Position numbers and translations under genes: made by a program. Under the pieces are notes generated by a model that did no database searches, was not told the origin of the DNA, and was given only the letters and a program-made list of their open reading frames with translations. 64,000 nucleotides of DNA from Nitrospirota bacterium (lineage in GTDB: Bacteria; Nitrospirota; JACRHJ01): the NCBI GenBank assembly GCA_963733375.1, contig CAVTDB010000006.1:1-64000 (forward strand), in the 5' to 3' direction. Numbering within the stretch: position 1 is the first letter of the stretch; every line of letters begins with the position of its first letter. This document shows, in pieces, positions 1 to 64,000 of the stretch.

Positions 1-1
1 A

Positions 2-106
2 AAAGTCGCCCGCACGATTGCGGACCTTGATAACCGGGAGACGATACAGGCGCCGGACGTCGCCGAAGCTATCCAGTACAGAAGCCTTGACCGGAAACTG
101 ATTTAA
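2..106 (+). CDS. comM: 3' end of YifB/ComM family Mg-chelatase-like AAA ATPase (partial)
   Basis: Frame 2 reads [34 protein letters not shown], the typical ComM/YifB C-terminus. Confidence 0.85.
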
Positions 107-263
107 TTTAAATAATGCTTCGTGGGCGCGACGATAATGGCGATGTGTTTATTCCCCGATGTAACAATTTTTTTCCCACTTCTCCCGTCCAAACATTGAT
201 CATTTCAACCCAATCATCTGAAATTACAGCATAATATTCCGCGCGAGTTTTTATCTGCCGACA

Positions 264-292
264 TTGACAAAATGCGGGAGACGATGTAGCTT
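264..292 (+). promoter_or_regulatory. Putative sigma70 promoter
   Basis: TTGACA-17 bp-TAGCTT upstream of the ATG at 421. Confidence 0.45.
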
Positions 293-420
293 ATAAAAAG
301 TAAATTACTTATTTGTGGAGGTAACGGTAATTCCTCTGCAGCCGCGTGAAATAAAGGGCGTGGAGGCGTTGACGGCCGTTGAGAAGTGGATGATCGGTTA
401 AAAACAGAGAGGGTGCGGAC

Positions 421-843
421 ATGCCAAACGGACAAGAAACAGACATTCTGAAAGCCAGAGAGGTCATAAGAAGGACGTTGGCAGGAAAGGCGTCATGGTC
501 CTGGCAGCCACGAACAGGATCGATATTATAGACCTTGCGCTTTTGAGGAGTGGCAGGTTCGACCTCCCTCATGGAACTCCGTCCGCCAGACGAAAAGGCA
601 AGGCGTGAGATTTTTAAAATACACACAAGGGGCAAACTGCTCGGCTCGGACATAGACTTTGAGAGGCTCGCCGAGGAGACGGATGGGATGTCCGGTTCGG
701 ATATAGGGTTTATCTGCCGGACGGCTTCCATGTCGGCAATTCGGGAGCATATCAACCTGAGAGTAGAGTTTAAAGTGACAAACAGGCATTTCGATGAAGC
801 GCTCCAGTCTGCGAGGGAGCGAAGAGAGGTGCTCGCAGAATGA
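421..843 (+). pseudogene. CDC48/VCP-like AAA ATPase relic with a large internal deletion
   Basis: N-terminal-like LKAREV..KDVGR is joined directly to D2-domain KGVMVLAATNRIDIIDLALLRSGRFD, then (shifted frame) ELRPPDEKARREIFKIHT...GMSGSDI...HFDEAL; no Walker A/B motifs remain. Confidence 0.75.
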
Positions 844-908
844 ACGGAAAGTCATCTACGGCGTCATTGAAAACTTCGTAAACGCTGAAATTCGGCATGA
901 CGCCAGCC

Positions 909-995
909 GTCAGAATGCAAGGCCTGGCATATCGCGAAGCTCCTTAGACACGCCATCCTGATAGACGGCTGTCAGAATGCAAGCCCTGACATATC
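909..995. repeat. Two 25-bp direct repeats (909-933, 971-995)
   Basis: GTCAGAATGCAAGGCCTGGCATATC vs GTCAGAATGCAAGCCCTGACATATC, 2 mismatches, 37-bp gap. Confidence 0.8.
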
Positions 996-1164
996 TGGTT
1001 CACGTTTTTATATTAAATCTTATTGCCATTTCCGTTAATAATCATTCCATATGATATAATAACGATTACCGGAATTGCTTTAAAATCATTATTTTTTCTC
1101 ATATTAAAGGTCAAATTGTAATTATTGCTGAGTAGTGACGCTCATATTTTAATGTGCGATTTTA

Positions 1165-1193
1165 TTGACAGAATTATTTCATTATTGTAATCT
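1165..1193 (+). promoter_or_regulatory. Putative sigma70 promoter
   Basis: TTGACA-17 bp-TAATCT in an AT-rich intergenic region. Confidence 0.5.
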
Positions 1194-1281
1194 TCGGAGG
1201 TTCATAAGCGGGAGGTTTGCAGGCGGATTTATAGTTTCTTTATAGTTACATACTTGATATAAAAGGAAAGCGGGAATTTAG

Positions 1282-2505
1282 ATGTCCGAAAAAATACTTG
1301 TTGTCGATGACGAACAGGATATCGTAAAGGTACTTTCTAAAATCCTCGAACTTGCCGGATACGAAGTGATTTCCGCCTACAACGGGACCGAAGCCGTCCA
1401 ATACGTCAAAGAAAACAACCCCGATCTGGTGCTCCTGGACTACATGATGCCGGATATTACCGGCCTGGAAGTCCTGCAACAGATAAAGGCATTTTCCGAA
1501 GAAGTATACGTAATAATGGTAACCGGGCGCGGAAGCGAGGAAGTGGCCGCCTCGGTGATGAAGGCCGGCGCGTCCGACTACGTGATAAAGCCTTTCGTGA
1601 AAGACCAGATACTGACGGTGGTAAAGGATACCTTGAGGATAAGGACCGCCGAGATAAAGGCGAAACACCTCCAGGAAGAGGTCCAGGAGCTTAACCGCGA
1701 GCTTGAGCGAAAGGTGGAGGAGAGGACAAGAGATTTAATGGAGACCCAGGACAGGCTTATCCACCAGACAAACCTGGCCTCGCTTGGCGAGATGTCCGGC
1801 GGCATGGCGCATGAGATAAGGAACCCGTTAAATTCAATCGCGCTTTATTCCCAGATAATGATTGACGAGTTGGATGAGGGCGACCCCAGGCGCGAGTATA
1901 TAGGGAAGATAATGTCCGATGTGGACAGGATAAACGCGATAGTCACGAACCTGAACCTCTTCTCGCGCAGGATAAAAAGGGAAAAGAAGCCAATCCACCT
2001 GCTCTCGTCCATAAAAGCGTCGATCCGGACAATGTCCACGCAGTTCATGAAGAACAACATAAAAGTGCGGCTGGACATGGAGCCGGACATCCCGGAGGTA
2101 CTGGCGTCGCCCGAAGAAATGGAGGAGGTTTTCTCCCATCTTCTGGTGAACGCGCTCCACGCCATGCCCCAGGGAGGCGATATAGTCATCCGGGTCACGA
2201 AAACCAGGGGCAACTCGAAAGCCGAACTTCTCCGTGACCGCCCGCCCTCGCAACGCGACTATGTCGAGGTAAAGCTTAAGGATACCGGCATCGGCATTGA
2301 GAAGGAAGCTCTAAGCAAAATTTTCATCCCGTTTTACACCACCAAGTCTGACTGGGAAGGGACGGGGCTCGGACTTTCGGTCGTTGACAGGGTAATAAAT
2401 GACCACGGCGGCGTGATAGATGTCGAAAGCGAGCCCGGAGTGGGCTCCACCTTCATCATCCGCCTCCCCGCCCTGGAGAGCGGGTCCCAGATTTCCGCCG
2501 CTTAA
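1282..2505 (+). CDS. Hybrid response regulator receiver / histidine kinase (cytoplasmic)
   Basis: REC domain (VVDDE, LLDYMMP, KP), coiled coil, H-box AHEIRNPL, N-box NALHAM, DTGIGI, GTGLGL. Confidence 0.93.
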   Translation: MSEKILVVDDEQDIVKVLSKILELAGYEVISAYNGTEAVQYVKENNPDLVLLDYMMPDITGLEVLQQIKAFSEEVYVIMVTGRGSEEVAASVMKAGASDYVIKPFVKDQILTVVKDTLRIRTAEIKAKHLQEEVQELNRELERKVEERTRDLMETQDRLIHQTNLASLGEMSGGMAHEIRNPLNSIALYSQIMIDELDEGDPRREYIGKIMSDVDRINAIVTNLNLFSRRIKREKKPIHLLSSIKASIRTMSTQFMKNNIKVRLDMEPDIPEVLASPEEMEEVFSHLLVNALHAMPQGGDIVIRVTKTRGNSKAELLRDRPPSQRDYVEVKLKDTGIGIEKEALSKIFIPFYTTKSDWEGTGLGLSVVDRVINDHGGVIDVESEPGVGSTFIIRLPALESGSQISAA

Positions 2506-2561
2506 TTCCAGGCCTACATTCCCCTTGCCAAGCCCGCGTCCTTGAAGTAAAATGCGTATCT

Positions 2562-3611
2562 ATGAGAAAATCACTTTTCCTATCCTTCCTTCTGCTTATA
2601 TTATTTTTCCCCGCCCTTGGTTTTTGCGAAAACCCGAAGCTGGCGGTCTTCCCGTTCAAAAATAATGGACAGCCCCAGCAGAACGGACTGGCCTCCGGTC
2701 TTTCGGCAATGTTCGCCACTAATCTTGCCGGACTTAAAAACGTTGACGTGGTGGACACGCAAAAGGTCTCCGCGGCGATGTCCAAGTTAGTGCTTACCGG
2801 AGGTGCGCCGAGTGTGGAGGACTCGCTGAAGGCGGCGGCGGACCTTGGCGCGGCTTATGCGGTCACCGGGGATTTCGTGGTATTCGGCGGCCGGTTCAGG
2901 ATCGACGTCCGGGTCTATGACGTCAAGAGCGGGACGATAAAATTCATCGACAAGGCCCAATCCAAGGAAGACGCCATGTTCGATATGGTGGACCAGCTCT
3001 CGGACAAGATGGTAGTGGCCATAGCGGGCGCGCTGCCGCCGGCCCCGGGTGGGCTTCAGGTAAAGACCGACCCGGAGGCGGCTACGCTGTATGTGGATGG
3101 AGACAATGCGGGAATAACCCCGGCGACGGTTAAGAATTTAAAGACGGGCGTGCACAATATAAGGCTGGTACTGGCGGGATACCAGGAATATACCCAGAAA
3201 GTGGATGTAAAGGAGAACGAGGCCGCAAAGGTGGACGTGAAACTTATCCGCCTTTACGGGGGCATCCGGGTATGGTGGCGCGACCTTCCCAACAGCGACA
3301 TATCCCTGGGCGGCGATACCATCTCCATGGCCCAGTTCCAGAGCATCTACATGCTGTCCAAGTTCTGCCGGAACGAGCCCGCGGGCAATTACAAGGTCGC
3401 GGTGAGGATGCCTTTCAAGGACCAATCCTCCTGGGACAGCACTCCCGTCTGGCGCACCTATTCGACGGAAATCACCATAAGCCCGGGCGAGGTCACGGAC
3501 ATATACATCAATAACAACATGTCCTCGCCAAGCATCGACATAGCTACATGCGGCTCGTGCGCCGCGAACTGGGATTTTACGACGAAGATGTCCTGGTACG
3601 AGATGAGATAA
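2562..3611 (+). CDS. Exported protein with CsgG/TolB-N-like domain and PEGA domain
   Basis: Signal peptide; LAVFPFKN...VTGDF...RIDVRVYDV; PEGA-like VKTDPEAATLYVDG..GITP. Confidence 0.75.
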   Translation: MRKSLFLSFLLLILFFPALGFCENPKLAVFPFKNNGQPQQNGLASGLSAMFATNLAGLKNVDVVDTQKVSAAMSKLVLTGGAPSVEDSLKAAADLGAAYAVTGDFVVFGGRFRIDVRVYDVKSGTIKFIDKAQSKEDAMFDMVDQLSDKMVVAIAGALPPAPGGLQVKTDPEAATLYVDGDNAGITPATVKNLKTGVHNIRLVLAGYQEYTQKVDVKENEAAKVDVKLIRLYGGIRVWWRDLPNSDISLGGDTISMAQFQSIYMLSKFCRNEPAGNYKVAVRMPFKDQSSWDSTPVWRTYSTEITISPGEVTDIYINNNMSSPSIDIATCGSCAANWDFTTKMSWYEMR

Positions 3612-3613
3612 AA

Positions 3614-5302
3614 GTGTTAAAAGAGCTTTCGGTAAAAAATTTCGCCATTATAGAAAAGCTGGATATCTCCCTATCCGGCGGTCTCACCTGTCTGACCGGC
3701 GAGACCGGGGCGGGGAAATCCATCCTCGCCGACGCGGTAGGCGCGCTCCTGGGAGGGAAGGCCGGGGCGGAATTTGCAAGGATTGGCAGCGGGGCTGACG
3801 GGGGCGGCGCGGAAGCGGGCGAGACGGCAGTCGAGGGGATATTCGACCTCTCCGGCTTTCCGGAGGTTAAGGCGCTCCTGGAGGGAAGGGGCCTGCCCGC
3901 GGAGGACGAGCTAGTGGTAAGAAGGCTTATCTTTCCCCGTGGACGGGCTTACATAAATGGTTGCCTTGTCAACCTCTCCGCACTCCAGGAAATCGGCGAG
4001 CATCTTGCCGACATCCACGGCCAGCATGACCACCAATCCCTCCTGAAGGCTGACAGGCAGCTTAAACTCTTGGACGAGTTCTGCCAGGCATCCGCGCTCT
4101 ATTCCTCGTATATCGAAAAGTACCGCGAACTCTCAGGACTGCGGGCCGCACTCGGCGGTTTCGAGGCCGGCGGACGCGAGCGGGCGCAGAGGCTGGACCT
4201 GCTTCTGTTCCAGAGGGACGAGATAGACAAAGCGGAGCTTTCCCCGTCGGAGGAGAATGATCTCAACTCGGAGCGTTCAAGGCTCCTGCATGCGGACAGG
4301 CTCCGGGCGCTATCCCAGGAGGTCCTGGCGTGCCTCAGGGATTCGGATTCTCCCGCGCTAACCGGCGTGGGTGAGGCCAAGAAGGCGGTAAAAGAGATGG
4401 AAGGCTTAACCGGCTCTTTTGGGGAGACGTTAAGGCTGGTCGAGGGCGCGGAGGTATCCCTTATGGAGGCATGCTCCGCCATCAGGGACTTTGAGCGGAC
4501 GCTTGAGGCGGACCCGGAGCGGCTTTCCCTTGTCGAGGAGAGGCTGGACCTTATATCGAGGCTGAAGAAAAAATACGGCGAGACGGTCCAGCAGGTGCTT
4601 TCTTATCGGGACGGGCTGGAGGATGAACTAAACAGTCTGGCCGGCGCGGAAGATGACCTGGACGGGCTGAAGGCGAAAATATCGGAGGCTGAAGCGTCGC
4701 TTTTATCCCTTGGCCGGGAGCTCTCGGAGAGGCGCAAGGCGGGGGCGAGGGATTTCGGGGCGAAGATACGGATAGAGTTAGCCGAACTGGGGATGGAGAA
4801 GGCGGAATTTAAGGTGGAGTTTTACCTCCAGGAGAAGCCAGCCCCCCAGGGGATGGAGAAGGCGGAATTCTTATTTTCGGCAAACCCGGGCGAAGGGCTT
4901 AAACCCCTGTCGAAAGTAGCCTCCGGCGGAGAGCTTTCCCGCGTGATGCTGGCGCTTAAGGTTATACTCTCGGGCGCGGACAGGGTGCCGACTTTGATAT
5001 TTGACGAAGTTGACTCCGGCATTGGCGGGAAGACCGCGGTAGCCGTTGGGAAAAAACTCAGGCAGGCGGCAATAGGCCGTCAGGTGCTCTGCATAACGCA
5101 CCTGCCGCAGATCGCGTCCCAGGCGGGCGAGCATTTCGTTGTGGAGAAAAAAACCGACGGGAAAAGGACGAAAGTGTCCATACATAAACTCGATAAAGAC
5201 GAGCGGGTAAGGGAAGTGGCAAGGATGCTGGGAGATGACGAATCAAGCGCGGCTTCGGCGCATGCGGCGGAGCTTGTGAAAAGAGGAGGCGGGGTTGTCT
5301 GA
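3614..5302 (+). CDS. recN: DNA repair protein RecN
   Basis: LKELSVKNFAIIE, LTGETGAGKS, HGQHDHQ, ASGGELSR, FDEVDSGIGG, CITHLPQIA; GTG start at 3614. Confidence 0.96.
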   Translation: MLKELSVKNFAIIEKLDISLSGGLTCLTGETGAGKSILADAVGALLGGKAGAEFARIGSGADGGGAEAGETAVEGIFDLSGFPEVKALLEGRGLPAEDELVVRRLIFPRGRAYINGCLVNLSALQEIGEHLADIHGQHDHQSLLKADRQLKLLDEFCQASALYSSYIEKYRELSGLRAALGGFEAGGRERAQRLDLLLFQRDEIDKAELSPSEENDLNSERSRLLHADRLRALSQEVLACLRDSDSPALTGVGEAKKAVKEMEGLTGSFGETLRLVEGAEVSLMEACSAIRDFERTLEADPERLSLVEERLDLISRLKKKYGETVQQVLSYRDGLEDELNSLAGAEDDLDGLKAKISEAEASLLSLGRELSERRKAGARDFGAKIRIELAELGMEKAEFKVEFYLQEKPAPQGMEKAEFLFSANPGEGLKPLSKVASGGELSRVMLALKVILSGADRVPTLIFDEVDSGIGGKTAVAVGKKLRQAAIGRQVLCITHLPQIASQAGEHFVVEKKTDGKRTKVSIHKLDKDERVREVARMLGDDESSAASAHAAELVKRGGGVV

Positions 5303-5501
5303 GGCTAAGGTGGACAGGGAGAGGTGCAAGGGCTGCCTTTTGTGCACGGCCATGTGCCCGAAAGGCCTTCTTAAGCAGGGCAACGAGTACAACAGCTTCG
5401 GCTTTTATGCCATTATCGCGACCGGGCAGGAAGAATGCACCGGCTGCGGGATGTGTTCCTTGATCTGCCCGGACGGCGCTATAGAGGTATTCGAGAAGTA
5501 A
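5295..5501 (+). CDS. 2x[4Fe-4S] ferredoxin, delta subunit of 2-oxoacid:ferredoxin oxidoreductase
   Basis: CKGCLLCTAMCP and CTGCGMCSLICP motifs; directly upstream of vorB. Confidence 0.88.
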   Translation: MSEAKVDRERCKGCLLCTAMCPKGLLKQGNEYNSFGFYAIIATGQEECTGCGMCSLICPDGAIEVFEK

Positions 5502-5566
5502 TCGGCCGCCGCTTTGAGGGCCGGGACGGCGGGCATACAGTTCGATTTCTGGGAGGCGGATTATCC

Positions 5567-6637
5567 ATGAGCATAAATACCGTCCTTTTAAAGGGCAACG
5601 AGGCCCTGGCCGAGGGCTCTATCCAAGCCGGCTGCCGGTTCTTTTTCGGTTATCCCATCACGCCTCAAAACGAGATACCGGAATACATGGCGAGGAGGAT
5701 GCCGGAGGTGGGCGGGGTATTCCTCCAGTCCGAGAGCGAAGTGGCGGCCATAAACATGGTCTTCGGCGCATCCGCCTGCGGGGCGCGGGCCATGACTTCT
5801 TCATCGTCTCCCGGCATAAGCTTGAAACAGGAGGGGATATCCTTTCTGGCAGGGGCCCAGCTGCCGGCGGTGATAGTGAACGTCCAGAGAGGCGGCCCCG
5901 GACTTGGCAATATATCCGCGTCGCAGGCGGACTATTTCCAGGCGGTGAAGGGCGGCGGACACGGAGACTACCATATGCTGGTCTATGCGCCCGCGAGCGT
6001 GCAGGAAGCGTATGACCTGGCGGTAAAGGCCTTCGATAAGGCGGACGAGTACCGTACCCCGGTGATGATACTGGCGGACGGCATACTGGGCCAGATGATG
6101 GAGCCGGTGAGGCTTAAGGTCCCGAAGCTTAAGAAGTTCGATAAGGGCTGGGCGCTTACGGGATGTGAAGGCCGGGAGCCGAACGTCGTGAAATCGCTTT
6201 TCATGGGCGAAGGCGAACTCGAAAGGATGGACCTTCTCCTTAATAAAAAATATATCCGGATGAAAAATAGAGAGACTATGGCGGAGGAGTTCATGGTGGA
6301 CGACGCGGAACTGATCGTAACCGCGTACGGCACCGCTGCGAGAATAGCAAAATCGGCAGTCCGGCAGATGAGAAGCGCGGGGAAGAAGGTGGGTCTTATC
6401 AGGCCGATTACGCTTTTCCCGTTCCCTGAGAAGGTCTACCAGAATGCCGCCGCCCGCGCGAAAAAATTCCTTACCGTGGAGATGAACCTCGGCCAGATGG
6501 TGGAGGACGTGCGCCTGGCGGTAAACGGGAAGAGGCCGGTGGAGTTTTACGGCAGGCCGGGCGGAGGCGTCCCCACTCCGGGCGAGCTTTATAAGGTAAT
6601 CGCGAAACACTATCCGAAGGGGCGGAAGAAAACTTGA
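5567..6637 (+). CDS. vorB: 2-oxoisovalerate:ferredoxin oxidoreductase alpha-type subunit (VorB family)
   Basis: KGNEALAE, FFGYPITPQNE, TSSSSPGISLKQE, QRGGPGLG, VKGGGHGDY, VEMNLGQM. Confidence 0.88.
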   Translation: MSINTVLLKGNEALAEGSIQAGCRFFFGYPITPQNEIPEYMARRMPEVGGVFLQSESEVAAINMVFGASACGARAMTSSSSPGISLKQEGISFLAGAQLPAVIVNVQRGGPGLGNISASQADYFQAVKGGGHGDYHMLVYAPASVQEAYDLAVKAFDKADEYRTPVMILADGILGQMMEPVRLKVPKLKKFDKGWALTGCEGREPNVVKSLFMGEGELERMDLLLNKKYIRMKNRETMAEEFMVDDAELIVTAYGTAARIAKSAVRQMRSAGKKVGLIRPITLFPFPEKVYQNAAARAKKFLTVEMNLGQMVEDVRLAVNGKRPVEFYGRPGGGVPTPGELYKVIAKHYPKGRKKT

Positions 6638-7866
6638 AACTCGGCGAGGCGATGGTAAAGGAAGGCCTTATTACCAACGACACCCTGGCCAGGTCGCTGG
6701 AGCGCCAGATTATTTTCGGCGGCAGGCTGGGTACGAACCTTATCGAGATGGGGGCCATATCCGAGGAGAACCTGGCCCGGTTCCTGGGGAAGGTGCTGGG
6801 CGTGCCGTATGCCGAGCCCGCTCAGTTCGAGGAAGTGCCCCAGGACGCTCTTGGATGCCGTAAAGCCGGAGCTGGTCGAGAAATATACTATCTTTCCGTT
6901 AAAGAAGGAGCGCTCAAAGCTTCACCTCGCGATGAAGGACCCGAACGATATTGCACTGGTGGACGAACTCCGGTTTGTCCTGGGGACAGAGATCAAGGGC
7001 TATATCGCCTCCGAGATAAGGATACTGTACGCGCTGGAGAAATACTACGGCATCAAGCGCGACCTGAGGTACGTCTCTATCCTGGACGAGGAGAAGGAGA
7101 CGTGGGAAAAGTCAAAGGCGCCAGACCTGCTTAAGATACCGCAAAAGGAAGATAAGCCGGCACCGGCGTCAGGGCCCCCGCATCCCACCGGCGCCGCAAG
7201 ATATGAAAACCGTCCCGGAACCGGAGCCATGCCCCGGGCGCGCCGTGAAGAGGCTCGAAGCCGTGCCCGAGCCGGTAGACGGCGGCGAGCCTGACTTGCA
7301 TATCGGAGGATCCCCCTCGAGCCGTCAGTTTCTGCGTCTGAACCTTGCGCCGTCCGGCGAGGCCGTGGCTGTTACCTGCCGCAAAATCCCCGCAGTCGCC
7401 ATATGAGATGCTGGCGTCGCCTTCGGACAGGGAGAGCATTGCGGATGCCGTGGTCATGGCGGCTGTCGAAAAATTATCGCGGGTGGCGCTTTTCAGGGTA
7501 AAGGAGGGCGTGCTGTCCGGATGGAGATGCGCCCTTTCCGGAGCGGCGACGGATATTTCCAGGCTTGCCATAAGAATCGACCTTCCCTGCATATTCAAAG
7601 AGGTGGTGGAAGAAAAATCACTGTATAAGGGGCCTGTGGCGCCACTGCCAAAAAACGACATGCTGATGGACGCGCTGGGCGGGGACAGGCCGCTTGAGGC
7701 GGTTGCATGCCCGCTGGTGATAAAGGACAAGGTGGTGGCGGTCCTTTACGGAGACAATGGGCCCGGCTCCATGACCCGGTGCGAGACTGCCTTTTTTCTT
7801 TCTCTTATGTCAAAGGCCTCCATGTCGCTCGAAATACTTATCCTGAAGAATAAAATACTCTCCTGA
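6634..7866 (+). CDS. GspE-N/MshEN domain protein with C-terminal GAF-like region (frameshifted in sequence)
   Basis: KLGEAMVKEGLI...LERQ...RLGTNLIEMG tandem MshEN-like motif; continues in ORF 6809 (LHLAMKDP..ALEKYYG) and ORF 7345 (PLVIKDKVVAVLYGDNG). Confidence 0.75.
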
Positions 7867-8801
7867 TGCCGCAAAAACCTGTTTCCTTAATCCCGACGGT
7901 GACCGGGATGAGGCTCGACGTTTTCCTGGCCGGGGCAGGTCTCGGCCTGACCCGGAGTCACGCTCAAAAACTGATAGATGAGGGGCTGGTTACAGTCTCC
8001 GGCAAACCGAAAAAGGCGAATTACAAGCTTCGGCCCGGGGACCTGGTGGACGTAGTCGTGCCGGAGCCGCCGCCGGTGCTGGCCATCCCCGAGGACATCC
8101 CCATTGAGGTGCTCTACGAGGACGAGGATATAGTGGTAGTAAACAAACCGGCGGGAATGGTGGTGCACCCGGCGGCTGGAAATTTTTCGGGTACGCTGGT
8201 AAACGCGCTCCTGCACAGGTACGGCAGTCTCTCTTCCGTGGGGGGCGAATTCAGGCCGGGGATAGTCCACCGGCTCGACAAGGACACGTCGGGGGTGATG
8301 GTGGTGGCGAGGAACGACCGGGCGTACTATGCGCTCGCCAGCCAGTTCAAGTCGCACGAAAACGTCCGTGAATATGCGGCAATAGCCGTCGGGGCTTTCA
8401 AGGACGTCGAGGGGACCGTCGCGGTAGCGATAGGGCGGCACGTCACGGACAGGAAGAAGATGTCCCCCGTGACCTTCCAGGGCAGGAACGCGCTTACGCA
8501 TTACAAGGTGCTTGAAAACTTCAACGGCGCGGCATATCTGAAGCTCAGGCTAAAGACGGGCAGAACGCACCAGGTCCGGGTGCATATGGCCCATATCGGG
8601 CACCCCCTGGCGGGGGACCGGGTATATGGGGGCGCGGGCGCGGCGAAACTTCTGGGGATGAAAATACCCCGCCAGATGCTCCACGCGGCCCTCCTGGGCA
8701 TCACACACCCTTCCACCGGCAAATATATGCAGTTTGAAAAGGAAGTGCCCGAAGACATGGCGAAAGTCCTTCAATTTTTAAGGGCTAAATCGTGCAAATG
8801 A
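7866..8801 (+). CDS. rluD: RluA family 23S rRNA pseudouridine synthase (RluD-like)
   Basis: S4 domain RLDVFL, VNKPAGMVVHP, HRLDKDTSG, TGRTHQVRVHM. Confidence 0.93.
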   Translation: MPQKPVSLIPTVTGMRLDVFLAGAGLGLTRSHAQKLIDEGLVTVSGKPKKANYKLRPGDLVDVVVPEPPPVLAIPEDIPIEVLYEDEDIVVVNKPAGMVVHPAAGNFSGTLVNALLHRYGSLSSVGGEFRPGIVHRLDKDTSGVMVVARNDRAYYALASQFKSHENVREYAAIAVGAFKDVEGTVAVAIGRHVTDRKKMSPVTFQGRNALTHYKVLENFNGAAYLKLRLKTGRTHQVRVHMAHIGHPLAGDRVYGGAGAAKLLGMKIPRQMLHAALLGITHPSTGKYMQFEKEVPEDMAKVLQFLRAKSCK

Positions 8802-8844
8802 CAGAAACTGAAAGATGGAGAATCAAAACAGATATAAAAAGATA

Positions 8845-8873
8845 TTGACTGAAATAAAACTTTGTTCTAAAAT
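8845..8873 (+). promoter_or_regulatory. Putative sigma70 promoter of the IclR gene
   Basis: TTGACT-17 bp-TAAAAT. Confidence 0.6.
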
Positions 8874-8927
8874 GACTCCAAAATTCTTACCAATGTTTTA
8901 GTAATTTTTATCAGCAGGTGCTTTAAG

Positions 8928-9737
8928 TTGGCAAATTGTAAGGTAAAAAAGGACAAGCAAGATTATACCATACAATCTGTTGTCCACGCGCTCGACATAC
9001 TGGAGGCGTTTAAGGGAATATCCAAGGAGGACCTTGGGGTTACCGAACTCGCCGAAAAACTGAACCTGCACAAAAACAATGTCTTCCGGCTGCTTGCGAC
9101 GCTTGAGACCCGTGGTTATATAGAACAGAACAAGCTGTCCGGGAATTACAGCCTGGGCATCCGCACCTTCGAGATGGGCCAGGTATTCCTGTCCCAGACA
9201 GGACTTTTAAAGCAGGCCCGGCCGGTGATGGACGAGCTTGTCAAGATATGCAACGAGACGGTGTACGTGGCCGTGCTGCGATGCGACAAGGTGGTGTATC
9301 TGGACATCGCCGAGACAAGCCAGTCGGTCAGGGTGGCGAACAGGGTAGGCTCGCTGCTCCCGGCATACTCTACGGCGGTGGGGAAGGCACAGCTCGCATA
9401 CCTTGGCGAGGACGAGATAGACCGTATATTCGCGAGGTCTAAGCTTCAGGGTTTTACCCCCAGCACCATCACGGACCGGGAAGAGCTGATCGCGCATCTT
9501 AAAGATGTTGCAAAAAAAGGTTACGCTCTGGACATAGAGGAATACGAAGAAGAGGTCATGTGCATCGCCGTGCCCATCATGGACCACACCAGCAGGGCAG
9601 TCGCCGGGATATGCATATCCGGGCCGGGCTGCCGCATGACCAGAAAGAGAATGGAGACGGAACTCCTGCCTCTTTTAAAAACCGCGGCTCAGGACATTTC
9701 GCGCAGGCTCGGGCATAACAGCGCTATCTCGTCCTAA
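8928..9737 (+). CDS. IclR family transcriptional regulator
   Basis: IQSVVHALDIL..LGVTELA..LHKNNVFRLLATL HTH; TAVGKA; GYALDIEE..CIAVPI. Confidence 0.93.
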   Translation: MANCKVKKDKQDYTIQSVVHALDILEAFKGISKEDLGVTELAEKLNLHKNNVFRLLATLETRGYIEQNKLSGNYSLGIRTFEMGQVFLSQTGLLKQARPVMDELVKICNETVYVAVLRCDKVVYLDIAETSQSVRVANRVGSLLPAYSTAVGKAQLAYLGEDEIDRIFARSKLQGFTPSTITDREELIAHLKDVAKKGYALDIEEYEEEVMCIAVPIMDHTSRAVAGICISGPGCRMTRKRMETELLPLLKTAAQDISRRLGHNSAISS

Positions 9738-9937
9738 AGAGTCTTTGACAACTTCATCAAGCAGGCCGAAACCTTAAAGAGAAATGGGTTGCCCCGCTGC
9801 CTTTTTTTCAGGCATAGCCTGAGGCATTTTGGAACTCGAGATATTCCGCGTTTAAATACCTGATGTCCCAATCAGAACTCCTTTTATTTTAATTATTACC
9901 AAATTGCTTGTATTCAGGGAAAAGTAATCTTTAAAAA

Positions 9938-9965
9938 TTGCATTAATCAGTGATTTCTGTATAAT
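9938..9965 (+). promoter_or_regulatory. Putative promoter of the Wood-Ljungdahl cluster
   Basis: TTGCAT-16 bp-TATAAT in the AT-rich region upstream of cooC. Confidence 0.45.
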
Positions 9966-10095
9966 ATGAAGGGCAATTTACTAAAAATAACAAAGGACCG
10001 TCAATAAGAAAAATAAATGGTGGTATAAAATTTACTGATATGAATCTGCATGAGCGGTTGCATTTCACCGTTAATTTCCACCGGAAGGCGAATTG

Positions 10096-10879
10096 ATGAA
10101 AATAGCCATTACCGGCAAGGGAGGGGTGGGCAAAACCACTCTTTCAAGCGTACTTGCCAGAGCCTTTTCTGAAGACGGAAGCAATGTGCTTGCCGTCGAT
10201 GCCGACCCAGATGCGAACCTCGCCCAATCCCTGGGCGTCGCACAGGAAGATATTGATAAAATCCGCCCCATCGCGGAGATGGGGGACCTGATAGAAGAGC
10301 GTACCGGCGCGAAGCCGGGGGCGCCCGGCTCCGTTTTCAAGCTGAACCCCCGCGTCGACGACATACCCGACCAGTTCTCCCACTCCCATAACGGCGTGAA
10401 ACTTCTGGTGATGGGCAAATACAAGACGGGCGGCGCGGGCTGCTACTGCCCCGAAAACGTCCTTTTGAAGAGCCTCGTCCGGCACCTCATTTTAAAGCGG
10501 GACGACGTGGTCATACTCGATATGGAAGCGGGCATAGAACATCTGACGCGCGGCACCTCCGGCTCCGTGGACGCGTTCATCGTGGTGGTGGAGCCCGGCG
10601 GCAGGAGTGTTCAGACCGCGAGGCAGGTGAAGTCGCTGGCGGACGACCTGGGCGTCAGGAAGGTGTATGTGGTCGGCAATAAGGTCCGGACGGAGGAGGA
10701 TAAAAAGTTTATCACTTCCAGCCTGCCGGGGATGGAGGTCATGGGGTTTCATGAGTTACAGCCCCGACGTAATCAACGCGGACCTGGAAGGCCGGGACGT
10801 CTACGGGAACTGTCCGGGGCTGGTGGCCGAAATCAGGACGATAAAGGAAAAGCTGATAAAGCTGGCCAAGGCGGCATGA
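10096..10879 (+). CDS. cooC: CooC/AcsF nickel-insertion ATPase (frameshift near 10745)
   Basis: KIAITGKGGVGKT, DADPDANL, GCYCPEN, DMEAGIEHL; true C-terminus (SYSPDVINADLEG...KLAKAA*) lies in the other frame. Confidence 0.9.
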
Positions 10880-11454
10880 TCGGCGAACTGAAGGCCGTGC
10901 TTCGGAGGGAACTCCTGGCGAAGCGCGACGCTCTCTCACTGGATGAGCGCAGGGGCAGAAGCCTCTCAATCGCGGCGGGCCTTTTTGGTCTCCCGGAATA
11001 TAAAACGGCAGGTTCGGTCCTTTTTTATGTCAATTTCAGAAGCGAAGTGGCGACCCGCAAGATGATAGAAGAGGCTCTCGCGCAGGGGAAGAAGGTGCTG
11101 GTCCCGAAGGTGGACCGCCGAAGCCACGAACTGAAGCTTTTCGAGATAAAGGACCTCTCGACGGACCTGGAAGCCGGATATATGAATATATACGAGCCGG
11201 TGGAAAAAAGGACGCGCGTCGCCTCTCCGGAGGAGCCGGACATGGTGGTGATGCCGGGCGTGGGGTTCGACGAAAAGGGCAACCGGCTGGGGTACGGGGG
11301 CGGATATTACGACAGACTTCTTCTGAAGCTTCGGCCCGGGGTGAAGCTGGTGGCGCTGGCTTTCGAGGAGCAGGTGGTGGACGAGGTCCCGAGCCTCCCG
11401 CACGACAGGAAAGTGGATTTAATAATTACAGAGGCGCGGGTCATAGAGGCTTAA
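10876..11454 (+). CDS. 5-formyltetrahydrofolate cyclo-ligase
   Basis: K..LRRELLAKR, YVNFRSEV, VVMPGVGFDEKGNRLGYGGGYYDR; ATG overlaps the cooC stop (ATGA). Confidence 0.92.
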   Translation: MIGELKAVLRRELLAKRDALSLDERRGRSLSIAAGLFGLPEYKTAGSVLFYVNFRSEVATRKMIEEALAQGKKVLVPKVDRRSHELKLFEIKDLSTDLEAGYMNIYEPVEKRTRVASPEEPDMVVMPGVGFDEKGNRLGYGGGYYDRLLLKLRPGVKLVALAFEEQVVDEVPSLPHDRKVDLIITEARVIEA

Positions 11455-11459
11455 AGCGA

Positions 11460-12018
11460 ATGGACCTTAAAAAAGATCGAAAAAGGCGTAAGGCTCATCC
11501 TGGAAGGCGTCGGCGAAGACCCTGAACGTCCCGGAATAAAAGAGACGCCCCAGCGGGTGGCCAAATTTTACGAGGAGATATTCGCGGGGCTCTCCGAGCC
11601 GACCGACGGGCTATTGGCTCCTATCCGGGGCGAGACCCACGATGAGATGGTGCTCATAAAGGACATACCGTTCTTCTCGATCTGCGAGCACCACCTTACG
11701 CCGTTCTTCGGGAAGGCGCACATTGCCTACGTGCCGTCCGAGGGCAAGATAGTGGGCTTAAGCAAGCTGGCGGCGGCGCTGGAGATACTGGCCAAAAGGC
11801 CGCAGGTGCAGGAGAGGCTGACGGCGCAGTTAGCGGACCTTATAATGGACTCGCTGGGCCCCAAGGGCGCGATGGTGGTAATAGACTGCGAACACCTTTG
11901 CATGTCCATGCGCGGCGTGAAGAAGCCGGGTTCGCGCACGGTTACGTCGGCAGTGCGGGGGATATTCCGCTCCAAGCCATCCACAAGGCAGGAAATGCTG
12001 GAACTGATCAAGAAGTAA
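11460..12018 (+). CDS. folE: GTP cyclohydrolase I (frameshift in A-run near 11470)
   Basis: [47 protein letters not shown]. Confidence 0.93.
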
Positions 12019-12042
12019 ATAACTGAGCAAGAGGGGGAACAA

Positions 12043-12708
12043 ATGATTATTTCGAAGTCGAAAGAGAAAAAGGACGTAATCAACATGCTGGACGGCGTCC
12101 AGAGCGTCTTCCTGATCGGGTGCAGCGAGTGCGCGTCGCTTTGCGGCACCGGCAGCCCGGAGGCGCTCGCGGAGATGAAGCAGTCCCTGGAAGATATCGG
12201 CAAGAAGGTCACCGGCACGTTCGTCGCGAAGACCGGCTGCCAGGTCCTGGGCACGAAGGTGGAGCTTAAAGGGAACAAGGAAGAGGTGGAGGCCGCGGAC
12301 GCTATCCTGGTAATGTCCTGCGGCGCGGGTACCCAGTCCATGGTGGAGGTGTTCAAGGACAAGAAGGTTTATCCGGCCAACGACACCGCCTTCCTTGGCA
12401 ACATGACCCGCTTCCAGCATTTCGACGAGCGCTGCTCGATGTGCGGCGAGTGCATCATAGACAAGACCGGCGGCATCTGCCCCGTCACCACCTGCCCGAA
12501 AGGCATCCTGAACGGCCCATGCGGCGGCACGAACAACGGCTTCTGCGAAGTCAGCCCGGATATAGAGTGCGCCTGGGCCAAGATATATGCCCGGATGGAG
12601 CGCACGGGCGAGCTGGATAAAATGAAAGAGATAATACCGCCGAAAGACTATTCCAAAAAACTATCCCCTAAGGTTTTCGTGATAGAGAAAAAGAAGGAGG
12701 AGAAATAG
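12043..12708 (+). CDS. metV: Methylene-THF reductase small Fe-S subunit MetV
   Basis: GCSECASLC, CGAGTQ, CSMCGEC..TGGICP..CPKGILNGPCGG..C..CAW; adjacent to metF. Confidence 0.9.
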   Translation: MIISKSKEKKDVINMLDGVQSVFLIGCSECASLCGTGSPEALAEMKQSLEDIGKKVTGTFVAKTGCQVLGTKVELKGNKEEVEAADAILVMSCGAGTQSMVEVFKDKKVYPANDTAFLGNMTRFQHFDERCSMCGECIIDKTGGICPVTTCPKGILNGPCGGTNNGFCEVSPDIECAWAKIYARMERTGELDKMKEIIPPKDYSKKLSPKVFVIEKKKEEK

Positions 12709-12713
12709 AGTCT

Positions 12714-13598
12714 ATGAAAAAGCTGAAGGAGGCACTCGAGGCAGGGGAGTTTGTTATAACGGCGGAATGCGGCCCGCCAAAGGGCACTGACATAGCGGAG
12801 ATGCTGGAGCACGCGAAGCACCTGCTTGGAAAGATAAACGCCATAAACGTTACCGATAACCAGAGCGCGGTGGTGCGCATCGGCTCGCTCCCCGTTTGCA
12901 GGCTTCTTAGCGAAATGGGGCACGACCCGATATTCCAGCTCACCTGCCGGGACAGGAACCGTCTTGCCATTCAGTCCGACCTGATGGGCGCGCATATCCT
13001 GGGCATAAAGAACGTGCTCTGCATGACGGGCGACCATGTCTCGGCGGGCGACCACAAGACCGCGAAAGCTGTATACGACCTTGAATCCGTACAGCTCCTC
13101 CAGACCGTGTCGGCCTTAAACGGCGGGCATGATCTTGCCGGCAACGAGATGAAAGGCGCGACCGACCTCTACCAGGGCGCTGTCGTGACCCCGGAGGCGA
13201 ACCCTCTGGAGCCGCAGATGCTGAAGTTCGAGAAGAAGATAAAAGCGGGCGCGAACTTCTTCCAGACCCAGGCGATATACGACATGGATAACTTCAGGCG
13301 GTTCATGGACAGGGCGAGGAAGTTTAACGTCAAGGTACTCGCAGGGATACTGCTCCTGAAGAACGCGGGCATGGCGAATTTCCTGAACAAGTTCGTGCCC
13401 GGGATTACCGTCCCGCAGGAGCTTATAGACAGGCTGAAGGCCGCCGGCAAGGAAGGCGCGCTCGAGTGCGGCATGGACATCGCCGCCGAGCAGGTAAGGA
13501 TAATAAAAGAGCAGGGCATAGCCGACGGCGCCCACGTGATGGCGATAGGCCTTGAGAACAAGGTGCCGGATATTCTGGCGAGGGCGGGGATAGCGTAA
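12714..13598 (+). CDS. metF: Methylenetetrahydrofolate reductase
   Basis: ECGPPKG, NVTDNQSA, QLTCRDRNR, LCMTGD, GANFFQTQ. Confidence 0.94.
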   Translation: MKKLKEALEAGEFVITAECGPPKGTDIAEMLEHAKHLLGKINAINVTDNQSAVVRIGSLPVCRLLSEMGHDPIFQLTCRDRNRLAIQSDLMGAHILGIKNVLCMTGDHVSAGDHKTAKAVYDLESVQLLQTVSALNGGHDLAGNEMKGATDLYQGAVVTPEANPLEPQMLKFEKKIKAGANFFQTQAIYDMDNFRRFMDRARKFNVKVLAGILLLKNAGMANFLNKFVPGITVPQELIDRLKAAGKEGALECGMDIAAEQVRIIKEQGIADGAHVMAIGLENKVPDILARAGIA

Positions 13599-13616
13599 GA
13601 GCACCAGGGGAATTAA

Positions 13617-14411
13617 ATGGCAGTAACGATACCTGAACTATACAAGAAGAAGGCCGAGGGCAAAAAGATTGCCATGCTCACGGCGTATGATTACCCCTTC
13701 GCCCAGATGGCGGACGAGGCGGGTATGGACATAATCCTGGTCGGCGACTCCCTGGGCGTCGTCGTGCAGGGCTGGGCGAACACCCTTCCCGTGACGATGG
13801 AAGAGATGCTCTACCATACGAAGATGGTCGCACGCGCGTCGAAGAACGCGCTGGTGGTAGGCGACATGCCGTTTATGAGCTACCAGTGCGATCTCGGTCA
13901 GGGACTGAAGAACGCGGGTGATTTCTTAAAGGCCGGGGCCGCGGCGGTGAAGCTTGAAGGCGGCTCCTGCGTAACAGAGCTTATCTCGGCCCTTTCCCGC
14001 TACGACATACCGGTCATGGCGCACATAGGCCTGACGCCGCAGTCCGTCCACAGGATGGGCGGGTTCAAGGTGCAGGGGAAAGACGAAAGCCAGGCCGAGA
14101 AACTAATCGCGGACGCCAGGGCGGTAGAGGAGGCGGGCGCTTTCTCGGTGGTGCTGGAAGGCATACCCAGGCAGGTGGCGAAGCAGATTACGGAGGCGCT
14201 TTCGATACCCACGATAGGCATCGGCGCGGGTCCGGACTGCGACGGGCAGGTGCTCGTTATGCACGACATGCTGGGGATGTTCGACCGCTTCGTGCCGAAG
14301 TTCGTGAAGCGCTACGCGAACATAAAAGAGACGGCCATAAAAGCCATCGCGCAGTACAAGCAGGAAGTGGAGTCGGGCGAGTTCCCTTCCGATAAAGAGA
14401 GCTTTCATTAA
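13617..14411 (+). CDS. panB: 3-methyl-2-oxobutanoate hydroxymethyltransferase
   Basis: [47 protein letters not shown]. Confidence 0.96.
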
Positions 14412-14415
14412 AGTC

Positions 14416-14515
14416 GTTACTTTCTTTTCAGGTGAAAAGAAAGTAACACAAAGAAAAGCCGGGTTTAAAGTCCCGCTTTCTTTTGGTACTTTTCTTTCTC
14501 GCGAAAGAAAAGTAC
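14416..14515. repeat. AT-rich composite palindromic (REP/MITE-like) element, copy 1
   Basis: GTTACTTTCTTTTCA-GG-TGAAAAGAAAGTAAC and GTACTTTTCTTTC-TCGC-GAAAGAAAAGTAC hairpins; related element at 24382. Confidence 0.75.
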
Positions 14516-14529
14516 GAAAGGTTTAAAAA

Positions 14530-15262
14530 ATGCCTGAAGCAAAATTAAAAGTAATCCTGCTGGAGCACACTCCGAACCCGGAGAACGTGGTGGCGATGGC
14601 GGCGAAGCTCTGCTACAGCCAGTCCGACGTGGAGGGCCTGCGCGGAAAGATTCTGGCGAAGGACCAGAAGGACTTCGTGGAGAAGCTGGTGTCCATTGGC
14701 CATATGTCGCCGGTGGAGCATATCTCTTTCACCTTCGGCATCGAAGGCATATCAAGGGCTTGCTCGCATCAACTGGTGCGGCACCGGGTAGCTTCGTATT
14801 CCCAGCAGTCCCAGCGGTACGTCAAGGAAACGGAATTCGATTATGTGATACCGCCGACGGTGAAGAACGACAAGAAGCTGACCGCCTCGTTCAATAAATA
14901 CATGAAGCAGGCCCAGAAGGCATACGACGAGATTATGAAGGGACTGGCGGAGCAGGGGATAACGGGCGAGACGGCCCAGCAGGACGCAAGATTTCTCCTG
15001 CCGAATGCGGCGGAGACGAAGATAGTGGTGACGATGAACGCCAGAGAGCTGCTCCACTTCTTCCGGGTACGCTGCTGCAACCGGGCGCAGTGGGAGATAC
15101 GGGCCATGGCCACGGAGATGCTGCGGGAGGTAAAGAACGTCGCCCCGGTAATATTCAAGGGCGCGGGCCCCGGCTGCCTCAATGGGCAAATGCCCGGAAG
15201 GCAAGATGAGCTGCGGAAAACAAAAAGAGGTCAGGAAGAAGTTTTTCAAGAACAAAATATAA
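14530..15262 (+). CDS. thyX: FAD-dependent thymidylate synthase (frameshift near 15185)
   Basis: GHMSPVEH, SRACSHQLVRHRVASYSQQSQRYV, ARFLLP, AQWEIR; C-terminus CPEGKMSCG..KNKI* in the shifted frame. Confidence 0.93.
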
Positions 15263-16028
15263 TGCCAGCATTTACGATAGCGGTCGCCGGGAAGGGCGGC
15301 ACGGGCAAGACCACCCTGACGGGACTCCTTATACGCTATTTGACAGAGAAGAGGAAGGGCCCGGTTTTGGCCGTGGACGCGGACGCCAATTCGAACCTGA
15401 ACGAAGTGCTGGGCGTCCACTGCGAGGGCACGGTAGGCGAGCTCCGGGAGGAGGCGCTGGAGACCGTGGGGAGCAGGCCGCACGGCATGTCGCTTGACGA
15501 GTACCTTGACATGCGCATCGCGCAGGTCATGACGGAGGCGAAAGGCTTCGACCTCCTCGTAATGGGCCGCCCGGAAGGGCCGGGCTGCTACTGCGCGGCG
15601 AACAACGTAATCAGGAAATACACGGACCACCTGCTGGACAGCTACCCATATATCGTGACGGACAACGAAGCCGGGCTGGAGCATCTCTCCCGCAGGACGA
15701 CCCAGGACACGGACCTCCTGCTGATTATTTCGGAACCCTCCGTGCGCGGGATACTCACCGCCGGGCGGGTGAACGGGATAGTGGACGAGCTGGGGCTGAA
15801 GGTAGGCAAACGGGCTTTTATCGTCAACCGCGTGAATGGCAATGGGCTTCCGGCGGAGCTTGAAGAGACCGTGGAGAAGCAGGGGCTCTCCTTGGCGGGT
15901 ACTGTGCCGGTGGACGATCTGATTACGCAGTACGACATGCAGGGGACGCCGCTGGCCAAGCTACCCTGATGATTCTAAAGCGGTCGCGGCGTTTTATAAG
16001 ATTTTAGATGAATCTGGAAATACCTTGA
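15262..16028 (+). CDS. cooC: Second CooC/AcsF paralog (3' end frameshifted, end approximate)
   Basis: IAVAGKGGTGKT, DADANSNL, MGRPEGPGCYC, DNEAGLEHLSR; TAATG overlap with thyX. Confidence 0.88.
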
Positions 16029-16891
16029 AAAAAATTTCGATAATAGGCGCGGGCGTTGTCGGCTCGGCCGTGGGCAGGCTGCTTCGGGAGAGGGGATACG
16101 AGATACAGTCGGTCGTTTCCCGGGGTCTACAAAATGCCCGAAATGCGGCCTCCTTCATAGGCGCAGGCGAACCGGGGACTGACCCGGTAAAGGGCGCATC
16201 CGGGGCCGACTGGATTTTCATCACTACGCCGGACAAGGCAATCCAGGGGACCTGCGAAAAAATAGCCCAAGGCGGCGGTTTCGGCAAAGGGTCGCTTGCG
16301 GTGCATATGAGCGGAGCGCTCGGTTCGAAAATACTGGACTCCGCGAGAAAAGCCGGGGCCGGCGCTCTATCGATACACCCGATGCAGAGCCTGGCGTCGT
16401 CCGAACAGGCGGTAAAAAATTTCCCCGGCTCGTACTTCAGCATCGAGGGCGACGCTGAATCGGTGCCGGAAGGAAAAGAGATAGTGGAGGCCCTGGGCGG
16501 GCTACTGGTGATGATACCGGGCGAGCAAAAAGCCCTGTACCATGCCGGCGCGGCGGTGGCCTCCAATTACCTGGTCGCCGTACTGGACTTTGCAGTGATG
16601 ATCTACGAGGCGCTGGGGATGAAGCGGGACGAGGCGGTCAAGGCCATCATGCCGCTTGTCCGGGGCACGGTAAATAACGTGGAACGGGTGGGCGTGCCGG
16701 ATGCCTTGACCGGGCCGATAGCGAGGGGTGACGTCGAGACGGTGGAAGGGCACCTGGAAGTGTTGAAGAAAGACCTGCCGGAGATGGTTTCGCTGTATAC
16801 GGCCCTGGGCAGGCATACGGTTAAAGTCGGCCTTGCGAAAGGCTCGCTTGCCGAAGAGGACGCCGCAAGGCTAAGGAAGATTTTAAAATAG
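16025..16891 (+). CDS. panG: Rossmann-like + DUF2520 protein, PanG-type ketopantoate reductase candidate
   Basis: IIGAGVVG, ITTPD, HMSGAL, HPMQS, YHAGAAVASNY, LTGPIARGD; near panB. Confidence 0.75.
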   Translation: MKKISIIGAGVVGSAVGRLLRERGYEIQSVVSRGLQNARNAASFIGAGEPGTDPVKGASGADWIFITTPDKAIQGTCEKIAQGGGFGKGSLAVHMSGALGSKILDSARKAGAGALSIHPMQSLASSEQAVKNFPGSYFSIEGDAESVPEGKEIVEALGGLLVMIPGEQKALYHAGAAVASNYLVAVLDFAVMIYEALGMKRDEAVKAIMPLVRGTVNNVERVGVPDALTGPIARGDVETVEGHLEVLKKDLPEMVSLYTALGRHTVKVGLAKGSLAEEDAARLRKILK

Positions 16892-16975
16892 CGGGCGATT
16901 CCGGAAACAGAATTTCCGGGTTAATTATATAAGCAACGTCGGGTACTTTATCGCGAAAGGGAGGGCAGGAAAGAT

Positions 16976-17767
16976 ATGCTGATTATCGGAGAGAGGATTA
17001 ACGTAATAACAAAGCTCCAGCGTCAGGCGATGATGGACAGGAACAAGGGCCCTATTCAGGAGATGGCCATTAACCAGGTCAAGTGCGGAGCCGGGATGCT
17101 GGACATCAACATCGGGCCAGCCGAAGAAAAGGGCGACGAGCTGATGGACTGGATGGTCAAGACGGTGCAGGAAGTGGCGCACGTCCCCCTGTGCCTGGAC
17201 ACCACCAACCCGGTCGCGATGGAAGCGGGACTTAAAGCCCACGACAACACCTGGGGCCGCGCCCTGATAAACTCCGCTTCCGGCGAGGAGGAGAGGCTGA
17301 ACATGATGATGCCTCTGGCCGGGAAGTACAACTCGCTGATAATCGGGCTCACGCTCAACAAGCAGGGCATCCCCGCGCTGGCCGAGGACCGTTGCGCCAT
17401 CGCCGCGGAGATAATGGGCAAGGCGGTCGAGTGCGGCGTCCCGATGGAAGATATATATCTCGACCCGCTCATCATGCCGGTGCCGTTCTCGCAGGAGAAG
17501 AGCCTCGAGTCCATCCGCGCGATAAGGATGTTCAGGGAGCTGAACGACCCGCCGATGAAGACTGTCGTCGGCTTGTCAAATATATCGAACGGGGCGCCCA
17601 AGGAGCTCCGGCCTCTCCTCAACCGCGTATATACCGCGCTTTTGATGTACGAGGGGTTGGATTCGGCGATCATCGACCCGCTGGAGAAGGAGATGATCGA
17701 CGTCATAAAGACCGTTGACATCCTGATGGGGAAAACACTCTACGCGCACAGCTATCTGGAAATGTAA
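16976..17767 (+). CDS. acsE: Methyl-THF:corrinoid iron-sulfur protein methyltransferase
   Basis: IIGERIN, LDINIGP, LCLDTTN, LINS, DPL, GLSNISNG. Confidence 0.92.
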   Translation: MLIIGERINVITKLQRQAMMDRNKGPIQEMAINQVKCGAGMLDINIGPAEEKGDELMDWMVKTVQEVAHVPLCLDTTNPVAMEAGLKAHDNTWGRALINSASGEEERLNMMMPLAGKYNSLIIGLTLNKQGIPALAEDRCAIAAEIMGKAVECGVPMEDIYLDPLIMPVPFSQEKSLESIRAIRMFRELNDPPMKTVVGLSNISNGAPKELRPLLNRVYTALLMYEGLDSAIIDPLEKEMIDVIKTVDILMGKTLYAHSYLEM

Positions 17768-17778
17768 AGGGGGTAAAA

Positions 17779-18720
17779 ATGGCTTTCGTAGTTCCGAAGG
17801 AAACGTATAACGGCAAGGTCTATGAAGTCGAGATCGGGACCGGACCCAGGGCAGTCAAGATAGGCGGAGAGAATACGCTGCCTTTCCTGGCCTTCGAGGG
17901 TTCCGTGCCGAACAAGCCTGTCATAGCCTATGAGATACAGGACGTGCCGCCAGAGGACTGGCCGCAGACGCTCCAGGATGTTTATAAAGATGTAAGCTCC
18001 GACCCAGTGAAATGGGCGAAGCACTGCCAGGACGACCTGGGCGCCAAGATGATAGCCCTCCGGCTTATCGGCACGCACCCGGACAGGCAGAACAGGACGG
18101 CTGAAGAGGCCGCGAAGACCGTAAAAGACGTCCTGGCGGCGATAGACGTGCCGCTTATAATACTGGGCAGCAATAACGCCGAGAAGGACGCGCAGGTCCT
18201 CAAAAGCGCCTGCGAGGCCGCTCAGGGCAAGAACTGCCTTATCGGAAAGGCGCAGGAAGCAAATTACAAGACCATAGTCGCGACGGCGATGGCGGCCGGA
18301 CACAAGCTGGTCGCGATGAGCGATCTAGACGTGAACCTGGCAAAGCAGCTCAACATCCTCATCACCCAGATGGGCTTCGACAAGGATAAAATCGTCACCG
18401 ACCCGATGTCTTCCGCCCTGGGCTACGGCATAGAGTATACCTACTCCGTCATGGAGAGGATACGCTCCGCGGCGCTCTTCCAGAACGACGCGACGATGGC
18501 CCCGCCGATGGTGAACGACGTGGGGATGTACGTATGGAAGGTAAAGGAGACGATGGCGCCGGAGGCCGACCAGCCGATGTGGGGGCCGGTCGAAGACAGA
18601 GGCATAGGATGGGAAGCCACGACTGCCATGAGCTTCCTTATGGCCGGGTCAGACCTGCTCATCATGCGCCACCCGAAGGCTATCGAGACGGTGGCCAAGA
18701 TGATCGATGAGCTCGTTTAA
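17779..18720 (+). CDS. acsD: Corrinoid Fe-S protein small (delta) subunit
   Basis: KIGGENTLPF, DVNLAKQLNI, LGYGIEYTYSVMER, IMRHP. Confidence 0.95.
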   Translation: MAFVVPKETYNGKVYEVEIGTGPRAVKIGGENTLPFLAFEGSVPNKPVIAYEIQDVPPEDWPQTLQDVYKDVSSDPVKWAKHCQDDLGAKMIALRLIGTHPDRQNRTAEEAAKTVKDVLAAIDVPLIILGSNNAEKDAQVLKSACEAAQGKNCLIGKAQEANYKTIVATAMAAGHKLVAMSDLDVNLAKQLNILITQMGFDKDKIVTDPMSSALGYGIEYTYSVMERIRSAALFQNDATMAPPMVNDVGMYVWKVKETMAPEADQPMWGPVEDRGIGWEATTAMSFLMAGSDLLIMRHPKAIETVAKMIDELV

Positions 18721-18743
18721 CGAAAGAAAGGAGATAAAATAAA

Positions 18744-20087
18744 ATGGCTCTGTCCGGCGTAGAAATTTTTAAACATTTGCCGAAGACGAACTGCAAGAAA
18801 TGCGGCCATCCTACCTGCCTGGCGTTCGCGATGAAGTTAGCTGCGAAGCAGGCCACGCTCGACGCCTGCCCCGACGCATCGGAAGAAGCGAAGGCGTTCC
18901 TCGGCGCGGCCTCCGAGCCGCCGATTAAAGGCATCACCATCGGCGCGGGAGACAAGGCGCTGAAGGTCGGCGAGGAGACTGTGCTCTTCAGGCATGAGAA
19001 GAAATTCGTAAACCCCTGCGGGTTTGCGCTTGCTATCAAGGATACCGACACGGAGATCGAGGCCAAGGCTAAGGCCGTCGCCGAGTCCGAAATCGAGCGC
19101 GTGGGCCAGAAGCTTCGCATCGAATTAATCGCGGTGGAAAATGCCTCCGGCGACCCGGCGACATTCGCCGCCGCCGTGGCAAAGGCGGCTTCCGCCGCCC
19201 CGTCCGCGGGTATCATCCTGGTGTCGGAGAACCCCGCCGCCATCGAGGCCGCGCTGCCGCACGTCGCGGGCAAAAAGCCCCTTATCTGCGGCGCGAACGC
19301 GGACAATCTCGATGCGATGGTAAACCTCGCCAAGAGTTCAGGCTCGTCACTTTCCGTGAAGGCAGACGGGGTGGACGCAGTCTCACAGTTGACTGAAAAA
19401 GCAGTCGGGATGGGCTTCAAGGATATCGTCATCGATACCGGCGCAAGAAAGCCCAAGGACATGATAGAACAGTACACACAGGTACGCCGCGCCGCTCTGA
19501 AGAAGGGTTTCAAGCCGCTCGGTTTCCCGATTATTTCTTTCGCGGTCAATTCAGACCCATACGTCGAACAGGCGTTGGCAAGCGTGGCCATCGCGAAATA
19601 CGCGTCCATCATCGTGCTCTCGGATATTTCCAGGTGGAAGACGGTCGCGCTCATCTCGCTTCGGCAGAACATCTATACGGACCCGCAGGTCCCGATGCAG
19701 GTGGGGCAGAATATATACAAGGTCGGCGACGCCAAGGAGAACGCGCCGCTCCTTATCACGACGAACTTCTCCCTTACGTACTTCATCGTGCTGGGCGAGG
19801 TGGAGAACTCGAAGGTGCCGAGCTGGCTTGCGGTCATGGAGACGGAAGGGCTTTCGGTGCTGACAGCGTGGGCGGCGGGCAAGTTCACCGCGGCGAAGAT
19901 CGCGCAGTATATCCAGGAATCAGGCATTGAAAGCAAAATCTCCAATAAGGAGTTGATAATACCCGGTTACGTGGCTGTCCTCTCGGGCGCGCTCGAAGAC
20001 AAGCTGCCTGGCTGGAAAATTACGGTAGGGCCGAGGGAAGCCAATGCGCTCCCGGCATTTCTCAAGAACAAGACGGCTGCCGCTTAA
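18744..20087 (+). CDS. acsC: Corrinoid Fe-S protein large (gamma) subunit
   Basis: LPKTNCKKCGHPTCLAFA, NIYTDPQ, TTNFSLTYF, SVLTAWAAGKF, VGPREA. Confidence 0.96.
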   Translation: MALSGVEIFKHLPKTNCKKCGHPTCLAFAMKLAAKQATLDACPDASEEAKAFLGAASEPPIKGITIGAGDKALKVGEETVLFRHEKKFVNPCGFALAIKDTDTEIEAKAKAVAESEIERVGQKLRIELIAVENASGDPATFAAAVAKAASAAPSAGIILVSENPAAIEAALPHVAGKKPLICGANADNLDAMVNLAKSSGSSLSVKADGVDAVSQLTEKAVGMGFKDIVIDTGARKPKDMIEQYTQVRRAALKKGFKPLGFPIISFAVNSDPYVEQALASVAIAKYASIIVLSDISRWKTVALISLRQNIYTDPQVPMQVGQNIYKVGDAKENAPLLITTNFSLTYFIVLGEVENSKVPSWLAVMETEGLSVLTAWAAGKFTAAKIAQYIQESGIESKISNKELIIPGYVAVLSGALEDKLPGWKITVGPREANALPAFLKNKTAAA

Positions 20088-20108
20088 GCGGGCAAGGAGG
20101 TTGTATTT

Positions 20109-22319
20109 ATGTCGAGACACATTGCAGCAGCGGCCATACGCGGCTCTCACAAGATAGTCGCCGAGGCGGAGGAAGCGCTGAATAAGGCTATAGCGGCCAA
20201 AGGGGAAGAGTATAAGTTCGAGTTCCCCGATACCGCATTTTATCTCCCTCATGTCTTCGGCATGACCGGCATGAAGGTGGAGACCCTGGGCCAGATGAAG
20301 GATGCCCTGGACTACGCGAAGGGTATGCTCTCCGCGGAACCGGCGGCAAACGAGTACCTGCCATACCTGGGCGAGACGCTGGACGCGGGCCAGGCCACGC
20401 TCTTCGCCGAGGAGATACTGCTCGCGGCCAGGTACGTCCTGGGCCTGGAGCCTGTCGTCGATGGCGACCTGACTTATAACGGGTTCATCACGGACACGAT
20501 ACTCAGGGACCTGGGTGTCCAGCTTGTCGACGGCACCATGCCGGGCTTCGCGGTTATAATCGGCAAGGCCCCGACCGACGAGATAGCCGTCGAGATATGC
20601 CGCGACCTCCAGCAGAGAAATATCCTGACCTTCCTCTGCGGCAACGTGGACGGCGACAACGTGGCCAAACAGCTCCTCAGGAAGGGCGTGGAGATAGGCT
20701 GGGACGCAAGGCTGGTCGCGCTCGGGCCGGAGACCTACCACGCGCTCTACGCGGGCGACTGGGCATGCAGGGGCGCCCTGATGTTCGGCGGCAAGAAGGG
20801 CGGCGACGCGCTCAGCGTCCTTAAATATAACAAGGACCGCGTCTTCGCATTCGCAATGGTCCTGGGTCCGATGAGCGACCTGATATGGTCCACCGGCGCG
20901 GGCGCAATCACCTACGGCTTCCCGGCGATATGCGACACGGAAGTCCCGGAAATCCGCCCCACGGGCGTCTGCACCTACGAGCACGTCGTAAGCCAGACAG
21001 ACCATAAGAAGATAGTGGATACATGCGTGGAGACCAGGGGCCTGAAGATCATCATAACCAAGGTCCCGGTCCCCGTCGCGTACGGCCCTGCATTCGAAGG
21101 CGAACGCATCAGGAAGGAAGACACCGTTTTCGAGTTCGGCGGGACGAAGTCCGCGTCGTTCGAGTGGGTGACGGCGAAGGAGTTGTCCGACATAGAGGAC
21201 GGCAAGATCGAGGTCATCGCATCGGCGGAGACCCTGGCCAAGATCGAATCGGCCGCGCCCGGCAAGGCGGTTCAACTCCCGATGGCGCTGATGATAGAAG
21301 TCGCGGGCAGGAAGATGAACCCGGACTTCGAGCCGGTAATAGAGCGCAAGCTCCACGACTACATAAACTGCGCCCAGGGCGTCTGGCACATGGGCCAGAG
21401 AGACGTGAACTGGATGAGGATATCCGCGCAGGCCTTTAATGACGGCTTCCGGATAAAACACCTTGGCGACATCGTTTACGTTATGGTGAAAAATAAGTTC
21501 CCCGCCATCGTGGACAAGGTTCAGGTGAAGCTGTACCTGGACGACGACAAGGTGAAGGAAATACAGGAGCAGGCGAGGGCGGTCTATAAGGCCAGGAACG
21601 AGAGGGTATCGACCCTGACGGACGAGTCCGTGGATACTTTCTACTCCTGCCTGCTCTGCCAGTCCTTCGCGCCGAACCACGCCTGCGTCATCTCTCCGGA
21701 GAGGCTGGGCCTGTGCGGCGCGTACAACTGGCTGGACGCCAGGGCGGCCTACGAGATAGACCCCACCGGCCCCAACCAGCCAGTACTGAAAGGCGAGTGC
21801 ACGGACGAATTCAAAGGGCGGTGGAAGGGCGTCGACGATTACGTATTCCAGGCTTCCCACCAGACGCTTGAAGGTTTCTCGGCGTACTCCATAATGGACG
21901 CGCCGATGACCTCGTGCGGCTGCTTCGAGTGCATCGTGGCGCTTGTGCCGGAGGCCAACGGGTTCATGGTCGTGAACCGCGGCTATACCGGAATGACGCC
22001 CATCGGGATGAAGTTCTCGACGCTCGCGGGTACGGTCGGCGGCGGCGTGCAGGCCCCCGGCTTCGGCGGCATAGGGAAGTTCTTCATCACGTCCAAGAAG
22101 TTCCTGAGGGCGGATGGCGGACTGAGGAGGCTGGTATGGATGCCCAAGTCTCTGAAGGAGGCCCTGCGCGAAGACCTGATAAGGCGTTCCGAGGAGGAAG
22201 GCATGCCCGGTTTCATCGACATGATATGCGACGAGACCGTAGCCGAGGACAGCGAGAAGATGCTGGAGTTCCTGAGCGAAAAAGGCCACCCGGCGCTTAC
22301 GATGGATTCAATTCTGTAG
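20109..22319 (+). CDS. acsB: Acetyl-CoA synthase
   Basis: FPDTAFYLP, YGPAFEGERIR, FYSCLLCQSFAP..PERLGLCG, A-cluster PMTSCGCFEC. Confidence 0.97.
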   Translation: MSRHIAAAAIRGSHKIVAEAEEALNKAIAAKGEEYKFEFPDTAFYLPHVFGMTGMKVETLGQMKDALDYAKGMLSAEPAANEYLPYLGETLDAGQATLFAEEILLAARYVLGLEPVVDGDLTYNGFITDTILRDLGVQLVDGTMPGFAVIIGKAPTDEIAVEICRDLQQRNILTFLCGNVDGDNVAKQLLRKGVEIGWDARLVALGPETYHALYAGDWACRGALMFGGKKGGDALSVLKYNKDRVFAFAMVLGPMSDLIWSTGAGAITYGFPAICDTEVPEIRPTGVCTYEHVVSQTDHKKIVDTCVETRGLKIIITKVPVPVAYGPAFEGERIRKEDTVFEFGGTKSASFEWVTAKELSDIEDGKIEVIASAETLAKIESAAPGKAVQLPMALMIEVAGRKMNPDFEPVIERKLHDYINCAQGVWHMGQRDVNWMRISAQAFNDGFRIKHLGDIVYVMVKNKFPAIVDKVQVKLYLDDDKVKEIQEQARAVYKARNERVSTLTDESVDTFYSCLLCQSFAPNHACVISPERLGLCGAYNWLDARAAYEIDPTGPNQPVLKGECTDEFKGRWKGVDDYVFQASHQTLEGFSAYSIMDAPMTSCGCFECIVALVPEANGFMVVNRGYTGMTPIGMKFSTLAGTVGGGVQAPGFGGIGKFFITSKKFLRADGGLRRLVWMPKSLKEALREDLIRRSEEEGMPGFIDMICDETVAEDSEKMLEFLSEKGHPALTMDSIL

Positions 22320-22331
22320 GAGGGAATAGAA

Positions 22332-24336
22332 ATGAGCGAAGAGAAAAAAGAAAAGAGGAAGGCGTCGAGCATTGACAAATGCGCGGTAGACCTTCTCAAA
22401 TACGCGGAGGAGTGCAATATACCGACCGCATTCTCCAGGTCTGACAACATGAAGGCCTGCCCGATAGGCTCCGAGGGCGCCTGCTGCAAGATATGCGCGA
22501 TGGGGCCATGCCGCCTGAAGAGCAAGGACGGCGAAGACGCCCTCAGGGGCGTATGCGGCGCGAGCCTCGCGACAGTCACCGCCAGGAACATAGCCCGCAT
22601 GGTGGCCGGCGGCACCGCCGCCCATTCCGACCACGCGAGAGACGTGGCGAACACCCTGCTGGCGGCGGCGGAGGAGCATACCAAGGACTACCAGATAAAG
22701 GACGTGGAGAAGCTTCTGGCGGTCGCGAACAAGTTCGGCATAGACATCGCGGGCAAGTCGAAGAACGAGGTCGGGAAAGAAGTGGCGGAGTTCGCGCTCA
22801 AGGATTTCGGACAGCAGAAGGGCGAGGTCTCCTACATCCGCACCGCGACAAAGAAACGCCAGGAGTCTGTGGCGCGAGCTTGGGCTTGTCCCCAGGGGCG
22901 TGGACCGCGAGGTCTGCGAGCTTATGCACAGGACGACGATGGGCGTGGACACCGACCCCGAGGACATACTCGATTCGGCGCTCAGGACTTCGCTTGCCGA
23001 CGGCTGGAGCGGCTCGATGATAGGCACGGACTTCTCGGATATCCTGTTCGGGACCCCGAAACCCCTTAAGAGCGAGGACAGCCTGGGCGCGTTCCAGGCA
23101 AAGCACGTCAACATCGTCGTCCACGGGCACGAGCCGACGCTCTCCGAGATGATAGTGGTCGCCTCTGAACTTCCGGACATGATAGAGTACGCCAAGTCCA
23201 AGGGCGCGGAGGGGATAAACCTGGTCGGCATGTGCTGCACCTCGAATGAGATACTGCTGCGCCACGGCATAAAGTCCGCGGGCGGCTTCTTGAACCAGGA
23301 GCTTGGGATACTGACGGGCGCGGTCGAGGCGATGGTCGTGGACGTGCAGTGCATAATGCCTGCGCTCGGTGAAATAACCAAGGGCTTCCACACGAAGCTC
23401 GTCACCACCTCTCCAAAGGGCAGGATACCCGGCGCTACGCATGTCGAGTTCGACGAGCTGCATGCGATGGACGTGGCCAAGAAGATAGTCCGGCTCGCCT
23501 GCGACAACTTCCCCAACAGGAAGGACACCCGCATACCGGATTCCGGGAAGGCGATGGTCGCCGGTTTCTCCCACGAGTACATCAAGTACATGCAGGGCGG
23601 CAGGTACAGGGGCTCCTTCAGGCCGCTTAACGACGCCATCATCTCCGGGCGCATCCGGGGACTGGCGGGCATAGTCGGCTGCAACAACCCCCGCATCGAC
23701 CAGGACAGCCTCCACGACTACCTGGTGCGCGAGCTGATCGCGAACGACGTGCTGGTCGTGCAGACCGGCTGCGGCGCGCATGCCTCCGCAAAGGCCGGAC
23801 TGATGACACCGGAGACGATGGAGATGGCCGGGCCCGGCCTCCGGGAGGTATGCGAGGCGATAGGCATCCCGCCGGTCCTGCACATGGGTTCCTGCGTGGA
23901 CAATTCCCGCATCCTTACCGTCCTCACCGCGGTCGCGCAGGAAGGCGGCTTAGGCGATGACATCTCCGATATCCCTGTCGTCGGCATCGCGCCGGAGTGG
24001 ATGAGCGAGAAGGCGCTTGCTATCGCGTTTTACGCCGTGGCCTCAGGGCTGTACGTCATCTTCGGCGTAGAGTCCCCCATCGCGGCTTCGCCCACCGTTC
24101 AGAAATTAATGAGCGAGGGCTGGGAGAAGAAGATCGGCGGGAAGCTCGAGTTTATCCCCGGAAAAGAGGAAATGCTCGCGGCTACGCTCGCGCATATCGA
24201 CAAGAAGCGCGAGGCCCTGAAGCTCCGTAAGTACGAGAAGGGCAATTTCGGCGTCGAGAAGGTCCTGATGGACATGGCCGACCGCCGCAAGCTGGAGGCG
24301 TCCGCCCAGGCCCACAAAGGGATCGGCGGCATTTAA
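22332..24336 (+). CDS. cooS: Anaerobic Ni-CO dehydrogenase catalytic subunit (frameshift near 22866)
   Basis: CPIG..G.CCKICAMGPC, GTAAHSDH, VHGHEP, GMCCT, VDVQC, GCNNP, TGCG, HMGSCVDNSR, PEWMSEKA. Confidence 0.96.
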
Positions 24337-24346
24337 ATATTATGCA

Positions 24347-24376
24347 GGGGCGGCCTTAGCTGGCCGCCCCTTTTTT
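24347..24376 (+). terminator. Rho-independent terminator after cooS
   Basis: GGGGCGGCC-loop-GGCCGCCCC followed by T6. Confidence 0.8.
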
Positions 24377-24381
24377 AAACC

Positions 24382-24482
24382 GTTACTTTTCTTTTGGAAA
24401 AAAGAAAAGTAACACAAAAGAAAACCAAAGTTAAAAACAGTTTAAAAGTTTTTGGCGTTACCTTTTTACCAAAAAGGTAACG
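24382..24482. repeat. AT-rich composite palindromic element, copy 2
   Basis: GTTACTTTTCTTTT-GGAA-AAAAGAAAAGTAAC-ACAAAAGAAAA, plus CGTTACCTTTTT-ACC-AAAAAGGTAACG. Confidence 0.75.
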
Positions 24483-24527
24483 GTTTGTTTTTATTTTTCC
24501 AAGAGTCCGAAAAGGAGGATTTACGGG

Positions 24528-26236
24528 ATGGCAAAGAAAAAGGTGGGCAGCGATATCGAGATAGCCCAGGCGGCGAAAATGCTGCCTATAGGACAGGTAG
24601 CAAAGAAGCTGGGACTCAAGGAAGACGAACTCGAATATTACGGGAAGTATAAGGCGAAGGTCGAGCTTTCCGTCCTCGACAGGCTGAAGAAGAAAAAGAG
24701 CGGCAAGTTAATAGACGTGACCGCCATCACCCCGACCCCGCTCGGAGAGGGCAAGACCACGACCTCCGTGGGCCTGGCGATGGGCATGAACCTGATCGGC
24801 AAGAACACGGTGCTGAACATACGCCAGCCGAGCCTTGGGCCGGTTTTCGGCATAAAGGGCGGGGCCGCTGGCGGAGGATATGCGCAGGTCGTCCCGATGG
24901 AGGACTTCAACCTCCATTTCACCGGCGACATCCATGCCATCGGCGCGGCGCACAACCTGCTTTCCGCTTTCGTGGAAAACCACCTCTACCACGGCAACAA
25001 GCTTAATATCGACCCGCACTCCATCACCTGGCGCAGGGTCATGGATATCTCCGACAGGAGCATCAGGGAGATAATCACGGGCCTGGGCGGGAAGCTGAAC
25101 GGCTATCCCCGCGAGTCCGGCTTCGATATCACCGTGGCTTCCGAGGTCATGGCCATAATGGCCCTCACCACCAGCCTCAAGGACCTGAGGGAGAGACTTT
25201 CCCGCATAGTCATCGGGACGACCTTCGACGGCAAGGCCGTCACCGCCGAGGACCTTAAATGCGCGGGCGCGATGGCAGTGCTCCTCAAGGATGCGATTAA
25301 GCCGACGTTGGTGCAGACCCTGGAGAACACCCCGGCGTTCGTCCACTGCGGACCGTTCGCGAACATCGCGCACGGAAACAGCTCGATAATCTCCGACCAG
25401 ATGGGCGTGAAGCTCGCGGATTACGTAGTTACGGAATCCGGGTTCGGCGCGGACATGGGCGCGGAGAAGTTCATGGATATAAAATGCCGCTATTCCGGCA
25501 TTACCCCGTCCTGTGTCGTCATCGTCGCTACTATCCGGGCGCTGAAGATGCATGGCGGCACTGCGAAGGTCATCGCGGGCAAGCCGCTTCCGAAAGAGCT
25601 GGTCAATGAAAACCTCGACTGGCTCCGCGAGGGTTGCAAGAACCTGGCCAAGCAGATTGAGAACATGAAGTACTTCGGCGTGCCTGTCGTCGTCGCGGTG
25701 AACGCGTTCGCCACGGACACGAAGAAGGAGATAGACCTTTGCAGGAAGCTCGCCGTTGAGGCGGGGCCGAGGATGCGGTAACCAGCACGCACTGGGCGGA
25801 CGGCGGCAAGGGTTCTACCAAACTCGCTGAGGCGGTTGTCAAGGCCTGCGACAAGCCGAGCAAGTTCAAGTTCCTCTACCCGCTCGACGCTTCTATAAAA
25901 GAGAAGATAGAGACTATCGCGAAGAAGATATACAACGCTAAGGAAGTCACCTACGCGCCGGCGGCGGAGAAGAAGATAAAGCTATATACCGATCTTGGCT
26001 TCGACAAGCTCCCCATATGCATGGCGAAGACCCATCTCTCCATCTCGCACGACCCCGCGATGAAGAACGTGCCTTCCGGTTATACGTTCCCCGTGCGGGA
26101 CATCCGTGCCTCAGTGGGAGCGGGATTCCTCTATCCGCTGTGCGGCGACATGAGGACCATGCCGGGACTGCCTTCTTCCCCGGCAGGCGAAAGGGTGGAT
26201 TTGGACAAGGACGGCAAGATATTGGGGCTCTTCTAA
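24528..26236 (+). CDS. fhs: Formate--tetrahydrofolate ligase (frameshift near 25765)
   Basis: [65 protein letters not shown]. Confidence 0.96.
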
Positions 26237-26248
26237 TCCGCGAAAAAT

Positions 26249-26296
26249 AAAACGAAAATAAAGGGAGGCGCACGCGCCTCCCTTTATTTTCGTTTT
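26249..26296. terminator. Long-stem terminator after fhs
   Basis: AAAACGAAAATAAAGGGAGGCGC-AC-GCGCCTCCCTTTATTTTCGTTTT perfect inverted repeat. Confidence 0.8.
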
Positions 26297-26509
26297 CCCA
26301 TTTGCAATATTTTCCGTTTTCTGCTAAAACGATACATAAAAATATACTTAACTTGAGTAATAGTGCGCATGTTTTCTGAGCGGAAAATGAAAAAGTGATA
26401 TAATCAAGCAATATGCATCTTTCAACTGATAAATTAATTAATTACTGATAATTATTTATGTTTATGCCTGCAAAGGGAATCCGAAGGCGGGATAAAAAAA
26501 TTGCAAGGT

Positions 26510-26525
26510 TGGCAGAGAAATTGCA
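26510..26525 (+). promoter_or_regulatory. Putative sigma54 (-24/-12) promoter
   Basis: TGGCAGAGAAATTGCA with canonical GG-N10-GC spacing, ~50 bp before moaD. Confidence 0.6.
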
Positions 26526-26576
26526 AAGTAATCATTAGTGCAAGAACTAATTTGAGTAATTGATAGGTGATTTTAA

Positions 26577-26819
26577 ATGCAGGTAGAACTTAGGCTCTTG
26601 GCATCCATGCGGCGGCTGTTGCCCGAAAATGATCGCTCCCAGGGGTCAACCGTATTTAACCTCCGGGACGGGGCAACCTGCAAGGAACTGCTGATACGGG
26701 CGGACGTCTGGGGTAAATCGACGCTGGTAGTCCTTGTGAACGGCAGATATGCAGCCATGGAAAGGACGCTCTCGCATGGGGATGTAATATCTGTATTTCC
26801 GCCGGTAGCGGGAGGATAG
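26577..26819 (+). CDS. MoaD/ThiS family sulfur carrier protein
   Basis: LVNGR..LSHGDVISVFPPVAGG with C-terminal GG. Confidence 0.9.
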   Translation: MQVELRLLASMRRLLPENDRSQGSTVFNLRDGATCKELLIRADVWGKSTLVVLVNGRYAAMERTLSHGDVISVFPPVAGG

Positions 26820-26820
26820 C

Positions 26821-27432
26821 ATGATAAAAGGCAGAGTCCTGCTTGTGGAGGACGAGGAGACATTAAGGGCCAGCCTCTCGATGTTCCTGAAGAAGAACGG
26901 CTTTGAGGTAATCGAGGCGGAGGACGAGGAAGGCGCGCTGGTCAAACTGAAGGAAGAGGATTTCGGCCTGATCATTACCGACCTCTTCCTGGCGGACGGC
27001 AACGGGTTCGCCATCATGAAATACCTCCAGGACTGCTGTCAGGAGGCAAAGTGCATCGTCATCACCGGCCATGCCTCGCTTGATTCCGCGATAAAGGCCA
27101 TCAGAAAAGGGGCCTTCGATTACCTGCTTAAGCCTTTCGAGTACGACGAGCTGAAAGCGGCCATAGACCGCGCGATACAGAAGCAGTCGGAAGAGAAGCT
27201 TATAAACAAGCTCGACTACCTTAAAATATCCAAGAATTACAAACTGACGAAAAAAGAGATGGAGATAATCAAGATTATAATCTCCGAAGGCGTCTCCAAC
27301 GCCGAAATATCCGAAAATTTAAGCATAAGCAAGAATACCGTCAAAGTCCATCTCAGGAACATCTTCAAAAAAGTGGGAGTCGAGTCTAAAACTGCCCTCA
27401 CCACGCTCCTGCTCTCCGGCAATTCAAGATAA
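26821..27432 (+). CDS. Response regulator, REC + LuxR-type HTH
   Basis: VEDE, ITDLFL, ITGHAS, GAFDYLLKP; LTKKEMEI..SNAEISENLSISKNTVKVHLRNIFKK. Confidence 0.9.
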   Translation: MIKGRVLLVEDEETLRASLSMFLKKNGFEVIEAEDEEGALVKLKEEDFGLIITDLFLADGNGFAIMKYLQDCCQEAKCIVITGHASLDSAIKAIRKGAFDYLLKPFEYDELKAAIDRAIQKQSEEKLINKLDYLKISKNYKLTKKEMEIIKIIISEGVSNAEISENLSISKNTVKVHLRNIFKKVGVESKTALTTLLLSGNSR

Positions 27433-27504
27433 CACCTTCCAAATTTCTCCGTTTTCTGATAACCTGATTCATCATTAAAGGAGCAGCGTGCTTCTTACCA
27501 AATC

Positions 27505-27537
27505 TCCCCCTCTCCATCCTGTGGGAGAGGCGGGGGA
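27505..27537. repeat. REP-like hairpin (CCCTCTCC...GGAGAGG)
   Basis: Imperfect inverted repeat resembling the element at 56487. Confidence 0.5.
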
Positions 27538-27571
27538 ACCCATCGTTTGCGGGTCGGAGGGTTGAAGTCTA

Positions 27572-28348
27572 TTGCCGGGCGAGAAGCGGGTATTCATTAC
27601 GCGGTTTGATTCCGGGGTGCCGTCAAAAACGGAGGACCTTGTCGCGGCCGAGGAGGCCTTGACGGTTTTCGCCGACGGGCTGGAGGTGGCGACGCTCCTT
27701 TACACGCCTCCGATGACGCTGGAACTTACCCTGGGCTACCTTTTCTCGGAGGGGATGATAAAGTCGAGAGACGATATCACGTCCCTTTCTATAAAAAAGG
27801 GAAGCGTTTTCGTGGAGTTGAAAGGCGGCGCCCCGCAAAAGCGGGAGGGGAGTGCGGGGAAGACCATCACTTCCGGCTGCGGCGGAGGTGTGAGCTTTAT
27901 CTATCCCCAGGGCGTGCAGGATATAAAGAAGCTGAGATCGAAGCGCGCCATCCCGCAGGACAAGGTACTCGAACTGGCCGCGCAGTTCAGGAAGATATCG
28001 GAGCTTTTTGAAAAGACCGGAGGCGTCCATAGCGCGGCACTTTCGGACGGGAAAGAGTTTATAGCGTTCGCGGAGGACATCGGCAGGCACAACGCGGTGG
28101 ACAAGGTATTCGGCAAATGCCTTCTGGAAGGGATAAACACGGAAGATACCCTGCTCTTTACCACCGGCAGGGTCTCCTCGGAGATCCTTCTGAAATGCGC
28201 CAAGCGCCGTACCCCGGTCATCGTCAGCAGGAGCGCACCCACAAGCCTTTCGGTGAGGCTGGGGGAGAGGCTTGGCATTACGGTAATCGGGTTTGCCAGG
28301 GGGCGGAGGATGAACGTCTATACCCATCCGGAGCGGGTTCTGGCATAA
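27572..28348 (+). CDS. fdhD: Formate dehydrogenase accessory sulfurtransferase
   Basis: EE.L, GYLFSEG, SGCG, TGGVHSAA, EDIGRHNAVDK, TGRVSSE, GFARG..NVYTHPER. Confidence 0.93.
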   Translation: MPGEKRVFITRFDSGVPSKTEDLVAAEEALTVFADGLEVATLLYTPPMTLELTLGYLFSEGMIKSRDDITSLSIKKGSVFVELKGGAPQKREGSAGKTITSGCGGGVSFIYPQGVQDIKKLRSKRAIPQDKVLELAAQFRKISELFEKTGGVHSAALSDGKEFIAFAEDIGRHNAVDKVFGKCLLEGINTEDTLLFTTGRVSSEILLKCAKRRTPVIVSRSAPTSLSVRLGERLGITVIGFARGRRMNVYTHPERVLA

Positions 28349-28382
28349 AAAAAGGCGCGGCTTTTATTCAAGCCGCGCCTTG
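28347..28382. terminator. Terminator hairpin between convergent genes
   Basis: A-run-AAGGCGCGGCTT-loop-AAGCCGCGCCTT. Confidence 0.65.
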
Positions 28383-28397
28383 TTATCAGGCTCACGT

Positions 28398-28719
28398 TTA
28401 TTGCGAGATGGCGCAGAACCGGCTTATGGAATCGAAGCAGAGAAGTTTTTCGGCCCGGATTTTACTCGTTGCGAAGCCTTCTGCGTTCATGGTCGCCGGG
28501 TTCCGGACTGCCCACAGGTGGTTGGAGTCCAGGTAAATGGTGTCGTTTGAGGCGGTGGTCATTTCATAATGAGATGGCGGGTTAATCGAGACAGAGGCAA
28601 AACCCGCCGGGATCGATGGAATTAGATGACCAGCCTTCGTGAGCGGACGAGGCATATGCCGCGCCGGCAAATGCCACCAGGAAAAGCCCTGCGGCTATAA
28701 AGAGCGATAACTTTTTCAT
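28398..28719 (-). CDS. Small secreted hypothetical protein (one frameshift)
   Basis: GGAG RBS then MKKLSLFIAAGLFLVAFAGAAYA signal peptide; continues in the frame of ORF 28398-28670. Confidence 0.6.
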
Positions 28720-28844
28720 TTTTAGTCTCCGTTTTCAGTAGTGGTAAATATTATCTTATTTATAGTATAACACGGAAATTATACTTCAGTGGTTAAGTCA
28801 AATAAATTTAATATATTATTTATTATTTCGGGTGCCGTAGCGGT

Positions 28845-29721
28845 TTGAAAGGCTATCTCCTTATAACCGGCGCTTTTTTCGTCTGGAGCACCTGGGGCGT
28901 TACCGTGAGATGGCTGGGCCTCCCGGCCGGCGAGATCATCTTTTTTAATGCACTCTTCGCCTGTATTTTCCAGAGCGGATGGCTGGCATTTCGGGGGAGG
29001 CGCTCAGGGGCGAGGCTTCGGCCTGATTTTGTCCCTGCGCTATGGCTTGGGTTTTTCGGGCTGGTCAACCTCCTGTCCTTCCTGTACGCGCTGAAAGTAA
29101 CGACAATTGCGGCGGCGCTTCTGACGCATTACGTGGCCCCCGTTCTGGTCGCCCTCCTTGCCCCGCTTACGGTGAAAGACAAGGTGGGCAGGGATACGCT
29201 GGCGGCACTCGTGGTCGCCGCGGCGGGGCTTGTTTTTATCTTTGCGGGCGGACTGGATTTCTCGGACGGCAAGGGTATCCTTGGCGCGGCTTCCGGCACG
29301 CTGTCCGGGCTTGCATATGCCGCGGTGATACTGTACTCGCGGGTCTTAAGCCCCAGAAACCACCCGTTGAAGCTCTCGCTCGTGCAGGCGGTCCTGAGCG
29401 TGATTTCCGTGGGCGTGCTGATCCCGTGGCTTAAGTTCAAGGCTCCGGGCGTAAGCCAGTTATCCGTTATAGCGGCTACGGCGCTTTTCCACTCCACGCT
29501 GGCAAATGTCCTGTACCTTAAGGGCATCCGGACAGTTACCGCACAGGAGGCGGGGGTGCTAGGTTATTTCGAACCGGTACTGGGAATTATTTTGGCCGTT
29601 GTTTTTCTTGGTGAAATCCCGCATCCCTTCGCACTCGCGGGCGGTGCGCTGATTATCGGTTCCGGCGTAAGCATCATTTACCTGGGCGGGAAAAGAGGGC
29701 AGAGCAGGGGGAGTTATATGA
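28845..29721 (+). CDS. DMT/EamA family transporter
   Basis: About 10 hydrophobic segments; AALLTHYVAPV, YFEPVLG..FLGE; end inferred from ATGA overlap. Confidence 0.85.
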
Positions 29722-30287
29722 TAATTGGCGTGGACATAGACAACGTTATCGCGGATACCGAAAAAGAGGTCAGGCGCGTCCTGAAAAATGACAGGGGCAT
29801 AAGCCTCGTCCGGGACGACTTCAAGCATTACGCCCTGGAGAACATGCCCGGCCTCGGCAGTGAAAACCTGGACTATATCCTTGGCCGGTTTAAGGACGGC
29901 AGCATATTCTTGAACGCACCCGTGATAGGCGGCGCGCGGGAGACCCTCGAGCGGCTGATGCAGAGGCACAGGGTCGTCCTTGTGACAAGCCGCCCGCCCG
30001 CGGTGGAAGGTTTTACACGGACATGGCTTGAGAAAAACGATATCCCGTTCCATGAGCTGCACTTCACCCCGGAGTCTAAGGTAAACGGAATACCATACGA
30101 CCTGTTTATCGAGGACCAGGACAACTTCGCAAGCGAGATAGCCGACAGCGGAAGCTACGTCCTGCTCTATGACGCGCCGTGGAACCGGCACTTAAGCCAC
30201 GACAGCATTACCCGCGTATTCTCCTGGGAAGACGTGCGGAAATTCTGCTTCCCGCCCTGCGCGATAGGAGACGGCGCGAATAAATGA
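29718..30287 (+). CDS. HAD superfamily 5'(3')-nucleotidase-like protein
   Basis: IGVDIDNVIAD, VTSR, TRTWL, FIED, APWN; own GGGGAG RBS. Confidence 0.82.
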   Translation: MIIGVDIDNVIADTEKEVRRVLKNDRGISLVRDDFKHYALENMPGLGSENLDYILGRFKDGSIFLNAPVIGGARETLERLMQRHRVVLVTSRPPAVEGFTRTWLEKNDIPFHELHFTPESKVNGIPYDLFIEDQDNFASEIADSGSYVLLYDAPWNRHLSHDSITRVFSWEDVRKFCFPPCAIGDGANK

Positions 30288-31968
30288 ACCGCACGGAGTT
30301 CTTATCCCTCTCCGTAGCAATCCACGCGATTTTGATCGCGGCGGCATTTCTGATGCCAGCGCCCTTCCCGTCTCCGAAACTCCCGAAATATGCAGAAGAA
30401 CTCCTCTACGTCCAGCCGGTAAACCTCGAGGCAAGACCGGGCGAGCATCACCATGCCGGAAAAACGGCGGCTGCATTTATCAGCGGGAAGAAGGCCGGAA
30501 ACCGCGAAAGCGGACAATGGCTTCCGGCCCAAGGCGGCCATAGCTTCCATCCTGAGGCCGCCCCAGCCGTCCATCCCGCGCTGCCGATCGCCAACCGTCC
30601 ACACGATTGGCCGCGCAACCGGCCGCCGTGACCCCTGCTCCGCCTGCTCCACCCTCCGCACCATCCTCCGTACCACACTCTTCCCTTGCGGCCTCTCCCG
30701 CTCCTGAAATAAAGGCCGTTGCCGAGAGACGCGTCCCGGCGGCTCTGGGCGTAAAGGCGGACAGGGAGACTGTGAATTTCAAGTACCAGAAGGGCTGGCC
30801 CGCGCCGGGGATGGTCAGGGTGCGGGTAAATGTTCTGGGCGCGGAGGGCGGGGGAAAGGTAAGCTGGAAGGCGAAAGCGGACGAGGACTGGTTAATCGTA
30901 TCGCCTTTATCGGGGGCCGCGCCCGGCCTTATACGCATCGGTGTGGACCCTGGTAAAGTCTCGGTCGGTTTTTATGACGCGACCGTTTCGATAGTGCCGT
31001 CGGATGCCGGCGTGAAAGGGGACGAAGTCGATGTGACGCTGATGGTGCTCCCGAAGGAGAAAGGGACGCCGTACCTGCCGCATTTCGCTTACGACGGGTA
31101 TATGAACGGCGAGTGCAAGGTCTGCCATATGCCCGAGGCGCTTCTGCCGGAGCCGGACTTCATGTCGAAGCCCGAGTTCTGCTCGCTCTGCCACAACCCG
31201 TCCGGGATGGCGAAGGCGTTTGTCCTGCCCCACGGCGGGCATCCTTCAGGCGTAAAAGCCGGGGCCGGGGGCACCAGATTTCCAACAAGGGGCACGGACC
31301 CGAAAGGCCCCTGGAGCGACAGGCTGGGGACGCACCTCCCCGGCGGAAAGATCGTCTGCATAACCTGCCATAACGTGATGGAGAAGCCGGGCGATTACGG
31401 CCGGAGCTGGGAGCCTGCGTCCTCGGACGACGGAGTGAACTGGTGGCTGTACAAGGGCGGCTGGGACGGCATGGGGTATATAACGCCGAAGGTATATCTG
31501 TCGGAATCGATAGCAAAGATGCCAAAGAAGGTGCGCGAGATGAGGCGGATGGAGGCTTCCCCGTCTGATTATTCATATGACGAGAGGGAGGGCGTAATAA
31601 TATTCAAAAAGCCGGTTCCGAAGTCGTACTCGGTTTACGTGACGCTGACCAACCCGTATCTGCGTATCACGACGGAGCATAACGCGCTCTGCTATGACTG
31701 CCATTCGGAGAACACGCACGAGGGCCTGAACTGCCTCGTGTGCCACAGGATACACGGCGGTGGAAACGCGAAGGCAGTCCGGGATATGGTAAGGACGTCG
31801 AACGGCGTTAAAAAGGTTTATTTCAGCGGACGCGAAGGCAGCGGGTCGTTCGCCGACGGCAGCGGCTCCGGCATCTGCGAGGTATGTCATGCCTTGAGCG
31901 GGAGCCACCTGAAATACAGAAGCAAGGACTGCACGAGATGTCATAACCACATGGACGGGTTCATTTAA
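30284..31968 (+). CDS. Membrane-anchored Pro/Ala-rich + BACON-like + multiheme c-type cytochrome (frameshifted near 5' end)
   Basis: TonB-like anchor SLSVAIHAIL; Pro-rich linker; WKAKADEDWLIVSPLSG BACON-like; 7 CxxCH motifs. Confidence 0.75.
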
Positions 31969-32211
31969 AACCGTTGTCCAAAATGCCTGCTACCCTGCCT
32001 TGACAAGATTTTATTCCTTAAGTAACCTTATACTACAATCGCAACAAAATGTAGGGGTGACACAAGTGTCACGGAAATTTTTTCCGTTACTGGTCCTTTT
32101 CAGTTTTGTTATTCTGTTCTGCATTTCTAATGCCCAGGCTGCATGGAAGGTAGAGCTTGTTTCAGTTATTCCAGGATTTTCGCAAGGCGGTCTTGATTGT
32201 AATCCGTAACG

Positions 32212-32873
32212 GTGGCAGGTCTTAAAGAGGGCTTTGCAGAGCTGAAGCTCTTTGCAGCGGCTCTGACGGCGATTACTATCCTTTTTATATATTCCCACAG
32301 CGCCTTCTGCTCTTCCATTTTCATCGTTACTCTTTCCAACGGAAACGTTATCGAGGCCAATTCCTATAGCATCGAGAAGGACAAAGTCCGCCTGGAATAT
32401 CCCGTGGGCGAGGTGACATTCCCGCTTAACAAGGTCCTCTCCATAAAGGAGAAAGACGGGAGCGTGGAGCTGTTGCAGTCAGCGGGCGTGTCCGTCGAGC
32501 ATAAAGAGAGCCAAACCGTCGCCTAAGGCCGTCAACCCAACGGCCTTAGCGCTTTCAGACAGGCGGCCGTCTATGCTGGGAAGTTCGGTAAGACCTAAAG
32601 GAAAACCGACCCACAAACCCTGACATCAAAAGACAACGCCATTCAGGACGCCCATGCAGGCGCAGGCCAGCAACCAGCTACGGCCAGTACCCAGCAATCG
32701 CGCCAGAAACACCTGCTGTGTTGCCGTTTGGCGGGTCCGCCGAGGAGAACGTGCCGTTAGCTAATGCAATTGATCGCTATCTGGCCACGGATGACGAGAA
32801 TGAGCAGGCTCGATTAGACCAGACCATCAACCAGCTCCTTGACGAGGAAGACCAAAAGCAAGAAAACGAATAA
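32212..32873 (+). CDS. Exported hypothetical protein, frameshifted
   Basis: Hydrophobic N-terminus, IVTLSNGNVIEA..beta-rich domain, acidic helical C-terminus ending QKQENE* at 32873. Confidence 0.45.
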
Positions 32874-33009
32874 CGGCGCTAACTAAAATGTCATAAATGA
32901 AGAAAGGAGGAAGGCAGGGATAAAAACAGGGACTAAGATAAAGGGCAGTCAGTGAAAATGCAGTATTCTAACAGTCGATTGTTTTAATTTTCAAACGAAG
33001 GAGAAAATT

Positions 33010-34055
33010 ATGATGAAAATTAAAGTATTTGTTATAGCAGCAGCCATCGCGGCGCTCATGTCGCCGCTCGCCGCCAGTGCCGCGACCGCGGTCACTTTAC
33101 CGGCAATACGTTTACTGACCTTAGCTCCATAAACACAAGCAATTGCCGGCACGGCCAAGGACGCTAAGTTTACCGTCATTGACCTTATTCCGCGACGAAG
33201 AAGGTAACCAAGAAGTTCACACTCACCGGCGGCAAATTAGCCACTACCGCTCTCACTAACTCTCTTCGGCAGCTGTTCATATATGACAAGAAGACTTCTA
33301 CTCCTGCAGCCCCCGCTCAGGGCCTTAAGATCCTTTTTACGAATCGTCAACTATGACAAGGTCAGGCCATTGTAAATGCCGCCTTGTTAAGGCCGGGAAA
33401 AAGTCAAACGTGGCATCCGGCCAGGGCTGATAAAGTTTATTAACGGCAATGACCAGGGCACCATACGACTATAACTCCGGGCGTAAGATTCTGCAATGAC
33501 AAATCACCTTACCGGCGTGGGCAACGATACCCAGATAATTGTAACCGGCAATATCGTTAGAAAAGTAAAACTCAGAGACAAAAAAGATACCGATACCTAC
33601 CACAGAGGACCGGCTACATTTACTTGTGTTCAGCCCCGCAGTGAAAACCGCAGGCGTACAGAGGCTTGAAGTGACCGGCGCGGTTCGGGTAACTAAGGTC
33701 AGGAGTGGCCATAAGGGTATCGTTACGATGTCTTTCCAGCCTGGTACGGCAGCTTTTAATACTTATACAGGCACATTGACGTGTGTCACCTGCCCAGACG
33801 GCGCAGCAGGTACACATGCACGGAGCTATAAGTGTTGTCGCGAACATCAAGAGCGATAACTCCTCGGCGACTTTCAAGGTTGGCGCTATCAAGCCGGAGG
33901 AAACAACGGTCCAGACTGTAATCGCGAATTACAGCGGCGTTGGAACGGTAAGTCCTGGTATCCATCTCTTCAGTGATGACTTCCAGTACCTTAATGCCTC
34001 AGGCGCCGTCATGCCGGGCGGGACAATAACATCGTTTACTAAGATAGCTAAGTAA
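33010..34055 (+). pseudogene. Secreted Thr/Gly/Val-rich protein broken by many frameshifts (pseudogene or poorly resolved sequence)
   Basis: AAGGAG RBS, MMKIKVFVIAAAIAALMSPLAASA signal peptide, successive plausible fragments in alternating frames, intact C-terminal ORF and terminator. Confidence 0.55.
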
Positions 34056-34077
34056 TTCGCCGGGCAGCAAATATACG

Positions 34078-34112
34078 CAAAAGCCGGGGCCGAAAGGTTC
34101 CGGCTTTTTTTC
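34078..34112 (+). terminator. Rho-independent terminator
   Basis: AAAAGCCGGGGCC-GAAA-GGTTCCGGC followed by a T-run. Confidence 0.8.
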
Positions 34113-34167
34113 ATTGTGTAACTTTAAATCTTCCCCTTGCGTCTTCTGTGTATCGGTGAAAATTTCA

Positions 34168-34232
34168 TTGACAAAATCAGGCCTCGCGCTTAAACTCTGA
34201 CCATTCGGTCAGTGAAATGACTGCTTGGTCAG
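34168..34232 (+). promoter_or_regulatory. Sigma70 promoter plus tandem TetR-type operators
   Basis: TTGACA-17 bp-TAAACT, then CTGACCATTCGGTCAG (34197-34212) and ATGACTGCTTGGTCAG (34217-34232). Confidence 0.75.
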
Positions 34233-34253
34233 TTTTTAGGCGCGGCAGGGGCG

Positions 34254-34877
34254 ATGGAAAAAAAACATCTTCAAAAAAAAGAATTAATACAGCAGCTTCG
34301 CACCGAAGGCATACTCGCCGCCGCCCGGATCGTAATCTCCCAAAAAGGTCTCGACAAGGCTACGATGGACCAGGTTGCGGACGAGGCGGGCATCTCGAAG
34401 GCAACGATATACCTTTATTTTAAAAACAAGGAAGAGCTTTATTACCGGTGCGTCGTGGACAGGATGGACGAGCTTCTGGCGGAGATGGAAAAGGCGGCGG
34501 AAATCGACGACCCGATGGAGCGGCTCCGCAAGCTGGTGCTGACCCAGGTGGAATGTATCGACTCGGACAGGGACTTTTTTAAAGTTTACCTGATCGAAAG
34601 CAAGGACCTGCTTTTCGACAAGACTTCGGAGTGCGGCCAGGAGTTCGCTAAACGGTATGACAGGCTCGCCCGCATGATAAGCGGTTGCATCCGGGAGTGC
34701 ATGGACAGGCGCCAGATCCGGGAGATGGACCCGCAAAAATGTTATTATATCCTCTTCTCGATGGTGCGGGGCATGGCGATGTTCAGCATGATGTGCGGCA
34801 AGGGAAGCCCGATGTCGGACGAGGCGGCGGTTATCCTTGATGTTTTTTTAAATGGCATGAAGGCACAGCAGGTTTAA
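34254..34877 (+). CDS. TetR/AcrR family regulator
   Basis: ILAAA..KG...TMDQVADEAGISKATIYLYFKNKEEL. Confidence 0.94.
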   Translation: MEKKHLQKKELIQQLRTEGILAAARIVISQKGLDKATMDQVADEAGISKATIYLYFKNKEELYYRCVVDRMDELLAEMEKAAEIDDPMERLRKLVLTQVECIDSDRDFFKVYLIESKDLLFDKTSECGQEFAKRYDRLARMISGCIRECMDRRQIREMDPQKCYYILFSMVRGMAMFSMMCGKGSPMSDEAAVILDVFLNGMKAQQV

Positions 34878-34894
34878 TCGGAGGAATAATATTT

Positions 34895-36354
34895 ATGTCC
34901 GGACTTCTAAAATTTTTTCTGATTCTCAGCGTGATTTTAATTGCGGCGCCCGCGCTTGCGTCGGATACGGGAAAGGCTGCACAGGCCGCGGGGTTCGCCA
35001 ACGCATCCTCAGCCCCTCCGGCCCCGGCCGCGCAGTCATTTGCCAATCTCATCCTCGGCGAAAGGTTCCCCAAGCCTGATCAAACTGCCGCCCGCGCCGC
35101 AAGCCGTAGCGCCTTCGACGACGCCTCCGGCTTCCGCCAAGGCGATGACCCTGGAGGACTGCATAGCCATCGCCCTGGGCGATCATCCCAGGATAAAGGG
35201 CGCGGAGTCAGGACGTGGATTTCGGGCGGTTCAGGACTATTCGGCGCGGAGGCGAACTATTATCCGCAGATCAATTTCAACCTCACCAAAAGCTGGGTAA
35301 ACTCGGTTATACCTATCGGCAGTCAGCTTCTGAGTTCTTGAACGAGCATTCCACTTACTGGGGTTTTACCGGGAACTGGACCCTCTTCGATTTCGGGAGG
35401 ACGTACTACTCGGTCAAGAGCAACAAGGAACTTGAGACGGCGCTGAAGAAGACGCTTACAAATGTCCAGGAAAATGTCGTATATGATATCCGGGACGCAT
35501 TCTTCGGTCTGCTCCGGGCCCAGACACTCGTGCAAGTGGCCGAGGAGACACTGGACCAGGCGAACAGCCACCTGCGGCAGGCCCAGGCTTTCTACGACGC
35601 GGGGGTAAAGCCGCGTTACGACGTGACGTCGGCGGAGGTGGAGGTCAATAACGCCAAAGTGCAGATCATCCAGGCATATGACGCGGTGACCCAGGCCAGG
35701 ATAAATTTAAATACCAGGATGACGGTGAACACGATGACCCCGACTGTCGTGGTGGACAGGCCGGAACTGGAGCCGCTGGACAAGACACTTGACCAGTACC
35801 TGTGTCGTCGGTCGTTAACCGCCCGGATATCCAGTCGCTTGAGTCCCAGCAGAAGGCGAACGAAATAGCCGCAAAGGGGGCTCTGTCCGGGTTCCTCCCC
35901 ACTATAAGCGCAAGCGGCGCTTACAACTGGAACGATCAGGCCCACACTAGCATATTTACGATACATCCAACTACAAGTCGGGATCAGCATACCCATCTTC
36001 CAGGGGTTCGGGACAGTCGCCCAGGTAGGCCAGGCGCGGGCGGCGGCGCTTTCCTCGAAATACAGGGTGGAGGACGCGAAGCTGAACGTCTTGAACGACG
36101 TGGCTTCCGCATACCTGAGCGTGCAGGACGCAAAGGCGCGGACGGTAGCCCTGGAGGTATCTGTCCAGAAGGCGCAGGAAAACCTGGATATTGCCCAGGG
36201 GCGGTATGAGGCGGGGGTGGGAAATATTATCGACGTGACGGATGCCCAGGTGCTTTTAACGACAGCGAAGACGGACAAGGCGCAGGCTTACTACGATTAT
36301 CACCTGGCGTATTCCAAACTCTTAAGAAGCACGGGCGTAGGAGTGGTACAGTAA
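34895..36354 (+). CDS. TolC family outer membrane efflux protein (multiple frameshifts)
   Basis: MTLEDCIAIAL, NYYPQI, WTLFDFGR, FYDAG..RYDV, RYEAGVGNIIDVTDAQ. Confidence 0.85.
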
Positions 36355-36356
36355 AA

Positions 36357-37642
36357 ATGAAAAAGATTATCATAATTGCGGTCGTTCTCGCGGCCCTCGC
36401 CGCGGTCGCCGGTTATTTATACACCGGGAAAAAATCTCTTGACCCGAAGGACTATGTTGTCGAAAAAGCGCACGTCGGCGACATCACTTCCTCCGTTTCC
36501 GCCACCGGAAAGCTCCAGGCGAAAGTGACCGTCCTGGTGGGTACCGAGGTATCGGGGACGATCCGGCAGATAATGGTGGATTACAATTATCCCGTAAAGA
36601 AGGGGCGAGGTGCTGGTGAAGCTCGACCAGGAGCTTTTCAAGGCCCAGGTGGACCAGGCGCGGGCGAACCTTATGAATGCCCAGGCGAAGCTTAAGGAGA
36701 TGGAATCCGGGCGTGGAATGACCAGAAGCGGTGTCCTGACTTCCATCGACCAGAAGAAGGCCACGCTGGACAAGGCCGATGCGGACTTCAACCGCAACCG
36801 CCAACTTCTTCAAAAAGGGTATATCGCCCAGCAGGACTTAGATGCAATGCAGGAAGCGTATCTCGTGGCAAAATCGCAGTACGAGCAGGCGAAGGCGGAG
36901 ACGGATAAGAACGATGTGACGGACGCGCAGATAGCCGAGGCGAGAGCTGCAAGTAAAACAGGCGCAGGCAAGCCTGCAAACCTCGGAGACGAACCTTTCC
37001 AAGACGGTAATCACATCGCCCATGGATGGGGTAGTGATAGACAGGACCGTCGAGGTAGGGCAAACCGTGGCGGCAAGCTTCAGCACCCCGAACCTTTTGA
37101 CCATCGGCGACCTTTCCGTAATGCAGGTGGCTATTTCCATTGACGAGGCGGACGTGGGCCAGGCGAAGGTAGGGCAGAAGGCCACTTTCACGGTGGACGC
37201 ATTCCCTAACCGCGTTTTTGAAGGTACTCTGTCCCAGATATATTATGCCCCGGTAACGGTGCAGAACGTGGTGACCTATACGGGCATAGTCGAGGTGAAT
37301 AATGAAAACGGACTCCTGCGGCCGGGTATGACGGCGAACGTAAAGATAATAACCGGACAAAAGAAAGGCGTCCTGATGATACCCATGTCCGCCCTGCGGG
37401 TAAAGCTTGGAAGCGGCAAGGAAGGGAAGGCCGGAAAGGGCCACGGGCACGGCGGTCAAACGGTTTGGGTGATGCAAAAGGACGGCCCGAAACCCGTTCA
37501 GGTGACGACCGGTCTGACCGACTTTACGAATATGGAAGTGCTTTCCGGGCTTAAAGAAGGCGACCCGGTCGTGACTGATTATTCGGGGGCCAAAAGCAAG
37601 CCAGGGGGCGGCGCCAGTTCCCACGGTTATATGAGGATGTAG
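36357..37642 (+). CDS. MacA-like periplasmic adaptor (frameshifted)
   Basis: GDITSSVSATG, VGTEVSG, SPMDGVVI..GQTVAASF, IDEADVG, LRPGMTA. Confidence 0.88.
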
Positions 37643-37643
37643 C

Positions 37644-38342
37644 GTGATAGAGGCAAGGGATCTCGTAAAGGAATATGTCATCGGCGACACGAAACTCCGT
37701 GCGCTGGACGGGGTGGACGTTAAGATCGGGCGCGGGGAGTTTGTTGCGATAATGGGCGCTTCCGGCTCCGGCAAATCCACGTTCATGAATATCCTGGGAT
37801 GCCTCGACCGCCCCACTTCCGGGAGCTATATCCTGGACGGCGCTCCGGTAGAGACCCTTTCCAAGGACGCCCTCGCTAAAATCCGGAACAGGATGCTGGG
37901 GTTTGTCTTCCAGGGGTTCAACCTCCTGTCGCGTACGACGGCCCTGGAGAATGTGGAACTCCCGATGTATTACAACGGGCATGGAGCGGACATGGAGGAA
38001 AAGGCCTTCGCGGCACTTAAGTCCGTGGGCCTTGCCGGGCGCGAGAGGCATTTCTCCAGCCAGCTCTCCGGCGGCCAGCAGCAGAGGGTGGCCATCGCGC
38101 GCGCGCTTGTAAACGACCCGTCCGTCATACTCGCCGACGAGCCGACCGGGAACCTGGACAGTAAGACGAGCGTCGAGATAATGGACATATTCACCAGGCT
38201 GAACGTAGAGAAGGGGATAACCATCGTTCTGGTCACCCACGAACCGGACATTGCCTTGTTCGCGAAGAGGCAGATACATTTTAAAGACGGTAAAATCATC
38301 TCAGACGAGAAAACCGCGCCCTCCGCGAAGGCAGGTGCCTAA
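37644..38342 (+). CDS. MacB/LolD-type ABC transporter ATP-binding protein
   Basis: GASGSGKST, FVFQGFNLL, LSGGQQQR, ADEPTGNLD, VTHE. Confidence 0.94.
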   Translation: MIEARDLVKEYVIGDTKLRALDGVDVKIGRGEFVAIMGASGSGKSTFMNILGCLDRPTSGSYILDGAPVETLSKDALAKIRNRMLGFVFQGFNLLSRTTALENVELPMYYNGHGADMEEKAFAALKSVGLAGRERHFSSQLSGGQQQRVAIARALVNDPSVILADEPTGNLDSKTSVEIMDIFTRLNVEKGITIVLVTHEPDIALFAKRQIHFKDGKIISDEKTAPSAKAGA

Positions 38343-38345
38343 GCC

Positions 38346-39561
38346 ATGTTCATATTACCGACATTAAAAATTGCGTTCCGGGGTCTCCGGGTAAACAAAA
38401 TGCGTTCCGCGCTTACTATGCTGGGGATAATAATAGGCGTGGCGGCGGTAATAACGATGCTCGCCGTCGGCGAAGGCGCGAAACAGTCCCTGGCGCAGTC
38501 GATAGCGTCGCTTGGGAGCAACATGATACTGGTGATACCGGGGAGCACCACGTCCGGCGGGGCAAGGATGGGTACGGGTAATACGACTACCCTGGTGCCC
38601 GAGGACGCCCAGGCGCTGACGAGTGAGAGCGCGATAGACTCCGCCGCCCCCCTGGTGCGCGGCACGGGACAGGTCGTATTTCAGGACAGGAACTGGAGCA
38701 CGTCTATAATGGGCACGACAGAGGATTACGAGTTCGTCCGGGAATGGCCGGTATCTAAAGGCAGGTTTATAATCAAGCAGGACGTGGACGGCAGAACGAA
38801 GAACTGTCTTGTAGGCCAGACGGTCGTCGAGGAGATATTCGGCGACGAGGACCCCATAGGCAAGATAATCCGGATAAAGCAGGTGCCGTTCACGGTGGTG
38901 GGCGTGCTTGAAAAGAAAGGCCAGTCCCCGATCGGGCCAGGACCAGGACGACACCGTGCTCGTGCCGCTCTCGACTGCCATGTCCAGGCTTTTCGGGATA
39001 ACGTCCGTGCACGCCATAATGGTCAAAGGAAAAAGCAATGACCAGATGGACCGGGCGGTGGACCAGGTGACGGCGCTCCTGCGGCAGAGGCATAAAATAA
39101 CGGAAGGCGAAGATGACGATTTCTCCGTCAGGAACCTGTCCGAAATGCTCGCCACCGCGGAGGCCCAGACGAGGATAATGGCTATACTCCTGGGCAGCGT
39201 TGCCTCGGTTTCTCTTTTGGTCGGCGGCATCGGGATAATGAACATAATGCTCGTCTCCGTCACCGAGAGGACCCGCGAGATAGGCATAAGGATGGCCGTC
39301 GGGGCAAAGGAGAAGGACATCCTGCTTCAGTTCCTGGTGGAGGCGGTCGTGCTCTCGCTGATCGGCGGCATCATCGGGATAATGCTCGGGGTGGGACTCT
39401 CGACGGCTGTGGCGATGTTCTCGCAGTTTAAGACCAGCGTGTCGCTTTACAGCGTGCTTCTGTCGTTTCTCTTCTCGGCGGCGGTCGGGATATTCTTCGG
39501 TTTTTATCCCGCAAAGAAAGCGGCGGGGATGGACCCGATTTCAGCCCTGCGTTACGAGTAG
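38346..39561 (+). CDS. MacB-type ABC transporter permease (frameshift near 38935)
   Basis: RSALTMLGIIIGV, VGGIGIMNIMLVSVTERTREIG, FGFYPA..DPISALRYE. Confidence 0.92.
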
Positions 39562-39600
39562 CGCCGGAATCGGCATTGGAGAGTGAAAAAGGGGGAATGA

Positions 39601-40434
39601 ATGAACGGCAAGCTCCGCATAGGCGAGATAAAATACGCTAACTGCACGCCGCTGTATTCGATGCTCAAAAGGTATTCCGACTGCTCTGACTTCGAATTCG
39701 TACCGGGCGAGCCGTCGGAGCTTAACCTGCTTCTCTCGAATGGCGGGATAGATATAAGTTCCTCGTCTTCCATCGAGTACGCGAGACACTGGCGGGAGTA
39801 TCTTGCCGTGCCAGGCGTATCCATAAGCTCGCATGGCAAGGTCGGAAGCATCCTGCTTTTTTCAAGGAAATCCATAGAATCACTCGCGGGCGCGGAAATA
39901 TCGGTGTCCTCCGCATCCGCCACCTCCGTCGTTTTGCTGAAGGCGCTTCTTAAGTTCAGGTATGGGATCGAAGTGAAGTTAGTCCCACGGAGGCCTGTCT
40001 TAAATGAAATGCTGGAGGGACGGCAGGCCGCGCTTCTGATCGGAGACGAAGCCCTGAAAGAAAACCTGGCGCTAGACCCGTCCCTGGGGCTTAAGGTATA
40101 TGACCTGGGGACGCTCTGGCAGGAGTTTACAGGGCTTCCGTTCGTTTATGCGCTATGGATGGTCCGAGAGGACTCCGCAAAACGTCTTCCAGAGCTTGCA
40201 AGACTTTTTAAAACGGGAATAATCTCGGCGAAGGAAGCCGCCGCCGGCAGGTATGCCGAAATTGCGGCCTCTGCCCCGGAATCCGCCTGGATGGGCATCC
40301 CCAATCTGGTCGATTACTGGGAAACCATGTCTTACGAACTTTCGGATGAGCATATAGCCGGGCTTATGAAATTCTACGAATTTGCCAAAGAGCTCGGCGA
40401 GGTCTCAGACGTCCCTCGGCTCCGGTTCCTCTAA
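39601..40434 (+). CDS. mqnA: Chorismate dehydratase (futalosine menaquinone pathway)
   Basis: IGEIKYANC.P, G.VGSILL, SATSV.L, LLIGDEAL, DLG..W...TGLPFVYALW. Confidence 0.88.
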   Translation: MNGKLRIGEIKYANCTPLYSMLKRYSDCSDFEFVPGEPSELNLLLSNGGIDISSSSSIEYARHWREYLAVPGVSISSHGKVGSILLFSRKSIESLAGAEISVSSASATSVVLLKALLKFRYGIEVKLVPRRPVLNEMLEGRQAALLIGDEALKENLALDPSLGLKVYDLGTLWQEFTGLPFVYALWMVREDSAKRLPELARLFKTGIISAKEAAAGRYAEIAASAPESAWMGIPNLVDYWETMSYELSDEHIAGLMKFYEFAKELGEVSDVPRLRFL

Positions 40435-40481
40435 AACCGTATTTAATTGACTTTTTAGGCAATTTCCTGTAAATTAAATCT

Positions 40482-41198
40482 GTGGCCGACAGCCTGATTC
40501 CGGTAAGCGCCGTGATACTCGCGGGCGGTGAAAACCGCCGAATGAAAATCCCCAAGGCATTCCTTGTAATCGGGGGAATTTCCATAATCGAGAGGCAGGC
40601 TGCCGCCCTGACAGGTGGGACAACGGATGGCTGGCAGGGGCCGATTAGAGGCATGTCGAGACGACTTGCCGGACTGAACGCCGGGGAGTCGGAAGGCGCA
40701 TTTTTTAATGAATTGATAGTCGTCGCAAATGACCCCGCACCCTATGAATCTCTTGGATTTAAGGCCCTGCCGGACGATCCGGAATTTTCAGGACAAAAAG
40801 GTCCCTTAATTGGCGTTTATACAGGGCTTCAAGCGGCAAGGAACCAGACCATCTTCGTTGTTGCCTGCGACATGCCCTTCATCTCCGGGAAGCTTGCCCG
40901 CAGACTTGCACAGCTTAAGGGGGGCCATGACGCCGTGGTCCCGGTAATAAAGAGATACCCGGAGCCGCTTTTCGCGGTTTATTCCAAGACGGTTCTGAAA
41001 TACGCCGGGAGTGCGCTGAGAAACGGCAGGCCGCGGCTTCAGGAGCTTTTCAAGGATCTGGACGTCTTGTTCGTGGATGAGAGCGAGGCCATGGAGTACG
41101 ATCCGGGGCTTCTTTCTTTCATCAATGTGAATACGCCGGAAGAACTAAAAATGGCGGAAGGCCTGGCCAAAGGGCGGAAATCGCATTTGATTACTTGA
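40482..41198 (+). CDS. mobA: Molybdenum cofactor guanylyltransferase
   Basis: VILAGGENRRM..KA, GPLIG, VACDMPF, PEPLFAVY, NVNTPEE. Confidence 0.9.
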   Translation: MADSLIPVSAVILAGGENRRMKIPKAFLVIGGISIIERQAAALTGGTTDGWQGPIRGMSRRLAGLNAGESEGAFFNELIVVANDPAPYESLGFKALPDDPEFSGQKGPLIGVYTGLQAARNQTIFVVACDMPFISGKLARRLAQLKGGHDAVVPVIKRYPEPLFAVYSKTVLKYAGSALRNGRPRLQELFKDLDVLFVDESEAMEYDPGLLSFINVNTPEELKMAEGLAKGRKSHLIT

Positions 41199-41226
41199 CC
41201 GGGGAGAAAATTCCGGAGGTTGAAAA

Positions 41227-41390
41227 TTGTTCGGCGAGACGATAGGCATCGGTGAGTTGCTGCTCATCTTGCTGATAGTGGTGGTGGTATTCGGGGCGGG
41301 GAAGCTCCCCCAGATAGGCGAAGGGCTGGGGAAGGCGATAGCGAATTTTAAAAAATCCATATCCGGGAAAGACGAAGAAAAAAGAAGTAA
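41227..41390 (+). CDS. tatA: Twin-arginine translocase TatA/TatE subunit
   Basis: [32 protein letters not shown]; stop TAA at 41388 is out of frame after an A-run. Confidence 0.88.
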
Positions 41391-41406
41391 AGGAAGGTTA
41401 AAAAAG

Positions 41407-43218
41407 ATGTACCTGAACAAACTTTTAAAGCTCCTCATGATCCCGCTTGCGCTTGCGCTCCTGTCCTCCTGCGCGGCGGCGGGCTCCTCCGTTAAAAATT
41501 CCACCGGGAAAATTGAAGCTGTTAAAAAGGAAAAGCCGCTCCCCGCGGGGATCGACCAGGCTTACCTGCACTATATGAACGCTGATATGGCCGAGAAAAA
41601 AGGAGATTATCAGACGGCGATGAACGAATACGCGGTTTCCCTGACCTACGACCCCGACTCCGCGCCGCTGCTTACACTTATCGCCAAGACTCAGATGAAG
41701 CTTGGAAAGCTGGATGAGGCCCAGACGTCCGCGGAACTGGCGATCCGGAAAGATCCGACATACCAGCCCGCATACCTCTTCCTGGGCGCACTTTATACCT
41801 CCTCGGGCAAGAATGATAAAGCAGCCGACGTATATAAAAAATCGATAGAGCTTGACCCGGAAAAGGAAGATTCTTACGTATATCTCTCAATCCTCTATGC
41901 CACCACGGGGAACTCTCAGAAATCTCTCGATGTCCTCCAGACTTTAACGAAAAGAAATCCGGAATCCGCTATGGGGTACTTCTACATGGGCAGGGTATAT
42001 TCCGACATGAAGGAGTACGACAAGGCGATCGCGGCGTTCCAGAAGACGGCGGATTTAAAACCAGAGCTTGAGATGGCCCTGACCAGCATAGCCATAGTCC
42101 ATGAGATAAAAGGGGATATGCCCGCGGCCCAGAAGGAATATGAGAAGATTCTCCAGAACGACCCGGATAACCAGGAAGTGAGGAGCCGGCTGGCGCAGTT
42201 ATATATTCACAGCAAATCCTATGACAGTGCCCTGGAACAGTATAAAGACCTGCTGAAGACGAACCCCGACAATTCAGACGCCATAACTAACATGGCGTAC
42301 ATTTACTTGGAGCAGAAGGAATACGACAAGGCTATCGAACAGTTCGATATCCTGGCCGCGCGGCACCCCGGGGACCCCAAACCGAGGTTTTATATCGCGC
42401 AGATTTATGAAGACCAGGGCGAGTACGCGAAAGCGGCCGAGCAGTATAAGAAGGTGCTGGAGAAAAACCCGAAAGACGTGGACTCCATCATCCATCTCGC
42501 CTATCTGAAAGAGAAATCGGAGGGGACAGCGGCGTCGCTTGAGTACCTGAAGGCCGCCATTAAGGAAAACCCCGGGCGCTACGAGCTGTACCTGTACGTG
42601 GGCGCAACGCTTAATTCGAGCGACAAGCCGTCGGAGGCGCTCCCTTATTTAGAGAAGGCCCTGGGACTGGCGCCGGACAAGGACGATGTATATTTCAACC
42701 TCGGCATCACCTACGACAAACTGAAAGACTGGGATAAAATGGTCGCCGTGATGAAGAAGGCCATCGCCCTCAATCCGAAGAACGCCGAGGCGCTCAACTA
42801 CCTGGCATACAGCTACGCGGAGAAGGGCGTGGACTTGGACGAGTCCCTGGACCTGGCGCGGAAGGCGGCAACCCTGAAGCCGGATAACGGCTTCTACCTG
42901 GACAGCGTAGGTTGGGCTTATTTCAAGAAGGGCCAAATCCCTCAGGCGAAGGAATGGCTCGAGAAGGCCGTGAATGCGGAAGCTGGAGATGCGACGCTCC
43001 GTGAGCATCTGGGCGACGTGTTATTCCAGGATAAAATGAAAGACGCGGCAAAGGCCCAGTGGGAGAAATCTCTGGAGCTGGACCCGAAAAACGTAGCCCT
43101 GGCGAAGAAGTTCAAGGACGCCGGTTTCGGCGATCCGCCGTCCGCGAATACCGTCCCTGATAAGGGAGAAAAAGTAATCAACAAAGCTCATACCGCGCCG
43201 AAAGGGATTCACAAATAG
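41407..43218 (+). CDS. TPR-repeat lipoprotein
   Basis: Lipobox LLSSC; many TPRs; [30 protein letters not shown]. Confidence 0.88.
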
Positions 43219-43315
43219 CGTGAAATAACCCCTCCCCCAGTGGCCGGCAAGGGGTTAAGGATAAATTGCAGGGGCCGGCCGTGAAGCTATAAGTCTTTGG
43301 AACAAGGTTTTACGC

Positions 43316-43350
43316 AAAAAGCCCGCAACGAATGTTGCGGGCTTTTTTTT
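43316..43350. terminator. Bidirectional Rho-independent terminator
   Basis: AAAAAGCCCGCAAC-GAAT-GTTGCGGGCTTTTT. Confidence 0.85.
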
Positions 43351-43368
43351 ATTTCCACACCTCCCGTT

Positions 43369-43387
43369 CCCCCTCTTATCTTAAGAG
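43369..43387. repeat. REP-like palindrome CCCCCTCTTATCTTAAGAG
   Basis: Exact reverse complement of 56576-56594. Confidence 0.7.
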
Positions 43388-43403
43388 TTGGGAGAGAGAT
43401 GCT

Positions 43404-44798
43404 TTACTTTTTATGCGGCTTAAGCGGCGGGAGGTTCATTAGCTCCTTCATCTCGCGGAGGTACGTCTCGCTGTCCGTGCGTCCTTTTTTAACCGCGCGT
43501 TTTCCGTAGAGGCTTAGCATACCGCAATAGAAGTTGAACCTTGAGATGTGCCGGAAAATCTTGCTCCAGGAGTAGAACTTCGCCATCGCCTTGAACGTCT
43601 CCCGCTGAAGCTCGGACGGCGACATCAGCGCCGGTCGATAGACCGTGTGCTGCGCGTCATACTTGCTCCAGTCCGAGTGCAGAAGCCTCCCCTGCTCCTT
43701 GAACTCATCATAGACCGGCGTTCCCGGCAGGGGCGTGAGTATCAGGAACTGCACGGACTCCAGATGCATCTTTCTGGCGAACAACTGAGTTTCCCTGATG
43801 GCGGCGGCGTCGTCCATATCCGAACCGAAGACGAACATGCCGTGGATGCGGATCTTGCGGGCGTGGAATGCCTCAACCGCCCGGATAATATCGTCCACCC
43901 CTTGCTTCTTATTGAAAAGTTCCAGAGTCTTTTCGTTTACGGACTCAAAACCGATAAACACGTTTTCGCAGCCTGAGCGCTTCATAAGGTCGAGCAGTTC
44001 AGGGTCCGCGGCGGCGTCGCTCCTTACCTGGGCACTCCAGTTGAACTTCAGCCCCAGGGCGATAATCCGTCGCAGTAGTTCCTTGGTCCTTTTTTTGTTC
44101 GCCGTGAAGTTGTCGTCTATGAAGAATACGAACGAGCCGCTCCTGGCCGCGCTTAGTTCCTCGATTATTTTTTCCAGGCTTTTGAACCGGTATTTCCTGC
44201 CGAACATATGGATGACCGAGCAGAACCTGCATTCGAACGGACAGCCGCGCGATGTGGCGATGGGTAGGATGACCTTCGGACTCCAGCCCTGGACCAGTGA
44301 GAAGTCCGGCGCGGGGTAAGGGTCCAGGTCAGCGATTAATTCCCTGGCGGCGTTATGCACGGGACCGTCCGGGGAGTTAAAGGAAAGACCTTTTATATCC
44401 TCGAAAGACGCCTTCTCTTCGATGGCGCGCAGGAGTTCCACGACAGTGTGTTCGCCCTCCCCGCGCACCACGAAATCACAGTGGCCAAGAGCCTCGTCCG
44501 GCATGAACGTGACATGGGGACCGCCCATGATTACGGTCTTGCCCCTGGCGCGAAGCCTGTCGGCAAGTTTGTATGCGCGCGGAGCGGTCGACGTAATAGT
44601 GGAAATCCCGATTATCTGATAGGAATCAACTTCCTTCCAGTCGGGAGGCTCCACGTCCTCGATGAATACACGGGTCCGGTATCCTATCCCTTTCAGGATC
44701 GTCGCGACCAACACAGTGCCCAGGCGCGGTATGGGGAACGCCGAGAATACGTGCGCGCCGGGCGATTTCGCCTCGATAAAACAGATTTCCTTTTGCAT
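43404..44798 (-). CDS. B12-binding domain radical SAM protein
   Basis: GGPHVT, RGEGE, SRGCPFECRFC (CxxxCxxC), DDNF, GFES, TPLPGT. Confidence 0.92.
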   Translation of the reverse strand: MQKEICFIEAKSPGAHVFSAFPIPRLGTVLVATILKGIGYRTRVFIEDVEPPDWKEVDSYQIIGISTITSTAPRAYKLADRLRARGKTVIMGGPHVTFMPDEALGHCDFVVRGEGEHTVVELLRAIEEKASFEDIKGLSFNSPDGPVHNAARELIADLDPYPAPDFSLVQGWSPKVILPIATSRGCPFECRFCSVIHMFGRKYRFKSLEKIIEELSAARSGSFVFFIDDNFTANKKRTKELLRRIIALGLKFNWSAQVRSDAAADPELLDLMKRSGCENVFIGFESVNEKTLELFNKKQGVDDIIRAVEAFHARKIRIHGMFVFGSDMDDAAAIRETQLFARKMHLESVQFLILTPLPGTPVYDEFKEQGRLLHSDWSKYDAQHTVYRPALMSPSELQRETFKAMAKFYSWSKIFRHISRFNFYCGMLSLYGKRAVKKGRTDSETYLREMKELMNLPPLKPHKK

Positions 44799-44998
44799 GT
44801 TATTGTAAAATATTAAACCCGGGCCGGACAATTGTCAAACTTTAAGTCGCGGTTCCACTTTCGAAAAAGGATGACGTGCGTTTATTTATCTAAACTTTTA
44901 GAGCTAAAACTCGCAGAATTTGTGAGTGCTAACGCTTACCTTAACTGACAAGCTGTTTTCTTGACTTTTAATTTGAATGAATATAGACTCCAAAACCT

Positions 44999-45904
44999 AT
45001 GAAAAAAGGGACTGAAATCATTATTAAAGCGCCGGCTAAGGTAAATCTGCGGCTGGAAGTCATCGGCAGGAGGCCGGACGGGTATCACGACATAAGAAGC
45101 GTGATGCAGGCGCTGGAACTCTCCGATGAGGTAAAAATTACTCTGACCGGAGGGGGTATCGAGGTCGCCTGCGACTCCGGCGAAGTGCCGGACGGCGAGT
45201 CCAATATAGCTTTCCGGGCGGCTAAGGCCATTATTGGCGAGGCTGGATACGACGGCGGCGTTAGGGTGGAAATAGCCAAAAAGACGCCGGTCGCGGCGGG
45301 GCTTGGCGGCGGCTCCAGCGATGCCGCGGCGGTTTTGAAGGGACTCAATATCCTGCTGAACCTGGATCTTCCCGATGAGCGGCTCCGTGAAATCGGCGCG
45401 GGGATAGGCGCGGACGTGCCTTTTTTCCTTTCGTGGCCTGTCGCGCTCGCGGAGGGGGCAGGGGAGAGGCTGTCCCGGCTTGAACCTCTCGGCGAAATAT
45501 GGTTCGTGCTGTTAAAGCCAGACTTCGGGGTCTCCACGGCCTGGGTTTATTCGCAGTTAAATTTAGGGTTGACAAAACATTCCGATAATACTAAACTTTT
45601 CCAGTTTAAGGAAGGGGCGGATGCCTTCCTTATCGCCTCATGCCTGAAGAACGACCTCGAGCGCGTGACGGTCGTAAGGTATCCAGAGATAGAAGTCCTG
45701 AAGAAGAGACTGGTCAAAGGAGGGGCGCTGGGCGCTTTGATGTCCGGGAGCGGCCCGACGGTTTTCGGCATTTTCAGGACTGAGGCGGCAGCGAAAGCCG
45801 CCGCGGCAAGCCTTACGGACTCCGGCTGCAGATTGATCGTTACGAGAAGTATCCCCAGTTGGCCGGCGCCTGTTCTTAGAGCCCCTTTAGTGGGGGACAC
45901 CTGA
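44999..45904 (+). CDS. ispE: 4-diphosphocytidyl-2-C-methyl-D-erythritol kinase
   Basis: APAKVNL, RPDGYH, PVAAGLGGGSSDAA, GADVPFF, MSGSGPTVF. Confidence 0.95.
   Translation: MKKGTEIIIKAPAKVNLRLEVIGRRPDGYHDIRSVMQALELSDEVKITLTGGGIEVACDSGEVPDGESNIAFRAAKAIIGEAGYDGGVRVEIAKKTPVAAGLGGGSSDAAAVLKGLNILLNLDLPDERLREIGAGIGADVPFFLSWPVALAEGAGERLSRLEPLGEIWFVLLKPDFGVSTAWVYSQLNLGLTKHSDNTKLFQFKEGADAFLIASCLKNDLERVTVVRYPEIEVLKKRLVKGGALGALMSGSGPTVFGIFRTEAAAKAAAASLTDSGCRLIVTRSIPSWPAPVLRAPLVGDT
45569..45597 (+). promoter_or_regulatory. Putative internal sigma70 promoter within ispE
   Basis: TTGACA-17 bp-TAAACT in a locally AT-rich patch of ispE. Confidence 0.6.
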
Positions 45905-45927
45905 GGGTAGAGCGAGAGGGGGAATTT

Positions 45928-46200
45928 ATGGAGGTAACTGAAGTCAAAGTATTTCCTGTTTCTGAAGACAAGCTGAAGGCATACGTCACGGTAACGTTCG
46001 ACAACTCCTTCGTGGTACGCGACCTGAAGATTATCCAGGGTAAATCCGGGACGTTCGTGGCGATGCCCAGCAAGAAACGCAAAGACGGGACCTACCGGGA
46101 CATGGCGCACCCGCTCAATACCGAGACGCGCGAGATGATAGAGCAGAAAGTCATGGCTGAATACGAGAGGGAGATGGCGGCCCTCCCGGCAGAAACATGA
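45928..46200 (+). CDS. spoVG: SpoVG family protein
   Basis: VTEVKV, LKAYV.VTFD..FVVRDLKII, FVAMPS, DMAHP. Confidence 0.94.
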   Translation: MEVTEVKVFPVSEDKLKAYVTVTFDNSFVVRDLKIIQGKSGTFVAMPSKKRKDGTYRDMAHPLNTETREMIEQKVMAEYEREMAALPAET

Positions 46201-46209
46201 CCTGACCGT

Positions 46210-46284
46210 TGGGGCGTCGACAAGCGGTAAGTCAGGAGACTTTGAATCTCCCATTCCCAGGTTCGAATCCTGGCGCCCCAGCCA
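46210..46284 (+). tRNA. tRNA-Gln(TTG)
   Basis: TGGGGCG/CGCCCCA acceptor stem, GGAGA-CTTTGAA-TCTCC anticodon arm, GGTTCGAATCC T-arm, encoded CCA. Confidence 0.96.
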
Positions 46285-46321
46285 GGATTCTTTTTTATCT
46301 CTTTAAGAGGACCATCAAGGC

Positions 46322-47263
46322 ATGGCGCAAGAACTGAAGCTTTTTTCGGGTAACGCGAATATTTTCCTGGCGAAGGAAATAGCCGACCATCTGGGGATTC
46401 CCCTGGGCGACGCCTTCGTCGCTACGTTCTCGGACGGGGAGATAAACGTAAAGATAAACGAGAACGTCCGGGGCGGGGACATTTTCGTCGTTCAGCCGAC
46501 TTCACAGCCGGTAAACAACCACCTGATGGAACTGCTTATAATGATTGACGCCTTCAAGAGGGCGTCCGCCAAACGCATCACCGCGGTTATCCCGTATTAC
46601 GGCTATTCTCGCCAGGACAGAAAGGCCCAGCCCCGGGTGCCTATCACAGCGAGGCTGGTGGCGGACCTGATCAGCGCCGCCGGAGCGGACAGGGTCCTGA
46701 CGGTGGACCTGCACGCCGGGCAGATACAGGGCTTCTTCAACGTCCCGGTGGACAACCTCTTCGCGACGCCCGTCCTCTTCGATTATCTGAAGGATATCGG
46801 ACTGAAGGACCCTGTCGTAATATCGCCGGACGCCGGGGGAGTGGAGCGGGCGAGGGCTTTCTCCAAGAAGCTGGGCGGGAGCATCGCGATAATAGACAAG
46901 CGCAGGAGCGCCCCGAACGAAGCCGAGGTAATGAACCTTATCGGCGAGGTGTCGGGGAGGGACGCACTTCTGCTAGATGATATGATAGATACCGCGGGCA
47001 CCATCACCAAGGCGGTGGACGCGATAAAGAAGCATGGGGCGAAGAAGGTGATGGCCGCGTGTTCTCACGCCGTGCTGTCCGGCCCCGCGATAAAAAGGCT
47101 TAACGAATCCGAGCTGGACAAGGTAGTCGTGACCAACACCATAGCGATGGACGGAAAGCAGAAGGAGTGCCCGAAGCTCAAGGTGCTGACTGTGGCGCCG
47201 CTTCTGGGCGAGGCGATAAAGCGGATACATGAGGAGAGCTCGCTCAGCTCTCTTTTCATGTAA
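46322..47263 (+). CDS. prs: Ribose-phosphate pyrophosphokinase
   Basis: FSDGE, PYYGYSRQDRK, DLHAGQIQGFF, SPDAGG, DDMIDTAGT. Confidence 0.97.
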   Translation: MAQELKLFSGNANIFLAKEIADHLGIPLGDAFVATFSDGEINVKINENVRGGDIFVVQPTSQPVNNHLMELLIMIDAFKRASAKRITAVIPYYGYSRQDRKAQPRVPITARLVADLISAAGADRVLTVDLHAGQIQGFFNVPVDNLFATPVLFDYLKDIGLKDPVVISPDAGGVERARAFSKKLGGSIAIIDKRRSAPNEAEVMNLIGEVSGRDALLLDDMIDTAGTITKAVDAIKKHGAKKVMAACSHAVLSGPAIKRLNESELDKVVVTNTIAMDGKQKECPKLKVLTVAPLLGEAIKRIHEESSLSSLFM

Positions 47264-47290
47264 ATAAAATTTCAGGAGGAACAAAGGCAG

Positions 47291-47956
47291 ATGAAAAAAA
47301 CGGCACTTAAAGTCATGGTCCGCGAAGGAAGGGGAAAGGGTTCCGCGAGGAGCCTCAGGCGCGAAGGCAGGATTCCCGGGATAATATACGGCACCGGCGG
47401 GTCCACCCCCATTTCCCTGGACAGGAAAGAGCTTTCCAAAATAATAAACGCGGGCGAAGGCGGAAGCCAGCTCCTCACGGTCATGATAGAGGGCATGGGC
47501 GAGAAGATGGCCATCCTCCGCGAGTACCAGGTAGACCCGATCAAGAGCGTTCTGATCCACGCCGATTTCCAGGAAGTCGCCGAGAACAAGGTCATACACG
47601 TGACCGTGGCGGTGGTGCAGGTGGGCGGCCAGCCGGTCGGGGTAAAGGAAGGCGGAATATTCCAGCACCCGGTCAGAGAGATAATTGTCGAATGCCTGCC
47701 TTCCACGATACCGGAGCATGTCGAGGTAGACTGCTCAGGGCTTAAGGTAAACGAAGCCGTCCACGTCGGCGACCTGAAACTCCCGGAGGGTGTCAAGGCC
47801 CTCACCGACGCTGGCACCGTGCTCTTTGCCATCGCCCCGCCGATATCCGCGGAGAAGCTGGATGCAATGCTTTCGAGCGAGGCTTCCGCGGTGGTGAAGG
47901 AGCCCGAGGTCCTGACAAAGAAGAAGGAAGAAGAAGAGAAGCCGAAAGCGAAATAG
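47291..47956 (+). CDS. rplY: 50S ribosomal protein L25/Ctc
   Basis: GKGSARSLRREG.IPGIIYG, IHADF, GVKEGG. Confidence 0.95.
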   Translation: MKKTALKVMVREGRGKGSARSLRREGRIPGIIYGTGGSTPISLDRKELSKIINAGEGGSQLLTVMIEGMGEKMAILREYQVDPIKSVLIHADFQEVAENKVIHVTVAVVQVGGQPVGVKEGGIFQHPVREIIVECLPSTIPEHVEVDCSGLKVNEAVHVGDLKLPEGVKALTDAGTVLFAIAPPISAEKLDAMLSSEASAVVKEPEVLTKKKEEEEKPKAK

Positions 47957-47958
47957 TC

Positions 47959-48517
47959 TTGAAAGTGATCGCAGGACTGGGGAACCCAGGTAGCGAGTAT
48001 GCCGGCACCCGGCACAATATCGGGTTTATGGCGGTGGACGCCCTCGCCGTAAAGCTTTTGGGCGCTGGCTCTTACAAAAGCTCTTTCGGTGCGTTCACCT
48101 GCCGCGCGGATTTCGAGGGAGAAAACCTCCTCCTTATAAAGCCGCAGAATTTTATGAACAGAAGCGGCGAAGCAGTCGGGGAGGCAATCACGGTACTATA
48201 AAGTGGCCCCTTCGGACTTGATGGTAATACACGACGACATGGACCTGCCCCTGGGCAGGATCAGGATACGCTCCACGGGAGGCGACGGCGGACATAACGG
48301 CGTCGCCTCCGTCATTTCTCACGTAGGCCCGGATTTCATAAGAATAAAAATTGGGATTGGACGCCCGGACCCCCGGATGAACCCGTCGGATTATGTCCTT
48401 TCCAGGTTTATCCAGGAAGAGCGGGAAAAGGTCGAAGAAGCCGTGGCAAAGGCGGTGGAGGCCGTGCTGGCAGTATTTAAAAAAGGTGTTCCAGCCGCAA
48501 TGAACCTTTTTAATTGA
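47959..48517 (+). CDS. pth: Peptidyl-tRNA hydrolase (frameshift near 48190)
   Basis: GLGNPG.EY..TRHNIGF, KPQNFMNRSG, HDDMDLP, GGHNG, IGIGRP. Confidence 0.93.
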
Positions 48518-48777
48518 AGATCGGCATTGTAATTAGTGCTTGATAAAATTATTCAGTTCGTTTATATTCAATCCCGCTCGTTTAGAAGCCCTTATCATCA
48601 TATTAATATTTGCATTAAATTTTTTAATTTGGAAAACCCTTGGTGAAAGAGTAAAATTCCCAAGTTTATAAAACGGCGTTTTAATATCCACATGCGTTAG
48701 GGAAGGGGGGGGACACCGCAAGAAATTTTGCCTCATATTATTTAACCGCGATCATTGAAAGGGGGTAGTTTAAAATT

Positions 48778-50890
48778 ATGGATACGAACGTTCTAATAGC
48801 TTTAGGCTGCAGCATTATCGCCGTGATATACGGCATCATCAGCATCGGCTGGATCATGAAACTGGGCCAGGGCAACGAGAAGATGCAGGCGATCTCGAAG
48901 GCCATTCAGGAGGGCGCCGGTGCATATCTTAAGCGCCAGTACACTACCATTGCAGTAGTCGGAGTAATCCTTGCGATAGTCATCGGTGTCTCGCCTGCCT
49001 CAATAGGCCTTGGGCCTCTCACGGCAATCGGCTTCGTCATCGGCGCCCTGGGCTCCGCGGCGGCCGGCATCATAGGAATGAACATATCCGTCCGCGCAAA
49101 CGTCCGTACTACCGAGGCGGCGAGGACCGGTCTTAACGAGGCGATGAACGTCGCCTTCAGGGGCGGGGCCATCACCGGCATGCTGGTCGTGGGCCTTGGC
49201 CTCTTTACCCTGTCGGGTTATTTCCTCGTCCTCCAGGCGATCTCTCCGGGCGCGGTTCCGTCCGAGCTGGTCAGGCCGCTTGTCGGCCTTGGCTTCGGCG
49301 GCAGCCTTATCTCCATATTCGCCAGGCTTGGCGGCGGCATATTCACGAAGGGCGCTGATGTCGGCGCTGACCTCGTGGGCAAGGTCGAAGCGGGCATCCC
49401 CGAAGACGATCCCCGTAACCCGGCCGTCATCGCTGACAACGTCGGCGACAACGTCGGCGACTGCGCTGGCATGGCTGCCGACCTCTTCGAGACCTACGCC
49501 GTCACGATCGTCGCCTCCATGCTGCTTGGCGCGCTTCTCTTTAAGAACGCCGGGCCGGACGTTGTATCCAAGGCGCTCTCTTACCCGCTGATATTGGGCG
49601 GCGTCTCCATAGTCGACTTCCATCATCGGCGTCTTCTTCGTGAAGATAGGCAAGAGCGGCAACATCATGGGCGCCCTGTACAAGGGCCTCATCGCGTCGG
49701 CGCTCCTTTCCGCTATAGCCTTCTTCCCCATCACAAAGCAGATGATGGGCGGGATATCCGCGACGCCCGGCCTTGAGCAGTACACCTGGGTGAACCTCTA
49801 CATATCCGCGCTGGTCGGCCTCGTCGTCACCGGCGGAATGGTTGTAATCACCGAGTACTACACCTCCACGGCCTACGCTCCGGTCAAGGCCATAGCTCAG
49901 GCCTCCACCACCGGCCACGGCACCAACGTTATTACCGGCCTTGCGGTCTCCATGAAGTCAACCGCCGCCCCGATAATCCTCATCTCGGCGGGCATCCTGG
50001 TGGCCTTCAGCATGGCAGGGCTTTACGGTGTCGCGATGGCAGCGGTCTCCATGCTCTCCATGACAGGCATAATCGTCGCCATCGACGCTTACGGCCCCAT
50101 CACGGACAACGCCGGCGGCATTGCCGAGATGGCTGATCTTCCGGATTCCGTCCGCGCGATAACCGACCCGCTCGACGCGGTCGGCAACACGACGAAAGCC
50201 GTAACCAAGGGATACGCCATCGCATCGGCGGCCCTCGCGGCCCTCGTACTCTTCTCCGCGTACACCCAGGAACTGGGCGACGCGCTCATAAAGAACGGTC
50301 TGCCTCCGGTCACTTTCGACCTCTCTAACCCGCTGGTATTGATAGGCCTGTTCATCGGCGGCCTGCTGCCATACCTGTTCGGCGCGATGTCGATGCAGGC
50401 AGTCGCGAAAGCGGGCGGCGAGATAGTCGACGAAGTCCGCAGGCAGTTCCGCGAGATCAAGGGCATCATGGAAGGCACCGGAAGGCCGGATTACGCCGCG
50501 GCGGTTGACATCGTCACCAAGGCCGCCATCCGCGAGATGATGGTCCCGGCGCTCCTGCCGGTCCTTGCCCCGTTAGTCGTCGGGTACATACTCGGCCCAG
50601 TGGCTGTCGGCGGGATGCTCGTCGGCGCCATCGTAACCGGCCTCTTCGTCGCCATCTCCATGACCTCCGGCGGCGGAGCGTGGGACAACGCGAAGAAGTA
50701 CATCGAGAACGGCAACTTCGGCGGCAAGGGTTCCGACGCCCATAAGGCGGCGGTAACCGGCGACACCGTCGGCGATCCGTACAAGGATACCGCGGGCCCG
50801 GCCATCAACCCGATGATCAAGATCATCAACATCGTGGCGCTCCTTATCGTTGGCCTTCTCGCTTCCGGTCACGTGCTGATCCACCTGTAG
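48778..50890 (+). CDS. hppA: Membrane-bound pyrophosphatase, K+-independent type (frameshift near 49615)
   Basis: [41 protein letters not shown] (Lys determinant), [19 protein letters not shown]. Confidence 0.94.
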
Positions 50891-50902
50891 TAAGATTAAT
50901 TA

Positions 50903-50987
50903 GGCGAAACTGTAGGGGCCGACCTTCGTGTCGGCCCTTGCTTTTATAAATTGGGCGAAATGCAGGGGCCGACCTTCGTGTCGGCCC
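50903..50987. repeat. Tandem pair of GTAG-type REP elements
   Basis: GGCGAAA(C)TG[T/C]AGGGGCCGACCTTCGTGTCGGCCC at 50903-50937 and 50954-50987, each forming a hairpin. Confidence 0.85.
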
Positions 50988-51016
50988 GTTTATAATGCAG
51001 TCAGGAAGATAATACT

Positions 51017-52111
51017 ATGGGTTTCAACTGCGGCATAATCGGCCTCCCGAACGTCGGGAAGTCCACCATATTCAATGCCCTATCAAGCGCCGGGGCGCAG
51101 GCGTCAAATTATCCATTCACCACCATCGACCCGAATGTGGGCATCGTCGAGGTGCCGGACGAGCGGCTTATCAAGCTCAACGGGATGTATCACCCCAAAA
51201 AACTCACGCCTACGACCATCGAGTTCGTGGACATCGCCGGACTGGTCAAGGGCGCAAGCCGAGGCGAGGGCCTGGGCAACAAGTTCCTGGGCAACATCCG
51301 CGAGGTCGACGCTGTCGCCCACGTCGTGCGGTGCTTTCAGGACCCGGACGTGGTGCATGTGGACGGCGATATCGGCCCGAAGCGCGATATCGAGGTAATC
51401 GAAGCGGAACTGATGCTCGCGGACTTAGACGGCGTGGAGAAGCGGCTTTACTCGCGGCAGAAGGTGGCGAAGGGCGGCGACAAGGCGGCGAAGGCCGAAG
51501 TGGAATTGCTGGAGCGCCTTAAAAATATGCTGGAGAAGGGCGAGCCGGTACGGACGGGGAATTTCAACGAGGAAGAACAGGCGCTGGTTAAAAGCTTCTT
51601 TCTCCTTACCGCAAAGCCTATCCTTTATGTCGCGAACGTCTCCGAGGAAGACGTCGAGGGGAAATCGCCGTTGGTTGCCGAGGTCAGGGAAATTGCGAAG
51701 ACCGAGGGCGCGCCGGTGGTGGTGATAAGCGGGAAGACGGAATCGGAAATAGCCGCCCTTGCACCGGAGGAGCGCCCGGAGTTCCTTGAGAGCCTGGGGC
51801 TTAAAGAGCCGGGGTTAAACCGGCTTATCCGCGAGGGATATAACCTGCTCGAACTTATCACGTTCTTTACGGTGGGCGAGGACGAGGTCAAGGCCTGGAC
51901 GGTAAGGAAAGGCTCCAAAGCGCCCCAGGCGGCGGGAAAAATACATTCCGATTTCGAGCGGGGATTTATCCGCGCGGAAGTAATCCACTATAACGACCTG
52001 GTAACCTTGGGCTCCTGGCATGCCGCGAAGGAGAAGGGGGTCCTCCGGCAGGAGGGTAAGGAATACGTCGTCCAGGACGGGGACTGCATGCTGTTCAAGT
52101 TCAACGTCTGA
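51017..52111 (+). CDS. ychF: Redox-regulated ATPase YchF
   Basis: [47 protein letters not shown]. Confidence 0.97.
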
Positions 52112-52187
52112 AATAACTTGATTATTTCGCAATTACGTGGTATTAAATACATCTTCTGCCCGCATTGAGGGCGGAAATTAAAGGTCG

Positions 52188-52273
52188 AACTCCTTGCTCC
52201 CGGGGCCGGGCGGTTTAGTTTACGCTAATAAAGCCTGTGCAGGTCCGGGGGCCAAAAAAGTCCAGAAGGAGGT
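52188..52273 (+). promoter_or_regulatory. Putative S6:S18 ribosomal protein leader
   Basis: ACTCCTTGCTCC in the rpsF leader; CTCCTT can pair with the AAGGAG RBS. Confidence 0.55.
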
Positions 52274-52282
52274 AAAAAGCAA

Positions 52283-52729
52283 ATGAATGACTACGAAAGC
52301 ATCTTTATCCTTGCCCCGTCGATCGACGAGGCGGAATCCGAGAAAATCAACCAGAGGATGCAGGAGGTCATTACCGCAAACGGCGGTGAGATAGTCCGCG
52401 TCGAGAAATGGGGTAAGCGCAAGCTCGCGTACCCCGTGCGGAAGCACAAGAAGGGCGAATACGTCCTCTTGCAGTTCAAGGGCGGCGCCCCCGCCGTCTC
52501 CGAGCTCGAACGCAACTATAAAATGACTGATGCGGTAATAAAGTTCCTCACCATCAAACTCGATAAAGAAGCGCTGGCGCACTTGGCAAGGCAGCTTCAG
52601 GCCCAGCAGAAAGCCGAGGCGACCGCCGAGGCCGCCAGGGTCGAAGAGAGCCGCAAGGCGGAAGAACCGGCATCCGAAGCGGTATCTGGCGAAACTCCGG
52701 AAATCCCGGAGAGCGCATCCGGCGAGTAA
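52283..52729 (+). CDS. rpsF: 30S ribosomal protein S6
   Basis: YESIFIL.P, WGKRKLAYP. Confidence 0.96.
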   Translation: MNDYESIFILAPSIDEAESEKINQRMQEVITANGGEIVRVEKWGKRKLAYPVRKHKKGEYVLLQFKGGAPAVSELERNYKMTDAVIKFLTIKLDKEALAHLARQLQAQQKAEATAEAARVEESRKAEEPASEAVSGETPEIPESASGE

Positions 52730-52821
52730 TAACAGCGCCCGCCACAAAGCCGTGGACGCATTCCCGGCGCGCTGACCGTCCGGGGCGGCAAATAAAACAG
52801 GGCAGTAAAAAAAGGAAACCG

Positions 52822-53205
52822 ATGGCAAGCTTCAACCGAGTAATTCTGATGGGCAACCTTACGCGCGACCCGGAACTTCGGTACAACCCGAACGGGACGC
52901 CGGTGGCGAACTTCGGCATCGCCGTCAACCGCAAATACCGCCAGGGCGAGGAGCTGAAGGAAGAAGTAAGCTTCTTCGACATCGTGGTCTTCGGCAAACA
53001 GGCCGAGAACTGCGGCCAGTACCTGGGGAAGGGCAATTCGGTGCTGGTGGACGGAAGGCTGCAGCAGAGGCGGTGGGAGGATAAGGACGGCCAGAAGCGG
53101 AACAAGGTGGAAGTGGTCGCGGAAAACATCACTTTCATGCCCAAGCAAAAGCCCCAGGACGAGACCGCCGGAGGGCCAGTGGACGAAGGGGACATACCTT
53201 TCTAA
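52822..53205 (+). CDS. ssb: Single-stranded DNA-binding protein
   Basis: NRVILMGNLTRDPELRY, DGRLQ, C-terminal DIPF. Confidence 0.97.
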   Translation: MASFNRVILMGNLTRDPELRYNPNGTPVANFGIAVNRKYRQGEELKEEVSFFDIVVFGKQAENCGQYLGKGNSVLVDGRLQQRRWEDKDGQKRNKVEVVAENITFMPKQKPQDETAGGPVDEGDIPF

Positions 53206-53214
53206 GGAGAAAAG

Positions 53215-53451
53215 ATGCAGGAGAAGAAAAAACGTTTTCAAAGGAAGAAAGTCTGCCATTTCTGCGCGGATAAAATTCCTTTTATCGATTACAAGGACAC
53301 AAAGACTTTAAGAAGCTTCGTGACCGACCGGGGCAAGATAGTCCCACGCAGGATATCCGGCAGCTGTGCCAAACACCAGCGGGAATTGGCCACGGCCATA
53401 AAGAGGTCCAGGAACATTGCTCTTCTGCCCTTCGTGGGCGAGAGATTCTAG
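53215..53451 (+). CDS. rpsR: 30S ribosomal protein S18 (Zn-binding C+ type)
   Basis: CHFC, IDYKD, GKIVPRR, CAKHQR. Confidence 0.97.
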
Positions 53452-53494
53452 TGGCTTGGGGGCCGGGTTTTTTCCGGCCCCCTCCAAACTTACC

Positions 53495-54431
53495 TTGCAG
53501 CATCCTTTCCATACAAGACTTAAAGGCCCCGCAGGCCCGGCGCTTATCGCGCTGGCCCTGACCGCGGCTTTTATATTCGTTCCGCTCCTTGGCTCCCTGA
53601 CAGTCTTCATCCTGCCCGCGCCTCTCGCATACGCATATTACCGGCATGGCCAGGCCTCGTTTACCGTCACCTCCTTAATCGTCCTGGTGCTTGCCAGCAT
53701 CTGGGGCTTCCCGGTGCTGACCTCGATGTTCCTTGGCCTTTGCCTGTGCGGACTGGCGCTGGGGAAGGCCGCGGCGAAAAAGATGACGGACGACAAGGCA
53801 GTCTTCTGGGGGACGGTGGCGCCTCTCATCGTCCTCATCCCGTTGGCGGCCGCATATTTCGCGGTAGTCGAGGTTAATCCTATCCAGCTTTTGGCAAAGA
53901 TAATAGACGAAGGAGTAAAACAGTCCCAGGATATTTATAAACAAATGGGCATGTCCCAGGCCAACATCGACATGATGATGCCATCCCTCAAGAGGATGGC
54001 GCAGATGATAAAAGATTATTTTCCCGCCTTGACTATCGCAAGTGCGGCGGCGACGAGCTTTACAGCCTGGGTAATTTTCAAGAAGTACGCCCTGAAGAGC
54101 GGCGCACAGTTCGCCGAATGGGATTTTGCCAAATGGCAGGCTCCCGGACCACCTTGTCTGGGGAATAATTGTTCCGGGCTTCCTGATGATACCGGACGTG
54201 CCCGTCCTCCGGATAATCTCTGGAAACCTGCTGTTTGTGTTCGCGATACCTTACGTCTTCCTGGGGATAGCGCTCTTAGTGCATATGTTCGATAAATACC
54301 GCCTCTCACCGTTTCTTCGCATCCTGATGTTCGTCGTCATCGCATTCCAGCCAATACTGGCGGTGCTATTATGGACGGCTGGATTCTTCGATACCTGGGC
54401 GGACTTCAGGAAAATCAGAATCAAAAAATAG
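53495..54431 (+). CDS. YybS/DUF2232 family membrane protein (start approximate, frameshift near 54140)
   Basis: Multi-TM protein after rpsR; W.LPDHLVW, GFFDTWADFRK. Confidence 0.8.
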
Positions 54432-54604
54432 AAAACTGTTGCGTTAATGATACGGGATGTCCCGGTTTTTGTGGAAAAATTGCCACAGTTGTACCCTCCA
54501 CGCCACATAATTTTAATCCATTCAGGTAATTTTGATAATGGAAATACGCATTTTATGCTTAAACTATAGGCGTTTCGGGCCCATGCGCCAGTCCAGGAAT
54601 TTAA

Positions 54605-54686
54605 TGGCACTAAATTTGCAACTTCAAATAGAGTAAGGGGATTCCGGGAAAAATTGCTTGACAAGAAAAAAAACGAATGATATATT
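54605..54686 (+). promoter_or_regulatory. Tandem sigma54 and sigma70 promoters upstream of the porin
   Basis: TGGCACTAAATTTGCA (54605-54620); TTGACA-17 bp-TATATT with TG extension (54658-54686). Confidence 0.65.
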
Positions 54687-54890
54687 CCCGGCATCGTGGA
54701 TTAAGCTTTTTTAATACTATTATTGGAGGTGGGGGGGAGTCGATTTCATAGTCTTATTCTTAAAATTCTGCAGGAAAGGAGGGGAGGATCTAAACATACC
54801 AGCGCGTTTCATCCGATTCAAGCTGCACCGAGAAGTTTAGATGCATCATAGAATAAGCGGCAGGATTTTTCATAAGGGAGGAAAAATAAG

Positions 54891-56431
54891 ATGAAGAAAT
54901 TAGTTTTAGTTTTGGCCATCGGCGCCATGATAATGGGCTTTGCCTCCATGGCGGCGGCGGAAGTGACGGTCGGCGGCAACGCCGAAATCCGTTACGACCT
55001 TTGGAAGAACATCAACCTTAACACCGGCGCTTCGACCTCACAGACCACCAACTTCTTTGACGAGAGGGTGATGGTAAACGTCGACGCCAAAATAGCCGAA
55101 GGCCTTGAGGGCTTCGTCGAGTTCGACACCGACAACCAAAACTGGGGCCAGCCCAATGATGGGTTTGCTTCCAATGTCCCAACCTACCTGAATCACCAGT
55201 TCGGCAGCACCGGCGGCGTCCAGGGTGCCGCAATCAACATCCGCCAGGCGTGGATTAACGCCATGGTCCCGGGCATCCCGGTCGGCGTGAAGATAGGCCA
55301 CCAGCCGTTAGCGCTGGGCCACGGCATCTGGCTTGATACACACAGGTACGGATCAGACGCGATACTCGTATATTCCAAGCCCATGCCGGCCCTGCTCATC
55401 GCGGGCGCGTATGTCCAGATGTCCCAGAGCGGGCCGACTCACTTGACGAAATGAACAACGGCGCGTTCAGCAGGATTCGCGCTCGTCTGGGCGGCATCAC
55501 CCTCGACCTCGGTCAGGATAACGCCATACGAGCACAGCGGCGCGAATGCATATGCCGCACTGGCCAATTTCACCTGGATGGAGAACAACACCATCGGCTT
55601 CAACGGCACCTACGTCCGTGACAATGGCTCGCTTAACGGCGTAACGCTTAATGGGCAGCGACCACAGGATATGGGCGACCAACGCCGCAATCGTAGCGGA
55701 CGGCACCATCGCCGGCCTTACCTACAAGGGCGAGCTCGACTGGCTGCACACCGACACCGAGAACATATTCATCGACGGCCCCGAACTCAGCTACATAGTC
55801 AACGGCTATGCCGGTATGCTGGGCGCGAACATGAACGTCATGAACGTGGCGAACGTCGGCGCGGAAGTCGCATACGGCACAGGTAACTCCGCCGGCGAGC
55901 CGCAGATATTCTACAATCCGGGCGGCGCGAGCCTCGGGCGGCAGCAGGCACCAGGACCACGCGTATTACACCCCGTACAACAGCACGTCCTACAACTACG
56001 CGTTCCTGTATAACGACAAGATCGGCCAGGGCCCGCTCGGCTCCGGCGGCGGCTTCGGGTTCGGCGACGGTTACGGCGGTTTCGGCCTTGCCAACACCGG
56101 CTACATAAAGGTATCCGCCGGCTTTACCCCGACCGACAAGATGAAGATCGGTATCGACGGCCTTTACTTAAGGGCCTCCGAGTCGATGCTCCCGGGCCAG
56201 TCCCGCGACCTCGGCTGGGAAGTTGACGGCAACGTTGGCTACAAGCTCTATGACAACCTGAGCCTCGACGTGACCGGCGGCGTGTTCGTTCCGGGCGCGT
56301 GGTATGCCTTCCAGGGCCATGCTCCTGTTATTGCCAATGCGGCTATCCTCACCGACCCGACTGATTCTTCCAGCCCGGTCAAGAGGAACGTCGCTTGGGG
56401 CATGGAGACCAAGCTCAGCATGAAGTTCTAA
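54891..56431 (+). CDS. Outer-membrane beta-barrel/porin-like protein (several frameshifts)
   Basis: Signal peptide, amphipathic strands (IRQAWI, VKIGHQP, DLGWEVD), C-terminal beta-signal ending in F. Confidence 0.8.
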
Positions 56432-56452
56432 GACTGCCGCACTATGGCAATC

Positions 56453-56482
56453 AAAACCCGGCCCTTTTGGGCCGGGTTTTTT
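56453..56482 (+). terminator. Rho-independent terminator after the porin
   Basis: AAAACCCGGCCC-TTTT-GGGCCGGGTTTTTT. Confidence 0.85.
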
Positions 56483-56486
56483 TATG

Positions 56487-56608
56487 CCCTCACCCCCTGC
56501 CCCTCTGCCCGGAAGGCGAGGGGTTAAGGAACGCTATTATTGCAAAGCGAAAAAACTGCCTTCCTTCCCTCCCCCCTCTTAAGATAAGAGGGGGTTAGGG
56601 GGAGTTAT
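56487..56608. repeat. Cluster of REP-like palindromes
   Basis: CCCTCACCCCC..CCCTCTGCCC..GGCGAGGGG and CCCCCTCTTA-AGA-TAAGAGGGGG; shares segments with 43223-43390. Confidence 0.65.
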
Positions 56609-56625
56609 GAGGTTATAATATTGAT

Positions 56626-58133
56626 ATGATCATCACCTTCGAACACCCTATCCTGCGCGCCCTTTCGGCCCTCCCGCATTTCCGCGGCGCATATCTTGTC
56701 GGCGGTGCGGTGCGCGACCTGATCATGTCGCGTGATATCTCCGATATCGACGTCGTCGTCCCGGTAAATCCGGAAGAGGCATGCCGGGAGGCGGCCGCCG
56801 CGTTAAACGGCACGGCATTCGTCCTCGACAAAGAGAGGGGCGTATGGCGCGCCACGCTGCCCAAGGGCGCCCAGGTGGATATATCGAGAAGTCTATTCGG
56901 GCAAAAAATCCTCCCATCTCGGGCGCATCGCATCTTTTCATCTTCGGAGCCGCCGGCTCCATAAGGATGCCGCAGGTGGGGAGGGGGTCAACACGCCATC
57001 CTTCTCCCGCAATATTCAATGACCTCTCCGCGAGGGATTTCACCATTGATGCGATGGCGCTGCCTTTTCCGGATGGCGGGAGTGTATTAGACCCCTTCGG
57101 GGGTGCTGAAGACATCGGGAAAAAGTTGATCAGGGCACTTTCGAAAAGTGCTTTATCGGACGACCCGCTTCGTCTGATGAGGGCCTTCAGGCTCGCGCGG
57201 CAGCTTGATTTTCATATCGACGAGGAGACGCTTCAAGCTGTCCGGGAACTATCTCCGCTGATTAGCGGCATATCTCCGGAGCGTGTCCGGGATGAGCTGT
57301 ACCTTCTGCTTGAGGGGACGGATTCCCACCAGCCTTTCCGTGCGATGGCCGAAGCCGGACTCTTGGAGCACGTCCTGCCGGAGACAAAGCCCATGCGCGG
57401 ACTGCCGCAGGGGGAGGCGCACCAATACGATCTCCTGGTGCATTCTCTCAAGGCGATGGAGTTTGCCGAGGACGTGATGTTCTATCCGGAAGAATATTTT
57501 GGCGTCAGGGCGCCGGAGGTATCCAGGTATCTGAGTGAGCGGGCCGACGGCCGGCTAACGATGCGGGGGCTAATCAAACTCGCCGCGCTCCTGCACGATT
57601 CCGGGAAACCATGCGCCATGAGCCGGGAGGCGGAGGGGGGCAGGATAAGGTTTACCGGGCACGACCTGAAGGGGGCGGAGCTAAACGAAACGGCGGCGGC
57701 GCGGCTGAAGCTGTCGTCAAAGGCGAAGGAATTGCTTTCGCTGACTGCAAGGCACCACATGAGGCCGCTCCACATGACAAAGGAGCGCATTACGCGCCAC
57801 GCGATGTACAGGTACGTGCGGGACATGGATGGGCATCTGCCCGCCTCGCTGATCATTGCGCTCGCGGACGCATTCGCGACCAGAGAAAAGCCGGAGTCGG
57901 TATCCACGGACGTGGAGGGCGTGGCGCTGAAATTATCGGAATATTATTACGGAGAGTTCCTTAGCCAGGAGGAAGCGCCGCTTCTGAAAGGCCGCGACCT
58001 GATAAGCGAGTTTAAATTAAAACCGGGGCCGGTATTTGCCAAACTTTTAAATGAGGTCCGGGAGAAGAGGGCGGAAGGGAAAATCGGTACGCGGGAGGAG
58101 GCGCTGGAGTACGTGAGAGAAAAGCTGAAGTAA
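56626..58133 (+). CDS. tRNA nucleotidyltransferase/poly(A) polymerase family protein with HD domain (frameshifted)
   Basis: YLVGGAVRD, DIDV, RDFTIDAMA, DPFGG..D, DDPLRLMRAFR, ISPER, LLHDSGK. Confidence 0.88.
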
Positions 58134-58144
58134 CGCCGCCTCTG

Positions 58145-59974
58145 TTATGACCTTATCCTCTCCATCAACGTGCGCGACAGCCTGTTCTTCTCGAAATACT
58201 CGCGCTCCAGGTCCTCCACGTAAAAACGGTCCAGGCCCGAGTTCTCAAGGAAATCAGTCCGCAGTTTCGCGTTGCTCCCGGCTATTATCACTGGCAGGAG
58301 GTTGTGGAGGTAGAAAGCCTCTTTACGGATATTAATCACCGCGTCCCTGAAGACCTTCTCGTTTGCGGCGGCGTTTATCAGCCGCGAGTCCAGCATCTCC
58401 TTCCAGACTTCCGAGATGAACTGGTCCTGCGAATCTCTGTCCGACAGGTCACTGTAGAAATTTTTGATCTTGTCCTTCATAAACAGATGGATTGCGGTAT
58501 AGCTTTTTTCTTCCGCTATAATGAAGTTCAGGTCCTCGATTACGTCCTTTACGGAGGAATCCCCTTTTTCAATCGACGAGAGGCCGTGGAACAGGATATT
58601 GGATTTTTTGCGGCCGTAGGACGTGAGATATCTGTTCTTCTGCATGTCATCGAAGAAGAGTTCGCGGAAAAGCCCCGCCTTTACTTCCTCGAAGGCCTTT
58701 TTGTTCCCCAGCAGGCTCCGGATATTCTCTTCCGTGACCAAAGCGTCTTCCATGAAAGATATCCTGCTCATCATGGCGTAAGTGGTGTCAAACCTGTCGA
58801 AGTAGGTAACGATGCGCCCGAAGCTCTCAAGCAGGTCCATGTTGTCGGAACCTATCGAGCGCTCATCCGCCATGCGGCAGGTCTCAAGCAGAAGTTCCTC
58901 GAAAGAGTTGTCCCGGTTCAGTATCGCCTGGCGCTTGGCGCGGAGAAGCTTCACCAGGTCCTCCGAGTCCACATGCTTCTCCGCGTGCCCCTTAAGGAAT
59001 AGCCCCTCGAATATCGCGCGGGATTCCCGCATATACTCCGGCTCGTCCACCTCTTTTATCTTCTTGCCCTTCAGGAGCAGTTCATCCAAGGTATCGAACA
59101 GGTTCAGGGGAATCCTGTTTCGCAGAGAGAGCGTCCGAAGCCGGGCCAATTTAGCCATGTCCGTCGCGTCTATCTCGCTTTTGTGCGTGCAGCCTACCAG
59201 CACCCCTTTATACTCATCCACGATCCGTTTGTTTTCCGGGTGCTTGTACATCGAGTCTATTCTTATTCTTTCCTGCTGGTAGCGGTCCATCTCGTACAGG
59301 GACGCCAGCGCCTTAAGCTTCGCCGCCCCATCCTCGTCTATGGTCCTGTTCTTGTGGTAGACCTCACGGAAGAGCTTCTGATAATCATGGTGCTGCAGGT
59401 GCACCAGCCTGATGAGGAACAGGATGCTCTTCGTCTCCTTCAGCTCCAGAAAAAGCTCCCGGACAAGAACAGCGTCGTCTCCTTCGCCTGTCTTGGATGT
59501 ATGCTTCAGGTATTTACCGACCTTGCGGAGTATCTCTTCCTGGCGAAGTTTAGGCGTTATGTTTTTATCCGAATGGACGAAGAAGTAGTAGTTGCTGACG
59601 GCGTTGCCGTCCATGAACACCCGGTCGAAGCCCTCTTCGCCGTAGTTCATGTCTGTAAAGGCTATCCCGCCTTCGGGTGAATAGACCGCGCCGTACATTA
59701 CCAGACGGTTAAGGACGTCGCGCTTTACAAGGTCCTTAATCGGCAGGTCTACGCCGAACATATACTCGCAGAAGCTCCCGCCGCATGCGTGGTAGGATAT
59801 GCCGTCCGGGGTGATGGAGAATTCATTGCCGGAATAGAAGAAGCGTACGAACGTGCCTTTTTTTGTCTCTCCCGTCTCGTGGAAATACCTGTTCACCACG
59901 TCCGGGCCGGCTACGGTCGCGTAATATTCTATCCGGTCGTTAATCCTGCCGTGAAGCCTTATGTCCTGTATCAT
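58145..59974 (-). CDS. TIGR04442-like conserved hypothetical protein
   Basis: 609 aa starting MIQDIRLHG, GGSFCEYMFG, YQQERIRID, FLENSGLDRFYVE; family recognised from memory, not searched. Confidence 0.7.
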   Translation of the reverse strand: MIQDIRLHGRINDRIEYYATVAGPDVVNRYFHETGETKKGTFVRFFYSGNEFSITPDGISYHACGGSFCEYMFGVDLPIKDLVKRDVLNRLVMYGAVYSPEGGIAFTDMNYGEEGFDRVFMDGNAVSNYYFFVHSDKNITPKLRQEEILRKVGKYLKHTSKTGEGDDAVLVRELFLELKETKSILFLIRLVHLQHHDYQKLFREVYHKNRTIDEDGAAKLKALASLYEMDRYQQERIRIDSMYKHPENKRIVDEYKGVLVGCTHKSEIDATDMAKLARLRTLSLRNRIPLNLFDTLDELLLKGKKIKEVDEPEYMRESRAIFEGLFLKGHAEKHVDSEDLVKLLRAKRQAILNRDNSFEELLLETCRMADERSIGSDNMDLLESFGRIVTYFDRFDTTYAMMSRISFMEDALVTEENIRSLLGNKKAFEEVKAGLFRELFFDDMQKNRYLTSYGRKKSNILFHGLSSIEKGDSSVKDVIEDLNFIIAEEKSYTAIHLFMKDKIKNFYSDLSDRDSQDQFISEVWKEMLDSRLINAAANEKVFRDAVINIRKEAFYLHNLLPVIIAGSNAKLRTDFLENSGLDRFYVEDLEREYFEKNRLSRTLMERIRS

Positions 59975-60114
59975 TCTCCCGGATTATAACATGCCGGAAT
60001 AGTTAGATTCAAAAGAAAAAACGTAATGCCCGGCCCGGTATCCCTCTGAAGTATTAAATCTGTAATAAGAAACTGCATTCTGCTATAATCTTTACTATAA
60101 AGGAGACTATCCGC

Positions 60115-61221
60115 ATGATAATCGGGATTTTGAAAGAGATAAAAGACAAGGAGTTCCGCGTGGGCATGGTCCCGTCCGGCGTGCGGGAGTTGACGCTTGC
60201 CGGACACAGGGTGATCGTCCAGCGGGGCGCGGGGGAAGGAAGCGGCATCTCGGACGCCGAATATGACAGGGCCGGGGCGGCCCTCGCAGGCTCGGCCAGG
60301 GTGGTCTATGCCAAGGCGGAGCTTATCGTAAAGGTAAAGGAACCCCTGCCGCGGGAATACCCCATGCTCCGGGAAGGCCAGATAATATTTACTTTCCTGC
60401 ACCTCGCTGCGGACAAGGGGCTTACGGAGGCCCTGCTGAAGCGCGGCATCATAGGTATTGCATACGAGACCATCCAGAGGACAGACGGCTCGCTCCCGCT
60501 CCTTATGCCGATGAGCCAGGTGGCGGGCAGGCTGTCAATCCAGATGGGGGCGACGTACCTCCAGGAGAATAACGGCGGACGGGGGATACTCCTCGGCGGA
60601 GTGCCGGGAGTGAAGCCCGCACGGGTCGTGGTTATCGGCGCGGGCACGGTGGGCCTGAACGCGGCCAAGATCGCGCATGGGATGGGGGCGGAGGTAACGC
60701 TCCTGGACCTCTCCGTGGACCGGCTCGATTATGCCGAGGATATTTTCCACGGCACGATAAGGACCCTCGTTTCAAACCGTCAGGTGCTGGAGGATTCCCT
60801 TGCCGGGGCGGACCTGGTTGTCGGGGCGGTGCTGGTGGCTGGGGCCAGGGCGCCGAAACTGGCAGGCCGGAAAGCGATATCCAGAATGAAGAGAGGGTCC
60901 GTCATAGTGGACGTATCGATAGACCAGGGAGGGTGTTTCGAGACCTCCCGGCCGACGAGTTTTACCGACCCCGTATATGTCGTGGACGGCGTGATACATT
61001 ATTGCGTAACGAATATGCCGGGGGCGGTGCCGACGACGTCAACATTCGCGCTGACGAACGTTACGCTCCCGTATGCGATGAAGATTGCAAATATGGGGGT
61101 GGAAGGGGCGCTCAGGTCGGACCCGGCGCTGATGCTGGGATTAAACCTCTGGAAGGGAAACCTTACTTCGAAACCCGTCGCGGAGTCATTCGATATGAAA
61201 TGCCGGGAGCCGGAGTTTTAG
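60115..61221 (+). CDS. ald: Alanine dehydrogenase
   Basis: KEIK..EFRV, KVKEP, FTFLHLA, PMSQVAGR, LLGGVPGV, IDQGGCFET, NMPGAVP. Confidence 0.96.
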   Translation: MIIGILKEIKDKEFRVGMVPSGVRELTLAGHRVIVQRGAGEGSGISDAEYDRAGAALAGSARVVYAKAELIVKVKEPLPREYPMLREGQIIFTFLHLAADKGLTEALLKRGIIGIAYETIQRTDGSLPLLMPMSQVAGRLSIQMGATYLQENNGGRGILLGGVPGVKPARVVVIGAGTVGLNAAKIAHGMGAEVTLLDLSVDRLDYAEDIFHGTIRTLVSNRQVLEDSLAGADLVVGAVLVAGARAPKLAGRKAISRMKRGSVIVDVSIDQGGCFETSRPTSFTDPVYVVDGVIHYCVTNMPGAVPTTSTFALTNVTLPYAMKIANMGVEGALRSDPALMLGLNLWKGNLTSKPVAESFDMKCREPEF

Positions 61222-61272
61222 GGCGCGCCTTGAATCACCCTCAGTCCGGCCCCTCATGCTGCGGCATCTCTT

Positions 61273-62112
61273 TCATTTTATTTTCATGGAGAGATCCGCC
61301 GCCTTGGCGGAGTGGGTCAGCGCGCCGACGGAAATAAAGTCCACTCCGGTCTTGGCGACTTCTCCGACGCGCTCCAGGGTCATGTTCCCGGACGCCTCTA
61401 TCAGCGCGCGGCCCGCTATCTCTTTCACCGCGGCCTTCATCGCCTTAATGTCCATATTGTCCAGCATTAATATGTCCGCCCCGTTAGCCAACGCCTCGCG
61501 CACGTCCGAAATGCTCTCGCATTCCACCTCTACCATCAGGGTATGCGGGATCTTTAACCTCGCTGACTCCACGGCCTCTTTTATCCCGCCCGCCGCCTTT
61601 ATATGGTTATCCTTTATCAGGAGGCCGTCGAACAGCCCGAAGCGGTGGTTCTTCCCGCCGCCCACGGTCACGGCGTATTTCTCAAGTACGCGAAGTCCGG
61701 GAGTGGTCTTGCGGGTATCGAGTATCTGCGCCTTCGTGCCCGACACGGCCTGCACGAACTGAGAGGTCAGAGCCGCTATCCCGCACATCCGCTGGAGCAG
61801 GTTCAGCGCCACCCGCTCGCCCGTGAGAAGGATATGGAGCGGCCCCACGAGTTCCGCGATGACCTCGCCCTTTTTTATTACGTCCCCGTCGGCGAACCCG
61901 GTGGAGAAATCCACCGATCTCTCAAGGTAGAGAAATGTTTCCAGAAAAACCTCAAGGCCCGCGAGTACGGTATCTTCTTTAGCTATGACGGCGGCGACAC
62001 CCTCTTTGTCCGGGTCCACGGTGGCAAATGTCGTGATATCACCGCCCGGCCCGAGGTCCTCCGCCAATGCGCGTTTTATTATCTCCCGTACGTCTTTTTC
62101 GTGCAGGTTCAT
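61273..62112 (-). CDS. nadC: Nicotinate-nucleotide diphosphorylase (carboxylating)
   Basis: ED...GDITT, ERVALN, DTRKTTPG, NHRFGL, IKDNH, MLDN, ASGN, SVGALTHS. Confidence 0.96.
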   Translation of the reverse strand: MNLHEKDVREIIKRALAEDLGPGGDITTFATVDPDKEGVAAVIAKEDTVLAGLEVFLETFLYLERSVDFSTGFADGDVIKKGEVIAELVGPLHILLTGERVALNLLQRMCGIAALTSQFVQAVSGTKAQILDTRKTTPGLRVLEKYAVTVGGGKNHRFGLFDGLLIKDNHIKAAGGIKEAVESARLKIPHTLMVEVECESISDVREALANGADILMLDNMDIKAMKAAVKEIAGRALIEASGNMTLERVGEVAKTGVDFISVGALTHSAKAADLSMKIK

Positions 62113-64000
62113 CTGAGTTCCTCCAGACGCCGGTAGCTCTCCCCCAGCTTCTCCTTTTTCTGGGTAAGCTCAGCAATTATCCCTTTTGTCTTCTCTAATA
62201 CCTCCGGCGGGGCCTTCTTCACGAACCCCTCGTTCGCCATCTTCGCCTCAAACGGCTTTAAGCTCCTTATCCGTCTTCTCTATCTCTTTTTTAAGCCGGC
62301 GCGGTTTCGGCCTCTATGTCCACCACGCCCGAGAGGAGTATGTAAATTTCCGCGTCCGTGGTAACGGCTACCGCCGACATTTTGGGCTTATCGGCGGAAG
62401 CTGAAATTTTAACGTCATGAAGCCGCGAGAGCTTCATGAGGTAATCGGCGTGAGACTGTAAGAAATCCTGCGCCAGGGTAGACAGAGGCCGGACCACCAC
62501 GTCCAGTTCCACGGACGGGTTTATATTCATCTCGCCCCGTACGTTCCTTATTCCCATAACCGCGTCCATAAGGATTTTCATCTGGGCTTCAGCCCCCGGG
62601 TCCTTTAAATCCGCGACCGAAACGGGGAAGGGGGCAACCATTATAGAATCCGCCCTCTCAGCCATCGGCAGGCTCTGCCATACCTCTTCCGTAATGAAGG
62701 GCATGAACGGGTGGAGCATACGAAGCGCCTGCTCGAAAACGTTTACCAGGATATTGAGCGTGGCGTCTTTCCTCGCCCCGGGCTCGCCGTAAAGAGCCGG
62801 TTTCGCCATTTCCAGATACCAGTCGCAGAACTCATGCCATGTGAAATGGTAAAGCGCGTTGGCCGCGTCGTTGAAGCGGTAATCGCTAAGTGCCTTGTCC
62901 ACCTCGGCGGCGACGGTCTGGAGGCGGCTCACTATCCATTTATCCGGAAGGCTCCCGATATCCTCTTTTGCAAGCGGGCGGGCCTGGAACTCGCCCAGGT
63001 TCATGTGCAGGAACCGCGCCGCGTTCCATATCTTGTTGCAGAAGTTCCGGTAGCCCTCGATACGCTCCTCGGACAGCTTCACGTCCCGCCCCTGGGCGGC
63101 CATCGCGGCCATCGTGAAGCGGAAGGCGTCCGTGCCGTATTTCTCCACCATGATGAGCGGGTCGATTACGTTCCCCTTGGACTTGGACATCTTCTGGCCC
63201 TGGGCGTCACGGACAAGCGCGTGGATATAGACATCCTTAAACGGAGGTTGTCCCATGACCTTTATCCCCATCATTATCATGCGGGCGACCCAGAAGAACA
63301 GTATGTCGAACGCCGTAACCAGGACTGAAGTGGGGTAGTAGAATTTCAGTTCCGGCGTCTCGTCGGGCCAGCCCAGGGTGGAGAAGGGCCAGAGCGCGGA
63401 GGAGAACCACGTGTCCAGCACGTCCGGGTCCTGGATAATGTTCCTGCTCCCGCACGGGCAGACAACCGGGTCCTCCCTGGCCACTACCACCTCACCGCAC
63501 TCGTCGCAATACCATGCCGGGATACGATGGCCCCACCATATCTGGCGGGAGATGCACCAGTCGCGGATGTTGTTCATCCAGTCGAAGTAGGTGTTCTCCC
63601 ATCCCTTCGGGATTATTCTGACCTGCCCCTCCTGCACCGCCTTTATCGCCGGTTCGGCCAAAGGCTTCATCTTCACGAACCACTGCTTGCTGACTGCCGG
63701 CTCGATGACAGTCTTGCACCTGTAGCAATGCCCGACGGAGTGCGCGTAGTCCTCGATCTTATTGAGGAACCCGCCGTTGTCTAAGTTCCAGGACAAGCTT
63801 GGAGCGCGCATCGAACCTGTCCATCCCCTTGTATTTTCCGGCCTCTTCGGACATCCTCCCGTCATCTTCCATTATCCGGATCAGCGGGAGGTTATGCCGC
63901 CTGCCGAGTTCGAAGTCGTTCGGGTCGTGCGCCGGGGTTATCTTTACCGCCCCGGTGCCGAAGTCTTTGTCCACGTAGCTGTCTGCGATTATCGGGTATG
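62109..64000 (-). CDS. valS: Valine--tRNA ligase (5' part outside window, frameshifts near 62295, 62190 and 63785)
   Basis: [53 protein letters not shown]. Confidence 0.96.

Follow-up and report, generated by a model that had tools for sequence, protein, structure and literature searches.

The acetyl-CoA synthase locus of the window, by which we mean the whole 64,000-nt stretch of Nitrospirota DNA analysed here, is probably (roughly two chances in three) a one-carbon supercluster typical of an uncultured Nitrospirota family, in which three older neighbourhoods stand side by side and bring THF-sharing housekeeping genes next to Wood-Ljungdahl genes. The first would be a folate and C1 housekeeping block (IclR, cyclo-ligase, folE or folD, metF, panB) that appears to occur in Nitrospirota families without acetyl-CoA synthase as well. 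The second would comprise thyX, a CooC/AcsF-like ATPase and a DUF2520 reductase of predicted PanG type, and the third acsE-acsD-acsC-acsB-cooS followed by fhs. Such proximity could allow methylene-THF supply, from the side of Fhs, FolD and MetF, to be expressed jointly with the three sinks that draw on it, namely the methyl branch, dTMP and ketopantoate. The enzymes are ordinary and known throughout, and any novelty would lie in the arrangement only. With folate and pantoate genes inside an acs cluster, the locus apparently represents a known type of cluster in a form not described before. An earlier, sequence-only reading of this DNA had put the arrangement forward as a candidate for an undescribed one, and no paper describing panB, thyX and a DUF2520 gene within an acs cluster was found in open-access full text and bioRxiv.

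Fifteen co-oriented genes occupy positions 10096-26236 of the plus strand in the order cooC1, fcl (5-formyl-THF cyclo-ligase), folE, metV, metF, panB, thyX, cooC2, the DUF2520 gene, acsE, acsD, acsC, acsB, cooS and fhs (Table 1). The sequence-only reading had proposed this run, and it is real: Pfam calls on the window agree with NCBIfam identities on G001, an intact sister assembly. AcsB, CooS/AcsA, AcsC, AcsD and AcsE are encoded together, as in a CODH/ACS cluster, and their G001 orthologs all score above cut-off. The Wood-Ljungdahl methyl branch is represented by fhs and metVF in the cluster, and by folD, in two pieces, on contig C16 of the same genome (G000). PanB is assigned at equivalog level, and the ThyX translation contains RHRVAS, which we take to be the RHRxxS motif of that family. 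panB gives a single match in G000 and each sister genome, the DUF2520 gene is single-copy, and ThyX is the sole thymidylate synthase found (one ThyX and no ThyA in 5/5 genomes). Both CooC/AcsF-type ATPases carry a CYC (Cys-x-Cys) sequence, presumably the metal site; in cooC2 a GKGGxGKTT P-loop and CYC align with CooC1 of PDB 3kje, its best PDB match. Among formate-dehydrogenase-related genes, Pfam showed fdhD at 27572-28348.

Table 1. Features of the cluster and its flanks (positions in the window; scores on G001 refer to the orthologous protein)
Feature	Position	Strand	Evidence
IclR-family regulator	8928-9737	+	Pfam HTH_IclR + IclR_C; 358 nt 5' of cooC1
cooC1, CooC-type Ni-insertion ATPase	10096-10879	+	260 aa, extra base 10750 skipped; G001: 185.9 bits vs C. 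hydrogenoformans CooC1 (PDB 3kje)
fcl, 5-formyl-THF cyclo-ligase	10876-11454	+	192 aa; PF01812; G001: TIGR02727 170 bits (cut-off 84.9)
folE, GTP cyclohydrolase I	11460-12018	+	PF01227; 185 aa, extra base 11475 skipped; G001: TIGR00063/NF006826 above cut-off
metV, MTHFR small subunit (DUF5981)	12043-12708	+	PF12225, 126.5 bits
metF, methylene-THF reductase	12714-13598	+	PF02219, 161.8 bits
panB, ketopantoate hydroxymethyltransferase	13617-14411	+	PF02548, 398.7 bits; G001: TIGR00222 353.2 bits (cut-off 207.55)
Two REP-like palindrome copies, panB-thyX spacer	14418-14445, 14487-14514		
thyX, flavin-dependent thymidylate synthase	14530-15262	+	PF02511, 253.5 bits; 243 aa, extra base 15181 skipped; G001: TIGR02170 207 bits (cut-off 87.9)
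cooC2, second, more divergent CooC/AcsF-like ATPase	15262-16028	+	254 aa, extra bases 15963, 16013 skipped; 69.1 bits vs 3kje
Rossmann-like + DUF2520 oxidoreductase, probable PanG-type ketopantoate reductase	16025-16891	+	PF10727 + PF10728
acsE, methyl-THF:CoFeSP methyltransferase	16976-17767	+	PF00809; G001: NF005719 275 bits
acsD, CoFeSP small subunit	17779-18720	+	PF03599; G001: NF003376 450 bits
acsC, CoFeSP large subunit	18744-20087	+	PF03599 + PF04060; G001: NF003195 579 bits
acsB, acetyl-CoA synthase	20109-22319	+	PF18537 + PF03598 + PF19436; G001: NF040764 999 bits
cooS/acsA, Ni-CODH	22332-24336	+	PF03063 in two pieces; 667 aa, extra base 22867 skipped; G001: intact, 667 aa, TIGR01702 608 bits
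Terminator-like GC hairpin + T-run, 3' of cooS	24346-24371	+	
REP-like palindromes after cooS hairpin	24384-24411, 24456-24482		
fhs, formate-THF ligase	24528-26236	+	PF01268, 672 bits across profile positions 2-398, C-terminal rest in another frame; 569 aa, missing base 25765 allowed for
Perfect 23-nt inverted repeat, terminator-like on both strands, 3' of fhs	26249-26296		

Gene identity and order thus stood, but the damage that 1-nt indels do to the open reading frames had been overlooked. Alignment to G001 and a second sister assembly, G002, showed indels found only in the window at 10750, 11455, 11475, 15181, 15963, 16013 and 22867; a further one at 25765 was seen against G002 only, because the G001 contig stops before it. 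As assembled, cooC1 and the cyclo-ligase gene form a single ORF of 453 aa (10093-11454), thyX and cooC2 another of 479 aa (14530-15969), folE is reduced to 153 aa from 11557, and cooS (22332-23069 and 22900-24336) and fhs (24528-25781 and 25760-26236) are each split in two. With at least seven frameshifting indels within 16 kb of a metagenome-assembled genome (81% complete, 5.2% contamination), one might think of a chimeric contig, or of true gene fusions or pseudogenes in a decaying cluster. That is very improbable and largely refuted already. Every cluster gene is separate and intact in G001, and the indels are most likely assembly errors, as are the resulting fused and split ORFs, because neither G001 nor G002 has them, nor do short-read contigs from other public runs, which carry the G001 state at 11455, 11475, 15181 and 22867. 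Similar breaks in unrelated genes, with panC in three pieces and both folD and H+-PPase in two, also indicate consensus errors. A chimeric contig is ruled out because metagenome contigs and five further assemblies from the family show the same order, and this recurrence excludes chance as well.

The arrangement is indeed not unique to one assembly, as shown by a survey of acsB neighbourhoods in Nitrospirota genomes, to which 80 metagenome loci were added. All 15 genes are found in order at 5/6 loci of the window's own family (f1), and the sixth, G005, lacks thyX only. In a second family (f5), metV-metF-panB-(thyX)-cooC2-DUF2520-acsEDCB is present at 13/13 acsB-centred loci, with thyX at 11 of them; G015 and G040 have the same order, and the f5-type metagenome contig L092 has cooC1-fcl-folE upstream too. 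Partial forms occur elsewhere, with thyX-cooC2-DUF2520-acsEDCB in f2 (1/1 locus), thyX...cooC2...acs in f27 (2/2) and cooC2-acs in f11 (6/6). Among 27 loci from 14 other families, with 20 kb fetched per locus, panB was never found near acsB.

The arrangement also tracks the inheritance of AcsB. In the AcsB tree, a branch with SH-aLRT 100 sets f1, f5 and f2 (23 rows) apart from the rest, and the arrangement is co-inherited with this one AcsB group. The PanB tree, like that of AcsB unrooted and from a quick search, gives a single group per family (support 96 for f1, 99 for f5), which is the expectation under vertical descent, and does not resolve the relations among f1, f5 and f2. Could the order then be neutral synteny, kept by ancestry and low rearrangement in small genomes with no co-expression or selection on order? 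Consistent with this, 27 of the 40 acsB loci are without panB, thyX or DUF2520, and most Nitrospirota families with acsB hold acsEDCB-cooS only. Parts have been lost or replaced singly (no thyX in G005, a transposase gene in the thyX slot of G094, no thyX match in G217), and cooS and fhs lie 3' of acsB in f1, not in f5. We nevertheless consider neutrality distinctly unlikely. The order is kept between f1 and f5 down to 45-70% protein identity, and MetVF holds its position although the two families have differing types (35-43% identity), with an additional Fer4_20-Pyr_redox_2-FlpD protein in f5. Moreover, a DUF2520 gene and panB stand side by side in many contigs that are unrelated, and the embedded enzymes all work on THF-bound C1 units or on the product of PanB.

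How the supercluster may be transcribed is suggested by its junctions, measured with erroneous indel bases read through. Start/stop overlaps, reported earlier at several junctions, are found at three (cooC1/fcl, 4 nt; thyX/cooC2, 1 nt; cooC2/DUF2520, 4 nt), and the remaining junctions are gapped. Gaps are short from fcl to panB (fcl-folE 5, folE-metV 24, metV-metF 5, metF-panB 18 nt) and from acsE to cooS (acsE-acsD 11, acsD-acsC 23, acsC-acsB 21, acsB-cooS 12 nt), and longer at panB-thyX (118 nt), DUF2520-acsE (84 nt) and cooS-fhs (191 nt). These three spacers, together with the strong terminator-like hairpin 5' of fhs, argue for more than one transcription unit. Three to four are predicted, with tentative boundaries: cooC1-panB; thyX-DUF2520, perhaps running on to cooS; acsE-cooS; and fhs alone. 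A search among RNA sequencing runs gave none that contains this stretch. The panB-thyX spacer is occupied by repeat hairpins and shows raised depth and many joints in metagenome contigs; the REP-like palindrome is spread genome-wide, with 130 copies or more across 2.39 Mb. Promoter-like and terminator-like elements in the region are no more numerous than in shuffles (10 vs 8.3 and 21 vs 21.1, respectively).

The sequence-only reading had seen here a "self-provisioning" cluster that co-regulates carbon fixation with both carrier cofactors and sets the biosynthetic drains beside MetFV. Taken as a single operon or regulon of adaptive value, perhaps controlled by IclR, it would tune carbon fixation with folate and CoA synthesis and place the methylene-THF drains under the same control. 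Co-orientation, the three overlaps and spacers mostly of 5-24 nt would suit such a unit, as would the IclR gene 5' of cooC1 at 6/6 f1 loci, the conservation in two families and the co-inheritance with AcsB. The thymidylate synthase slot even outlives a swap of enzyme: G038, whose genome has no ThyX, reads panB-ThyA-like-cooC2. On present evidence we think this reading unlikely, and "self-provisioning" an overstatement. Within the cluster, folate synthesis is represented by folE only and pantothenate synthesis by two genes only, while folK-panC and folD are on other contigs and a PanE-family reductase is present in the genus (a G001 protein with 147.9 bits, TIGR00745 cut-off 141.35). The hairpin before fhs and the repeat-filled spacer before thyX also speak against one unit, and a search for riboswitches found none. 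Furthermore, the link between metF and panB extends beyond carbon fixation. Away from acs genes, folD-metF-panB occurs in G027 and G019, fcl-folD-metF-panB in G014, fcl-folD-panB in G026, and an IclR gene stands 5' of fcl...panB in G016; the families of these five genomes gave no acsB match.

The DUF2520 protein is most likely a PanG-type ketopantoate reductase that would convert the PanB product into pantoate, a prediction based on domains and gene neighbourhood. It has PF10727 (42.4 bits) and PF10728 (124 bits), both above cut-off, and matches PDB 2i76 with E 1.8e-28. FTT1388 of Francisella is reportedly PanG, a ketopantoate reductase. Besides the panB of the cluster itself, the DUF2520 gene adjoins panB (same strand, <500 nt) in 33 of the 80 unrelated metagenome loci, which supports the PanG-type assignment and gives the earlier "panG-like" label independent backing. 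It does not make up for a lack of PanE, which would be a supporting feature and not a strict requirement: PanE matches are found in 8/11 f1 and 35/64 f5 genomes as well as in G001, so the DUF2520 enzyme is not required as the only reductase. It is also conceivable, but improbable, that the protein is no ketopantoate reductase here and serves as an NAD(P)H-dependent reductase with an acs-tied role. In the phylum sample, DUF2520 is present in 83/401 genomes and only in acsB-bearing families (f1 9/11, f2 5/6, f5 58/64, f26 7/13), with none in three large families without acsB (0/76 in f9, 0/28 and 0/40), so an acs-tied role would fit too. The place between cooC2 and acsE in f1, f5 and f2, the separate contig of panB in f2 (G021) and the co-existing PanE-family candidates point the same way. 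Against it, the metagenome relatives next to panB (37-49% identity) have no acs gene in view, and the f26 gene and acsB are on different contigs in G198 and G291, the two genomes compared. Also, according to PMC4572677, DUF2520 proteins are homologous to the tested Francisella ketopantoate reductase FTT1388.

We compared the cluster with known systems. Francisella PanG shares with the DUF2520 protein the Rossmann-like N-terminal and DUF2520 C-terminal domains and a genomic link to panB, a likeness drawn at the level of the DUF2520 family, whose tie to the Francisella enzyme is taken from PMC4572677. In the window, in contrast, thyX and cooC2 separate the gene from panB, and PanE-family candidates co-exist. 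Clusters II and III of Acetobacterium woodii resemble the window in grouping acsE, acsD, acsC, acsB and cooS/acsA with two CooC-type ATPases, and have metV-metF and fhs nearby (PMC6925170). The A. woodii gene lists in that paper have neither panB nor thyX, in agreement with the earlier claim that model acetogen acs clusters are without them; the DUF2520 reductase, folE and the cyclo-ligase, all present in the window cluster, are not known from model acetogen acs clusters either. Conversely, the window cluster showed no folD and no acsV/RACo-type or hdr/mvhD genes, and its core order, acsE-acsD-acsC-acsB-cooS, differs from that of model acetogens. The acs clusters of Moorella thermoacetica and Clostridium ljungdahlii presumably have a layout like that of A. 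woodii. The acs-less Nitrospirota runs (G027, G019, G014, G026) have no acs, metV, thyX or DUF2520 in the loci seen, and folD where the window has folE-metV. They share with the window a panB that is tightly linked and co-oriented with methylene-THF enzymes and cyclo-ligase, with metF/panB overlaps of 1-4 nt.

The plus-strand segment 10096-26236 carries fifteen genes, which were identified with Pfam as encoding a CooC-type ATPase (cooC1), 5-formyl-THF cyclo-ligase (fcl), GTP cyclohydrolase I (folE), metV, metF, panB and thyX, followed after thyX by a second CooC-type ATPase (cooC2), a Rossmann-like/DUF2520 oxidoreductase, acsE, acsD, acsC, acsB, cooS and fhs. NCBIfam concurs on these identities in the intact orthologs of one sister assembly, mostly above curated cut-offs, and the gene list and coordinates of the sequence-only reading were correct. 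An IclR-family regulator gene is located 358 nt upstream of the cluster, with a leader at 9738-10095 between the two; a response regulator gene and fdhD (Pfam) follow downstream.

As assembled, a 453-aa ORF spans cooC1 and fcl, joined by a junk-like Arg/Gly/Pro linker, a 479-aa ORF spans thyX and cooC2, and cooS and fhs are each broken across two frames. Three-way alignment with two same-genus sister assemblies (G001 and G002) shows window-only 1-nt indels at 10750, 11455, 11475, 15181, 15963, 16013 and 22867; another, at 25765, comes from comparison with G002 only, as the G001 contig stops short of the site. All cluster genes are separate and intact in G001 (140 contigs), and contigs from other public runs agree with the G001 state at 11455, 11475, 15181 and 22867. 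We read the fused and split ORFs as probable consensus errors, neither gene fusions nor pseudogenes. The window's genome is a MAG of 2.39 Mb in 26 contigs (81% complete), and near-identical DNA is found in part in soil, peat and wetland metagenomes. Elsewhere in this MAG, panC is broken into three pieces, and folD and the H+-pyrophosphatase gene into two each; G002 has frameshifts of its own in acsC, acsB and fdhD. We take these breaks, too, for consensus errors. The sites concerned outside the cluster are 48778-50890 and 28845-30287 of the window and, on two other contigs of the MAG, C10 (58011-58807) and C16 (30790-31324). They include a single ORF for an EamA transporter together with an NT5C nucleotidase, which may be falsely fused as well. 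Users of the assembly should be aware that its frequent single-base indels produce false fusions and pseudogenes. In the corrected models, neighbouring genes overlap at three junctions, with 4 nt shared at cooC1/fcl and at cooC2/DUF2520 and 1 nt at thyX/cooC2, which bears out the start/stop overlaps proposed for several junctions. The remaining spacers are mostly 5-24 nt; longer ones separate panB from thyX (118 nt), the DUF2520 gene from acsE (84 nt) and cooS from fhs (191 nt).

Corrected gene models and palindrome copies in the cluster
Feature	Position	Strand	Remark
cooC1, corrected	10096-10879	+	indels read through
fcl, corrected	10876-11454	+	indels read through
folE, corrected	11460-12018	+	indels read through
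thyX, corrected	14530-15262	+	indels read through
cooC2, corrected	15262-16028	+	indels read through
cooS, corrected	22332-24336	+	indels read through
fhs, corrected	24528-26236	+	indels read through
palindrome copy	14418-14445		panB-thyX spacer
palindrome copy	14487-14514		panB-thyX spacer
palindrome copy	24384-24411		cooS-fhs spacer
palindrome copy, variant	24456-24482		cooS-fhs spacer

The run represents an acs cluster variant that is conserved. When loci were centred on panB (20 loci from 20 genomes, window proteins mapped by tblastn), all 15 genes were found in the same order at five of the six loci from the window's own family, f1; in the f1 genome G005, only thyX is missing from that order. 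For a sample of genomes, we also surveyed 40 acsB-centred loci from 15 families, extending about 12 kb upstream of acsB, with a tblastn cut of E 1e-8; acsB itself was detected in 205 of 401 genomes of the phylum. In family f5, all 13 loci have metV-metF-panB followed by cooC2-DUF2520-acsE-D-C-B, with thyX at 11 of them, and two genomes of the panB-centred survey (G015 and G040) have an f5-like order too. The neighbourhood survey proposed by the sequence-only reading thus shows that the arrangement recurs beyond the window's assembly, whole in f1 and nearly so in f5. On L092, an f5-type metagenome contig, cooC1-fcl-folE is also present upstream, and a 698-aa Fer4_20/Pyr_redox_2/FlpD (MvhD-like) protein is encoded between it and metV (L092:3332-5428). 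The place of cooS after acsB on this contig is taken by NuoE-like, NuoF-like and molybdopterin (formate dehydrogenase-like) genes (L092:16733-20139). Smaller portions of the order were also seen: thyX-cooC2-DUF2520-acsEDCB with panB elsewhere at the one f2 locus, thyX close to cooC2-acs at both f27 loci, and cooC2-acs at all six f11 loci and one of two f25 loci. The other acsB families have acsEDCB-cooS alone, and panB was near acsB at none of the 27 loci outside f5 in this survey, for which 20 kb each was fetched. The survey thereby provides uncultured Nitrospirota with a synteny marker at the level of families.

Comparison of gene trees for co-inheritance with the acs genes, also proposed earlier, was made for AcsB and PanB. 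In a quick maximum-likelihood tree of AcsB (49 rows, unrooted), a branch with SH-aLRT 100 separates f1, f5 and f2 (23 rows) from all other rows, and these are exactly the families in which cooC2 and acsE flank a DUF2520 gene. The tree of PanB (34 rows, unrooted) has one group per family (f1 96, f5 99, f2 99), with the branching order among the three not resolved. These trees fit vertical descent of AcsB and PanB and an arrangement that arose once, without proving either.

What could be the role of the embedded folate, pantoate and thymidylate genes? One reading is that in autotrophic Nitrospirota the 15-gene run would be one regulon, perhaps IclR-controlled, that apportions methylene-THF among acetyl-CoA, dTMP and pantoate/CoA, with selection keeping the DUF2520 gene and a slot for thymidylate synthase beside the CooC/AcsF-like ATPase. 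We consider it unlikely, at roughly one chance in seven. Selection for the slot would account for the ThyA-like gene that stands precisely where thyX would be in another family. The embedded genes have housekeeping roles: each genome has a single panB match, and in five genomes (G000, the window's own, and G001, G006, G003 and G015) the cluster thyX is the sole ThyX, with no ThyA matches. ThyX is absent and a divergent ThyA-family gene is present in G005, G094 and three f13 genomes (G038, G141 and G204). In G038, this gene (L019:5501-6214; 237 aa, 50 bits to PF00303) is located exactly between panB and the cooC2 ortholog, distant from the acs genes, and it looks like one type of thymidylate synthase was replaced in place by the other. 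In G094 (f5), the same slot is occupied by a DDE transposase gene (L042:13413-14828), and the ThyA-like gene is elsewhere.

Selection for DUF2520 beside the ATPase would likewise account for its distribution in the phylum, where DUF2520 was found in 83 of the 401 sampled genomes, restricted to acsB-bearing families. A single-protein query of genome contigs returned nine loci, comprising close kin and three distant ones without acs context. The protein has Rossmann-like and DUF2520 domains and resembles the NADP-oxidoreductase structures 2i76 and 3d1l; according to PMC4572677, oxidoreductases of the DUF2520 type are homologous to FTT1388 of Francisella, which has been tested as a ketopantoate reductase. 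We searched metagenomes with a profile of 13 orthologs and examined the best 80 of 577 loci. At 33 of these 80, panB and the DUF2520 gene share a strand and are no more than 500 nt apart (usually 20-50 nt), and none of the 33 has an acs gene in view, though contigs may be redundant. Another 11 of the 80 have the cooC2-DUF2520-acsE context, and many others are too short for judgement. This is good neighbourhood evidence for the predicted role of the DUF2520 protein as the partner of PanB, i.e. a PanG-type reductase, and broadly supports PanG-type ketopantoate reductase as a name for DUF2520 proteins. On two metagenome contigs, the DUF2520 gene is alongside metVF with panB out of view, in the orders cooC1...fcl...folE...metV-DUF2520...metF (L086) and acsE...metV-metF-DUF2520 (L096). 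Complementarity between DUF2520 and PanE across families was expected and is unsupported: PanE matches occur alongside DUF2520 in 8 of 11 f1 and 35 of 64 f5 genomes. This co-occurrence counts against DUF2520 being the exclusive ketopantoate reductase. G001 has one PanE-family protein over the NCBIfam cut-off and a second, weaker one adjoining folK-panC. These last two genes are adjacent and co-oriented, with the weak PanE-like gene convergent (L082:3217-4595), and link folate and pantothenate genes a second time in this genus.

Promoter and terminator counts in the region are no higher than in shuffles, and only two hairpins are individually strong: a terminator-like one 3' of cooS (24346-24371) and one after fhs, where 26249-26296 holds a perfect 23-nt inverted repeat. 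An Rfam scan of 8500-28000 with an E limit of 1 produced six matches far below gathering scores, all on repeat or terminator spacers, and no riboswitch. The panB-thyX and cooS-fhs spacers share a 26-30-nt palindrome (arms about 12 nt, loop 2-8 nt), which we considered as a shared operator of the cluster and rejected, since it occurs at least 130 times across the 2.39 Mb of the genome, often as intergenic pairs spaced by about 69 nt, which marks it as a REP-like repeat. Where metagenome contigs are aligned, this repeat causes raised depth and false joints. A search of public sequencing runs found no RNA run that contains the stretch, and the one RNA run aligned (X24) gave only five short pieces at 90-99% similarity, with flanks diverging from the stretch. 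Co-transcription is putative, and we expect three or four transcription units.

The panB-metF portion also occurs without acs genes. No acsB match was found in families f9 (0/76 genomes), f4 (0/7), f8 (0/11) and f6 (0/3). Genomes of families without acsB matches carry folD-metF-panB, in which stop and start codons overlap (G027 and G019), fcl-folD-metF-panB (G014), fcl-folD-panB after recN (G026) and iclR...fcl...panB (G016). Genes for the cyclo-ligase and the methylene-THF enzymes thus belong, with panB and even the IclR gene, to a phylum-wide folate/C1 neighbourhood, which in f1 and f5 adjoins thyX-cooC2-DUF2520-acs. The link between metF and panB appears to be older than the acs link, or independent of it. 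A recN gene is found a few genes upstream of fcl in the window (3548-5302) and directly upstream of fcl-folD-panB in G026 (L029:16329-17990), a shared placement that hints at an old syntenic block. MetVF identity between f1 and f5 is only 35-43%, compared with 45-76% for the rest of the cluster proteins, and f1 MetF shares 54-57% identity with its counterpart in the acs-free f9, so the slot is retained and the type of enzyme in it differs. The methylene-THF reductase may be coupled to different electron carriers in f1 and f5.

The interpretation given in the sequence-only reading was half right. A conserved and apparently undescribed variant of the acs cluster stands, but the cluster is not the self-contained cofactor factory implied by "self-provisioning", and the panB-metF portion, present also in acsB-free families, is a general Nitrospirota trait and not an adaptation to carbon fixation. 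Were the gene order to reflect co-expression, it would be a natural design in which an autotroph links C1 carbon-fixation flux to its dTMP and pantoate/CoA sinks, and such coupling of methylene-THF sinks would be of interest to those who model and engineer the Wood-Ljungdahl pathway. Among open-access full texts and bioRxiv preprints, none joins Wood-Ljungdahl, panB and thyX, and the arrangement is absent from titles and abstracts on Nitrospirota Wood-Ljungdahl clusters. That acs clusters of model acetogens lack panB and thyX holds for Acetobacterium woodii, whose clusters as listed in PMC6925170 are without any of the genes embedded here.
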